Source of the DNA: Flavobacteriales bacterium
Lineage (GTDB): Bacteria; Bacteroidota; Bacteroidia; Flavobacteriales; BACL11
Assembly: GCA_002683775.1 (NCBI GenBank)
Contig: NYTT01000067.1
Coordinates: forward strand, 1 to 37,708
Length of the DNA: 37,708 nucleotides
Direction: 5' to 3'
The notes under the pieces were generated by a model. That model worked only from the letters and a program-made list of their open reading frames with translations, did no database searches and was not told where the DNA came from. The position numbers and the translations under genes are program-made. Shown here one piece after another: positions 1 to 37,708 of the stretch (positions are counted from its first letter, which is position 1; every line of letters begins with the position of its first letter).

Positions 1-356
1 ATACCAAGTTTATCAAATGTTTTTTTCATTTCTGGATCTAAGTCATCTAAACTATCTAAGACTGGCTTTTGTTTTGGAGCTGAATAATAGATTACATCCT
101 GATAGTTTGGCTTTTCATATTCAACGTTTGCCCAATCAGGCTCATCCATTTTTAGCCATATATTGTATGCATTTAATCTATAATCTAACATCCAATCTGG
201 TTCATTTTTTTTTGCTGAAATTGTGCGCACAACTCTTTCTGTAAGACCTTTCGGAATTGTGTCAGATTCTATTTTAGTTGTGAATCCATATTTATATTCT
301 GCACTAGTAACTTCTTCTAGTAGAATATCTTCGGAAAGTTGTTTTTTTTCACTCAT
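1..356 (-). CDS. sufB: Fe-S cluster assembly protein SufB, N-terminal ~118 codons; the gene continues beyond the left edge of the window
   Basis: Absent from the ORF track because no stop lies in the window. Reverse-complement translation from the ATG at 354-356 reads MSEKKQLSEDILLEEVTSAEYKYGFTTKIESDTIPKGLTERVVRTISAKKNEPDWMLDY..., a typical SufB N-terminus. It lies 11 nt downstream of an A-type Fe-S carrier gene. Confidence 0.85.
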   Translation of the reverse strand, partial: MSEKKQLSEDILLEEVTSAEYKYGFTTKIESDTIPKGLTERVVRTISAKKNEPDWMLDYRLNAYNIWLKMDEPDWANVEYEKPNYQDVIYYSAPKQKPVLDSLDDLDPEMKKTFDKLG

Positions 357-367
357 TTACAGGGGTT

Positions 368-691
368 TTATAGAGAAAAGCTTTCTCCGCATCCACATGT
401 TCTGTTGGCATTAGGATTATTAAATACAAAGCCTTTACCGTTAAGGCCGTCAGAGAACTCCAAAGTTGTTCCAACTAAATATAAATAGCTTTTCTTATTA
501 ACTAATAGTTTGATACCATTGTCTTCAATTAGCTCATCATCATCTTTTTTTGCATTATCAAAGTCTAATTTGTAACTTAAACCCGAGCATCCACCACTTT
601 CAACTCCAACTCTAACAAATTGATTATTGGAACTTTCTTTATCAAGTAAATAAAGCAGTCTATCTTTAGCTTTGTTATTAATATTAATCAT
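368..691 (-). CDS. sufA: HesB/IscA-family A-type iron-sulfur cluster carrier
   Basis: 107 aa. Has the GGCSG motif and the C-terminal CGCGESF motif of the IscA/SufA/ErpA family. Sits immediately upstream of sufB on the same strand. Confidence 0.85.
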   Translation of the reverse strand: MININNKAKDRLLYLLDKESSNNQFVRVGVESGGCSGLSYKLDFDNAKKDDDELIEDNGIKLLVNKKSYLYLVGTTLEFSDGLNGKGFVFNNPNANRTCGCGESFSL

Positions 692-719
692 TTATTTAAT
701 CTAAATCTATATAGAGATG

Positions 720-727
720 CAAAAATA
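720..727 (-). promoter_or_regulatory. Bacteroidota-type -7 promoter box TATTTTTG for sufA-sufB
   Basis: Exact TAnnTTTG on the minus strand, 28 nt upstream of the sufA ATG (691). Confidence 0.45.
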
Positions 728-749
728 ATAAATAAAAATTGTATTTATA

Positions 750-757
750 TATCTTTG
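750..757 (+). promoter_or_regulatory. Bacteroidota-type -7 promoter box TATCTTTG for thiL
   Basis: Exact TAnnTTTG, only 4 nt before the thiL ATG at 762. This implies a leaderless or near-leaderless mRNA if the box is used. Confidence 0.4.
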
Positions 758-761
758 CAAT

Positions 762-1814
762 ATGAAAATATTAGAAGACAAGTCATTAAAAACAACCCCA
801 ATAGACACATTAGGAGAATTTGCATTAATCGATCATTTGACTAAAGACATCAAATTAGAGAACTCAAGTACAATTTTAGGAATTGGTGACGATGCATCTG
901 TTATAGACAAAGGCGATAAGTATTCATTGTTAAGTACAGACTTATTAATAGAAGGTGTACATTTTAATTTAGCTTATTCGCCATTAATGCATTTGGGTTA
1001 TAAATCAGTAGCTGTTAATGTATCTGATATATGTGCAATGAATGGTTGCGCAAAACAAATTACAGTAGGACTAGCAGTAAGTAATCGATTTACAATTGAA
1101 GCACTTGAAGAATTATACGAAGGTATTAAATTAGCTTGTAAACATTATGGTGTCGATTTAGTAGGTGGAGACACTTCCTCTTCAACTTCTGGTTTAATGA
1201 TTAGCATTACTGTACTTGGTGAAGTAGAAAAAGATATTATCACATATAGAAGTGGTGCAAAAATTAATGATTTGGTTGTTTGTACAGGAGATCTTGGAGC
1301 AGCTTATCTTGGGCTTCAACTTCTTAATAGAGAAAATGAGATATTTAAAGATAACCCAACAATTCAACCTGATTTAGGAGGTAATGATTATATTCTAAAA
1401 CGTCAATTAAAGCCTGAAGCTTCAGTTAAATACATAAAGATTTTAAAAGAATTAAATATTATTCCTACATCAATGATTGATATCTCTGATGGTCTTTCAT
1501 CTGAAGCCCTACATATATCAAAAGCATCATCGGTTGGTTTAACTATACATGAAGATAAAATCCCAATTGACCATACAGTTATGAATTTATCAGCTGAATT
1601 TAAAATTAATCCAATTGTATGTGCATTAAATGGTGGTGAAGATTATGAATTACTTTTTACGGTAAATCAACAACATTATGATAAATTAAAAAAAGATCCA
1701 GATTTTACAATTATTGGATTTGTTAATGATCAATCTCAAGGTAATAATTTTATTGCAACTGATGGGTCGTCGCATCAATTAACTGCTCAAGGATGGGACC
1801 CAATAAAGAAATAA
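762..1814 (+). CDS. thiL: Thiamine-monophosphate kinase
   Basis: 350 aa with the AIR-synthase-related fold signature: GEFALIDHL, GIGDDASVI, LLSTDLLIEGVHF, GYKSVAVNVSDICAMNG, GGDTSSS. Confidence 0.85.
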   Translation: MKILEDKSLKTTPIDTLGEFALIDHLTKDIKLENSSTILGIGDDASVIDKGDKYSLLSTDLLIEGVHFNLAYSPLMHLGYKSVAVNVSDICAMNGCAKQITVGLAVSNRFTIEALEELYEGIKLACKHYGVDLVGGDTSSSTSGLMISITVLGEVEKDIITYRSGAKINDLVVCTGDLGAAYLGLQLLNRENEIFKDNPTIQPDLGGNDYILKRQLKPEASVKYIKILKELNIIPTSMIDISDGLSSEALHISKASSVGLTIHEDKIPIDHTVMNLSAEFKINPIVCALNGGEDYELLFTVNQQHYDKLKKDPDFTIIGFVNDQSQGNNFIATDGSSHQLTAQGWDPIKK

Positions 1815-1827
1815 TGTTTAATCATAA

Positions 1828-3117
1828 TTAACTTCTCATTAAGGATTCGATTTCTTCAATCTCAATTGGAATGTTTTTCATTAAATCATGTGGTCCTTCT
1901 TCAGTAACTAATATATCATTCTCTAATCTAATTCCAAGATTTTCTTCTTGTATGTAAATACCTGGTTCACATGTAAATACCATGCCTTCTTTCATTATCC
2001 ATTCCATACTGCCTACATCGTGGACATCTAGCCCTAAATAATGTGATGTTCCATGCATAAAGTATTTTTTATAAAGAGGTTTTTTTACATTCTGCTTCAT
2101 AACATCATGTTTGTCTAATAACTTTAGATTAATTAGTTCTAACTCCATCATTCTGCCAATTTCTTTATTATATTCTTTAAAATTTGTACCTGGAGTTAGC
2201 ATTTTTGTAGCTTCTTTCATTACGTGCAGAACTGAGGTGTAAACTTCTTTTTGTCTACTAGTATATTTTCCGTTTACTGGAACTGTTCTAGTTAAATCTG
2301 AAGCATAATTGGCATATTCTGCTCCAAAGTCCATTAATAAAATATCACCATCTTTACATTCTTTATTATTGTCAATATAGTGTAAAACACAAGAATCAAA
2401 ACCTGATCCAATTATGGGTTGATATGCAAACCCATTTGATCTGTTGCTTAAGAATTCATGCATTAATTCTGCTTCTATTTCATACTCCATTATTCCAGGT
2501 TTAATTAATGGAAGTATTCGTCTTAATCCTTTTTCTGTTAAATCACAAGCATTTTGTAATAGCTCGATTTCAAATTTTGATTTAATAGCACGTAATTCAT
2601 GCATAATAGGAGCTACAGTAAATATTTTTTTATTTGGAAAATTTTTACAAATTTTTATCTTAAAACGGTCATCTCTTGTTTGAACATCTGAAGCGGATCT
2701 ACTATGAATATTTTCATTTAAATATATACTGTCTGCTACTGAAATTAATTCATTTAATTTATTGTCTAATTCATCTAACCAAAAAACGGTTTTTACCCCT
2801 GAAATTAGATGTGCTTTGTTTTTATCTAATTTTTCTCCCTCCCAAATTGCAATATGTTGATTTGTTTCTTTTAAAAATAAAACCTCTCTCATATTTTGAT
2901 TTGGGTGATCAGGAAAAATAACAAGTACACTTTCCTCTTGATCAATTCCAGAAAGCCAAAAAAGATCATTGTTTTGTCTAAAAGGCATTGTCCCATCGGC
3001 ATTTGTTGGCATTACATCATTAGAATTTAATATGGCCATTCCATTACGTGATAATTTAGAAAAAAATTTTTCTCTATTTTGTACAAACAATTTACTGCTA
3101 ATTTGTAAGTATTTCAT
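1828..3117 (-). CDS. Xaa-Pro aminopeptidase (M24B family, PepP-like)
   Basis: M24 pita-bread metal-ligand context is present (DFGAEYANYASDLTRT, HGTSHYLGLDVHD, EPGIY, RLEND). The track ORF starts at 3159. I prefer the ATG at 3117 (MKYLQISSKLF...) because a -7 box at 3135-3142 lies inside the longer version. Confidence 0.8.
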   Translation of the reverse strand: MKYLQISSKLFVQNREKFFSKLSRNGMAILNSNDVMPTNADGTMPFRQNNDLFWLSGIDQEESVLVIFPDHPNQNMREVLFLKETNQHIAIWEGEKLDKNKAHLISGVKTVFWLDELDNKLNELISVADSIYLNENIHSRSASDVQTRDDRFKIKICKNFPNKKIFTVAPIMHELRAIKSKFEIELLQNACDLTEKGLRRILPLIKPGIMEYEIEAELMHEFLSNRSNGFAYQPIIGSGFDSCVLHYIDNNKECKDGDILLMDFGAEYANYASDLTRTVPVNGKYTSRQKEVYTSVLHVMKEATKMLTPGTNFKEYNKEIGRMMELELINLKLLDKHDVMKQNVKKPLYKKYFMHGTSHYLGLDVHDVGSMEWIMKEGMVFTCEPGIYIQEENLGIRLENDILVTEEGPHDLMKNIPIEIEEIESLMRS

Positions 3118-3134
3118 TTCATTTGAGTTTAATT

Positions 3135-3142
3135 CAAAAATA
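3135..3142 (-). promoter_or_regulatory. -7 promoter box TATTTTTG for the aminopeptidase gene
   Basis: Exact TAnnTTTG on the minus strand, 17 nt upstream of the ATG at 3117. Confidence 0.4.
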
Positions 3143-3223
3143 GTAAAATTACTCATCAATCTGTAATCGTTCTTAATTAGAATTTTTATAGCTATGAATG
3201 TTCTGAATGTAAAATTTGAGCAG

Positions 3224-3231
3224 TATATTTG
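3224..3231 (+). promoter_or_regulatory. -7 promoter box TATATTTG for sdhCAB
   Basis: Exact TAnnTTTG, 22 nt upstream of the ATG at 3254. It lies inside the longer track ORF that starts at 3194. Confidence 0.45.
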
Positions 3232-3253
3232 TAAACTAATTAAAAAATTTAAA

Positions 3254-3931
3254 ATGAGTCACGGTATATCAAATTCATCAGTAGGAAGAAAATTTTTAAT
3301 GGCGCTATCAGGATTTTTTCTAATGTTTTTTTTAGCCCAACATTTGGCTATAAATTCTTTATCACTTTTCAGTAAAGATTTATTTAATGAGGTATCTCAT
3401 TTTATGGGAACAAATCCATTAATACAATTTGTCTTACAGCCGATACTAATTTTTGGAGTAGTATTTCATTTACTTATGGGTATGTATTTAGATAGTCAAA
3501 ATAAATCTGCTAGACCAATCAAATATGCTGTCGATAATGCTAGTGAAAATTCGAATTGGCTAAGTAGAAATATGTTAATTACTGGTGTAATGATTTTATT
3601 ATTTATGTTACTTCACTTTTATGATTTCTGGATTCCTGAAATTACCACTAAGTTTATAAATGGAGATTGGTCTGGCATACACAATGGAGAGTTCAGATAC
3701 TGGGAAGAACTTCATCATAAATTTCATAATTTAGTTAGAGTTATTATTTATTGTATCGCATTTATTTCACTTGGTCTACACTTAGCTCATGGATTTCAAT
3801 CTTCTTTTCAATCTGTGGGGTTCAATAATAAACATTCGAGTACAATTAAGAAACTAGCTAATCTGTATGCAGTAATAATTCCTTTAGGGTTTATTTTTAT
3901 TGCTTTATTTCATTACTTTACTTCACTCTAA
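3254..3931 (+). CDS. sdhC: Succinate dehydrogenase / fumarate reductase cytochrome b subunit (b558 family)
   Basis: Polytopic membrane protein with conserved His in successive helices (AQHLAIN, VFHLLMG, LLHFYDF, LHLAHGF). Directly precedes sdhA and sdhB. Start moved to 3254 ([14 protein letters not shown]...) on the promoter-box evidence. Confidence 0.8.
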
Positions 3932-3941
3932 AAATTATAAT

Positions 3942-5957
3942 ATGTCGATTTTAGATTCTAAAATACCTAAAGGCCCTTTAAAAGATAAGTGGACCAATCA
4001 TAAAAACAATATTAATTTGGTAAGCCCTGCAAATAAAAGAAACATTGATATCATTGTAGTTGGGACTGGATTGGCAGGTGCATCTGCCTCTGCATCTCTT
4101 GCTGAGATGGGATACAATGTTAAAGCTTTTTGTTATCAAGATTCGCCTAGAAGAGCACATTCAATTGCAGCTCAAGGAGGTATCAATGCTGCAAAAAACT
4201 ATCAAAATGATGGAGATTCTATCTATAGGCTTTTTTATGATACTGTCAAAGGAGGTGATTATCGATCAAGAGAAGCAAATGTTCATAGATTAGCGGAAGT
4301 TTCTGGAAATATAATTGATCAATGTGTTGCTCAAGGAGTCCCTTTTGGAAGAGAATACGGTGGGCTTTTAGATAATCGTTCGTTTGGAGGAGTACTAGTT
4401 TCAAGAACTTTTTATGCGAAAGGTCAAACTGGACAACAACTTTTGTTAGGTGCATATTCTGCTATGAATCGACAAATTGGTAAAGGAAAAATTCAGATGT
4501 TTAACAGACATGAGATGGTTGAATTAGTTAAAGTTAATGGAAAAGCTCGCGGGATTATCGCCAGAAATTTAGAGACAGGAAAATTAGAAAGGCATGGAGC
4601 TCACGCTGTAGTAATTGCTAGCGGAGGATATGGCAATGTGTTTTTTTTATCAACAAACGCAATGGGATCAAATGTAACTGCCGCATGGAAAATTCATAAG
4701 AAAGGAGCATATTTTGCAAATCCGTGTTATACTCAAATTCACCCTACATGTATACCTAGAAGCGGAGAACATCAATCTAAATTAACATTAATGTCTGAGT
4801 CATTAAGAAATGATGGGAGAATTTGGGTTCCTAAAAAAATTGAAGATGCCAAGTTAATTAGACAAGGAAAATTAAAACCAACAGAGATTAGCGAAGAAAA
4901 TAGGGATTATTACTTAGAAAGAAGATACCCTGCTTTTGGTAATTTAGTTCCGAGAGATATTGCATCAAGAGCTGCGAAGGAGATTTGCGATGCTGGATTT
5001 GGAGTGAATCAAACTGGAGAGGCTGTTTATTTAGATTTTACATCAGCAATAAAAAGATATGGAAAGCAAGAAGCAGCTATACAAAGACTAGAAAATCCAT
5101 CTGAAAGTAAAATTATTGAACTTGGAGAAGTAATTGTTGAATCTAAGTATGGAAATCTTTTTCAAATGTATGAGAAAATTGTTGCACAAAATCCATATAA
5201 ATCTCCAATGATGATTTACCCAGCTGTTCATTATACAATGGGTGGTGTTTGGGTTGATTACAATTTAATGACTTCAGTTGAAGGTTGTTATTGTATTGGA
5301 GAGGCAAATTTTTCAGATCATGGAGCAAATAGGTTAGGAGCATCTGCACTCATGCAAGGATTAGCAGATGGTTATTTTGTTTTACCCTATACTATTGGAG
5401 ATTATCTTTCAAATGAAATTAGAACTGGTAAAATATCAACAGATACATCTGAATTTGAAGATGCTGAAAAGTCTGTTGCCGATAGAATACGTAAGCTAAT
5501 TAATATTCAAGGTACTAAATCCGTAGATCATTTTCATAAATTGTTAGGTCAAGTAATGTGGGAATATGTTGGCATGACTAGAAATGAGAAAGGGCTAAAA
5601 ATTGCAATGAAAAAGATTAAAGAAATTCGCGATGAATTTTGGAAAGATTTAAGAATACCTGGAGATCAGTTTTCTTTAAATTCCGAACTTGATAAAGCTG
5701 GTAGAGTTGCAGATTTTTTAGAACTAGGAGAACTTTTTGCTAAAGATGCGTTAAGTAGGAACGAAAGTTGTGGTGGTCATTTTAGAGAAGAATCAGTTGA
5801 GTTAGATGGGGCACAAAAAGGAGAAGCCAAAAGAAATGATAAAGATTATGCTTACGTTACTGCATGGGAATATAAAGGCGAACCCGAAAATTCAAAAATG
5901 CACAAAGAGGAATTAGAATTTAATGATATTGAATTAAAACAAAGATCTTATAAATAA
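3942..5957 (+). CDS. sdhA: Succinate dehydrogenase flavoprotein subunit
   Basis: FAD-binding [11 protein letters not shown] and the [14 protein letters not shown] motif with the histidyl-FAD His. C-terminal [10 protein letters not shown]. The ATG at 3942 follows the sdhC stop (3929-3931); the TTG at 3900 in the track overlaps sdhC. Confidence 0.92.
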
Positions 5958-5962
5958 AAGCT

Positions 5963-6715
5963 ATGGATTTAACTTTAAAAGTTTGGAGACAGAAAAATAG
6001 AAATGCTCAAGGAGCTTTAGAAAAATATAATGTTTCAGGAATATCTGAAAATGCATCTTTTTTAGAGATGTTAGATGTTATGAATGAACAGCTAATAAAT
6101 GAGGGAACAGAGCCTGTAGCATTTGATCATGATTGTAGAGAAGGTATTTGTGGAAGTTGCTCACTTTATATTAACGGAGAAGCTCATGGTCCAGCAAAAA
6201 ATGTTACAACTTGCCAATTACATATGCGCATGTTTAAAGATGGTGAAACAATTTATATTGAGCCATGGAGATCTGCAGCGATGCCAGTAATTAAAGATTT
6301 AATTGTTGATCGATCTTCTTTTGATAGAATTCAGCAATCAGGAGGCTTTGTTTCAGTTAACACATCTGGTAATACTCAAGATGCAAATGCACTGCCTATT
6401 CCTAAGATGAACGCAGACAAAGCTTTTGACGCAGCTGCTTGTATTGGTTGTGGTGCTTGTGTCGCAACTTGTAAGAATTCATCAGCAATGCTATTTGTCG
6501 CGGCTAAAGTATCTCAATTTGCATATCTCCCTCAAGGTCAAGTAGAGGCAAAACAAAGAGTAAAGAATATGGTACAGCAAATGGATAATGAAGGATTCGG
6601 AAACTGCACAAATACTGGAGCCTGCGAGATAGAGTGTCCAAAGAGTATATCTATTGAGTATATTGCTAAAATGAATAGAGAATTTTTAGCCGCTACTTTT
6701 TCAACTTCTGAATAA
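5963..6715 (+). CDS. sdhB: Succinate dehydrogenase iron-sulfur subunit
   Basis: Three Cys clusters: [20 protein letters not shown] and [12 protein letters not shown]. Starts 5 nt after sdhA. Confidence 0.92.
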
Positions 6716-6719
6716 ATTA

Positions 6720-7496
6720 ATGCAAGAATTATTAAATTTATCACTACTGCAGTCAAAAATTTATTGGAAAGATATAGATGAAAATCTTCAGCATTTCTCA
6801 AATTTAATTTCTAGAATAGAAAATACAGATATTATTTTATTACCTGAAATGTTTAATACTTCCTTTTGCCCAGAATTTTCTCATTTAGCAGAAAGTATGG
6901 ATGGAAAAACAATTAAATGGATGCAAGCTGTTTCAAAAAAGAAAAATTGCATTGTTACAGGTACATTAATGATAAAAGAAAATGATAAAATATATAATAG
7001 ACTTGTTTGGATATCACCAAGCAGTGATATTATAACATATGATAAATGGCATTTATTTTCTATAATTAAGGAAAATAAGTATATCTCAAAAGGTAAAAAA
7101 CGTTTAATAGTTAGTGATTTTGGTTGGAAATTTTGTCCGTTAATTTGCTATGATTTACGTTTTCCTGTTTTTTCAAGAAATACTGAAGACTACGATGTTT
7201 TAATTTATTTGGCTAATTGGCCAAAAGCACGAATAGATGCATGGGACACACTTTTAAAGGCTAGGTCGATAGAGAATCAATGTTATACAGTAGGATTAAA
7301 TAGAATTGGTCAAGATGGAAATGGAACAGAATTTAATGGCCATTCCAAAGTTTTTGATGCTATTGGAAAAGAAATTTTTTCAGCTACTGATAATAAGGAA
7401 GATATCTTACAAGTTGTAATTTCAAAAAAATCTCTATCATACAAAAGAAATAAGATGAATTTTTTGAATGATCAAGATTCTTTCATTCTTTTATAA
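6720..7496 (+). CDS. Carbon-nitrogen hydrolase (nitrilase superfamily; YafV/omega-amidase-like)
   Basis: Glu-Lys-Cys triad context: LLPEMF, YDKWHLF, LICYDLRFP. Starts 4 nt after the sdhB stop, so probably co-transcribed with sdhCAB. Confidence 0.75.
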   Translation: MQELLNLSLLQSKIYWKDIDENLQHFSNLISRIENTDIILLPEMFNTSFCPEFSHLAESMDGKTIKWMQAVSKKKNCIVTGTLMIKENDKIYNRLVWISPSSDIITYDKWHLFSIIKENKYISKGKKRLIVSDFGWKFCPLICYDLRFPVFSRNTEDYDVLIYLANWPKARIDAWDTLLKARSIENQCYTVGLNRIGQDGNGTEFNGHSKVFDAIGKEIFSATDNKEDILQVVISKKSLSYKRNKMNFLNDQDSFILL

Positions 7497-8529
7497 TCCA
7501 TTCTATTTCTAGATTCCAATTTGAACGAATTAAAATTTCAGATTGATAATTAAATACTTTTTCAGGTTGTATCTGTTTCTGTAAGTTTCCAGTATTCCAA
7601 ATTTTATCTTCATTTCTATCCTCTATACATTTTAATTGATATTTTCCAGGTTCTATCGATTTGATTAAAAATGGTTTTTGATCAAAATAATGCTCAGAGA
7701 CAACTTTATTTTTCTGTAATAATTGAAAAATAGATGATGAATTAAGTTCAGTTATAATTTCTAATTGACCTAAGCCTACACTTTCTTTTCTTTGAATTAA
7801 AGAGTCCTTTTGAATATATAAATTTGAATCAATTTTTTCCTTAAAAGCAAGAAGTGAAATAAATGTATCGTTTACAGTATTTATTTTTCTATTTGAAAAT
7901 GCAATTTTTTCATCAGTATTAAAAATCAAATCAAATCCAGAAAGTGCTAGAATTTTATAATTCTCATTTATTAAGTTCGGAAAATGAAATCTTCCTTTTT
8001 TATCAGTTTTAGAAATATACTTTGGAGGATTTTTGATTAATAGTGAATCTTCAATTTTTTCGTCAAACAACATTATCCAGCAATTTTCTAAATATTCTAA
8101 AGTATATGAATCTTTTAAAACACCACTTAGTACAGTATGCTCTAAGTTATTATCATTATAAATAAAATTCAAGGTATCTAAGACATTTCCTTCGTTTATA
8201 TCTTTGATGCATTGACCTAAAGAAATATTGTAGCTTTTATTTTTATGTAATGTGTCTTTGATTGATAAGTAAAGAAATTTTCCGTTTATTTTTTTTTGTA
8301 AATTTTTTATTATTGGTGAAATGTAGAAGTTTTCGTCCCAATTATTCAGCTGTATATTTTCATCAAATTCAAATAAAATTACATTATCTAAAGATTTCTT
8401 GTCATTTTTTACAATTGTAATTTTTTTAATTTTAGGGGGATCTATATCTCTTTTGCCACCAGTTGGAGCGACGATATTTGCACAGCTTGTATGTAAAATG
8501 ATTATAAGGGTTAAGATTGATTTTTGCAT
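7483..8529 (-). CDS. Hypothetical lipoprotein with an Ig-like N-terminal region and a CarboxypepD_reg-like beta-sandwich
   Basis: Signal peptide with a lipobox-like ...LHTSC. The segment KTDKKGRFHFPNLINENYKILAL resembles carboxypeptidase-regulatory-like domains. The 3' end overlaps the convergent amidase gene by 14 nt. Confidence 0.55.
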   Translation of the reverse strand: MQKSILTLIIILHTSCANIVAPTGGKRDIDPPKIKKITIVKNDKKSLDNVILFEFDENIQLNNWDENFYISPIIKNLQKKINGKFLYLSIKDTLHKNKSYNISLGQCIKDINEGNVLDTLNFIYNDNNLEHTVLSGVLKDSYTLEYLENCWIMLFDEKIEDSLLIKNPPKYISKTDKKGRFHFPNLINENYKILALSGFDLIFNTDEKIAFSNRKINTVNDTFISLLAFKEKIDSNLYIQKDSLIQRKESVGLGQLEIITELNSSSIFQLLQKNKVVSEHYFDQKPFLIKSIEPGKYQLKCIEDRNEDKIWNTGNLQKQIQPEKVFNYQSEILIRSNWNLEIEWIIKE

Positions 8530-8618
8530 ACCAATAACATTTTAAGCATACTTTTTTCTATTATAAAGAAATTAAAATACAATATACTTAATACTCTTTT
8601 TAGCATTTATTAAAGGTA

Positions 8619-11207
8619 TTACCCACATTTGCTGTAACCGCAGCTAACACACTTAAGACAGCCTTCTTCATATATTAATCCTTCATCTCCACATTCACCA
8701 CATGTGTGATCACTAACTTTCGTTCCATCTGCAATAAATGTTTTAAGAGCTCTTACAACTCCACTTTTCCATGTGTTGATATTTTCATCATATAAGTTCA
8801 TCTTGCCTATTAAATCTACAACATAATGTAATGGCATTCCATGTCTTAATACTCCTGAAATAAGTTTAGCATAATTCCAGAATTCTTTATTAAATGAACG
8901 TGAAAGCCCTCCCATAGTAACTTTATATCCGTCTTTATCTTCATATTGAAAATCATATTGTGAGGAGCCATCTTCTTTTCTTTTTTTCAGAACCCAACCG
9001 TACTCAACTGCAGCTGGCATATTGAAAACATCTTCAGTTTTACCAGTGAAAATTTCATATGGTCTTCCATTTAAAAGCCCTACAACTGCTATCCATTTTT
9101 CTTTGTTATTTTGGAATCTTACAACCTTAGCATCTAGCCTTTCAGGTCTTGATGGGGCTTTAGTTTCTTTAAATTCAGAGTTTTCTAACACTTGTTCTTT
9201 TTTGTCATCAGCTGAAACAAGTACGCCAGATCTTGATCCGTCTCGATAAACTGTAATACCTTTTGTGCCTTGTTTCCAAGATTCTAAGTAGATATTACTA
9301 ACTTCCTCTAACGATACATCATTTGGTAGATTAATCGTAGAACTTATCGAGTGAGTTACATATTTTTGTACTTTAGCTTGCATCTCTACTCTTTTAACCC
9401 AGTCAATTTCAGGGGCTGTACTACCAGAATATGGACTTTTTTTAATATCTGTTTCACCTGTAATATCCATCCATTTTTTTAGATTATGATGATATACTGT
9501 GAATTCTTGCCACTTATCTCCAGAATCATCAATGAAGTCCACTTTTGCTTCTTTATCCTGCTCATTAAGTTTTCTTCTCCTTTTATAATGTGTCATAAAT
9601 ACTGGCTCTATCCCTGATGATGTTTGAGCTAACATACTTAATGTACCTGTTGGGGCAACAGTACTTATTGAGATATTTCTTCTTCCAAATTTCATCATTC
9701 TTTCATATACATCTGGCAATTCATTTTCTAACATCTGTACAAATTCTGAAGTTTTTTCAATTTTGGCATCAAAACCTACAAAGCTTCCTCTTGATAAAGA
9801 CATGTCAATAGAGCTATCAAATTCAGCTCTACATTTTTCTTTCATTATTTCTTCAACCTTTGTAATTGCTTCATCTGAGTCAATAGACATTCCTAAAGCA
9901 GCTACCATATCTGCAAGTGCGGTAAATCCTAGTCCTGTTCTTCTGCCTTCAACTCCCGTTTTTAACAACAATTCCCATGTTTCTCTTTCAACTGCTTTAA
10001 TTTTTTCAGGTTCTTCATCTGAGTCAATTTTTGATAAAATTCTACCGATAGCTTCATTTTCTAAATCTACTAAATCATCCATCAATCTTTGTCCTTCGTA
10101 TGTAGCTTTGTAAAAATCCTCCATAAGAAATTTAGCATCTTTAGTAAATGGATTTTCTACAAAATTATAAAGATTCATAGCAATTAATCTACAACTATCT
10201 CCTCCTTGCATTGCAATCTCAGAGCAAGGGTTTGTAGATGTGTTCTTATAGCCTGGATATACCGATGAAGTTGAATACCAGTGTTGTCTGTCCCAAAAAA
10301 TCAAACCTGGTTCTGCTGTATTATGTGCACATTCAATAATTGTATCCCATAATTCTTTAGCATTAACTGTTTTAGTAAATTTTGGAGTGTTTGAATCAAT
10401 TGGCCATTTATGTGTATATTCACTATTAGATTCTACTGCTTTCATAAATTCGTCAGATAATCTAATCGAAATATTTGCACCTGTTACTTTTTGTAAATCT
10501 TGTTTAATAGTTATAAATTCTTTTACATCAGGGTGAGCGATATCCATAGATAGCATTAAAGCACCCCTTCTACCATTCTGAGCAACTTCTCTTGTTGTAT
10601 TTGAAAAGCGATTCATGAATGAAACTGCTCCAGAGGTACTTTTTGCAGCATTTGAGACACTTGCACCTGTTGGTCTTAAATTAGAAATATCAACTCCAAC
10701 CCCACATCTTCTTTTAAAAAGTTGAGCTAATTGTTGATCTGTATAAAACACTCCACCATATGAGTCGTGTAATTCAGGTACCACAATGCAATTTGAGAGT
10801 GAAGCTAATTGGTACGAATTCCCCAACGAACTCATAACGCTCCCTTGAGGAATTATATATCCAAAATCTTTAAAATATTTATAAACTTTTTCTTCTGTTA
10901 AGTCTTCTCTTTCTTGTCCATATTGTGAAAGAAATTTTGCGCTGCCATTAAGGTTATATTTTAACTTATAATCCGCTTCAATTCTTCCAAATTCTTTTGC
11001 CATTCTTTTATGCATATCATCAGGAGATAATTCAACAAATTCTCCCGTATTATTTTTTACAGCATACTTGTTCATCCAGGTTGTTGCGGCTAATTCATCA
11101 CCCTTAAAATAAGATATAGATGATTTTAGAACTTGTTCATAAGAGTATATTTTCTGGCTTTTTGTTTTAACTTGATGTTTTTTCTGCTTCTTTAAAATAG
11201 TGGACAT
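8619..11207 (-). CDS. nrdJ: Adenosylcobalamin-dependent (class II) ribonucleotide reductase
   Basis: 862 aa. RNR ten-stranded barrel motifs are present (NPCSEI with the catalytic Cys, GLGFTALAD, STVAPTGTLS), and there is a C-terminal Cys-rich tail CGECG...CLKCVSCG. No R2 subunit gene is adjacent. Confidence 0.88.
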   Translation of the reverse strand: MSTILKKQKKHQVKTKSQKIYSYEQVLKSSISYFKGDELAATTWMNKYAVKNNTGEFVELSPDDMHKRMAKEFGRIEADYKLKYNLNGSAKFLSQYGQEREDLTEEKVYKYFKDFGYIIPQGSVMSSLGNSYQLASLSNCIVVPELHDSYGGVFYTDQQLAQLFKRRCGVGVDISNLRPTGASVSNAAKSTSGAVSFMNRFSNTTREVAQNGRRGALMLSMDIAHPDVKEFITIKQDLQKVTGANISIRLSDEFMKAVESNSEYTHKWPIDSNTPKFTKTVNAKELWDTIIECAHNTAEPGLIFWDRQHWYSTSSVYPGYKNTSTNPCSEIAMQGGDSCRLIAMNLYNFVENPFTKDAKFLMEDFYKATYEGQRLMDDLVDLENEAIGRILSKIDSDEEPEKIKAVERETWELLLKTGVEGRRTGLGFTALADMVAALGMSIDSDEAITKVEEIMKEKCRAEFDSSIDMSLSRGSFVGFDAKIEKTSEFVQMLENELPDVYERMMKFGRRNISISTVAPTGTLSMLAQTSSGIEPVFMTHYKRRRKLNEQDKEAKVDFIDDSGDKWQEFTVYHHNLKKWMDITGETDIKKSPYSGSTAPEIDWVKRVEMQAKVQKYVTHSISSTINLPNDVSLEEVSNIYLESWKQGTKGITVYRDGSRSGVLVSADDKKEQVLENSEFKETKAPSRPERLDAKVVRFQNNKEKWIAVVGLLNGRPYEIFTGKTEDVFNMPAAVEYGWVLKKRKEDGSSQYDFQYEDKDGYKVTMGGLSRSFNKEFWNYAKLISGVLRHGMPLHYVVDLIGKMNLYDENINTWKSGVVRALKTFIADGTKVSDHTCGECGDEGLIYEEGCLKCVSCGYSKCG

Positions 11208-11449
11208 ATTTTTCAGGATATTATTGTGGTTAATTATCGTTGTACTTTTATCACTACAAGTTTAAAAAGAAAGTCAAATATTAGAACAATGTTCCACAAA
11301 CGATTCTTAACAGTTTTTTCAACAATAAGTTAATAAGTAGCTTAAGTAGTTGAAAATTAAATAAATGAAATTAGTTTAAATTTAGTTTGCTTTTTTTGCT
11401 CTAGAGATACAAAATTTTTTAAATCTTTTAATATTATGAGCCGTAAGGA

Positions 11450-12139
11450 TTAAATACTAAATTCTTGTAAGATACTTTCAAATAGAACAATACCATCTTG
11501 ATTTTTCAGTTCATTATCTGCTGCTCTTTCAGGATGAGGCATTAATCCAAAAACATTTCGATTTTTGTTACATATACCTGCAATATTAAGTTTAGAGCCA
11601 TTAGGATTACTATTTGCTTCAACAACCCCATCTTTGTCTGAATATTTGAAGAGTATTTGGTCATTTTTATTTAAAGAAGATAATATCCTTTCATCCGCAT
11701 AGTACCTTCCTTCAGCGTGAGCAATAGGGATTTTAATTGTATTCTTAGTGTATTTTTTTGTAATAATTGTGTTTTGAGAAATAGGTTTTAAAAAAACATT
11801 TTTACAAATAAATTTGTGTGATATGTTATTTAAAAGTGCTCCTGGCAATAGATTACTTTCAGTTAAAATTTGAAATCCATTACATATCCCCATTACATAT
11901 CCACCCGAATTTGCAAATTTAATTATCTCTTTCATTATAGGAGAGTATCTTGCCAATGCTCCAGAACGTAAGTAATCACCGTAAGAAAACCCGCCGGGTA
12001 AAATAATAAAGTCCACTTTTTGAAGATTTGTGTCTTTATGCCATAATTTAACAACTTCTTGTTTCAATTTTTTTTCTAAAATGTAAATAATATCCTGATC
12101 ACAATTAGAGCCTGGAAAAATAACAACACCAAATTTCAT
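11450..12139 (-). CDS. purQ: Phosphoribosylformylglycinamidine synthase, glutaminase subunit
   Basis: 229 aa class I glutamine amidotransferase: MKFGVVIFPGSNCDQD, GICNGFQ (nucleophile Cys) and MPHPER. Confidence 0.88.
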   Translation of the reverse strand: MKFGVVIFPGSNCDQDIIYILEKKLKQEVVKLWHKDTNLQKVDFIILPGGFSYGDYLRSGALARYSPIMKEIIKFANSGGYVMGICNGFQILTESNLLPGALLNNISHKFICKNVFLKPISQNTIITKKYTKNTIKIPIAHAEGRYYADERILSSLNKNDQILFKYSDKDGVVEANSNPNGSKLNIAGICNKNRNVFGLMPHPERAADNELKNQDGIVLFESILQEFSI

Positions 12140-12163
12140 AAAAATATATTTTAGATTACAAAC

Positions 12164-13102
12164 TTACACATTAAAACCAATCATATATTTATAATAGATA
12201 GAAGAAATTACTAACAATAAAAACAAAACATTCGCAATCAATCTATTTTTTGTGTAAACAAAATAATTGCCTAATATTACTGAAAGAGGAAGAAACATAA
12301 AATAAAAATATTCACTTTTTGAATAAAGCGAAGTGATAAAACAAATAATAAAAAACCAGATTATTGTCATAAATGTTCTTCTTGATTTCATACTTTTTTT
12401 ATACAGCCATGTAAATAACTCAAGAAAAGATAAAAGAGATATACAAATCAAGATAATGATCCAAATTTTTTTGGAATGATGCCACATGTTAATTGATGAA
12501 AATTCTGTATTCTGAAAATTAAAAAAGTCAGGCATTGTAATGCTACTATTCAAAAGAAAAGAAAAAATAAAGTAAAATAAATATGGTGTAATAAAACCTA
12601 AGATTATTGTAGTTCCTATACGTAAATTTAAATTACTATAATTTATTCCATTTATTATAAGAAGTAATATTAAGCAGATTGCATTTGGAAAGATGAATGA
12701 TATGACTGCTAGAATAAGAGAGGCATTATAAAATTGAGAAAATGGCAATTCTTTTTGGTAACTTTTTAATAGATTATTAAATAGGAATAACAATAAAAAA
12801 GTTGTGGTCCAAACTTTAATGTTATTTGTAAATGCACAACTTATTAAAATAAAAATAAAACTAATTAGTAAGTTTTCTTTCTTAAGTATATTTTTTTCAT
12901 ATATCATGTTATTTAGTCCCATGCTAATAAGAAAAGGCAAAGCTATTGATATGATAAGTATTAGAAAGGAGTTGATTTTAGTATTTTGGTAGATACTATT
13001 AATGTCATATTGAAATAGAGGTATACATGCAAAAATTATACAAAAAAAAACGAAAAATATAATTGTTGATGGCTTAGGGTTTATTAGATGTCTTAAAAAC
13101 AT
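12164..13102 (-). CDS. Hypothetical polytopic integral membrane protein
   Basis: 312 aa, about 9-10 hydrophobic segments, no recognisable catalytic motif. Lies 24 nt upstream of purQ on the same strand. Confidence 0.6.
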   Translation of the reverse strand: MFLRHLINPKPSTIIFFVFFCIIFACIPLFQYDINSIYQNTKINSFLILIISIALPFLISMGLNNMIYEKNILKKENLLISFIFILISCAFTNNIKVWTTTFLLLFLFNNLLKSYQKELPFSQFYNASLILAVISFIFPNAICLILLLIINGINYSNLNLRIGTTIILGFITPYLFYFIFSFLLNSSITMPDFFNFQNTEFSSINMWHHSKKIWIIILICISLLSFLELFTWLYKKSMKSRRTFMTIIWFFIICFITSLYSKSEYFYFMFLPLSVILGNYFVYTKNRLIANVLFLLLVISSIYYKYMIGFNV

Positions 13103-13121
13103 TTTTTTCGTTTAAAATATT

Positions 13122-13129
13122 TAAGTTTG
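13122..13129 (+). promoter_or_regulatory. -7 promoter box TAAGTTTG for the small ORF at 13149
   Basis: Exact TAnnTTTG, 19 nt upstream of the ATG at 13149. Confidence 0.4.
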
Positions 13130-13148
13130 CAATTGAAAATTAAAAATT

Positions 13149-13325
13149 ATGAAAGAAATATTTTGTGCTATTGGAGATTTTTTCTCTTTAATCTTTATGG
13201 GTGTTGAAACTATTGGAAATTCAATCAATTATTTATATATATGTATTATATTTTTATTTTTAGTTATATGGACAGCTAAGATGTTAAAGCATAGAAAAGA
13301 TAATGAAGAGCACGCTCCTCTATAA
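13149..13325 (+). CDS. Small hypothetical membrane protein (58 aa), not in the ORF track
   Basis: My own translation: MKEIFCAIGDFFSLIFMGVETIGNSINYLYICIIFLFLVIWTAKMLKHRKDNEEHAPL*. It has two hydrophobic stretches and a charged tail, and a correctly spaced -7 box. The 3' end overlaps the convergent purD stop by 6 nt. Confidence 0.45.
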   Translation: MKEIFCAIGDFFSLIFMGVETIGNSINYLYICIIFLFLVIWTAKMLKHRKDNEEHAPL

Positions 13326-14591
13326 ATCAAATCCAATATCAGTTCGATAATACTTTTTGTTGAATGATATTTGTTTTGCGCTATCATATGATGCTTTAAG
13401 TGCTAAATTTAAATTTTCTGCCAGTGAAGTTAGAGCAAGAACTCTACCTCCATTTGTTTTTAAACCATCATCAAATTTAGTGCCTGCATGAAAAATAATA
13501 CTTTTGTCTACTTTATCAGTGCCTAATATTAACTTGTCTTTTTCATAATTTGAAGGATACCCTCCAGAAACTAGCATGACTGTGGCTGCAACTTCTGTAG
13601 AAATCTCTAAATCTCTTTCACTAAACGTTCCGTCATTTATCCCCTTTAGTAGATTTAAAAAATCTGATGAAATTCTAGGCAAAATAACTTCAGTCTCAGG
13701 ATCTCCCATCCTTACATTGTATTCTATTACTTTAGGTTGACCCTTTACATTAATCAGTCCAAAAAAGATAAAACCACTGTACCTAATATTATCTTTTATA
13801 AGACCCTTAATTGTAGGCTTAATAATCTCTCTTTCTACTTTTTCTATATAAAACCTATCAGCAAAAGGGACGGGTGAAATTGCTCCCATTCCACCAGTAT
13901 TTAATCCTGTATCTCCTTCTCCAATTCTTTTGTAGTCCTTTGCTGAAGGTAATATTTTATATGAGATACCGTCTGTAAGTGCAAAGACAGATAATTCTGT
14001 TCCTTCTAAAAACTCTTCAATTACTACTGTAGATGATGCCTTACCAAATTTACCATCACATATCATTTTTTTCAATTCTTTCTTAGCTTCTTTTATATCA
14101 TTGATAATTAACACTCCTTTACCCGCCGCAAGACCATCTGCTTTTAGAACATATGGAGGAGATAAACTTTCAAGGAATTTAGAGCTATCTTTGAGATTTT
14201 CTTTCGTAAAGGCTTTATATTTAGCAGTTGGAATATTATGTCTGAACATAAATTCTTTAGCAAACTTTTTACTTCCTTCTAATTGAGCTCCTTGTTTCGA
14301 TGGCCCAATAAGTGCAATATTTTTCAATTCATCGTCATTTTGAAAAAAATCGTAAATTCCATTTACTAGAGGTTCTTCAGGGCCAACCAAAACTATTTCA
14401 ACTTCATTTATTAAAACAAATTTTTTTATACTATTAAAATCATTTATTTCAATATCTACATTTGTGCCAACATCATTTGTACCAGCGTTTCCAGGAGCAA
14501 TAAAAAGCTTATTACAACTACTACTTTTAGAGATTTTCCAAGCAAAAGCATGTTCTCTTCCTCCACTTCCTAAGATTAATACGTTTATCAT
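13320..14591 (-). CDS. purD: Phosphoribosylamine--glycine ligase
   Basis: 423 aa ATP-grasp protein: MINVLILGSGGREHAFAWK, LKADGLAAGKGV, EYNVRMGDPE, GGRVL. Confidence 0.92.
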   Translation of the reverse strand: MINVLILGSGGREHAFAWKISKSSSCNKLFIAPGNAGTNDVGTNVDIEINDFNSIKKFVLINEVEIVLVGPEEPLVNGIYDFFQNDDELKNIALIGPSKQGAQLEGSKKFAKEFMFRHNIPTAKYKAFTKENLKDSSKFLESLSPPYVLKADGLAAGKGVLIINDIKEAKKELKKMICDGKFGKASSTVVIEEFLEGTELSVFALTDGISYKILPSAKDYKRIGEGDTGLNTGGMGAISPVPFADRFYIEKVEREIIKPTIKGLIKDNIRYSGFIFFGLINVKGQPKVIEYNVRMGDPETEVILPRISSDFLNLLKGINDGTFSERDLEISTEVAATVMLVSGGYPSNYEKDKLILGTDKVDKSIIFHAGTKFDDGLKTNGGRVLALTSLAENLNLALKASYDSAKQISFNKKYYRTDIGFDL

Positions 14592-14596
14592 TTTTG

Positions 14597-15343
14597 TTAA
14601 TTATCCATTGCCATCATGATTTCTTCAGATAACTCCATGTTATGAAACACTTGTTGTACATCATCATTTTCTTCAAGTAAATCTAATAATTTTAATACAT
14701 TTTTTGATTGTTCCACAGTAATTTTTTTATAATTATTTGGTATACGTTGAAGTTCAGAATTTATAATTTCAATTTTTAAATCTTCTAACTTTATTTGCAT
14801 ATTATTAAAATCTATAAAGTCACAATAAATAGTTATTGCTTCAGAGTCTATCTCTAACTCTTCTAAACCAGCATCTATTAGTTCCATTTCGAAGTCATCA
14901 ATGCTCATATTTATATTTTCTGAACTTAGCGTAAAAACCCCTTTACGATTAAATATAAATTCTAAAGATCCATTTGTTCCCAACGCGCCTTCACACTTAC
15001 TAAAATAAGATCGAACATCAGCAACTGTTCTGTTATTATTATTTGTCGCACAATCTACAAAAATAGCAATACCGTTAACTGCGTATCCCTCAAGAGACAT
15101 TTCTTCATAATTTGCCGTGTCTTTATCACTTGCTTTTTTAATTGCACGTAATACATTATCTTTAGGCATGTTTGCTGTTTTTGCATTTTGCATCACTTGC
15201 CTAAGTCTTGAATTTGAATCAGGGTCTGAGCCTCCATCCTTTACGGCCATTACAATATCTTTTCCAATTCTAGTGAAGGTTTTGGCCATCTTTGACCATC
15301 TTTTCATTTTTCTAGCTTTTCTAAATTCAAACGCTCTACCCAT
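14597..15343 (-). CDS. YebC/PmpR-family DNA-binding regulatory protein
   Basis: N-terminus MGRAFEFRKARKMKRWSKMAKTFTRIGKDI is diagnostic for the family. It lies between lepA and purD with gaps of 10 nt and 5 nt. Confidence 0.88.
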   Translation of the reverse strand: MGRAFEFRKARKMKRWSKMAKTFTRIGKDIVMAVKDGGSDPDSNSRLRQVMQNAKTANMPKDNVLRAIKKASDKDTANYEEMSLEGYAVNGIAIFVDCATNNNNRTVADVRSYFSKCEGALGTNGSLEFIFNRKGVFTLSSENINMSIDDFEMELIDAGLEELEIDSEAITIYCDFIDFNNMQIKLEDLKIEIINSELQRIPNNYKKITVEQSKNVLKLLDLLEENDDVQQVFHNMELSEEIMMAMDN

Positions 15344-15353
15344 TGTTTAATTT

Positions 15354-17144
15354 TTAATCATCTAATTTTAAAACTGATAAGAATGCTTCTTGAGGTATTT
15401 CAACATTACCCACTTGTCTCATACGTTTTTTACCTTTCTTTTGCTTTTCTAATAACTTTCTTTTTCTTGAAATATCTCCACCGTAACATTTTGCAGTAAC
15501 ATCTTTTCTTAACGCCTTAACAGTTTCTCTTGAAATAATTTTCGCTCCAATTGCTGATTGAATTGCAATATCAAATTGTTGTCTAGGTATAAGTTCTTTT
15601 AACTTAGCACATAATTTCTTTCCAAGTGTATAAGAATTTGTTTTGTGAACTAATGCTGACAACGCATCTACTGGGTCACCATTTAATAAAATATCTAGCT
15701 TAGATAGGACTGAAACTCTATATCCGATTGGCGAATAATCAAAAGAAGCATAGCCTTTCGATATAGATTTTAATCTATCATAAAAATCAAAAACAATTTC
15801 GCCTAAAGGCATTTCAAAGGATAGTTCAACTCTATCTGTAGTTAAGTATACTTGATTTGTTAGTTCACCACGTTTTGCAATGCAAAGACTCATTACTGGC
15901 CCTATAAAGTCAGATTTAGTGATGATTTGAGCTCTTATGTAAGGTTCATCAACACTTTCTAAAACACTAGGGTCTGGATAGTCAGATGGATTATGTATTT
16001 CAAGTTTTTCTCCGTTTCTTTTATATGCAAAATATGACACATTAGGTACAGTGGTTATTACTGTCATATCAAATTCTCTTTCAAGTCGTTCTTGTATAAT
16101 TTCCATATGTAGCATACCTAAAAATCCACAACGAAATCCAAACCCAAGTGCTGCAGATGATTCTGTTTCAAAAGTTAAAGACGCATCATTTAATTGTAAT
16201 TTTTCCATTGAACTCCTGAGCTCTTCATAGTCTTCAGTGTCAACGGGATAAATACCAGCAAAAACCATAGGTTTAACCTCTTCAAAGCCTTTTACCGGTT
16301 CTAAAGCAGCATTCTCACATGTTGTTATTGTGTCGCCAACTTTTACTTCTGTAGCTGATTTAATTCCTGAGATTATATAGCCAACTTCACCAGCGTATAA
16401 TGTTTTTTTTGGAAATTGCTTTAATCTTAAGGCTCCAATTTCATCAGCATTATACTCCATGCCAGTAGCCATGAATTTCACTTTTTCACCTTTCTTTATA
16501 GTTCCATTTATCACTTTGAAATAAGCTTCAACGCCTCTAAATGTATTATAAACAGAATCAAATATCATAGCTTGTAATGGAGCTTGATGATCTCCAATTG
16601 GTGGAGGTATTTTTTCTATAATGGAATTTAATATAGATTCGATTCCTTGGCCTGTTTTGGCACTTGCAGCTAAGATATCATCATTTTCACACATTATTAG
16701 ATTTACAATTTGATCTTTTACAACTTCGGGTTCTGCAGATGGAAGATCAATTTTATTTAAAACCGGAATGATTGTTAAATCATGCTCTAATGCAAGGTAA
16801 AGATTTGATATAGTTTGAGCTTGAATTCCCTGTGCAGCATCTACAATTAAAAGAGCTCCCTCACATGCGGCAATAGATCTTGAAACTTCATAAGAGAAAT
16901 CAACATGCCCAGGGGTATCGATTAAGTTAAGTATATAATGCTCACCATTGCTAATGTATTCCATTTGAATTGCATGACTTTTAATGGTAATTCCTCTTTC
17001 TTTTTCAAGATCCATATTGTCAAGAACTTGTTCTTCTGCCTCTCTTTCAGAAACTGCTCCTGTAAATTCTAATAGGCGATCTGCTAAAGTTGACTTTCCA
17101 TGATCTATATGTGCAATAATGCAAAAATTTCTAATATTCTTCAT
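15354..17144 (-). CDS. lepA: Translation elongation factor 4
   Basis: [38 protein letters not shown], and a LepA-specific C-terminal domain. Start placed at the ATG at 17144, not the track's TTG at 17153, which lies within the -7 box. Confidence 0.93.
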
Positions 17145-17150
17145 TGAAAA

Positions 17151-17158
17151 CAAAAATA
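17151..17158 (-). promoter_or_regulatory. -7 promoter box TATTTTTG for lepA-yebC-purD
   Basis: Exact TAnnTTTG on the minus strand, 6 nt upstream of the lepA ATG. Implies a very short or absent leader. Confidence 0.4.
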
Positions 17159-17204
17159 CATTTTTTCAGTTATTATAACTCTGTTATTTAATTAGATATA
17201 TTCT

Positions 17205-17212
17205 TATATTTG
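17205..17212 (+). promoter_or_regulatory. -7 promoter box TATATTTG for the DUF2061 gene
   Basis: Exact TAnnTTTG, 19 nt upstream of the ATG at 17232. Confidence 0.4.
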
Positions 17213-17231
17213 ATATTTAAAATATAATTCA

Positions 17232-17459
17232 ATGAGTAAAATTAAGATTAGTAAAAGAAGGCATTTGATTAAAGCAATCACATGGAGTATCATTGCTTCA
17301 GTTACAACATTTTTTATTGGAAAAGCTTTTGGATTAGATAATGATAAAGCGTTTATGATTGTAATATTTGATCGTGCTTTGAAATTCATCTTATATTATT
17401 TGCATGAACGAACCTGGTTTTCATCAAATTTAGGCATTTTAGAAAGATCGGATGATTAA
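17232..17459 (+). CDS. DUF2061-family small membrane protein
   Basis: 75 aa. The pattern RHLIKAITWSIIASVTTFFI...IVIFDRALKFILYYLHERTW matches my recollection of DUF2061. Has its own promoter box. Overlaps the convergent rhomboid gene by 4 nt. Confidence 0.6.
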   Translation: MSKIKISKRRHLIKAITWSIIASVTTFFIGKAFGLDNDKAFMIVIFDRALKFILYYLHERTWFSSNLGILERSDD

Positions 17460-18130
17460 GGTTTTTTTTGTTTCGTAATAATATAGTTAATTTTAATTTC
17501 GTTTTCAGTTTCAACTCTTTTTTCTAATTCCTCATCAATTTCCCATTGATATTTTTTTGGTTTTGGCCCTTCATTTTTATAAAATATTGCTGTTATTAAT
17601 CCAGCAAATAGACCTGTTAAATGACCCTCCCATGATATACCACTTTTAAATGGGAAAACCCCCCAAATTAATGAGCCATACAAAAAAATAATTATCATAC
17701 TTAACGCAGCCAGCCTTGGGTTTTTTCTAATTAAACCACTAACAAATAAAAATGCTGCAAGACTGTAAATCATTCCGCTAGCACCAATATGATATGATTC
17801 TCTACCAATTATCCAGAGCCAAAAACCAGAAATAAAAAAGAGCCAAATAAAAATTTGTAATGCAATACTACGATATGCTGAAAATAATAGCGATCCAAGT
17901 ATCAATATTGGGTATGAGTTATTAAATAAATGAGTAAAATCTTTGTGAATAAATGGGGAAAATAAAATTCCTGAAAGAGAATTAATATCTTTTGGATAAA
18001 TTCCAAATTTAACAAATGATAAATTAAATTGAATTTCCACAAACTTAACAATCCACATAATTAAAAGAAATACAAATGGAATTATAAGAATAAAAAAAAA
18101 TTCTTTTGTTTCTTTTTTATTGATATTCAT
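17456..18130 (-). CDS. Rhomboid-family intramembrane serine protease
   Basis: Six hydrophobic helices, a GASGMIYSL (GxSG) catalytic Ser motif and a downstream EGHLTGLFAG His helix. Confidence 0.8.
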   Translation of the reverse strand: MNINKKETKEFFFILIIPFVFLLIMWIVKFVEIQFNLSFVKFGIYPKDINSLSGILFSPFIHKDFTHLFNNSYPILILGSLLFSAYRSIALQIFIWLFFISGFWLWIIGRESYHIGASGMIYSLAAFLFVSGLIRKNPRLAALSMIIIFLYGSLIWGVFPFKSGISWEGHLTGLFAGLITAIFYKNEGPKPKKYQWEIDEELEKRVETENEIKINYIITKQKKP

Positions 18131-18184
18131 ATTATCATGTAAATATAACTAAATAATATCTATTAGTTGTACTTTTACTTTATA

Positions 18185-20950
18185 ATGAAAACTAAAAAAA
18201 AGTTGTTTCTTTTAGATGGGTTTGCACTTATTTATAGAGCTTATTTTGCTTTTGTAAAAAATCCAAGAATTAATTCTAATGGACTTGAGACCTCAGCTAT
18301 TTTAGGTTTTACAAATACTTTAATTGAAGTTATACGCAAGGAAAAACCAACACATATTGCAGTAGTTTTTGACAGAAGCACTCCTACCGCAAGACATGTT
18401 GAGTATCCGCAATACAAAGCTCACAGAGATGCTATGCCAGATGGCATCAAAGACGCATTGCCATTCATTGATAAATTGTTAGATGCTTTTAATATCCCTA
18501 AACTATATAAAGATGGCTATGAAGCAGATGATGTAATAGGCACATTAGCTAAGAAAGCCGAGAAAAAAGGATTCGTTACATACATGATGACTTCTGATAA
18601 AGATTTTGCTCAATTAGTTTCAGAAAATATCTTTATGTATAGGCCAGGTACAAAATGGGCACCTACGAGCATATGGGGAATCCCTGAAGTACTGGAAAAA
18701 TTTCAAATTTCAAGAGTTGATCAGGTAATAGATTTTTTAGGAATGATGGGAGATTCTGCTGATAATATTCCTGGAATTTCTGGTGTAGGAAAAAAAACTG
18801 CTCAAAAATTTCTTAAACAGTTTGATTCAATGGAAGGTTTATTTGATAACTCGCATACTCTTAAAGGTAAAATTAAAGAGACTGTAGAGTCTTCAAAAGA
18901 AATTGGATTATTATGTAAAAAACTGGTTACAATAATTTTAGATGTTCCTATCGAATTTGATGAGGAAATTTTAAAATATCAACAATTAGATATTACAAAA
19001 ATCACAAATCTTTTTGAAGAGTTAGAGTTTAAAACTCTTTTAAAAAGAATAATTGAGAATAATCAATCTTCAGACAATTCAATTGAAACCACAAATTTTA
19101 ATGAGAAAAACAAACCATCATCATCTCAATTTGACTTATTTTCAGAATCTGTTTCAAACTCTAAGAATGAATCTGTAAACAATAAGTTTATTTTTCTTGA
19201 CGATCAAAAGTTACTATCAGAACTAATTTCTGAGATTAAAAAAATAAAAGAGTTTTCTTTTCATTTAATAACAAATACTGCTAATCCACTCTTAACTCAA
19301 ATTGTTGGTATTGCTATTAGTTTTCGAAATGAAGAAGGTTATTACTTGCCTTTTAACTCGTCAAGTATAACTATTTGTAAAGAAATTTTTGGAAATCCTG
19401 AAATTAAGATTATTGGCTTTGATTTAAAATTCTCAATCAAAGCCTTACATCGTCATGGTATTTTTTTAAAAGGGAATTTGTTTGATGTACAGATATCACA
19501 TTATTTATTACACCCTGATAGAAGACACACGTTACAATTAATTTCTGAAAATTATCTGTCATCTCAGATAATTGAAAGAACAAGTATTTTAGGAAAAGGT
19601 AAGGATAGTCAATTATTTTCTGATATAAATAGAGATTTGGTTACTAGTTATGCCTGCCAACATTCACTTAATATTTTTATGTTATCCAAAATTTTGTTTA
19701 AAGAAATGACGGATAACAATTTAGCAGATCTGTTTGAAAACATCGAAATCCCTTTAACTTATGTTCTAGCAAATATGGAAATAGAAGGTATTGCACTTGA
19801 TGTAGCTATGCTTAAAAACTATAGCATTAAACTTACTGATGATTTAGAACTAATCACATCTACTATACATGAAATGGCTGGAGAAAACTTTAATATATCG
19901 TCTCCAAAACAAATGGGGGAATTATTATTTGAAAAGATGTCACTCAGCAAAAAACCTAAGAAAACCAAATCGGGCCAATATTCAACTTCAGAAGAAATAC
20001 TTCTTAAGCTAAAGGATATACATCCAATAATTGGTAAGATTTTGTCTTACAGAGCTATCAAAAAATTACTTTCTACGTATGTTGATGCACTTCCTAATTT
20101 AGTTAATATTAATACTAATAGAATCCATACTACTTTTAATCAATCTGTAGCTTCAACAGGAAGATTATCTTCAGTTAATCCAAATATTCAAAATATACCA
20201 ATTCGCACTGACTTAGGTATGAAAGTTCGTGAAGCTTTTATTCCAAGAAATCTTAATTTCACCTTGATAGCAGCAGATTACTCACAAATTGAGCTTAGAA
20301 TAATGGCTTCTTTAAGTAATGATAAAGGAATGCTAAATGCATTTATCAATGGAATTGATATTCATTCTGCTACAGCAGCTAAAGTATATAATGTTCCATT
20401 AGAAGATGTTGATAGAATTATGCGTTCAAATGCAAAGTCAGTTAATTTTGGTATAATTTATGGGATATCTGCATTTGGACTATCTCAAAATATTGGAATA
20501 AGTAGAAAAGAGGCACAGGAAATTATTGACAGTTATTTCGATCAATTTCCACAGGTTAAAGAATACATGAACTGGTCAATAAACCAGGCAAGAGAAAAAG
20601 AATATGTTGAGACTGTAATGGGAAGAAGAAGATACCTTAAAGATATTAATGCAAGAAATGGAATGATAAGGGCTATGGCAGAAAGAAATGCAATAAATGC
20701 GCCTATACAGGGCTCAGCAGCTGATATTATTAAGATTGCTATGATAAATATTAGTAAAGAAATGGAAAAACGTGAAATGCAATCTAAAATGTTATTACAA
20801 GTGCATGATGAATTAGTTTTTGATGCGCATATATCAGAAGTTGAGGAATTAACATCTCTAATAAAGGATAAAATGGAGAATGCCGTCAAACTTCTTGTAC
20901 CATTAACTGTAGAAATTGGCAAAGGTTCGAACTGGCTACAAGCTCATTAA
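18185..20950 (+). CDS. polA: DNA polymerase I (5' nuclease + degenerate 3'-5' exonuclease + polymerase domains)
   Basis: 5' nuclease motifs: LLDGFALIYRAYFA, GYEADDVIGT, GDSADNIPGISGVGKKTA. Polymerase motifs A (DYSQIELRI), B (RSNAKSVNFGIIYG) and C (QVHDEL). Start taken at the ATG at 18185 (MKTKKKLFLLDG). Confidence 0.93.
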   Translation: MKTKKKLFLLDGFALIYRAYFAFVKNPRINSNGLETSAILGFTNTLIEVIRKEKPTHIAVVFDRSTPTARHVEYPQYKAHRDAMPDGIKDALPFIDKLLDAFNIPKLYKDGYEADDVIGTLAKKAEKKGFVTYMMTSDKDFAQLVSENIFMYRPGTKWAPTSIWGIPEVLEKFQISRVDQVIDFLGMMGDSADNIPGISGVGKKTAQKFLKQFDSMEGLFDNSHTLKGKIKETVESSKEIGLLCKKLVTIILDVPIEFDEEILKYQQLDITKITNLFEELEFKTLLKRIIENNQSSDNSIETTNFNEKNKPSSSQFDLFSESVSNSKNESVNNKFIFLDDQKLLSELISEIKKIKEFSFHLITNTANPLLTQIVGIAISFRNEEGYYLPFNSSSITICKEIFGNPEIKIIGFDLKFSIKALHRHGIFLKGNLFDVQISHYLLHPDRRHTLQLISENYLSSQIIERTSILGKGKDSQLFSDINRDLVTSYACQHSLNIFMLSKILFKEMTDNNLADLFENIEIPLTYVLANMEIEGIALDVAMLKNYSIKLTDDLELITSTIHEMAGENFNISSPKQMGELLFEKMSLSKKPKKTKSGQYSTSEEILLKLKDIHPIIGKILSYRAIKKLLSTYVDALPNLVNINTNRIHTTFNQSVASTGRLSSVNPNIQNIPIRTDLGMKVREAFIPRNLNFTLIAADYSQIELRIMASLSNDKGMLNAFINGIDIHSATAAKVYNVPLEDVDRIMRSNAKSVNFGIIYGISAFGLSQNIGISRKEAQEIIDSYFDQFPQVKEYMNWSINQAREKEYVETVMGRRRYLKDINARNGMIRAMAERNAINAPIQGSAADIIKIAMINISKEMEKREMQSKMLLQVHDELVFDAHISEVEELTSLIKDKMENAVKLLVPLTVEIGKGSNWLQAH

Positions 20951-21162
20951 TTTTGCTTTTTGATAAATAGTATATAAAGTAAAATAAAAGCAATTACTCC
21001 TATAAATGCTGGTCCTGCATTTTGAATATTTCCAATTGGATCCCAACCAAGTATTTTTTCATCTATTAATAATTGTATAATAACTCCTAGGCATAAAAAC
21101 TGTATGCCAATAGAAATAGCAGATTTTAATAATTTTTGAAGATTAGCAAATAGATTGTTCAT
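20947..21162 (-). CDS. Small hypothetical two-helix membrane protein (71 aa)
   Basis: ATG start, two hydrophobic helices. Shows sequence resemblance to the neighbouring 86-aa ORF. Overlaps the polA stop by 4 nt (convergent). Confidence 0.5.
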   Translation of the reverse strand: MNNLFANLQKLLKSAISIGIQFLCLGVIIQLLIDEKILGWDPIGNIQNAGPAFIGVIAFILLYILFIKKQN

Positions 21163-21197
21163 TTAATTTGAAATTTATGTAAATATATAAAATAAAA

Positions 21198-21221
21198 ATA
21201 GCCCTGCTTAAGCAGGGCTAT
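21198..21221 (-). terminator. Rho-independent terminator hairpin downstream of the 86-aa ORF
   Basis: ATAGCCCTGC-TTAA-GCAGGGCTAT is a perfect 10-bp stem and the only GC-rich hairpin in the window. On the minus strand it is followed by TTTTTATTTT. It lies 26 nt after the stop at 21247. Confidence 0.75.
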
Positions 21222-21246
21222 TTTATTAAAAAAACATTTATTTATT

Positions 21247-21507
21247 TTACTTTGATGTTAGTAGGTTAAATAAAATAACTAGACCAACTAGACCTGCAAA
21301 TCCAGCACTTCCTAGCCCATTAATAACTGCCATTATGTTGTCAATAACAGAAATCCCCATAAGAGCTCCTCCTCCGTAAAGGATTTCAACTGCTATACCA
21401 AGACCTAAAACTGTCATGATTAAACCTGTTAGTCCTTTAAAGAACCCGTTCATGTACTTAAATACTCCTTCCATAATTTTATTTAATTTGGTTAATACTG
21501 ATGCCAA
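21247..21507 (-). CDS. Small hypothetical Gly-rich membrane protein (86 aa from the TTG start, or 75 aa from the ATG at 21474)
   Basis: Two Gly-zipper-like helices (GLGIAVEILYGGGALMG, GLGSAGFAGLVGLV). Followed by a strong terminator. Start is ambiguous because a TAAGTTTG box at 21505-21512 overlaps the TTG start. Confidence 0.55.
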   Translation of the reverse strand: MASVLTKLNKIMEGVFKYMNGFFKGLTGLIMTVLGLGIAVEILYGGGALMGISVIDNIMAVINGLGSAGFAGLVGLVILFNLLTSK

Positions 21508-21512
21508 ACTTA
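21505..21512 (-). promoter_or_regulatory. -7 promoter box TAAGTTTG upstream of the small membrane protein gene
   Basis: Exact TAnnTTTG on the minus strand, 30 nt upstream of the internal ATG at 21474. Overlaps the TTG used by the ORF track. Confidence 0.35.
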
Positions 21513-21770
21513 GAATATAATTTGCTTGAAACTAAATAGTTGCAATAAAATATTATTTAAATTGTTTTAAAGTGAATTTCTATATGTAATGTATTTTAAG
21601 ATATTTAAAATACTGATTTTCAAGTGATTAAATTTAATATATTGATTATCAAGCTAATATATTTCGTTAGTTTTTAAACATAAAATTGTTAAAAATTACA
21701 GATGCTTATAAATTATTGATAATTAATGTTTTAAGATAGTTTTAGTTAAAAAATATATGTTTAGAAGAGT

Positions 21771-22475
21771 CTAAATTGATATATCTCTAAGAAAAAGTAT
21801 TTTTTGACTGAATTTGTCTTTGTTTTTTATGACATAATAGAATTTTTCAGCAATTTTATCAGCATCTTCAAGTTCATTATCTTCATGATATTTAATAAAT
21901 CTATCTAGCATAGGAAATAGCTTCCCATCTGTTTCTCTTATTGATTTTTGCATTGATGTATCAACAATACCTGGATGAATTGAAAAAACATTTAATTTTT
22001 CATGTGTTTCTTCTGATAGAACAGTAGTTAATCTGTCTAGTGCAGATTTTGTTGCACAATATGTACTCCATGATGGAATATCTGATTTTGCAGCACCTGA
22101 ACTAACATTTATAATAGTTTTCTTATTTTTTTTAAAAATATTAATAAATATAGAACATAATAAAGTTGGCGTAATGATATTTAAGTTATAATCCTTTATA
22201 ATTGTACTAGAATTTTTTAGATGTAATGGCATAATTTCACCAAGATTGGCAGCGTTATTTATAAGTAATACATCATCTTTATGTGCGCTGGGAAAAGTAA
22301 TATTCTGAACTTCTTTCAAATTTGACAAATCGATTTTTACATGCGTAAAATTAGGATGACTAATTGTGTTTGTTCTTGAATAGCCGATTACAGAATAATT
22401 TTCTTTTAGTAAAAGAAGCGTAAGCGCTTTACCTATCCCCTTGCTAGAACCAGTAATAAATGCAGTTTTCCCCAT
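21771..22475 (-). CDS. SDR-family NAD(P)-dependent oxidoreductase
   Basis: TGSSKGIG Rossmann motif, NNAA, and a Ser...YxxxK catalytic context (SSGAAKSD..., YCATKSA). Its start codon abuts the stop of the upstream PLP enzyme gene. Confidence 0.8.
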   Translation of the reverse strand: MGKTAFITGSSKGIGKALTLLLLKENYSVIGYSRTNTISHPNFTHVKIDLSNLKEVQNITFPSAHKDDVLLINNAANLGEIMPLHLKNSSTIIKDYNLNIITPTLLCSIFINIFKKNKKTIINVSSGAAKSDIPSWSTYCATKSALDRLTTVLSEETHEKLNVFSIHPGIVDTSMQKSIRETDGKLFPMLDRFIKYHEDNELEDADKIAEKFYYVIKNKDKFSQKILFLRDISI

Positions 22476-23621
22476 TTATATTTTTGAAAGTGCTTGTTCT
22501 AAATCATTTACTAAATCGTTAATATCTTCTATTCCAACACTTAATCTAATTAAAGAATCGACTACACCTGTTTTCTCTCTTTCTATTTTAGGAATGGCTG
22601 CATGAGTCATACTTGCAGGATGTCCACACAAAGATTCTACTCCACCTAAACTTTCTGCAAGAGTGAAGTAATGTGTATTGGAAACTACTGTAATTGCATC
22701 GTTTAAATTGTTTCCTATTAAGTTAAAAGAAATCATACCACCAAAATTATCCATTTGATTTTTTGCAACAGAATAATTTGGATGTGTTTTTAACCCAGGC
22801 CAGTAAACTTTATCAACTTTAGGATGGTTATTTAAAAATGTTGCAATTTCTTTTCCATTCTCACAATGTCTTTGCATTCTTATGTGTAAGGTTTTTATAC
22901 CTCTTAAAACTAAAAAAGAATCCATTGGCCCTGGAACAGCTCCGCACGAATTTTGAATGAAGAATAATTTTTCTGCAATTGCATCATCCTTGCAGATTGC
23001 TGCGCCCATAACTACATCAGAATGACCTCCCATGTACTTTGTTAAAGAATGCATTACAATATCAGCACCTAAATCTAAAGGGCGTTGTAAAAAAGGTGTT
23101 GCAAATGTATTATCAACTACTAATGTAAGTTTATTCTTCTTTGAAATTATACTTAATGCTTTAATATCTATAATATTAAGCATTGGATTTGTTGGAGTTT
23201 CAGCCCAAATCATTTTAGTTTTACTGTTTATATATGAATCTAAGTTGCTTATGTTTTCCATACCGACAAAATGAAATTTAATTCCAAAATTTTCAAAAAC
23301 TTTTGTAAAAATTCGGTATGTACCTCCGTATAGATCATTTGTTGATATAACTTCGTCTCCAGGAGATAATAGTTTAATTATTGCATCAACTGCTGCTAAA
23401 CCTGATCCAAAACATAACCCGTGCTTTCCATTTTCAAGTGCTGCAATATTTTTCTCTAATGTATTTCTAGTGGGATTACCTGTTCTGGAATATTCAAAGC
23501 CTTTATGATCTCCAGGGCTTTTTTGAATGTAAGTTGAAGTTTGATAAATTGGAGTCATGATAGCTCCTGTTGTTGGGTCTGCTGTTTGACCGGCATGTAT
23601 AGTTTTAGTTCCGAATTTCAT
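22476..23621 (-). CDS. PLP-dependent trans-sulfuration enzyme (cystathionine gamma-synthase / beta- or gamma-lyase family)
   Basis: 381 aa. Cys/Met-metabolism PLP family: [27 protein letters not shown] (PLP lysine), SLGGVESL. Confidence 0.85.
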
Positions 23622-23639
23622 TTTATAGTATTATTAAAA

Positions 23640-23647
23640 CAAAAGTA
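23640..23647 (-). promoter_or_regulatory. -7 promoter box TACTTTTG for the trans-sulfuration/SDR unit
   Basis: Exact TAnnTTTG on the minus strand, 18 nt upstream of the ATG at 23621. Confidence 0.4.
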
Positions 23648-23670
23648 TTAAAAGTTGGCTCAATAAATTT

Positions 23671-23678
23671 TACTTTTG
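23671..23678 (+). promoter_or_regulatory. -7 promoter box TACTTTTG for the EamA transporter gene
   Basis: Exact TAnnTTTG, 17 nt upstream of the TTG start at 23696. Confidence 0.4.
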
Positions 23679-23695
23679 TTAAATAATAATTTCAA

Positions 23696-24601
23696 TTGAA
23701 TAAAATTCTTAAAGCTCATATTTCATTATTAATAGCAAATTTAATTTATGCATTAAATTTCACTATAGCAAAGGATGTTATGCCTAATTTTATTTTGCCA
23801 TCTGCCTTTATTTTGTTGAGAGTAATGGGGGCATTATTTTTGTTTTCATTTTCATACTTTATATTTTTTTTTCAAAAAATAGAACTTAAAGATATTTTAC
23901 GCTTTGCGATATGTGGTTTATTTGGTGTAGCAATAAATCAACTCTTTTTTTTTGAGGGGTTAAATTTAACAACACCAATTAATGCAGCCATAGTTATGAC
24001 TACTAATCCAATATTAGTAATGCTACTTTCTTTTATAATAGTTAAAGAAGCTATTTCTTTTAAAAAGATTCTTGGTATAACTTTAGGATTTATAGGTGCA
24101 TCTACATTAATTTTAAGCGATGGAGCTATTGATTTATCTTCTAATAATTCAACCGGAAATTTATTTGTTTTTATTAATGCTACAAGCTATGGTTTATATT
24201 TAGTTATCGTTAAGCCATTATTAAATAAATATCATCCATTGACAGTATTATTTTATGTGTTTGCTTTTGGTTTGTTATTTGTTTTACCATTTGGATACGA
24301 TGATTTAACAAATGTTAAGTGGGGAACTATACCTGTTAATATTTATTTAGAAATAATATTTGTAGTCGTATGTACTACATTTATTGCATACTTATTAAAT
24401 TCCTCTGCATTAAAAACACTTACTGCCTCTACTGTTAGCATTTATATATATTTACAGCCTATTCTAGCATCTCTTTTTGCAATATTTTTGGGCGCTGATT
24501 TTTTAGATGAAAAAAAGATTATAGCGTCAGTACTTATTTTTTCAGGTGTTTACTTAGTAAGTATCCGTCCTTCTGAGTCAATGAAACAGAAACTTTCCTA
24601 A
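23696..24601 (+). CDS. EamA/DMT-superfamily transporter
   Basis: 301 aa, ten hydrophobic helices in the two-repeat arrangement typical of EamA domains. TTG start as given by the ORF track. Confidence 0.75.
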   Translation: MNKILKAHISLLIANLIYALNFTIAKDVMPNFILPSAFILLRVMGALFLFSFSYFIFFFQKIELKDILRFAICGLFGVAINQLFFFEGLNLTTPINAAIVMTTNPILVMLLSFIIVKEAISFKKILGITLGFIGASTLILSDGAIDLSSNNSTGNLFVFINATSYGLYLVIVKPLLNKYHPLTVLFYVFAFGLLFVLPFGYDDLTNVKWGTIPVNIYLEIIFVVVCTTFIAYLLNSSALKTLTASTVSIYIYLQPILASLFAIFLGADFLDEKKIIASVLIFSGVYLVSIRPSESMKQKLS

Positions 24602-24606
24602 ATTTG
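24599..24606 (+). promoter_or_regulatory. -7 promoter box TAAATTTG for yicC-gmk-nadD
   Basis: Exact TAnnTTTG overlapping the EamA stop codon, 15 nt upstream of the ATG at 24622. Confidence 0.4.
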
Positions 24607-24621
24607 TAAAAATTTTACATA

Positions 24622-25521
24622 ATGATACAATCTATGACAGGCTATGGCAAAGCCGAAATCAATCTAGAAAAATCACATTTTACAATTGAAGTAAAATCTC
24701 TTAACTCAAAGCAGATAGATACGAATATCAAGATGATTTCAAGCTATAGAGATAAAGAGATAGAATTAAGAAAGTTATTATCTAAAAAATTGCATAGAGG
24801 AAAAATTGAACTTTCAATTTGGCGACAAAATATGGTATCTTCTACCAATCTTAGTCTGAATATCGAAGTTTTAAAAGATTATCATAACCAGATTTTACAA
24901 TTAAAAAATGACCTTGGCTTGAATAAGCAATCATATTTTAAAATGAGAGGCTATGAAGCAGATATACTACCTGCATTACTTAAGATGCCCGATGTTTTTG
25001 AGAAAGAAAAAGAGATAGCAAACAAAGATGAATGGCATAATATTAGTCAGGCTATAGATACTGCTATTTCTAATTTAGTGCAATACAGAATAGTGGAAGG
25101 AGAAAAATTAGAGCTAGATATTAAATCTAGAATCGATAAAATTGCTATTTTTTTAAAACGTATTATTCCTTTATCAGAAAAAAGAATAGAGAAAGTTAAA
25201 AATAATTTAACAAAAAAACTGTCTGAGATTGAAAGTAAATCCATTGATCAAAATAGATTCGAACAAGAGCTTATTTACTACTTAGAAAAACAGGATATTA
25301 CAGAAGAAAGAGTAAGATTAGATGCGCATTTAACTTATTTTATTACTTCTATGGATTCTAGCACACCTAATGGTAAAAAATTAGGATTTATATCTCAAGA
25401 AATAGGAAGAGAAATAAATACAATTGGCTCTAAATCTTCAGATGTTGAGATGCAAAAAATTGTAGTTCAAATGAAAGATGAATTAGAAAAAATTAAAGAA
25501 CAGCTATTAAATATTTTATAA
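24622..25521 (+). CDS. yicC: YicC/YloC-family protein
   Basis: MIQSMTGYGKAE N-terminus and C-terminal GKKLGFISQEIGREINTIGSK, both diagnostic of the YicC family. Its stop overlaps the gmk start by 1 nt (TAATG). Confidence 0.88.
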   Translation: MIQSMTGYGKAEINLEKSHFTIEVKSLNSKQIDTNIKMISSYRDKEIELRKLLSKKLHRGKIELSIWRQNMVSSTNLSLNIEVLKDYHNQILQLKNDLGLNKQSYFKMRGYEADILPALLKMPDVFEKEKEIANKDEWHNISQAIDTAISNLVQYRIVEGEKLELDIKSRIDKIAIFLKRIIPLSEKRIEKVKNNLTKKLSEIESKSIDQNRFEQELIYYLEKQDITEERVRLDAHLTYFITSMDSSTPNGKKLGFISQEIGREINTIGSKSSDVEMQKIVVQMKDELEKIKEQLLNIL

Positions 25522-26081
25522 TGTCAAAACTTATTGTGATTTCAGCGCCTTCTGGAGCAGGTAAAACTTCTATCGTTCATTTTTTATTAAAAAATCAAAA
25601 GAAGTTAACTTTCTCTATTTCGGCTACTAGTAGAGCGAAAAGAGAAAATGAAATCGATAAAAAAGATTATTATTTTCTTACTAATGAGGAGTTTAAAAAA
25701 AAAATTAAAGAAAATGATTTATTAGAATGGGAAGAAGTCTATGACAATCAATTTTATGGGACTTTAAAGTCTGAGATCTTAAGAATTACAGACAGTAATA
25801 AAATTGTAGTTTTTGACGTTGATGTAGCAGGCGCTTTGAATATTAAACAAAAATTTGGTCAAGATTGTCTAGCTATTTTTATTATGCCACCGTCATTAGA
25901 AATTTTACAAAAAAGGTTAAGTAATAGAGGATCGGAGAATGAAGACGCCCTCAACATAAGGTTAAATAAAGCCGAATCTGAAATTTCAAGAAATCTTGAA
26001 TTTGACAAAATAGTATTAAATGATGATTTTTCATTAGCTTGCAACGAAGTCTTATGTCTTGTTAATGATTTTATAAATTAA
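25521..26081 (+). CDS. gmk: Guanylate kinase
   Basis: 186 aa. P-loop SAPSGAGKTS, then SATSRAKRENE and YYFL. Confidence 0.9.
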   Translation: MSKLIVISAPSGAGKTSIVHFLLKNQKKLTFSISATSRAKRENEIDKKDYYFLTNEEFKKKIKENDLLEWEEVYDNQFYGTLKSEILRITDSNKIVVFDVDVAGALNIKQKFGQDCLAIFIMPPSLEILQKRLSNRGSENEDALNIRLNKAESEISRNLEFDKIVLNDDFSLACNEVLCLVNDFIN

Positions 26082-26084
26082 TAA

Positions 26085-26654
26085 ATGAAAGTTGGTTTAT
26101 TTTTCGGAAGTTTTAATCCAATGCATATTGGGCATAAAGTAATAGCTTCTTATTTAGCTGAATTTACTGACATAGAAAAGGTTATGCTTGTTGTATCACC
26201 TCAGAATCCGTTTAAAGCAAAAAAAACATTATTACATCAACATCATCGTTTAATGATAATTAAATCAGAAATTGAAAACAATAATAAATTGCTTGTCTCA
26301 GACATTGAATTTAGTATGCCTCAACCATCATATACAATTGATACTTTGGTTAGATTGAAGGAAAAAAACCCTGATGATGAATATGTAATAATTATTGGAT
26401 CAGATAATTTAAGGAATCTGCATAAATGGAAAAATTATTCTCAGATTATTTCAGATTTTAAAATTTATGTTTATCCAAGAAACGGATTTGATAATTACAC
26501 TGAGGATGAAAATATATATGTAATAAAAGATGTCCCTCAAATGGAAGTTTCTGCATCATTTATTAGAAATTCAATTAAATTAGGCAAAGATGTTTCATAT
26601 CTTGTACCAGAGAATGCATGGAAATATATTGATGAAATGAATTTTTACAGATGA
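26085..26654 (+). CDS. nadD: Nicotinate-nucleotide adenylyltransferase
   Basis: GLFFGSFNPMHIGH ((H/T)xGH nucleotidyltransferase motif), PSYTIDTL and a SASFIRNS (ISST-like) motif. Confidence 0.88.
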   Translation: MKVGLFFGSFNPMHIGHKVIASYLAEFTDIEKVMLVVSPQNPFKAKKTLLHQHHRLMIIKSEIENNNKLLVSDIEFSMPQPSYTIDTLVRLKEKNPDDEYVIIIGSDNLRNLHKWKNYSQIISDFKIYVYPRNGFDNYTEDENIYVIKDVPQMEVSASFIRNSIKLGKDVSYLVPENAWKYIDEMNFYR

Positions 26655-27046
26655 AAGTAACAAAAATTACTTTATTTTTTGTGATCGTAATTTTGCTATC
26701 TTCTTGTAAGATTGAATCTGAATCGTTGAATCTTAAACAACAATCGGAAACACAATTAAAAAATATAGCCGAAGATACATCTTCAAAAAACTATAAAGGT
26801 TGGTGGATTTATGGTGAAGGTCTTCATATCTTTAAAGATGAAGAATCACTCTTGGAGTACGAACTTGAATTTCCTAATGAAAATATTAAAGAATTAGAAA
26901 GGCTGTATTTAGCAGTATGTGAAATGGAATATTTTCCTATGGAATCTATGCTTGATGCTATAATGAAAATTGACTCCAGAAATAGCAAGAAAATTCTTGT
27001 GGTATATGATTTTGAAATTTTGTATGTTGAAGGTTGTGGAGAGTGA
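26651..27046 (+). CDS. Hypothetical lipoprotein (131 aa)
   Basis: Signal peptide ending in the lipobox LLSSC. The start overlaps the nadD stop (ATGA), suggesting translational coupling. No recognisable domain. Confidence 0.55.
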   Translation: MKVTKITLFFVIVILLSSCKIESESLNLKQQSETQLKNIAEDTSSKNYKGWWIYGEGLHIFKDEESLLEYELEFPNENIKELERLYLAVCEMEYFPMESMLDAIMKIDSRNSKKILVVYDFEILYVEGCGE

Positions 27047-27070
27047 ATTACAAATGTTTCATTGTTATTT

Positions 27071-27078
27071 TAACTTTG
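27071..27078 (+). promoter_or_regulatory. -7 promoter box TAACTTTG for the DEAD-box helicase gene
   Basis: Exact TAnnTTTG, 19 nt upstream of the ATG at 27098. Confidence 0.4.
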
Positions 27079-27097
27079 TATAATATTAAAAAATATT

Positions 27098-28336
27098 ATG
27101 AAATTTGACAACCTTAAGTTACATCCATTTTTACTTAAAGCAGTAAAAGATGAGGGATATATTAATCCTACAAAAATTCAAGAAAAAGCAATTCCACATA
27201 TCTTAAATAAGAAAGATATTCTTGGATCTGCTCAAACAGGTACAGGTAAAACAGCTGCTTTTGCATTGCCAATTTTACATCATATGATAGTTGATAAAAA
27301 TAAGCCTTCTTTTAAGAGAATAAATGTCTTAGTCGTAACCCCAACTCGCGAACTTGCTATTCAAATAGGTGAAAATTTCACTACTTACTCAAAATATACA
27401 GATATAAATAATACAGTAATATTTGGAGGTGTTAAACAGATTAAACAAACTGATAAACTAAAAAAAGGTATAGACATATTAATTGCAACACCAGGAAGAT
27501 TATTAGATCTTATGAGTCAAGGCTATATATCACTTAAAGATATATCATATTTTGTGCTGGATGAGGCTGATCGTATGCTTGATATGGGGTTTATTAACGA
27601 TATTAAAAAAATAATCGATAAATTACCAAGGCAGAGACAATCACTTTTCTTTTCAGCAACAATGCCAAATAACATCCTTAAACTTTCAAATTCAATATTA
27701 AATTATCCTGAAAAAGTCTCTGTTCATCAAACTTCAGCTACTGCTGAGACTATAGACCAACTTATTTACTACACAAACAAAAGTGACAAAAGAGCATTGC
27801 TTACTGATATTTTAAAAAACAAGGTTCTTTCTCAGGTATTAATTTTCTCTAGAACAAAACATGGTGCAGATAGGTTAGTTAAAAATCTTAAAAAGAAGAA
27901 AATAACAGCTGTTGCAATTCATGGAGATAAATCACAACCACAACGCCAGAGAGCATTAAAATCTTTTAAGAACAAAGAAGTAAGAGTTTTAGTTGCTACT
28001 GATATTGCTGCAAGAGGAATTGATATAGATAAATTAAATTTTGTAATTAATTTTGATATGCCCAATGAGCCTGAAACTTATGTGCATAGAATTGGAAGGT
28101 GTGGTCGAGCTGGAGAAAAGGGACAATCAATATCTATTTGTGAACCTGAAGAAAACATATACGCGAAAGATATAGAAAAATTAATCAAAGCATCTTTAAC
28201 TGAAATAAAGAATCATAAATTTCCTCAAACTGATTTACCAATGAATCCTCAACAGAGGAAAGAATTTGAAAAGCAAAAGCAGAAAAAGAAACAAGATTTT
28301 TTTGCTAACAGAAAAAAAAATAAAAGAACAAAGTAA
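27098..28336 (+). CDS. DEAD-box ATP-dependent RNA helicase (RhlE-like)
   Basis: Q motif (PTKIQ), AQTGTGKT, PTRELA, DEAD, SAT, HRIGRCGRAG, and a Lys/Arg-rich C-terminal tail. Confidence 0.9.
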   Translation: MKFDNLKLHPFLLKAVKDEGYINPTKIQEKAIPHILNKKDILGSAQTGTGKTAAFALPILHHMIVDKNKPSFKRINVLVVTPTRELAIQIGENFTTYSKYTDINNTVIFGGVKQIKQTDKLKKGIDILIATPGRLLDLMSQGYISLKDISYFVLDEADRMLDMGFINDIKKIIDKLPRQRQSLFFSATMPNNILKLSNSILNYPEKVSVHQTSATAETIDQLIYYTNKSDKRALLTDILKNKVLSQVLIFSRTKHGADRLVKNLKKKKITAVAIHGDKSQPQRQRALKSFKNKEVRVLVATDIAARGIDIDKLNFVINFDMPNEPETYVHRIGRCGRAGEKGQSISICEPEENIYAKDIEKLIKASLTEIKNHKFPQTDLPMNPQQRKEFEKQKQKKKQDFFANRKKNKRTK

Positions 28337-28341
28337 GACAG

Positions 28342-29373
28342 CTATTTATTTTTATTTAACATCATTATTTTATTAAAGTCAAACCCTTTTTCCCAATTTA
28401 ATGTTGTGAATATTGATGGAGATGTATTAAGTAATTCAAGAAAGGAAAAAAGAGGATTATTTTTAAATGAATTTTTTACTGAAAGCCATCTTATGCCAAT
28501 GCCAATTGTTGCTGTTTTATTTTCTACATAATGCCATAGATAAGAAGGGATAAAAATTATGTCGCCCTCATTTAGTGTAATCTCACATTTGGGAAGATAC
28601 TGAAAAGCAGAGTTGTTATTTTTATCAATATTATAAGGGTTAATATCTGATGATTTGGCAGGTGCTCGATTTACTTTAGGATTAAATATATAATGAGCAT
28701 TTTGATGCCAAATTAACCATTTTTTCTGCCCTCTTATTTGAACAAACAAATTTTCATTGCCAGCATTATGAATAGGTGTTTTTGTTTTCTTATTTCCAAT
28801 AAAAAGAACATGATGTTTTTTAAATTTTGTATCTCTAACATCGTTTAACCACTTTTGATTAAGACTAGTTTGTAATAGAGGGTAATTATCCAGTAATGGA
28901 TTAAATCTAGCATAATCTAATGAGTTGTTGTTGATTCCATCAATTATGTTTTTCAGATTCGAATTTCTAGGCTCTGATTCTATATTTTCTCCTAAATCAT
29001 CATGATTAGATAATAAAACTGGATGGTTACCAAAATTATCTTTAAAAAAAGAAAAATCCCAATGTTTAAAAGCATCCCAATTTTTGGCGCCATCACGTAT
29101 GACAAATGGGATCCCTTTTTTTATATAATGATCTTTTATTTTAGATGGACAGTAGTGTTTGTCAAGTTCATCTATTTTTAATATAGTTTTCGGATGATGT
29201 TTAACACTTGTATATATTTTTTTCTGAATTTTGGATTCCCATTTTTTAATAATAGAAAGAAGAGGTGGAAACCAGCCTAGAGTATGCTCGAGAACATATC
29301 TTACGCCAAAAGATAACTTAGTAAATGTTGGAATATCCTGAACTAAATTTTTATAATATTTATGAAAAGTCAT
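28342..29373 (-). CDS. FIH-like JmjC / cupin_8 2-oxoglutarate oxygenase homologue with an HxA...H metal site
   Basis: 343 aa. TKTPIHNAGNENLFVQIRGQKKW and EGDIIFIPSYLWHYVE align gaplessly to the FIH core ([35 protein letters not shown]). The upstream GIPFVIRDGAKNWDAFKHW is typical of cupin_8. Confidence 0.8.
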   Translation of the reverse strand: MTFHKYYKNLVQDIPTFTKLSFGVRYVLEHTLGWFPPLLSIIKKWESKIQKKIYTSVKHHPKTILKIDELDKHYCPSKIKDHYIKKGIPFVIRDGAKNWDAFKHWDFSFFKDNFGNHPVLLSNHDDLGENIESEPRNSNLKNIIDGINNNSLDYARFNPLLDNYPLLQTSLNQKWLNDVRDTKFKKHHVLFIGNKKTKTPIHNAGNENLFVQIRGQKKWLIWHQNAHYIFNPKVNRAPAKSSDINPYNIDKNNNSAFQYLPKCEITLNEGDIIFIPSYLWHYVENKTATIGIGIRWLSVKNSFKNNPLFSFLELLNTSPSIFTTLNWEKGFDFNKIMMLNKNK

Positions 29374-29408
29374 ATAAATTGGTCACCAAAGAATAATTTA
29401 AAACAATT

Positions 29409-29416
29409 CAAAAATA
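29409..29416 (-). promoter_or_regulatory. -7 promoter box TATTTTTG for the JmjC/cupin gene
   Basis: Exact TAnnTTTG on the minus strand, 35 nt upstream of the ATG at 29373. Confidence 0.35.
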
Positions 29417-29434
29417 ATTCTTCATAATCATAAA

Positions 29435-29451
29435 ACTATGCTTAGCATAGT
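29435..29451 (-). terminator. Weak hairpin downstream of the ABC transporter gene
   Basis: ACTATGC-TTA-GCATAGT (7-bp stem), 9 nt after the stop at 29461. On the minus strand it is followed by TTTATGATT. AT-rich, so of marginal stability. Confidence 0.3.
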
Positions 29452-29460
29452 AACGTATAT

Positions 29461-31197
29461 CTATATGACACTTTGAAAAGTAACTAAATCATAGTATCTA
29501 CCTTTTTGCTTAATAAGATCATCATGTGTTCCATGTTCAGCGATTTTACCATTTTCAATAACTAATATCTGATTTGCTTTTCTTATTGTACTTAGGCGAT
29601 GTGCAATCACAAAAGTTGTTCTACCTTTCATTAATTCATTTAGGCTTTTTTGAATCAATGTTTCGCTTTCTGTATCAAGGTTAGAAGTGGCTTCATCCAA
29701 AATTAGTATTTTAGGATTTGCTAAAATTGCTCTTGCTATTGCTATTCTCTGTCTTTGACCTCCAGAGAGTTTTACTCCTCGTTCACCAATTAATGTATCT
29801 AATCCTTTTTCAAAACGGTCAGTAAACTCATTCACATATGAAGAATGCACTGCATTTAACAATTGATCTTCATTTGCATCAGGTCTTGGAAATAAGATGT
29901 TTTCTCTGATTGTCCCTTCAAATAAAAAATCATCTTGTAAAACAACACCTAAATGACTTCTAAATGATTTTAAATCTATTTTTGCAAGATTGCTTTCATC
30001 AACATAGATAGAGCCTGAAATAGGGGAGATAAAACTTGCAATTAAAGAAGCTATTGTTGATTTTCCAGAACCTGAAGATCCAACTAAAGCAGTTACAGTT
30101 CCTTTTTGTGCATTAAAACTAATATTATTAACAACCTCTTTCCCCTTATCATAAGCAAAAGATACATTTTGAAACTCTACATTGCCTATTACATTTACAA
30201 GTTTAATATTTCTATTAAGATTGTCGTACTCTGAAGAAATATTCATTAGTTCATTAGTACGATCTAGTCCGGCAAATGCTTCAGTTAGCTGACTGCCAAT
30301 ATTACTCATTTGAACAATAGGGGCTATCATAAAACCTAATAATAAAGTAAAAGATAAAAAATCTCCAGTTGTAAGATTCCCTTCAATGATCATTTTCCCT
30401 CCCACCCCCATTATACCTACTGATGCAAGCCCTAATAAAAATGCTGATGAACTTGTCATGATTGCAGTTGCTGTTAAACTCTTTTTAACATTTTCAAATA
30501 ATTTTTTAACCCCTAATGAAAAACTCTCACTCTCTTGATGTTCTGCGTTAAAACCTTTTATAACTCTTACTCCGTTCATAGTTTCTGTCAATCTCCCATT
30601 TACTTCAGCATTAATTTGGCCTCTTTTTCTAAAAATAGGTCTGATATAGCCAAAGGCTTTAATTGCAATTACCGCAAATAGAAGTACAGGCGTCAATACT
30701 AATAATGTCAACTCTACACTTATATTTAATAATAATAATAAGGATATGATTGCAGTAATTGATCCGCCAAATAGTTGGACTAATCCAGTTCCAATAATAT
30801 TTCTAACCCCTTCAACATCCGTCATGATTCTTGAAACCAAAGCTCCCGATTTATTATTGTCAAAAAAAGATATTGGTAAAGACAGCATTTGCTTTTGAAC
30901 TTTAACTCTTAATTTTGAAATTAACAATTGAGCTTCGACACTTAACAATCTCGCTAATGCAAATGATGTTACAGATTGAATAAAAATAGCACTGGCTACA
31001 ATTATTACTAAATAAGCTAGTGCTTCTAAATCTTTATTTGGGATTATAACATCTAATAGTTCTTTACTTTTTAATGGCAACACTAAACTTGATAATCTAC
31101 TAATTACAATTAGAAGTAGTCCAGTTAATACAATCCATTTTCTAGGCCAAATAAACTCTTTGAATGCTTGTTTTACAGTTGTTTTGTTTTTTGTCAT
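29461..31197 (-). CDS. ABC transporter, fused permease/ATP-binding protein (MsbA/MdlB-type exporter half-transporter)
   Basis: 578 aa. Six N-terminal TM helices, Walker A GSSGSGKST, signature LSGGQRQR, Walker B ILILDEATS, H-loop AHRLST. No N-terminal C39 peptidase domain. Confidence 0.9.
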   Translation of the reverse strand: MTKNKTTVKQAFKEFIWPRKWIVLTGLLLIVISRLSSLVLPLKSKELLDVIIPNKDLEALAYLVIIVASAIFIQSVTSFALARLLSVEAQLLISKLRVKVQKQMLSLPISFFDNNKSGALVSRIMTDVEGVRNIIGTGLVQLFGGSITAIISLLLLLNISVELTLLVLTPVLLFAVIAIKAFGYIRPIFRKRGQINAEVNGRLTETMNGVRVIKGFNAEHQESESFSLGVKKLFENVKKSLTATAIMTSSSAFLLGLASVGIMGVGGKMIIEGNLTTGDFLSFTLLLGFMIAPIVQMSNIGSQLTEAFAGLDRTNELMNISSEYDNLNRNIKLVNVIGNVEFQNVSFAYDKGKEVVNNISFNAQKGTVTALVGSSGSGKSTIASLIASFISPISGSIYVDESNLAKIDLKSFRSHLGVVLQDDFLFEGTIRENILFPRPDANEDQLLNAVHSSYVNEFTDRFEKGLDTLIGERGVKLSGGQRQRIAIARAILANPKILILDEATSNLDTESETLIQKSLNELMKGRTTFVIAHRLSTIRKANQILVIENGKIAEHGTHDDLIKQKGRYYDLVTFQSVI

Positions 31198-31508
31198 TTA
31201 TTTCATTTCAAATTCAACAACCCATTTATCAATTGAATAAAGTACTTTTTGCAGAGCTTTTGCTGACTTTGTAAGTGAGTATACAACTCTTGGTGGAGAT
31301 TCATTAAATGATTCCCTTTTATAAGATTGTCAACCTCTAATTGCTTAAGATGATCTGTAAGAACTTTTCGTGAAATTCCCTCAATTAAATTTGCTAATTG
31401 ACCAAAACGTAAATCTTTATTGCGAAGATTATAGATGATTGTTAACTTCCATTTACCTCCAACTTTTTTGTTAAAAATACTTGCTGTACATTTACTATTT
31501 TCCTTCAT
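31198..31508 (-). pseudogene. HxlR (DUF24)-family winged-helix transcriptional regulator interrupted by a 1-nt frameshift
   Basis: The N-terminal 63 codons (MKENSKCTASIFNKKVGGKWKLTIIYNLRNKDLRFGQLANLIEGISRKVLTDHLKQLEVDNLI) are canonical HxlR. The canonical C-terminus KRESFNESPPRVVYSLTKSAKALQKVLYSIDKWVVEFEMK* is encoded in the -1 frame after the T4 run at 31317-31320. It ends at a TAA (31198-31200) that abuts the ABC transporter ATG. Confidence 0.8.
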
Positions 31509-31512
31509 ATTA

Positions 31513-31593
31513 TTATTAGTTACATTAATATTACTAGTTTTTTAAAGTTACTTATTTGTTACAGTTACTTTATATTACTTTTATTAGTTACTT
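31513..31593. repeat. Array of same-orientation RTTAC(T/A) repeats, probable operator sites, in the divergent promoter region
   Basis: AGTTACTT occurs at 31546, 31563 and 31586, and AGTTACAT at 31518. GTTACA occurs at 31558, and ATTACT at 31530 and 31574. The 11-mer TTATTAGTTAC occurs at both 31513 and 31581. Confidence 0.5.
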
Positions 31594-31595
31594 TG

Positions 31596-31603
31596 CAAAA
31601 CTA
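31596..31603 (-). promoter_or_regulatory. -7 promoter box TAGTTTTG for the HxlR-ABC unit, back to back with a near-consensus plus-strand box TTACTTTG (31588-31595)
   Basis: Exact TAnnTTTG on the minus strand, 87 nt upstream of the HxlR ATG. The two boxes share the palindrome TTTGCAAA (31592-31599). Confidence 0.35.
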
Positions 31604-31623
31604 TTAAATAAATATTAATTAAA

Positions 31624-32304
31624 ATGAAAATTAAAATGAAAGAATCATCAAAAAGAGCGAAATGTCAATGTGGAAAAACTAAAGATCCAAATGGCAATTG
31701 TGATGGATCACATGCGAATACAAACAGAATTATTAAATCTATTTTATTTACTCTAGTAATTTTTGCTGGATCTGTATTTTATGCTAATGCAACTAGTCTA
31801 GTTAAAGAAAACAAAATCGATGTTAAAGAAAGTACTGTATTCTGGAAAGGGCATAAAGTTACAGGAAGTCATGAGGGAGAAATAAATGTAGCTTCCGGTT
31901 CTCTATTATTTGAAAATAAAAAATTAACTGGTGGTGAAGTTATAATCGATATGAACTCATTAGTATGTACAGATTTAACTGGAGAATACAAAGGAAAACT
32001 CGAAGGACATCTAAAGTCGGATGACTTTTTCAGTGTTTCTAAGTTTCCAAGAGCTACATTAAAAATAGTTAAAGTATCTTTAGTTAATGAAAACACATAT
32101 GAGTGTATGGCTGAATTAAATATTAAAGGACATACGGAAGAAGTATATTTCAATACAACTATTAAAAAGAACGGTGCATTGACTAAACTTAAAATTGATA
32201 GAACAAAATTTAATGTTAAGTATGGTTCTGGAAGTTTTTTTAAGGGATTAGGAGATAATATGATCTATGACGAATTTGATTTAGTGATAAACTTATCATT
32301 TTAA
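31624..32304 (+). CDS. YceI-family (polyisoprenoid-binding-like) protein with an N-terminal CDGSH-like Cys3His motif and a membrane anchor
   Basis: The C-terminal ~170 aa match YceI (VTGSHEGEI, IDMNSL, LEGHLKSDDFFSVSKFPRATL, IKGHT). Residues 14-30 are CQCGKTKDPNGNCDGSH. Residues ~36-56 (IIKSILFTLVIFAGSVFYANA) are hydrophobic. Confidence 0.8.
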   Translation: MKIKMKESSKRAKCQCGKTKDPNGNCDGSHANTNRIIKSILFTLVIFAGSVFYANATSLVKENKIDVKESTVFWKGHKVTGSHEGEINVASGSLLFENKKLTGGEVIIDMNSLVCTDLTGEYKGKLEGHLKSDDFFSVSKFPRATLKIVKVSLVNENTYECMAELNIKGHTEEVYFNTTIKKNGALTKLKIDRTKFNVKYGSGSFFKGLGDNMIYDEFDLVINLSF

Positions 32305-32310
32305 CAGTAA

Positions 32311-33183
32311 ATGAAACGTCCAGATTTTATTAAAAAATCTATATTGGGTATTTTTTCTGGTTTATTAATACCTAAAGTATCATCATCAGTACAAAAAATA
32401 AATACTAGTTTTAATATTTTAAGAAAAAATATAGGATTTAATCATATGCCAAATAAAGAAAATAAAACTAACAACACTGTAATTCACAAAGCTAATTCAA
32501 GAAATAGCGCTGACTTTGGTTGGTTAAAAGTTAACCATACTTTCAGTTTTGCAAACTATTATAATCCAGATAGAATGAATTTTGGAGCACTTAGAGTACT
32601 TAATGATGATACTATTTTAGGAGGTAAAGGATTTAGTACTCACCCACATGATAATATGGAAATAATTACAATTCCGTTGGAGGGCTCCCTAAAGCATAAA
32701 GATGATATGGGGAATGGAAGTGTTATTAAGAAAGGAGATATTCAAGTTATGAGTGCAGGAAAAGGTATTCAACATAGCGAATATAATGGAGATGATATTT
32801 TGCCGGCCAAAGTACTTCAAATATGGCTTCATCCAAATAAAATAAATGTTATTCCACGTTATCAGCAATTATCAATAAAGTCACTTATTAAACCAAATAT
32901 ATTTTCACAAATACTTTCTCCTGACATTAAAGACCAAGGAGTTTGGATTCATCAAAATTCATGGTTTAGTTTAGGAGAATTTACAAAAACTACTACTTCG
33001 AATTATAAATTACATTCAACTTCCAATGGCATATATATTTTTATTATAGATGGTAAGGTTGAAATAAATGGAGATATATTAAACAAACGCGATGCTATTG
33101 GTTTATGGCAGGTTGATTCAATAAATATTTCTAGTTCAATTGGGAGTAGAGTACTAATTATGGAGGTTCCAATGAATGTTTAG
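32311..33183 (+). CDS. Pirin-family protein (bicupin) with a 45-residue N-terminal extension
   Basis: The pirin core runs from FGWLKVNHTFSFANYY through HPHDNMEIITIPLEG...MSAGKGIQHSEYN. The ATG at 32311 is 6 nt after the yceI-like stop. An alternative start at 32446 would give a standard-length pirin. Confidence 0.8.
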   Translation: MKRPDFIKKSILGIFSGLLIPKVSSSVQKINTSFNILRKNIGFNHMPNKENKTNNTVIHKANSRNSADFGWLKVNHTFSFANYYNPDRMNFGALRVLNDDTILGGKGFSTHPHDNMEIITIPLEGSLKHKDDMGNGSVIKKGDIQVMSAGKGIQHSEYNGDDILPAKVLQIWLHPNKINVIPRYQQLSIKSLIKPNIFSQILSPDIKDQGVWIHQNSWFSLGEFTKTTTSNYKLHSTSNGIYIFIIDGKVEINGDILNKRDAIGLWQVDSINISSSIGSRVLIMEVPMNV

Positions 33184-33376
33184 TGAAATGGTAGAGGTAA
33201 AAAAATATAAAAGAAAAAAAAGTCTTAAAAAGACTCTTAATACTGTAATCGAAATTAAAAATAGTAGTCCAAAAATAATTTTTAAAGCAGAAAGTTTAGT
33301 TGTAACCTTAAGAAATAAAGCTCAATTAAACAGATGGTTAAAAATTTATCCTAACGCATGTTATACGATTAATTAA
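33176..33376 (+). CDS. Small basic hypothetical protein (66 aa)
   Basis: ATG overlaps the pirin stop by 8 nt. Lys-rich, with no recognisable motif. Could be a chance ORF in AT-rich DNA. Confidence 0.3.
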   Translation: MFSEMVEVKKYKRKKSLKKTLNTVIEIKNSSPKIIFKAESLVVTLRNKAQLNRWLKIYPNACYTIN

Positions 33377-33394
33377 TAAATTAAAAGTTTATGT

Positions 33395-33436
33395 AAAAAA
33401 GGAGCCCTAATAAGATTTTAGTGAGCTCTTTTTTTT
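33395..33436. terminator. Possible bidirectional terminator between convergent units
   Basis: A6-GGAGCCCTAA-TAAGATT-TTAGTGAGCTC-T8. The stem is interrupted (CTAA/TTAG plus GAGC/GCTC) and flanked by A and T runs. The T run overlaps the stop of the minus-strand M28 gene. Confidence 0.3.
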
Positions 33437-34409
33437 ATTCATTATAGATTACTTCCAAAAGAGTTTGTCCTACAGCATTAAGTGTGTTTTTGTCAATGTT
33501 ATCCATATCATCCTTATGGGTATGCCAGTATTTATTGAAATTAGTCTTAGTGGCTGGGTCGTATTCAATGATATCAATCGTTGGTATGCCTGTAATTGTA
33601 TTTACATAGTAATGATCATCAAGAATTTCATTAGCATCTTCAAAAATAAAATAATTACCATAACCTAATTTATTTGCTTTTCTCCAGACTTTTTGTAAAA
33701 CATTATACCCATAAGAAGCTGAAATTTTTTCGTGTCTAAAAGTAGCGTCTTTACCTCCAACCATATCTAACAAAATACCATATCTAGCATAATAATTGGG
33801 TTTATGTAAATTAGCACTCCAGTATTGAGAACCTAAGCACCAAGAATCTTGCATAAATGGGAATTTTGAATTTTCCGGCTGGCCATAATCTTCTGCATCA
33901 AAAAGGATAATATCAATTCCAATTTTTGGGTTCTTGATGCTAAAATTACGAGCTAATTCCATTAAAACTCCAACTCCACTTCCTCCATCATTTGCTCCAA
34001 GTATTGGGCGATTTTGGTTTTTAGTATCATGGTCAGCAATGTGGCGAGAATCCCAATGTGCAAAAAGGGCTATTCTATTGTTTTTTTCTGGAGAGAAACT
34101 TGCAATAATATTTTTTAGAGTATGATTTTTGCCATCATAAGTTCTGATCGGGGCTTCTTGTACGATTACATTTTGTGTGTAATTTTTGAATTTTTTTTCT
34201 AACCAAATAGCACAATTTTTCCACGCCTTTGATGAGATAACTCTAGGTCCAAAATTTACTTGTTTTTGAATGTAACTATATGCAGAGTCTGCATTAAAAG
34301 TAGGAACTTCAATTTTTACTTTCAGTTTTGAAACAGTTTCAGTTTTTTGCTTAGGTTCGTTGGTACAAGCAAAAATAAATAAAGTAGATATGATTAGCAC
34401 AACTCTCAT
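33435..34409 (-). CDS. M28-family zinc protein, glutaminyl-peptide cyclotransferase-like lipoprotein
   Basis: Lipobox LFIFAC. M28/QC metal-site context: FAHWDSRHIADHD, GANDGGSGVGVLMELAR, ILFDAEDYG, YWHTHKDD. Resembles the animal-type glutaminyl cyclases found as lipoproteins in Bacteroidota. Confidence 0.7.
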   Translation of the reverse strand: MRVVLIISTLFIFACTNEPKQKTETVSKLKVKIEVPTFNADSAYSYIQKQVNFGPRVISSKAWKNCAIWLEKKFKNYTQNVIVQEAPIRTYDGKNHTLKNIIASFSPEKNNRIALFAHWDSRHIADHDTKNQNRPILGANDGGSGVGVLMELARNFSIKNPKIGIDIILFDAEDYGQPENSKFPFMQDSWCLGSQYWSANLHKPNYYARYGILLDMVGGKDATFRHEKISASYGYNVLQKVWRKANKLGYGNYFIFEDANEILDDHYYVNTITGIPTIDIIEYDPATKTNFNKYWHTHKDDMDNIDKNTLNAVGQTLLEVIYNE

Positions 34410-34528
34410 TTTGTTTATACCTTTTTAAATTTTTTCTGGAAAATCCCTAAAATATTTTCAATCACTTTTTGTATTCATTTTGATTCGTAATTAACAAATT
34501 AGCACATCTTCAGCTCATCCTATTTGAT

Positions 34529-35998
34529 TTAACTTTTAACTTCCCAACTACTTCCTTCTCTACTGTCTTTTATCTGAATTCCTACTTTATTTAATTCATC
34601 TCGAATCAAATCAGAAGTATTAAAATCTTTGTTTTTTTTAGCATTTCCTCTGAGTTGAAGAACAAGCTCCATGACCTCATTTGTAAGATCGTTTCCACTA
34701 CTTTCTTTAGCAGAAATAAGCCCTAAAATATCAGTAACAAAAATATTGAAAATTGATTTTAACTTTTCTACATCAGAAGATTTTAAACTTTCTTTTCCGT
34801 CTTTTACTGAGTTAATAATCCTAACTCCATCAAATAAATGTGCAATGACAATAGGCGTGTTAAAATCATCATTTATTGCATCGTAGCATTTTTTTTCTAG
34901 TCCACTTACATCATAAGTTGAGCTATCTGAATAAGTAAGTGATTGCAAGGTTTCCATCGCATTCATAAGTTTTTTAAGTCCTTTTTCAGCGGCTTGTAAA
35001 GCCCCATTACTAAAATCTATTGTACTTCTGTAGTGTGCTTGTAAGATGAAAAAACGAATAGTCATTGGAGAATATGCTCTATCTAATTTATCGTGATTTC
35101 CATCAAAAAATTCTTCTAAATTAATGAAGTTCCCAAGAGATTTACCCATTTTTTTACCATCTACAGTAATCATATTATTGTGCATCCAATAGTTCACAGG
35201 GTTACAATTGTTACATGCATTACTTTGGGCTATTTCTGCTTCATGATGTGGAAATACTAAGTCCATTCCACCGCCATGAATATCAAAAGTTTTACCTAGA
35301 TATTTTTCGCTCATTGCAGAACACTCCATATGCCATCCAGGAAACCCTTCCCCCCAAGGGGAACTCCATCTCATAATATGTTCTGAGGTTGCTTTCTTCC
35401 AAATAGCAAAGTCAACTGCACTTTTCTTTTCTGATTGACCGTCTAATACTCTTGTCCCTTCTAATGTGTCCTCTATATTTCTTCCAGATAAAGCACCATA
35501 AGGATATTTTTTATTGTACTTATTTACATCTAAATATATTGAACCATTTACTTCATAAGCAAATCCATTTTTAAGAATTTGTTTTACCATTTCAATTTGT
35601 TCAATAATATGGCCTGTTGCTCTTGGTTCTATTGATGGGGGTAAACAGTTTAGAGCATTCATAGCTTTATGGTAACTTATAGTGTAAAATTGAACAACCT
35701 CCATAGGTTCAAGCTCTTCTAGTCTTGCTTTTTTTGCAATTTTATCCTCTCCTTCCTCTGCATCATTTTCAAGGTGGCCTGCATCTGTTATATTCCTAAC
35801 ATATCTTACTTTGTAATTTGAGTGTTTTAAATACCTAAATACTACATCGAAAGTTATTGCAGGTCTTGCATGACCTAAATGAGGATCACCATAAACTGTA
35901 GGGCCACAAACATATAGCCCTACATGATTTTTAATAATCGACTTAAATTCTTCTTTCTTTCGAGAAAGGGTATTATAGATTTTAATTTTTCTACTCAT
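34529..35998 (-). CDS. cysS: Cysteine--tRNA ligase
   Basis: Class I HIGH motif (HLGHARP) and KMSKS motif (KMGKSLGN), with WPGWHMECS-type zinc/Cys-binding context ([11 protein letters not shown]). Confidence 0.93.
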
Positions 35999-36010
35999 AG
36001 TTAAGTAATG

Positions 36011-36955
36011 TTACAGTTTCTTTTGAAGATTTGCAATCATATCTTTTGTAATATTTTCTAAATCATATTTTTTTCTCCAGCCCCAGTCTTGTTTAGCATT
36101 CGAATCATTTATTGATGAAGGCCAAGAATCTGCAATGTCTTGTCGATAGTCAATGTTGTAACTAATTTCAAAATTAGTAATATGTTTGGATATTTCAGCT
36201 GCAATTTCTTTAGGCGAAAAACTTACTCCTGCTAAATTATATGAAGATCTTATTTTTATTTGATTTGCTGGAGCTTGCATTATTTGTATCGTTGCTCTTA
36301 TTGCATCAAACATATGCATCATAGGTAGCTGAGTGTTTTCTGCAATAAAGCTAGTATATTTTCCATATTTAATAGCATTATAGAATATATCTACTGCATA
36401 ATCTGTTGTTCCCCCACCTGGGGCTGCTTTCCATCCAAGTAAACCAGGATATCGCAAACTTCTTACATCAACTCCAAATTTATTAAAATAGTATTCATTC
36501 CATCTTTCTCCTGCTAACTTTGAAATTCCATAAACCGTATTTGGCTCCATAATGGCATGTTGAGGAGCATTATTAGGAGTTGTTGGGCCAAAAACAGCAA
36601 TTGAAGATGGCCAAAATATCTTTTTTATTAAACCATCTTTTGCTAAATCTAAAACATGTGAATGAGATCGAGTATTTAGTTGCCATCCCAACTCAATATT
36701 TTTTTCTGCAGTTGCAGATAGTAATGCAGCCAGTAGGTATACTTGCGAAATATTGTATCTCTTAACTATATCTCTAAGTAACCTTTCATCCATTACATCT
36801 AGATATTCAAAAGGACCAGAATTCATAACCTCTTCTGATGAGGTTTTTATATCGGAGGCTATTACATTTTCATTCCCGTGTATCTTTCTAAGTTCAATAA
36901 CCAGTTCAGTACCTATTTGCCCTGAGGAGCCAATAATTAAAATTTTTTCATCCAT
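36011..36955 (-). CDS. NAD-dependent epimerase/dehydratase-family protein, L-threonine 3-dehydrogenase-like
   Basis: GSSGQIGTEL Rossmann motif and YGISK (YxxxK). The length and N-terminus resemble the short-chain, UDP-galactose-4-epimerase-like type of threonine dehydrogenase. The specific activity is inference. Confidence 0.7.
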   Translation of the reverse strand: MDEKILIIGSSGQIGTELVIELRKIHGNENVIASDIKTSSEEVMNSGPFEYLDVMDERLLRDIVKRYNISQVYLLAALLSATAEKNIELGWQLNTRSHSHVLDLAKDGLIKKIFWPSSIAVFGPTTPNNAPQHAIMEPNTVYGISKLAGERWNEYYFNKFGVDVRSLRYPGLLGWKAAPGGGTTDYAVDIFYNAIKYGKYTSFIAENTQLPMMHMFDAIRATIQIMQAPANQIKIRSSYNLAGVSFSPKEIAAEISKHITNFEISYNIDYRQDIADSWPSSINDSNAKQDWGWRKKYDLENITKDMIANLQKKL

Positions 36956-36969
36956 TTTAAAGATTTGTA

Positions 36970-36977
36970 CAAAGATA
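36970..36977 (-). promoter_or_regulatory. -7 promoter box TATCTTTG for the tdh-like/cysS unit
   Basis: Exact TAnnTTTG on the minus strand, 14 nt upstream of the ATG at 36955. Confidence 0.4.
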
Positions 36978-37033
36978 ACATATTACGTTATTTGAATCAA
37001 AATATTTTTTGTGGATTAAATTTTGAGATTTTG

Positions 37034-37041
37034 TATCTTTG
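37034..37041 (+). promoter_or_regulatory. -7 promoter box TATCTTTG for trhO
   Basis: Exact TAnnTTTG, 24 nt upstream of the ATG at 37066. Confidence 0.4.
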
Positions 37042-37065
37042 CATCGCTTGATAAAAAGAGAAATT

Positions 37066-37708
37066 ATGGACCCAAATACTGGAAAAAAAGATATGTTCAA
37101 TAAATTGAGTAAAGAACTCGCACTTAGAAAACTAGGTGAAGAACAATTTAATAGGAAGACCATATCTTTTTATCGCTATGTGATTTTAGATAATCCCAAT
37201 GAATTAAGAGATTCTTTATATAAAGATTGGAAAAACTTATCCGTCTTTGGCAGAATATATTTAGCTAATGAGGGGATAAATGCACAATTAAGTGTTCCAG
37301 AGCATAATTGGGATAAATTCGTATCTAATGTACATTCAAATAAATATTTCAAGAAGATGCCATTTAAAATTGCTGTTGAAGAAAACGGCCTCTCTTTTTA
37401 CAAATTAACTATTAAAGTAAGAGATCAAATTGTTGCTGATGGTTTACCAATTAACGAATATGACGTTACAAATGTAGGAGCACATTTAAATGCTAAAGAA
37501 TGGAATAAAGCAATGGATAATGGAGCAGTGGTTGTTGATATGAGAAATCATTATGAAAGTGAAATTGGAAAATTTGAAGGAGCTATTTGCCCTGATGTTG
37601 AAACTTTTAAAGAAGAATTACCAGTTGTTAAAGACTTGTTGAAAGGCAAGGAAGATAAGCAGATACTTTTATATTGTACAGGTGGTATTAGGTGTGAAAA
37701 AACTTCTG
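37066..37708 (+). CDS. trhO: Rhodanese-domain protein of the UPF0176/YceA family (tRNA uridine(34) hydroxylase TrhO), 5' part; runs off the right edge
   Basis: Absent from the ORF track (no stop in window). My translation: MDPNTGKKDMFNKLSKELALRKLGEEQFNRKTISFYRYV...GRIYLANEGINAQLSVP...VVVDMRNHYESEIGKFEGA...LLYCTGGIRCEKTS. It includes the rhodanese active-site loop CTGGIRCEK. Confidence 0.85.
   Translation, partial: MDPNTGKKDMFNKLSKELALRKLGEEQFNRKTISFYRYVILDNPNELRDSLYKDWKNLSVFGRIYLANEGINAQLSVPEHNWDKFVSNVHSNKYFKKMPFKIAVEENGLSFYKLTIKVRDQIVADGLPINEYDVTNVGAHLNAKEWNKAMDNGAVVVDMRNHYESEIGKFEGAICPDVETFKEELPVVKDLLKGKEDKQILLYCTGGIRCEKTS

Follow-up and report, generated by a model that had tools for sequence, protein, structure and literature searches.

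A divergently arranged hxlR, YceI, and pirin unit in marine Flavobacteriales, with a conserved candidate operator

Described DUF24 regulons and the extent of the unit

YodB and CatR of Bacillus subtilis, DUF24/HxlR repressors of azoR1, yodC, and catDE, are small winged-helix regulators with the sensing cysteine at the N-terminus of helix 1 and a short adjacent operon under their control. The HxlR protein considered here is predicted to share all of these features, with a detoxification role for its operon as the presumed counterpart. QsrR of Staphylococcus aureus (4HQM), which belongs to the same DUF24 family but is distant in sequence, has a single essential N-terminal cysteine that is S-alkylated by quinones. 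Its regulon consists of cytoplasmic reductases and dioxygenases, unlike the YceI-pirin pair here, and we know of no YceI, pirin, or CDGSH-like partner for it. Of the two catDE products, CatD is a DoxX-like membrane protein. CatE is a ring-cleaving metal dioxygenase (PMC3351151). The combination parallels the membrane YceI and cupin dioxygenase-type pirin of the present locus, but YceI and pirin are unrelated to DoxX and to a dioxygenase of the glyoxalase fold, the bacterium is Gram-negative, and an envelope location is predicted for both effectors. YodB and CatR also form intersubunit disulfides with C-terminal cysteines, whereas the HxlR here has one cysteine.

The B. subtilis HypR (YybR)-hypO and HxlR-hxlAB systems have a divergent or adjacent arrangement as well, with both regulators acting as activators. 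The 16-bp inverted-repeat operator of HypR (PMC3351151) resembles the GTTAC-N6-GTAAC type found in relatives of the present locus. HypR, however, requires both Cys14 and Cys49, and B. subtilis HxlR requires Cys-x-Lys for its formaldehyde response; the HxlR here lacks both the second cysteine and the lysine.

The window analyzed (the whole 37,708-nt stretch of Flavobacteriales DNA) contains hxlR (31203-31508, minus strand, as read in the assembly) back to back with a YceI gene (31624-32304, plus strand; Pfam E 9e-23), which is followed by a pirin gene (32311-33183, plus strand; Pfam Pirin E 7.6e-31, Pirin_C_2 E 8e-22). The original prediction joined these to an ABC exporter, a JmjC oxygenase, and a 66-aa ORF as one six-gene module. 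All six ORFs were confirmed in place, five with Pfam families; comparison of gene neighborhoods bore out the right arm and the regulator, but not the left arm.

Fourteen loci encoding the fused YceI protein (YceI domain plus CDGSH-like motif) were found in a search seeded with the motif: 11 have a divergent hxlR and 7 have the pirin directly downstream, which, being missing from half, is therefore an optional member. When the search was seeded with the pirin instead, the 16 long-pirin loci closest to it included 9 with fused YceI upstream; HxlR is present in all 8 of these with both flanks visible, the ninth being on a contig that ends before the hxlR position. Among 41 relatives, HxlR orthologues (at least 62% identity) occur only in G000, G001, G005, G021, and G038, and fused YceI adjoins them in all five. 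The conserved core is thus hxlR divergent to fused YceI, usually followed by long-form pirin, in many marine Flavobacteriales, and only part of the six-gene block makes up the actual unit: hxlR, YceI, and optionally pirin.

Neighboring genes in this species

The ABC exporter, JmjC oxygenase, and orf66 are neighbors in this species only, outside the core. The exporter gene (29461-31197, minus strand; Pfam ABC_membrane and ABC_tran) encodes an ABCB-type half-transporter, in keeping with the MsbA/MdlB type proposed for it; the NCBIfam MsbA model gives 438 bits, short of the 602 set as its cut-off. With the hxlR frame restored (see below), the hxlR stop (TAA at 31198-31200) does abut the ABC ATG, and this 0-nt junction is repeated in six contigs from the same population. 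Co-transcription is therefore probable in this species, and the ABC gene is probably under HxlR control here too. The junction is unique to this species among the genomes examined: ABC orthologues (75-78% identity) are present in seven family genomes, none beside HxlR, with two adjoining a DEAD-helicase orthologue and one ending a lipid-type cluster.

A single quinone/electrophile system of all six genes, in which HxlR would sense, the JmjC protein and pirin modify, the ABC protein export, and YceI bind, draws on their contiguity, the hxlR-ABC junction, and the stability of the arrangement across the six population contigs (97-99.6% identity). In addition, one relative (G012) has a JmjC paralogue and an ABC orthologue in one same-strand cluster, making some ABC-JmjC link conceivable. 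Against this, neither ABC nor JmjC genes were found beside the module in the 13 other fused-YceI loci, or near it in the 8 pirin-seeded module loci; in G021 the module and the ABC orthologue are 435 kb apart; and in G001, a member of the same genus, hxlR-yceI occurs with no ABC gene. The conserved context of the JmjC orthologues is another one, and between the ABC and JmjC genes lies a hairpin with a T-run. The neighborhood data largely refute the six-gene reading, which we consider very improbable, and they lend no support to the modification and export jointly ascribed to the JmjC and ABC proteins.

The JmjC gene (28342-29373, minus strand; Cupin_8/JmjC, Pfam E 3.7e-26) has the H-x-A described for it in place of H-x-D/E, and this is kept in both paralogues and in 32 of the 33 homologues aligned, the exception being a 98%-identical cluster representative (P0001) with H-N-T. 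No close orthologue was found in 40 relatives. Orthologues with 52-62% identity adjoin KASIII, AMP-ligase, MMPL, and epimerase genes, a context of lipid-type biosynthetic clusters, and the gene here is an adjacent one, outside the HxlR unit. The hairpin and T-rich tail (29435..29451, minus strand), inside the 87-bp ABC/JmjC gap, are a possible, weakly supported terminator: no second terminator-like site was found in 28000-33700, but the average in shuffled sequence is 1.8, so the count is not significant.

The left arm might still be a pair of its own, the JmjC protein modifying a lipid-like molecule for the MsbA-like ABC protein to flip or export. JmjC orthologues and paralogues are repeatedly found near MMPL exporter, KASIII, acyl-ligase, and acyltransferase genes, and the G012 cluster opens with the JmjC paralogue and closes with the ABC orthologue. 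A JmjC-family gene is near only 2 of 8 ABC-orthologue loci, however; a search of this genome, which is 76% complete, recovered no KASIII/MMPL cluster but only one MMPL homologue (on contig C64); and the gene that the ABC gene abuts is hxlR rather than the JmjC gene. Such a pair seems distinctly unlikely.

The last of the neighbors, orf66 (33176-33376, plus strand; 66 aa, no Pfam family), encodes a real and conserved small protein, basic as described: 26 of 68 family genomes have homologues (38-71% identity) in open frames of similar size. No module gene was found within 1.5 kb at 18 of the 19 homologue loci fetched; orf66 is beside or inside the module at L051/G005, L060, L156, L157, and L160. 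It is a family-wide gene, mostly found elsewhere, and not specific to the module.

The regulator and the spacer

Assignment of the regulator to the HxlR/DUF24 family holds (Pfam HxlR E 7.5e-13, profile positions 2-53 of 91), as does that of its N-terminal Cys7 (codon 31488-31490). Cys7 is invariant across 11 orthologues, with no second cysteine in any of these aligned sequences, and it occupies the sensing-Cys position of the DUF24 family (PMC3351151). The closest solved structures are EF0647, HxlR (B. subtilis, E 1.8e-15), PG0823, YybR/HypR, YodB, and QsrR (4HQM, E 8.6e-6).

The hxlR frame changes at an A4 run (31317-31320) by a 1-nt deletion; the alternative frame encodes a canonical wing (...RESFNESPPRVVYSLT...EFEMK), and read with A5 the gene (31198..31508, minus strand) encodes 103 aa. 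The frameshift noted earlier is indeed present in the assembly, but it is private to it: in six metagenome contigs, which share 88-99.6% identity along as much as 9 kb, the run is A5 every time and the 103-aa HxlR is intact. Because the population has an intact gene, the frameshift is put down to an error of assembly or else to a private mutation. A true pseudogene in this strain, which would leave yceI-pirin and possibly the ABC gene constitutive or mis-expressed, is a possibility that we regard as doubtful. The assembly does have A4, genes are commonly inactivated in nature by homopolymer slippage, and the central palindrome of the spacer is also degenerate in this species; but the six contigs with A5 are independent, the downstream frame is perfectly preserved, and homopolymer errors are common in MAG consensus sequences.

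The 115-bp spacer (31509..31623), a putative divergent promoter/operator region, is rich in repeats, as described earlier, but what were called direct repeats correspond to inverted repeats in relatives, of which this species has a degenerate copy. It has four copies of AGTTAC within 69 bp, all on one strand; the whole 37.7-kb window has 20, on both strands, giving about 0.06 expected per 115 bp. In order, the spacer contains Box 1 (31519-31537), GTTAC-N6-GTTAC (31547-31562), an AGTTAC (31563-31568), and an invariant stretch, TTATTAGTTACTTTGCAAAACTA (31581-31603). The second of these is GTTAC-N6-GTAAC in relatives; this central palindrome is degenerate both in the window and in the spacer of L128. 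When 11 orthologous spacers are aligned, 42 columns are invariant, among them the GTTAC-N6-GTAAC palindrome, while the encoded proteins are only 50-70% identical. An invariant box, TTAGTTACTTTGCAAAAC, resembles TAnnTTTG, the -7 promoter element of Bacteroidota, and some of the conservation may therefore reflect a promoter rather than an operator.

All 11 loci that have HxlR contain GTTAC/GTAAC boxes. None were found upstream of yceI in three fused-YceI loci without HxlR, which have a Crp-like regulator in its place, or in three Polaribacter loci. In a genome-wide search the triple GTTAC site occurs once. The footprinted operator of the DUF24 regulator HypR is likewise a 16-bp inverted repeat (PMC3351151).

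Since the DUF24 regulators HxlR and HypR can activate, repression by this HxlR is presumptive, and it might instead activate yceI-pirin, as HxlR does hxlAB and oxidized HypR does hypO. B. subtilis HxlR is among its closest solved relatives, the putative yceI -7 element has several boxes upstream of it, and HypR provides a precedent, the 16-bp inverted repeat from which it activates being upstream of the promoter that it targets (PMC3351151). On the other side, the boxes cover the entire spacer, up to both start codons, and the absence of a second cysteine leaves no HypR-type Cys14-Cys49′ disulfide. Formaldehyde sensing by B. subtilis HxlR involves a Cys-Lys bridge, which cannot form here because the present HxlR lacks the lysine two residues after the cysteine. 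QsrR, the one-Cys DUF24 relative, is a repressor. Activation is a rather unlikely alternative, and repression the preferred reading.

The envelope proteins and their proposed role

The YceI protein was described as membrane-anchored with a CDGSH-like motif, and Pfam YceI, a TM helix, and a Cys3His motif were all recovered. Its N-terminus is KCQCGKTKDPNGNCDGSH, followed by a hydrophobic helix. It is predicted to be bitopic, with three parts: the CDGSH-like Cys3His motif (residues 14-30, nt 31663-31713), predicted to be cytoplasmic; the TM helix (residues 34-55, nt 31723-31788), a helix in the AlphaFold2 model; and the YceI beta-barrel (residues 63-225). Barrel and TM helix are modeled with confidence; the AlphaFold2 pLDDT is 85-96 for the barrel and 38-61 for the N-terminus. 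The beta-barrel domain, assigned here by Pfam and AlphaFold2, is shared with E. coli YceI and with YceI-like proteins of known structure, such as Thermus TT1927b and Helicobacter HP1286. The E. coli protein is periplasmic and paired with a membrane redox component, likewise predicted here; its operon includes the cytochrome b561 gene yceJ, and the ligands of YceI proteins are isoprenoids or lipids. Unlike the E. coli case, no cytochrome b561 gene is adjacent here, and in place of a cleavable signal this protein has its own TM helix tethering the barrel to the Cys3His motif.

The motif is invariant in 13 orthologues. It shares the C-x-C...C-D-G-S-H ligand set of CDGSH domains (mitoNEET, PF09360), but its second-to-third Cys spacing is one residue longer, and at about 20-30 residues it is too short for the CDGSH-domain beta-cap fold; it falls below the Pfam zf-CDGSH threshold and matched no NCBIfam model. 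A profile built from it also matches canonical CDGSH repeats, and some proteins mix the canonical and longer spacings. It is mostly found as free mini-proteins of 25-120 aa, often in two or three tandem copies, and in other Flavobacteriales it is appended to RicT/YaaT. The link with YceI persists whether the two are fused (Flavobacteriales MAGs) or encoded by adjacent genes (Polaribacter). The Polaribacter version is a 29-aa peptide. A literature search found no paper mentioning CDGSH together with YceI.

The pirin has the signal-like extension ascribed to it, 57 N-terminal residues with a Tat-like start: MKRPDFIKK and a hydrophobic stretch, with the signal taking up about residues 1-26; a conserved GFNHMPN motif comes after it. 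The protein is a long form of the YhhW/quercetinase type. E. coli YhhW (quercetin 2,3-dioxygenase; 1TQ5/6UTS), with which it shares the bicupin and the HxH...HxE metal site, matches residues 58-287 (1TQ5, E 4.8e-53), but is cytoplasmic, has 231 aa, and lacks the extension. Both extension and metal ligands are kept in seven orthologues. The genome encodes TatC, and the sole other ORF in it starting with a pirin-type signal motif has a canonical NRRKFIK signal; as the pirin reads KR-x rather than RR, its export is uncertain. Long-form pirins are widespread in Flavobacteriales, and the distant ones have nitroreductase and DoxX genes as neighbors, indicating a quinone or nitroaromatic theme.

This theme counts against a role of hxlR-YceI-pirin in Fe-S/iron or envelope-lipid homeostasis rather than quinone/electrophile detoxification, with the Cys3His knuckle reporting cytoplasmic Fe-S or redox status, YceI handling an endogenous isoprenoid (e.g., menaquinone or undecaprenyl), and HxlR answering oxidants that damage Fe-S clusters. 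The likeness of the motif to the CDGSH 2Fe-2S ligand loop, its attachment to RicT/YaaT (a known Fe-S protein), and its persistent link to YceI would suit such a role, and in G005 the unit adjoins thiL and sufABC. The suf adjacency is in that one genome only, however, and the motif is modeled with low AlphaFold2 confidence and scores below the Pfam threshold. We consider homeostasis unlikely.

The preferred reading, to which we give a probability of roughly 0.6, is that a one-Cys HxlR controls an envelope YceI-pirin pair, with the ABC gene probably added in this species. An HxlR dimer on the GTTAC-N6-GTAAC palindrome, together with the flanking GTTAC boxes, would repress both promoters; S-alkylation of Cys7 by a quinone or electrophile, or its oxidation, would free it, as in one-Cys QsrR-type DUF24 regulators, and allow the envelope pair to be produced. 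The YceI domain might then bind a hydrophobic ligand (an isoprenoid, a quinone, or a phenolic) on the outward-facing side of the inner membrane, for an exported metal-cupin pirin to oxidize or cleave; in this species only among the genomes examined, the hxlR transcript has probably come to include the MsbA-like exporter gene. The anatomy of the unit, its conservation and co-occurrence, the conserved operator region, and the intact hxlR in the population are observed, and repression, the kind of signal, the location of the proteins, and their substrates are inferred. Quinone or electrophile sensing would fit the one invariant N-terminal cysteine of HxlR. Conserved back to back in many marine Flavobacteriales, hxlR, YceI, and pirin therefore suggest a conserved stress unit, best read as belonging with the YodB/CatR/QsrR-type regulons.

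Gene content of the block and its conservation

The window comes from a MAG of 1.17 Mb (76% complete, 30% GC) belonging to a family of small-genome marine Flavobacteriales. The original prediction grouped six of its genes into a single divergent module, and all six ORFs are present at the positions it gave. On the minus strand are a JmjC gene (28342-29373; Pfam Cupin_8/JmjC, E 3.7e-26), an ABC exporter gene (29461-31197; Pfam ABC_membrane and ABC_tran), and hxlR, as a truncated ORF (31203-31508) matching only the N-terminal half of Pfam HxlR (PF01638, profile positions 2-53). On the plus strand are yceI (31624-32304; Pfam YceI, PF04264, E 9.1e-23, profile positions 2-150 of 150), a pirin gene (32311-33183; Pfam Pirin, PF02678, E 7.6e-31, and Pirin_C_2, PF17954, E 8.1e-22), and orf66 (33176-33376), which has no Pfam family. 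An origin of the block as a genomic island or mobile element was considered and rejected, the window having neither a tRNA nor a GC anomaly.

The grouping of six did not survive a test of gene neighbourhoods: co-localisation in related genomes is restricted to hxlR, yceI and, optionally, pirin, and the ABC, JmjC and orf66 genes do not take part in it. Ordinary YceI paralogues are common in 40 relatives, but full-length matches including the Cys-rich N-terminus occur in just three (G021, G005, and G038). Scanning 185,579 species genomes for the N-terminal motif gave 13 further loci encoding a motif-TM-YceI fusion, all in marine Flavobacteriales MAGs. When the ORFs around all 14 loci (the window and these 13) were clustered, an HxlR orthologue was found divergent from and directly upstream of the fused YceI in 11, with a Crp-like gene in its place in three loci closely related to each other. 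A pirin with the same N-terminal extension lies directly downstream in seven of the 14 and an orf66 homologue is present in three, while an ABC or JmjC gene adjoins the fused YceI in the window only.

Searches seeded on pirin and on HxlR, run to avoid the bias of YceI seeding, agree with this. Long pirins are found widely across the order; the fused YceI is upstream in nine of the 16 closest long-pirin loci, and HxlR is also present in eight of those nine (in the ninth, the contig ends before any hxlR would be visible). More distant long pirins adjoin nitroreductase, DoxX, AraC-type, or Crp-type genes. HxlR orthologues, at 62-72% identity, are limited to five of 41 relatives (G000, G001, G005, G021, and G038), and in all five adjoin the fused YceI; in G001, from the same genus, a 2.5-kb contig ends 50 nt into yceI, which begins MKNLFDQQKRNKCQCGKTKNPNG. 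In G005 (contig C7; loci L051/L152) the hxlR-yceI unit is directly beside thiL and sufA-sufB-sufC; the thiL and suf genes of the window (368-6715) are about 25 kb from it. Judged by gene order, the conserved functional unit appears to be hxlR, divergent to a gene for a mini-CDGSH-TM-YceI protein, with a predicted-exported pirin as frequent partner.

Among the genomes examined, the ABC exporter is joined to the hxlR end of this unit in the window's species alone. It had been proposed to be of MsbA/MdlB type; the ABCB type stands, but identity with MsbA does not (TIGR02203, 438 bits vs. a cut-off of 602), and it is a generic ABCB-type exporter. An essential MsbA would be expected in every genome, but orthologues (75-78% identity) occur in only seven of the other 24 family genomes sampled, in none of these seven next to HxlR; in G021 the orthologue is 435 kb from the module. 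In two genomes (G008 and G002) it adjoins an orthologue of the window's DEAD helicase, an adjacency therefore older than the present arrangement. The G002 helicase orthologue (contig C2, L118, 7881-8977) is apparently split into ORFs of 179 and 190 aa, either by a frameshift or by an assembly error. In G012 the ABC orthologue closes an eight-gene same-strand cluster (L116, G012:C31:4045-14282): JmjC paralogue, MMPL, epimerase, MBL-fold, a 427-aa protein without a Pfam match, KASIII, Acyl_transf_3, and ABC orthologue. Most of this cluster, possibly a lipid or secondary-metabolite pathway, is also found in G001 (L122).

The JmjC gene and orf66 are neighbours of the hxlR-yceI unit with other affiliations. 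No close JmjC orthologue was found in 40 relatives. Metagenome orthologues (52-62% identity, on the contigs read) are beside MMPL, KASIII, AMP-ligase, or epimerase genes (lipid-type clusters) or in unrelated contexts, none of them beside HxlR; a search of the window's own genome for a KASIII/AMP-ligase/MMPL partner cluster gave only an MMPL homologue on contig C64 and FabH-level matches. The JmjC fold is matched (Cupin_8), but the H-x-D/E...H facial triad of Fe(II)/2-oxoglutarate oxygenases is absent. The HxA reading of this site proved right: H-x-A is shared by both paralogues (L116:13242-14282 and L122:5860-6861) and by every one of 33 aligned homologues except P0001, a 98%-identical cluster representative that has H-N-T, with Thr at the carboxylate position. 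A D/E five residues after the His is conserved in the homologues (HNAGN[ED]N). The gap between the ABC and JmjC genes contains a hairpin with a T-run, but the count of such sites is not significant. The orf66 frame is a real gene: of the 68 family genomes, 26 have a homologue, in varied contexts and usually not close to the module. Together with its relatives at L135-L153 it represents a family-restricted group of small basic proteins of ~60-70 aa with a conserved C-terminal motif (...LVVTLRN..QL.RWL..YP...YT), for which Pfam and NCBIfam at E<=10 gave nothing usable.

The HxlR regulator and its putative operator

Three-frame translation of the window shows the HxlR frame jumping at an A4 run (31317-31320); the second frame encodes a canonical wing and C-terminus and ends in TAA, with the ABC ATG directly next. 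Metagenome contigs were scanned with a pattern accepting T4 or T5 at this site. In all six matching contigs, which share 88-99.6% identity with the window along 3.5-9 kb, the extra base is present (A5) and hxlR is intact, encoding 103 aa and ending directly at the ABC start codon; this bears out the junction proposed for the restored gene. The A4 of the window is either a private mutation or a homopolymer error in the MAG consensus. A -1 frameshift programmed at A_AAA_G was considered as well and rejected as unnecessary, since A5 is simply present in all six. The metagenome contig L128 (UZWR01021787), matching window 29671-33140, is mosaic: in ABC and hxlR it differs hardly at all from the window, while its yceI and pirin are a G021-type allele (~67-73% aa identity to the window's), with the switch right after the invariant operator box. 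The cause would be recombination within the conserved spacer or else a chimeric assembly, joined via a ~43-nt identical stretch.

The frame-joined 103-aa HxlR is identical to the product of the six contigs, and aligns end to end with EF0647, HxlR, YybR, and YodB as a full-length winged helix-turn-helix protein. Among solved structures, the closest to it are EF0647, B. subtilis HxlR, PG0823, YybR/HypR, YtcD, YodB, and QsrR. The HxlR/DUF24 family conserves a reactive Cys where helix 1 begins (PMC3351151). The N-terminal Cys predicted to be its counterpart, Cys7, is at this sensing position, aligned with the Cys of B. subtilis HxlR, and is invariant in 11 orthologues. It is also their sole Cys, and none of them has a Lys at Cys+2, where A, S, V, or T is found. 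HypR (C49) and YodB (C-terminal Cys) rely on a two-Cys intersubunit disulfide, and the formaldehyde switch of B. subtilis HxlR on a Lys at Cys+2; lacking both a second Cys and this Lys, the window's HxlR should operate neither switch. By analogy, a one-Cys QsrR-like mechanism would fit it best.

The 115-bp spacer between hxlR and yceI (31509-31623) contains AGTTAC four times within 69 bp, out of 20 copies in the whole window on both strands. Alignment of 11 orthologous spacers gives 42 invariant columns, although identity among the flanking proteins is just 50-70%. Reading from hxlR, the conserved features are a box of the form GTTAC-N6-(A/T)AAC(T/C)AG; a 16-bp palindrome, GTTAC-N6-GTAAC, abutted by AGTTAC; and an invariant TTATTAGTTAC(T/C)TTG box. 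This last resembles the Bacteroidota -7 promoter element, so that part of the spacer conservation is probably promoter. The spacer had been described as full of direct repeats. Repeats are indeed present, but in relatives they form an inverted repeat; only direct repeats were seen because the palindrome is degenerate in the window (GTTAC-N6-GTTAC).

GTTAC/GTAAC boxes are found in all 11 loci with HxlR, and there are none upstream of yceI in the three fused-YceI loci without HxlR or in three Polaribacter loci. The conserved palindrome, co-occurring strictly with HxlR, is a putative operator for it; a 16-bp inverted repeat is also the operator type footprinted for the DUF24 regulator HypR (PMC3351151). 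A wider regulon was considered and rejected: in four module-bearing genomes (G021, G005, G038, and G000) the exact palindrome shows no enrichment relative to a reversed-pattern control, its sole match inside a module being G038's own, and the triple site of the window's spacer is unique in its genome. The HxlR regulon therefore looks local.

The YceI fusion, its Cys3His motif, and the pirin

AlphaFold2 models the window's YceI protein as a low-confidence segment (residues 1-33), a helix (34-55), and a barrel (63-225, pLDDT 85-96). Taken with the Pfam match, this settles the fold as the eight-stranded beta-barrel of the YceI family; PDB 5IXH and 7BWL match the protein weakly. Given this model and the basic N-terminus, the predicted topology is N-in and the barrel periplasmic. 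By analogy with its family, the YceI domain may bind isoprenoids, quinones, or lipids.

The N-terminal segment had been described as CDGSH-like, which holds in part. Three Cys and one His, the Cys3His ligands, are invariant in orthologues, but the window motif (C-Q-C-G-K-T-K-D-P-N-G-N-C-D-G-S-H) does not reach the signature of the CDGSH iron-sulfur domain (PF09360; C-x-C-x2-(S/T)-x3-P-x-C-D-G-(S/A/T)-H) or its gathering score: there is one residue more in its spacing, and the Pro stands at a different place. There is no match to it in Pfam, even at E<=10, and no NCBIfam model passed; a tandem relative from Opitutae scores 17.1 bits, against the PF09360 cut-off of 29.5. A profile built from 39 examples and run against 1.84 billion proteins gave 293 representative clusters, mostly of 25-120 aa proteins and often with two or three tandem copies. 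Because it also matches canonical CDGSH repeats and proteins mixing both spacings, the Cys3His motif can be considered a minimal relative of the ligand loop of CDGSH domains, longer than it by one residue.

Most carriers are free mini-proteins of 25-60 aa, from many phyla. The motif also forms the last ~20 residues of RicT/YaaT (PSP1) Fe-S regulatory proteins of 381-393 aa in Cryomorphaceae-like MAGs (L075, L087-L096; ORF 6909-8060). Among the representative sequences P0036, P0138, and P0139 it occurs in three tandem copies behind an apparent organelle transit peptide, and also as a C-terminal fusion to a sequence resembling ribosomal protein bS16. A link to ABC exporters was considered, ABCB-type genes being 2-6 kb away in a few loci (L081/L084/L085 and L101), and rejected because a small genome with at least four such genes would give about that by chance; these genes are not orthologues of the window's ABC.

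Fused to YceI across the membrane in marine Flavobacteriales, the motif is encoded by the gene next after YceI in Polaribacter, so that the association survives both arrangements. In the split form (L062-L074, among them P. irgensii 23-P, L065:7881-8653), a conserved ORF of 29-30 aa starts within ~50 nt downstream of a lipoprotein YceI gene and reads MKxxKAxRPCGCGxTxDPNGNCDGSHAxK; neither HxlR nor pirin was found near these loci. The ~20-residue C-x-C-G-x-T-x4-G-x-C-D-G-S-H unit might be an unrecognised minimal CDGSH-type metal/Fe-S module, functionally tied to YceI, but we would give this roughly one chance in five. If it were so, the protein under HxlR control would link the redox or Fe-S state of the cytoplasm with a periplasmic barrel that binds isoprenoids or quinones, and with an exported pirin. 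Such a trans-envelope device, for redox sensing or for the handling of quinones, would have no described counterpart.

The pirin belongs to the YhhW subgroup; its alignment with E. coli YhhW starts at residue 58 (E 4.8e-53), and the metal site in the N-terminal domain of the bicupin (HxH...HxE, here HPH...HSE) is kept in seven orthologues. The extension preceding this is also conserved: MKRxxF[IL]KK, a hydrophobic stretch, then GFNH[ML]PN. A Tat signal would be expected to have (S/T)-R-R-x-F-L-K followed by a hydrophobic region, in a genome with a Tat system. The pirin has K-R-x-x-F-[IL]-K-K instead of RR, and more distant long pirins R-K-x-F-L-K. TatC is present in the window's own genome, where the only other ORF beginning like the pirin has a canonical NRRKFIK signal of very similar shape. 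From these features, the pirin would likely be exported by Tat.

Place among thiol-switch regulons

The hxlR-yceI-pirin unit would best be filed with the YodB/CatR/QsrR/HypR-type thiol-switch regulons, with an unusual, envelope-located effector pair; no paper among those searched joins HxlR with pirin or YceI, or CDGSH with YceI. What induces the unit, whether HxlR activates or represses it, which metal the motif binds, and what YceI and pirin act on can only be inferred. HxlR and YceI are strictly linked, and about half of the loci continue with the long pirin; this suggests that YceI and pirin act on the same hydrophobic, redox-active ligand, which would help to assign functions to two large “known-unknown” families. 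There is a caution here too: half of an apparently coherent six-gene “module” is a species-specific juxtaposition. The comparison also exposes a widespread CDGSH-like mini-motif that passes no Pfam or NCBIfam model searched. For uncultured, genome-streamlined marine Flavobacteriales, it provides a concrete, testable regulon for an HxlR/DUF24 regulator, consisting of a putative operator (GTTAC-N6-GTAAC), a one-Cys sensor, and two envelope effectors, YceI and pirin, that are poorly understood everywhere.

What the first reader, a model, noticed from the sequence alone, without database searches (positions are those of the whole stretch)
31624..31800. CDGSH-like Cys3His motif fused through a transmembrane segment to a YceI domain
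Residues 14-30 read CQCGKTKDPNGNCDGSH (C14 at 31663-31665, C16 at 31669-31671, C26 at 31699-31701, H30 at 31711-31713). This carries the three Cys and one His of the mitoNEET-type zf-CDGSH [2Fe-2S] signature, C-x-C-x2-(S/T)-x3-P-x-C-D-G-(S/A/T)-H. The C2-to-C3 spacing is one residue longer and the Pro is shifted. A basic stretch and a ~20-residue hydrophobic helix follow, and then a complete YceI domain. There is no downstream in-frame ATG before the helix, so the motif must be translated if the gene uses an ATG start. The predicted topology is a cytoplasmic metal or redox knuckle, one TM helix, and a periplasmic lipid/quinone-binding YceI domain. I have not seen that architecture described, and it would couple a cytoplasmic Fe-S or zinc site to an extracytoplasmic ligand-binding domain.
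Basis: partly seen in the sequence, partly recalled or inferred. Interest (0 to 1): 0.6.

Follow-up and report, generated by a model that had tools for sequence, protein, structure and literature searches.

The report
Mini CDGSH metal knuckle on YceI
A periplasmic lipid-binding (YceI) protein of a small marine flavobacterium has, in front of its export signal, a strongly conserved 17-residue Cys3-His loop taken from mitoNEET-type iron-sulfur proteins, and the same loop turns out to be an undescribed, free-moving mini-module in marine bacteria and their phages.

Summary
ORF 31624..32304 (+) encodes 226 aa. CQCGKTKDPNGNCDGSH lies at residues 14-30, a single hydrophobic helix at about 33-56, and a YceI barrel at 64-226.

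The motif is translated and under strong purifying selection:
- 114 of the 120 best homologues (50-98% identity) keep it with exact spacing.
- The conserved residues vary at synonymous codon positions.

It is not a CDGSH domain. Pfam does not detect it, there is no beta-sandwich, and the sandwich-contact residues phi1, P11 and phi12 are replaced. It is the CDGSH cluster-binding loop with one inserted residue (hhalign 97%).

The same "+1" 17-mer occurs in several other settings:
- free peptides of 22-50 aa in bacteria and in about 80 viral contigs;
- tandem copies;
- the tails of PSP1, S16 and 2OG-oxygenase proteins;
- the second motif of true tandem CISDs.

Unfused YceI orthologues have an ordinary signal peptide where this protein has its "TM" segment. 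Two separate YceI lineages encode the knuckle as a small gene directly downstream of yceI. Knuckle and YceI are therefore functional partners, fused here.

Most likely this is a cytoplasm-facing Cys3His metal site ([2Fe-2S], or Fe or Zn) in an HxlR-controlled YceI-pirin redox module. The metal, signal-peptide cleavage and function are untested.

The parts
31624..32304 (+). Whole gene: knuckle, signal/anchor helix and YceI (226 aa; a second possible ATG lies at 31636)
   Evidence: ORF list. Full-length homologues of 215-226 aa. One copy in the own genome.
31624..31662 (+). Basic N-terminal tail (residues 1-13; variable sequence, Lys/Arg-rich)
   Evidence: Alignment. Net charge before the helix is +6 here and +5.5 on average in the family.
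31663..31713 (+). 17-residue Cys3His knuckle CQCGKTKDPNGNCDGSH (C14, C16, C26, H30): the CDGSH cluster-binding loop with one inserted residue
   Evidence: Invariant C14 C16 T19 N25 C26 D27 G28 S29 H30. Synonymous codon variation at these residues. hhalign to canonical CISDs 97.4%, E 1e-11. No Pfam hit.
31720..31791 (+). Single hydrophobic helix (residues 33-56; core 36-54), either a Sec signal peptide or a signal anchor; possible signal-peptidase site A54-N55-A56|T57 at 31783-31791
   Evidence: Hydropathy. AF2 helix 33-56. Unfused orthologues have ordinary signal peptides at the same position. Cleavage is not tested.
31813..32301 (+). YceI-like beta-barrel domain (residues 64-226)
   Evidence: Pfam PF04264, E 9e-23. 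Foldseek to 1wub, 5ixh, 7bwl and 1y0g, E 1e-9 to 1e-6. PDB sequence hits.
31203..31508 (-). Divergent HxlR-family regulator with an N-terminal Cys; frameshifted in this assembly at the T4 run 31317-31320
   Evidence: Pfam HxlR covers only profile positions 2-53 of 91. The orthologous C-terminus is found in another frame. Divergent HxlR is conserved next to fused genes.
31509..31623 (.). Divergent promoter/operator region with repeated TAGTTAC-containing elements
   Evidence: the repeat finder D1 (31508-31526 and 31576-31594) and inverted repeats. Function is inferred only.
32311..33183 (+). Pirin (bicupin), 7 nt after the YceI stop codon; a conserved member of the module
   Evidence: Pfam Pirin plus Pirin_C_2. 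Pirin lies downstream of the fused gene in 9 of the 13 fused genome-contig loci; none was detected in L031-L035 or L043.
33176..33376 (+). Conserved 66-aa ORF of unknown function, overlapping the pirin stop codon
   Evidence: tblastn finds it in L005, L006, L013, L031 and L041. It lies between YceI and pirin in L005, L013 and L041, and downstream of YceI in L006 and L031, where no pirin was detected. No Pfam family.

Best explanation
The gene makes a YceI-family polyisoprenoid/lipid-binding protein that is exported by the Sec pathway. Its signal sequence is preceded by a translated, strongly selected 17-residue Cys3His knuckle. The knuckle is the cluster-binding loop of CDGSH iron-sulfur proteins in minimal form. 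It keeps the four ligands and the loop-shaping residues (C2, C4, T7, C13, D14, G15, S16, H17). It has one extra residue, and the three residues that normally pack on the beta-sandwich (phi1, P11, phi12) are replaced by polar, turn-forming ones (K, N-G, N). The knuckle stays on the cytoplasmic face of the inner membrane, held by the hydrophobic segment. That segment may be a permanent anchor, or a membrane-retained leader after signal-peptidase cleavage. There the knuckle binds a metal centre, most likely a labile or redox-active [2Fe-2S] shared in a pair, or otherwise a single Fe or Zn. Knuckle and YceI are functional partners: they are fused here and encoded as adjacent genes in other lineages. 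They work with pirin under an HxlR-type, Cys-bearing regulator, so the module probably deals with quinone, electrophile or redox stress at the membrane. Shown: sequence, conservation, translation, homology to the CDGSH loop, the YceI fold, the gene-neighbourhood link and the modular spread. Inferred: topology, metal binding, identity of the metal, cleavage and physiological role.
For: Motif conservation and translation:
- The motif is kept in 114 of 120 homologues.
- The conserved residues vary at synonymous codon positions.

Homology to the CDGSH loop:
- hhalign against canonical tandem CISDs gives 97.4%, E 1e-11, with the extra residue placed as an insertion before phi12.
- The same +1 variant is the second motif of proteins that Pfam accepts as zf-CDGSH: P0256 at 3e-13 and P0257 at 4.5e-12, where the best-scoring stretch is the +1 motif.
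- An AF2 model of P0256 superposes on the type-6 CISD 3tbn (TM 0.72, rmsd 2.0) and on MiNT 6avj.
- The residues retained are exactly those that Lin et al. 2011 list as mediating iron coordination and loop structure. The residues lost are those that contact the beta-sandwich (PMC3174974).

Topology:
- Net charge is +6 before the helix and 0 after it.
- Unfused orthologues have signal peptides at the same place.
- In every other context the knuckle is on cytoplasmic proteins or on peptides without a signal.

Partnership with YceI:
- Fused genes occur in 13 genome-contig loci and about 10 loci from the order sample; some are the same contigs.
- L018 has HxlR | YceI followed by a 30-aa knuckle gene.
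- L045, L046 and L049 have MarR-YceI-knuckle, with the knuckle ATG 4-5 nt after the yceI stop codon.
- These YceI proteins fall in a different, starred clade of the tree.

Module:
- Divergent HxlR and downstream pirin are conserved.

Chemistry:
- MitoNEET's CDGSH cluster passes electrons to ubiquinone (PMC9490426).
- YceI proteins bind polyisoprenoid and quinone-type lipids (1wub is the top fold hit).
Against: - No metal data exist for any member of this knuckle family.
- Pfam zf-CDGSH, a PDB sequence profile, NCBIfam and PHROGs do not recognise the knuckle.
- Published structural work argues that the CDGSH loop needs a beta-sandwich, an N-strand and a lid proline to hold its cluster, and all three are absent here.
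- AF2 confidence for the knuckle is only 56-63.
- In the split systems the peptide and the exported YceI end up in different compartments, so the nature of the partnership is obscure.
- One fragmentary protein (P0170) reads as a C-terminal YceI-knuckle fusion, which would place the knuckle outside the cytoplasm.
- The HxlR gene of this assembly is frameshifted.
Confidence: 0.65

Rival explanations
1. The knuckle binds a single Zn(II) or Fe ion and acts as an interaction tag, like the SEC-C motif (the metal-binding domain at the end of SecA, also found on YecA and YchJ). It would be a short terminal knuckle that docks its carrier on a ribosome, a chaperone or nucleic acid. On YceI it would act during targeting or export, not as a redox centre.
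For: The module always sits at the extreme N- or C-terminus of unrelated proteins (PSP1, S16, 2OG oxygenase, a nuclease, DUF1801-OmdA) or is free and very basic. That is how SEC-C motifs behave (own knowledge). It lacks the sandwich thought necessary for cluster stability. CDGSH was first annotated as a zinc finger.
Against: T7, D14, G15 and S16 are as invariant as the ligands. A plain Zn site would not need them, whereas they are the cradle residues of the [2Fe-2S] loop. Pfam gave no SEC-C hit at E <= 10. The +1 loop also occurs inside true CISD folds.
Confidence: 0.28
2. The two-products variant. The hydrophobic segment is a normal cleavable signal peptide, and the gene yields two products. 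Soluble periplasmic YceI is released by signal peptidase at A56|T57. A 56-residue membrane-retained leader carries the knuckle, and is equivalent to the free or TM-anchored knuckle peptides found elsewhere. This can hold whichever metal is bound.
For: The h-region is only about 15 residues long and ends in A-N-A. Several orthologues have S-Y-A or S-F-A at that point. Unfused orthologues have classical signal peptides there. In split systems the two products are separate. Small TM-plus-knuckle proteins exist, such as P0135, P0175 and P0241.
Against: Many orthologues end the segment in LQSF or FQNFTS, with no good -3/-1 site. No signal-peptide predictor or proteomic data were available.
Confidence: 0.45
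3. The upstream codons are not a functional part of the protein. They are either a mis-called start or a neutral, extended n-region of the signal peptide.
For: Three database gene calls (194 aa) start at an internal Met after the motif. Pfam sees nothing there.
Against: This gene has no alternative ATG, GTG or TTG. The motif is the best-conserved part of the protein down to 50% identity. Its substitution pattern is that of a coding sequence. The same motif also exists as independent genes.
Confidence: 0.02

Closest known systems
CDGSH iron-sulfur domains (CISDs: mitoNEET/CISD1, NAF-1/CISD2, MiNT/CISD3, bacterial types 3-7; Pfam PF09360)
   Same: It has the 3Cys-1His ligand set in the order C-x-C...C-D-G-S-H, the Gly after C-x-C, the Thr at position 7, and invariant D-G-S before the His. 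It matches by profile-profile comparison. Like mitoNEET, it is tethered to a membrane and faces the cytoplasm.
   Different: The loop is one residue longer. phi1, P11 and phi12 are replaced by polar residues. There is no N-strand, lid-proline motif or beta-sandwich dimerisation module. The whole unit is 17-30 residues, against about 40-60 for a CISD. It falls below every Pfam threshold. The helix comes after the motif, not before it. Cluster binding is unproven.
YceI family (T. thermophilus TT1927b, E. coli YceI, Burkholderia BcnA, P. aeruginosa PA0423)
   Same: The C-terminal 163 residues are a standard YceI barrel, exported by means of an N-terminal hydrophobic segment.
   Different: Known YceI proteins have a plain signal peptide. 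None is described with a cytoplasmic Cys3His extension. In E. coli the partner gene is the cytochrome b561 gene yceJ (own knowledge). This genome shows no b561 (the assembly is 76% complete) and pairs YceI with the knuckle, HxlR and pirin.
SEC-C motif / SecA C-terminal metal-binding domain (Pfam PF02810)
   Same: It behaves in the same way: a roughly 20-residue Cys-rich knuckle at the very end of many unrelated proteins, binding Zn or Fe (own knowledge).
   Different: The consensus differs (CxCxSGx8C[HC]). No Pfam match was found. No evidence of common descent.
Extended signal peptide regions (ESPR) of autotransporters and two-partner secretion proteins
   Same: A conserved N-terminal extension placed in front of an otherwise ordinary Sec signal peptide (own knowledge).
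   Different: ESPRs contain no metal-ligand motif and are not found as independent genes or on cytoplasmic proteins.

Membership tests
CDGSH iron-sulfur domain (Pfam zf-CDGSH PF09360 / CISD types 1-7) | Three Cys and one His in the order C-x-C ... C-x3-H | tested here: met
   C14, C16, C26 and H30 are invariant in 41 aligned homologues.
CDGSH iron-sulfur domain (Pfam zf-CDGSH PF09360 / CISD types 1-7) | Canonical spacing C-x-C-x2-(S/T)-x3-P-x-C-D-G-(S/A/T)-H (8 residues between the 2nd and 3rd Cys) | tested here: not met
   There are 9 residues. hhalign places one insertion before phi12.
CDGSH iron-sulfur domain (Pfam zf-CDGSH PF09360 / CISD types 1-7) | Loop-shaping residues (S/T)7, D14, G15 and (S/T/A)16 | tested here: met
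   T19, D27, G28 and S29 are invariant. The defining list is from PMC3174974.
CDGSH iron-sulfur domain (Pfam zf-CDGSH PF09360 / CISD types 1-7) | phi1, P11 and phi12, which pack on the beta-sandwich | tested here: not met
   These positions are K13, N23-G24 and N25 here. The Pro at motif position 9 is variable in the family.
CDGSH iron-sulfur domain (Pfam zf-CDGSH PF09360 / CISD types 1-7) | Beta-sandwich dimerisation module with N-strand and GP-phi-x-phi lid motif | tested here: not met
   Only 13 variable basic residues precede the motif and 5 follow it before the helix. AF2 shows no strands of 3 or more residues there, only single-residue bridges at positions 20 and 26.
CDGSH iron-sulfur domain (Pfam zf-CDGSH PF09360 / CISD types 1-7) | Score above the Pfam gathering threshold (29.5 bits) | tested here: not met
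   No hit at E <= 10 for the protein or for its first 59 residues, and none in the whole genome.
CDGSH iron-sulfur domain (Pfam zf-CDGSH PF09360 / CISD types 1-7) | Binds a [2Fe-2S] cluster | not testable with these tools
   This needs UV-vis, EPR and metal analysis of purified protein.
YceI family (PF04264) | Match to the family profile above threshold | tested here: met
   81.7 bits against a cut-off of 23.7, covering residues 64-226 and profile positions 2-150 of 150.
YceI family (PF04264) | Extended lipocalin-like beta-barrel fold | tested here: met
   The AF2 barrel has pLDDT mostly 80-96. Foldseek hits are 1wub (E 1e-9), 5ixh, 7bwl and 1y0g.
YceI family (PF04264) | Export to the periplasm through an N-terminal signal sequence | tested here: inconclusive
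   A hydrophobic segment and the positive-inside rule fit export, and orthologues have signal peptides. No predictor or experiment was available.
YceI family (PF04264) | Binds a polyisoprenoid or other lipophilic ligand | not testable with these tools
   Inferred only from the fold relatives.
SEC-C motif (PF02810) | CxCxSGx8C[HC] consensus and a profile match | tested here: not met
   No Pfam hit at E <= 10, and the spacing differs.

The most novel reading that the evidence does not exclude
The 17-residue '+1' CDGSH loop is a self-sufficient [2Fe-2S] cradle that needs no beta-sandwich. The free 22-30-residue peptides would then be the smallest natural iron-sulfur proteins. The YceI fusion would place such a cluster on the cytoplasmic face of the membrane, as the dedicated redox partner of a periplasmic quinone/polyisoprenoid carrier. 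This would be a bacterial, minimal counterpart of mitoNEET's electron transfer to ubiquinone, spread among streamlined marine bacteria by their phages.
Probability: 0.3. Interest if true: 0.85.

Novelty: new variant of a known kind. Interest (0 to 1): 0.62.

Why it matters
The two CDGSH surveys read here (PMC3174974, PMC5859297) describe only domains with a beta-sandwich dimerisation module, and PMC3174974 argues that the cluster-binding loop requires one. Both surveys selected sequences with the canonical pattern or with Pfam, so they would have missed this variant by construction.

This work shows a large, strongly selected family made of the bare loop. It is absent from Pfam, NCBIfam and PHROGs as a family of its own, and it is common in marine Flavobacteriales and viral contigs.

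If the knuckle binds an Fe-S cluster, it gives a natural minimal scaffold. That would interest Fe-S chemistry, protein design and ideas on early metalloproteins.

The repeated genetic pairing with YceI would also give a first concrete handle on two families with ill-defined functions: bacterial CDGSH proteins and YceI.

If it binds only zinc, it is a new terminal interaction tag.

In either case, thousands of very small genes are currently unannotated.

Tried and rejected
Searches that found nothing:
- Pfam and NCBIfam on the N-terminal 59 residues and on free peptides gave no family.
- A PDB sequence-profile search with the knuckle alignment found no CISD; the only hit was a chance match at E 1.9.
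- PHROGs has no family for the phage peptides.
- Literature searches for CDGSH+YceI, CDGSH+phage, CDGSH+small proteins and YceI+HxlR+pirin found nothing relevant.

Ideas tested and rejected:
- An alternative start codon downstream of the motif. None exists, and the codon substitution pattern is that of a coding sequence.
- A canonical CDGSH protein elsewhere in the genome as a partner. None was found.
- A cytochrome b561 (YceJ-type) partner. None was found in this 76%-complete assembly.
- Wide distribution across the phylum. There were 0 of 400 sampled Bacteroidota genomes at E <= 1e-4, so the module is confined to small marine Flavobacteriales (28 of 301) and phages.

Limits of the tools:
- The AF2 model of the full protein gave only low-to-moderate confidence for the knuckle, and no coordinates were available to measure ligand geometry.
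- ABC exporter: checked and found not conserved with the module in other fused loci. JmjC oxygenase: annotated by Pfam but not searched for in the other loci.
Full report
**1. The observation**

- ORF 31624..32304 (+) encodes 226 residues beginning MKIKMKESSKRAKCQCGKTKDPNGNCDGSHANTNRIIKSILFTLVIFAGSVFYANATS.
- The gap between the second and third Cys is 9 residues, against 8 in the canonical CDGSH signature.
- A second ATG at 31636 also precedes the motif. After it there is no in-frame ATG, GTG or TTG before the hydrophobic segment.
- Pfam finds YceI at residues 64-226 (E 9e-23). It finds no zf-CDGSH, even at E <= 10, either in the whole protein or in its first 59 residues. NCBIfam sees only YceI.
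- In the six-frame translation of the whole 1.17-Mb assembly, CDG[SAT]H occurs once, in this ORF. The genome has no canonical CDGSH domain.

**2. The motif is translated and selected**

- The protein has thousands of YceI relatives. The best 120 (50-98% identity, mostly 215-226 aa, from uncultured marine Flavobacteriales) almost all extend to the same N-terminus.
- 114 of the 120 carry C-x-C-x9-C-x-G-x-H within the first 60 residues. Positions C, C, T, N, C, G, S and H are invariant over 33 distinct motif variants.
- Of the six exceptions, four are short gene calls that start inside or after the motif, one is a partial internal duplication, and one has Trp for the first Cys.
- In a 41-sequence full-length alignment, C14, C16, T19, N25, C26, D27, G28, S29 and H30 are invariant. 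The flanking tail and the hydrophobic segment vary freely.
- Across ten loci the invariant residues use different synonymous codons (Gly GGA/GGC/GGG/GGT, Ser TCA/TCG/TCT, His CAC/CAT, Cys TGC/TGT). There are 235 synonymous against 97 non-synonymous pairwise codon differences, and the non-synonymous ones occur only at motif positions 2, 7, 8 and 9.
- This excludes an untranslated leader and a conserved RNA element.

**3. What the motif is**

Lin et al. (PMC3174974) define the 17-position motif phi1-C2-x-C4-x-x-(S/T)7-x-x-x-P11-phi12-C13-D14-G15-(S/T/A)16-H17.
- C2, C4, (S/T)7, P11, C13, D14, G15, (S/T/A)16 and H17 serve iron coordination and loop structure.
- phi1, P11 and phi12 feed the hydrophobic core of an obligatory beta-sandwich, which also supplies an N-strand and a lid-proline motif.

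The present knuckle compares as follows.
- It keeps all four ligands, and T7, D14, G15 and S16.
- It replaces phi1 with Lys, and P11-phi12 with N-G-N, which makes it one residue longer.
- Only 13 variable basic residues precede it and 5 follow it before the helix, so there is no sandwich.

Evidence on its relationship to CDGSH:
- A profile of the knuckle aligns to canonical tandem CDGSH proteins with 97.4% probability (E 1e-11). The extra residue is placed as an insertion before phi12. One of the four target sequences (P0256) itself carries the +1 motif at the aligned position, so the match is not fully independent.
- A PDB sequence-profile search finds no CISD.
- The same +1 variant occupies the second motif of small tandem proteins that Pfam accepts as zf-CDGSH (P0256 and P0257).
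- An AF2 model of P0256 superposes on the type-6 CISD 3tbn (TM 0.72, rmsd 2.0 A) and on human MiNT.

I conclude that the knuckle descends from the CDGSH cluster-binding loop and that the +1 loop is compatible with that fold. It fails the definition of the CDGSH domain. I therefore call it a CDGSH-derived knuckle, not a CISD.

**4. The knuckle is a mobile mini-module**

Order sample. A search of 301 genomes of the same order with the knuckle profile found it in 28. Reading the loci gave these settings:
- The N-terminus of helix-plus-YceI proteins.
- Free ORFs of 27-46 aa that end just after ...CDGSHxxK, several of them followed by terminator hairpins.
- The last 20 residues of 383-393-aa PSP1-domain proteins.
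- A canonical-spacing 16-mer at the C-terminus of a DUF1801-OmdA protein.

Exhaustive profile search. A search of 1.84 billion representative proteins gave 192 clusters at E <= 1e-3, almost all of 25-120 aa:
- free peptides;
- two or three tandem knuckles;
- an N-terminal TM helix followed by a knuckle;
- fusions to a 2OG-Fe(II) oxygenase, ribosomal protein S16, an endonuclease and SAP-like proteins.

Viral contigs. IMG/VR holds at least 81 stretches encoding a relative of the knuckle. The 80 loci kept gave 46 distinct free peptides of 22-50 aa, all with the +1 spacing.

Databases and wider distribution.
- No Pfam, NCBIfam or PHROG family covers these peptides.
- A sample of 400 genomes across the phylum had none. 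The module belongs to small-genome marine Flavobacteriales and to phages.
I arrived at it independently, and it is not independent proof.

**5. The rest of the protein and its topology**

- There is one hydrophobic window (36-54, mean Kyte-Doolittle 2.0). Net charge before it is +6 (family mean +5.5, minimum +2) and about 0 after it.
- AF2 gives a helix at 33-56 (pLDDT 52-58) and a confident barrel. The knuckle scores only 56-63.
- The barrel matches TT1927b (1wub, E 1e-9), BcnA, PA0423 and E. coli YceI.
- Eighty loci from named genomes include 13 fused genes, all from uncultured marine Flavobacteriales.
- They also include more than 50 unfused orthologues (41-53% identity). These have ordinary signal peptides exactly where the fused proteins have their hydrophobic segment.
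- The 'TM helix' is therefore a signal sequence with a knuckle placed in front of its n-region.
- In this protein the segment ends in A-N-A|T, a good signal-peptidase site. Many orthologues end in LQSF or FQNFTS, which is not.
- Whether the mature protein is a bitopic anchor protein or a released YceI plus a membrane-retained leader carrying the knuckle is open.
- All other carriers of the knuckle are cytoplasmic or lack a signal. Together with the charge bias, this makes a cytoplasmic location likely (inference).

**6. Knuckle and YceI as partners**

- In L018 a divergent HxlR gene is followed by a YceI gene with a plain signal peptide, and then by a 30-aa knuckle gene.
- In L045, L046 and L049 a MarR gene, a 188-aa YceI gene and a 27-28-aa knuckle gene form a tight operon. 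The knuckle ATG lies 4-5 nt after the yceI stop codon.
- In a maximum-likelihood tree of YceI domains, the 14 fused proteins group with L018. One origin of the fusion is not excluded.
- The MarR-linked trio lies in a separate, fully supported clade.
- Two YceI lineages thus pair with the knuckle independently, and a third state is the fusion. This is classic gene-fusion evidence for a functional link.
- The sister clade of the fused group carries a lipobox followed by C-K-(S/T)-C-G-C-S...H-x-H after the signal peptide. That is a Cys/His motif on the other side of the membrane, and it is unexplained.

**7. Genomic context**

- A divergent HxlR-family regulator with an N-terminal Cys is conserved next to the fused genes: 9 of the 13 genome-contig loci and the loci of the order sample. 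A pirin directly downstream is present in 9 of those 13 loci.
- A 66-aa ORF accompanies them in five loci. In three of these it lies between YceI and pirin rather than after pirin.
- The ABC exporter was not found in the other fused loci. The JmjC-type oxygenase behind HxlR was not searched for in them.
- In this assembly the HxlR gene is frameshifted at a T4 run (31317-31320). The conserved C-terminal half is readable in another frame.
- The genome shows no cytochrome b561, which is the YceI partner in E. coli (the assembly is 76% complete). It has a second, ordinary YceI elsewhere.

**8. Mechanism**

Best reading (0.65 for the architecture and partnership as stated):
- It is a cytoplasm-facing Cys3His metal centre held at the membrane in front of the export signal of YceI.
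- It works with YceI and pirin in a redox or electrophile response controlled by a thiol-bearing HxlR regulator.

For the metal I lean slightly to [2Fe-2S] (about 0.45), for three reasons:
- The non-ligand cradle residues are as invariant as the ligands.
- The +1 loop occurs in real CISD folds.
- CDGSH clusters are known to reduce ubiquinone (PMC9490426), which fits a partner that binds polyisoprenoid lipids.

Against this, published structures argue that the loop needs its sandwich. A single Zn or Fe site acting as a terminal interaction tag, in the manner of the SEC-C motif, is a serious rival (0.28). How a cytoplasmic peptide serves an exported barrel is not explained by any of my data.

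**9. Novelty and verdict**

- The fusion is a new architecture for YceI. It rests on an undescribed, minimal variant of a known metal-binding motif.
- I rate it a new variant of a known kind.
- Interest is moderate to high: the family is large, strongly selected, unannotated and directly testable by simple spectroscopy.
- There is as yet no experimental evidence for metal binding or function.

Noticed in passing
window 31203-31508 (-), T-run 31317-31320: The HxlR regulator gene is frameshifted. Orthologues continue ...DNLI(K/N)RESF(N/K)E(S/T)PPRVEYSLT..., and this sequence is present in another frame of the window, running to just before the ABC exporter start. It could be a pseudogene, a homopolymer phase switch or a MAG assembly error.
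   Followed up: partly
window 33176-33376 (+): A 66-aa ORF of unknown function overlaps the pirin stop codon. It is conserved in several fused loci, but there it lies between YceI and pirin (L005, L013, L041). It is therefore a real, position-shifting member of the module.
   Followed up: partly
window 31508-31594: The divergent intergenic region holds repeated TTAGTTAC(A/T)TT elements (a direct repeat 68 nt apart, plus inverted repeats). They are candidate HxlR operators.
   Followed up: no
L017, L019, L020, L030 (PSP1 proteins, residues 364-383): PSP1-domain proteins of 383-393 aa from the same family of genomes end in CHCGKTKNPNGNCDGSH. They begin with MGCSNCSTC, a second Cys cluster.
   Followed up: partly
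L067, L072, L073, L081, L090: The sister clade of the fused YceI proteins has a lipobox followed by C-K-(S/T)-C-G-C-S and an H-x-H stretch just after the signal peptide. This is a Cys/His-rich motif on the periplasmic side of YceI.
   Followed up: partly
L028 934-1566: A DUF1801-OmdA (YdeI-like) protein ends in a canonical-spacing bare loop, CVCGLSKRMPGCDGSH (Pfam zf-CDGSH, E 2e-5, below threshold). Bare loops therefore also exist with the normal spacing.
   Followed up: no
L111-L190 (IMG/VR) and P0149, P0262, P0211: Phage contigs encode many free knuckle peptides of 22-30 aa. The knuckle is also fused to a phage-type 2OG-Fe(II) oxygenase, to an endonuclease and to a ribosomal protein S16 with a long tail.
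   Followed up: partly
L013 (G055) motif codon 5: One fused orthologue has an in-frame TAA inside the motif (CKCG*TKNPNGNCDGSH). It is a pseudogene or a sequencing error.
   Followed up: no
P0170; compare L018 1400-1600: An 88-aa database fragment reads the YceI C-terminus, a 21-aa linker and the knuckle in one frame. L018 has a double stop codon at that point. It is either a possible C-terminal fusion or an error-ridden contig.
   Followed up: partly
window residues C115-T116-D117-L118 (31966-31977): The YceI domains of this clade have an invariant single Cys in a C-T-D-L motif, as well as invariant H83 and H129.
   Followed up: no
G000 C82 (L192 1095-2756): The genome's second YceI (172 aa, plain signal peptide) lies between a small CxxCH lipoprotein and a predicted outer-membrane barrel. 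This is a different YceI context, with no knuckle.
   Followed up: no
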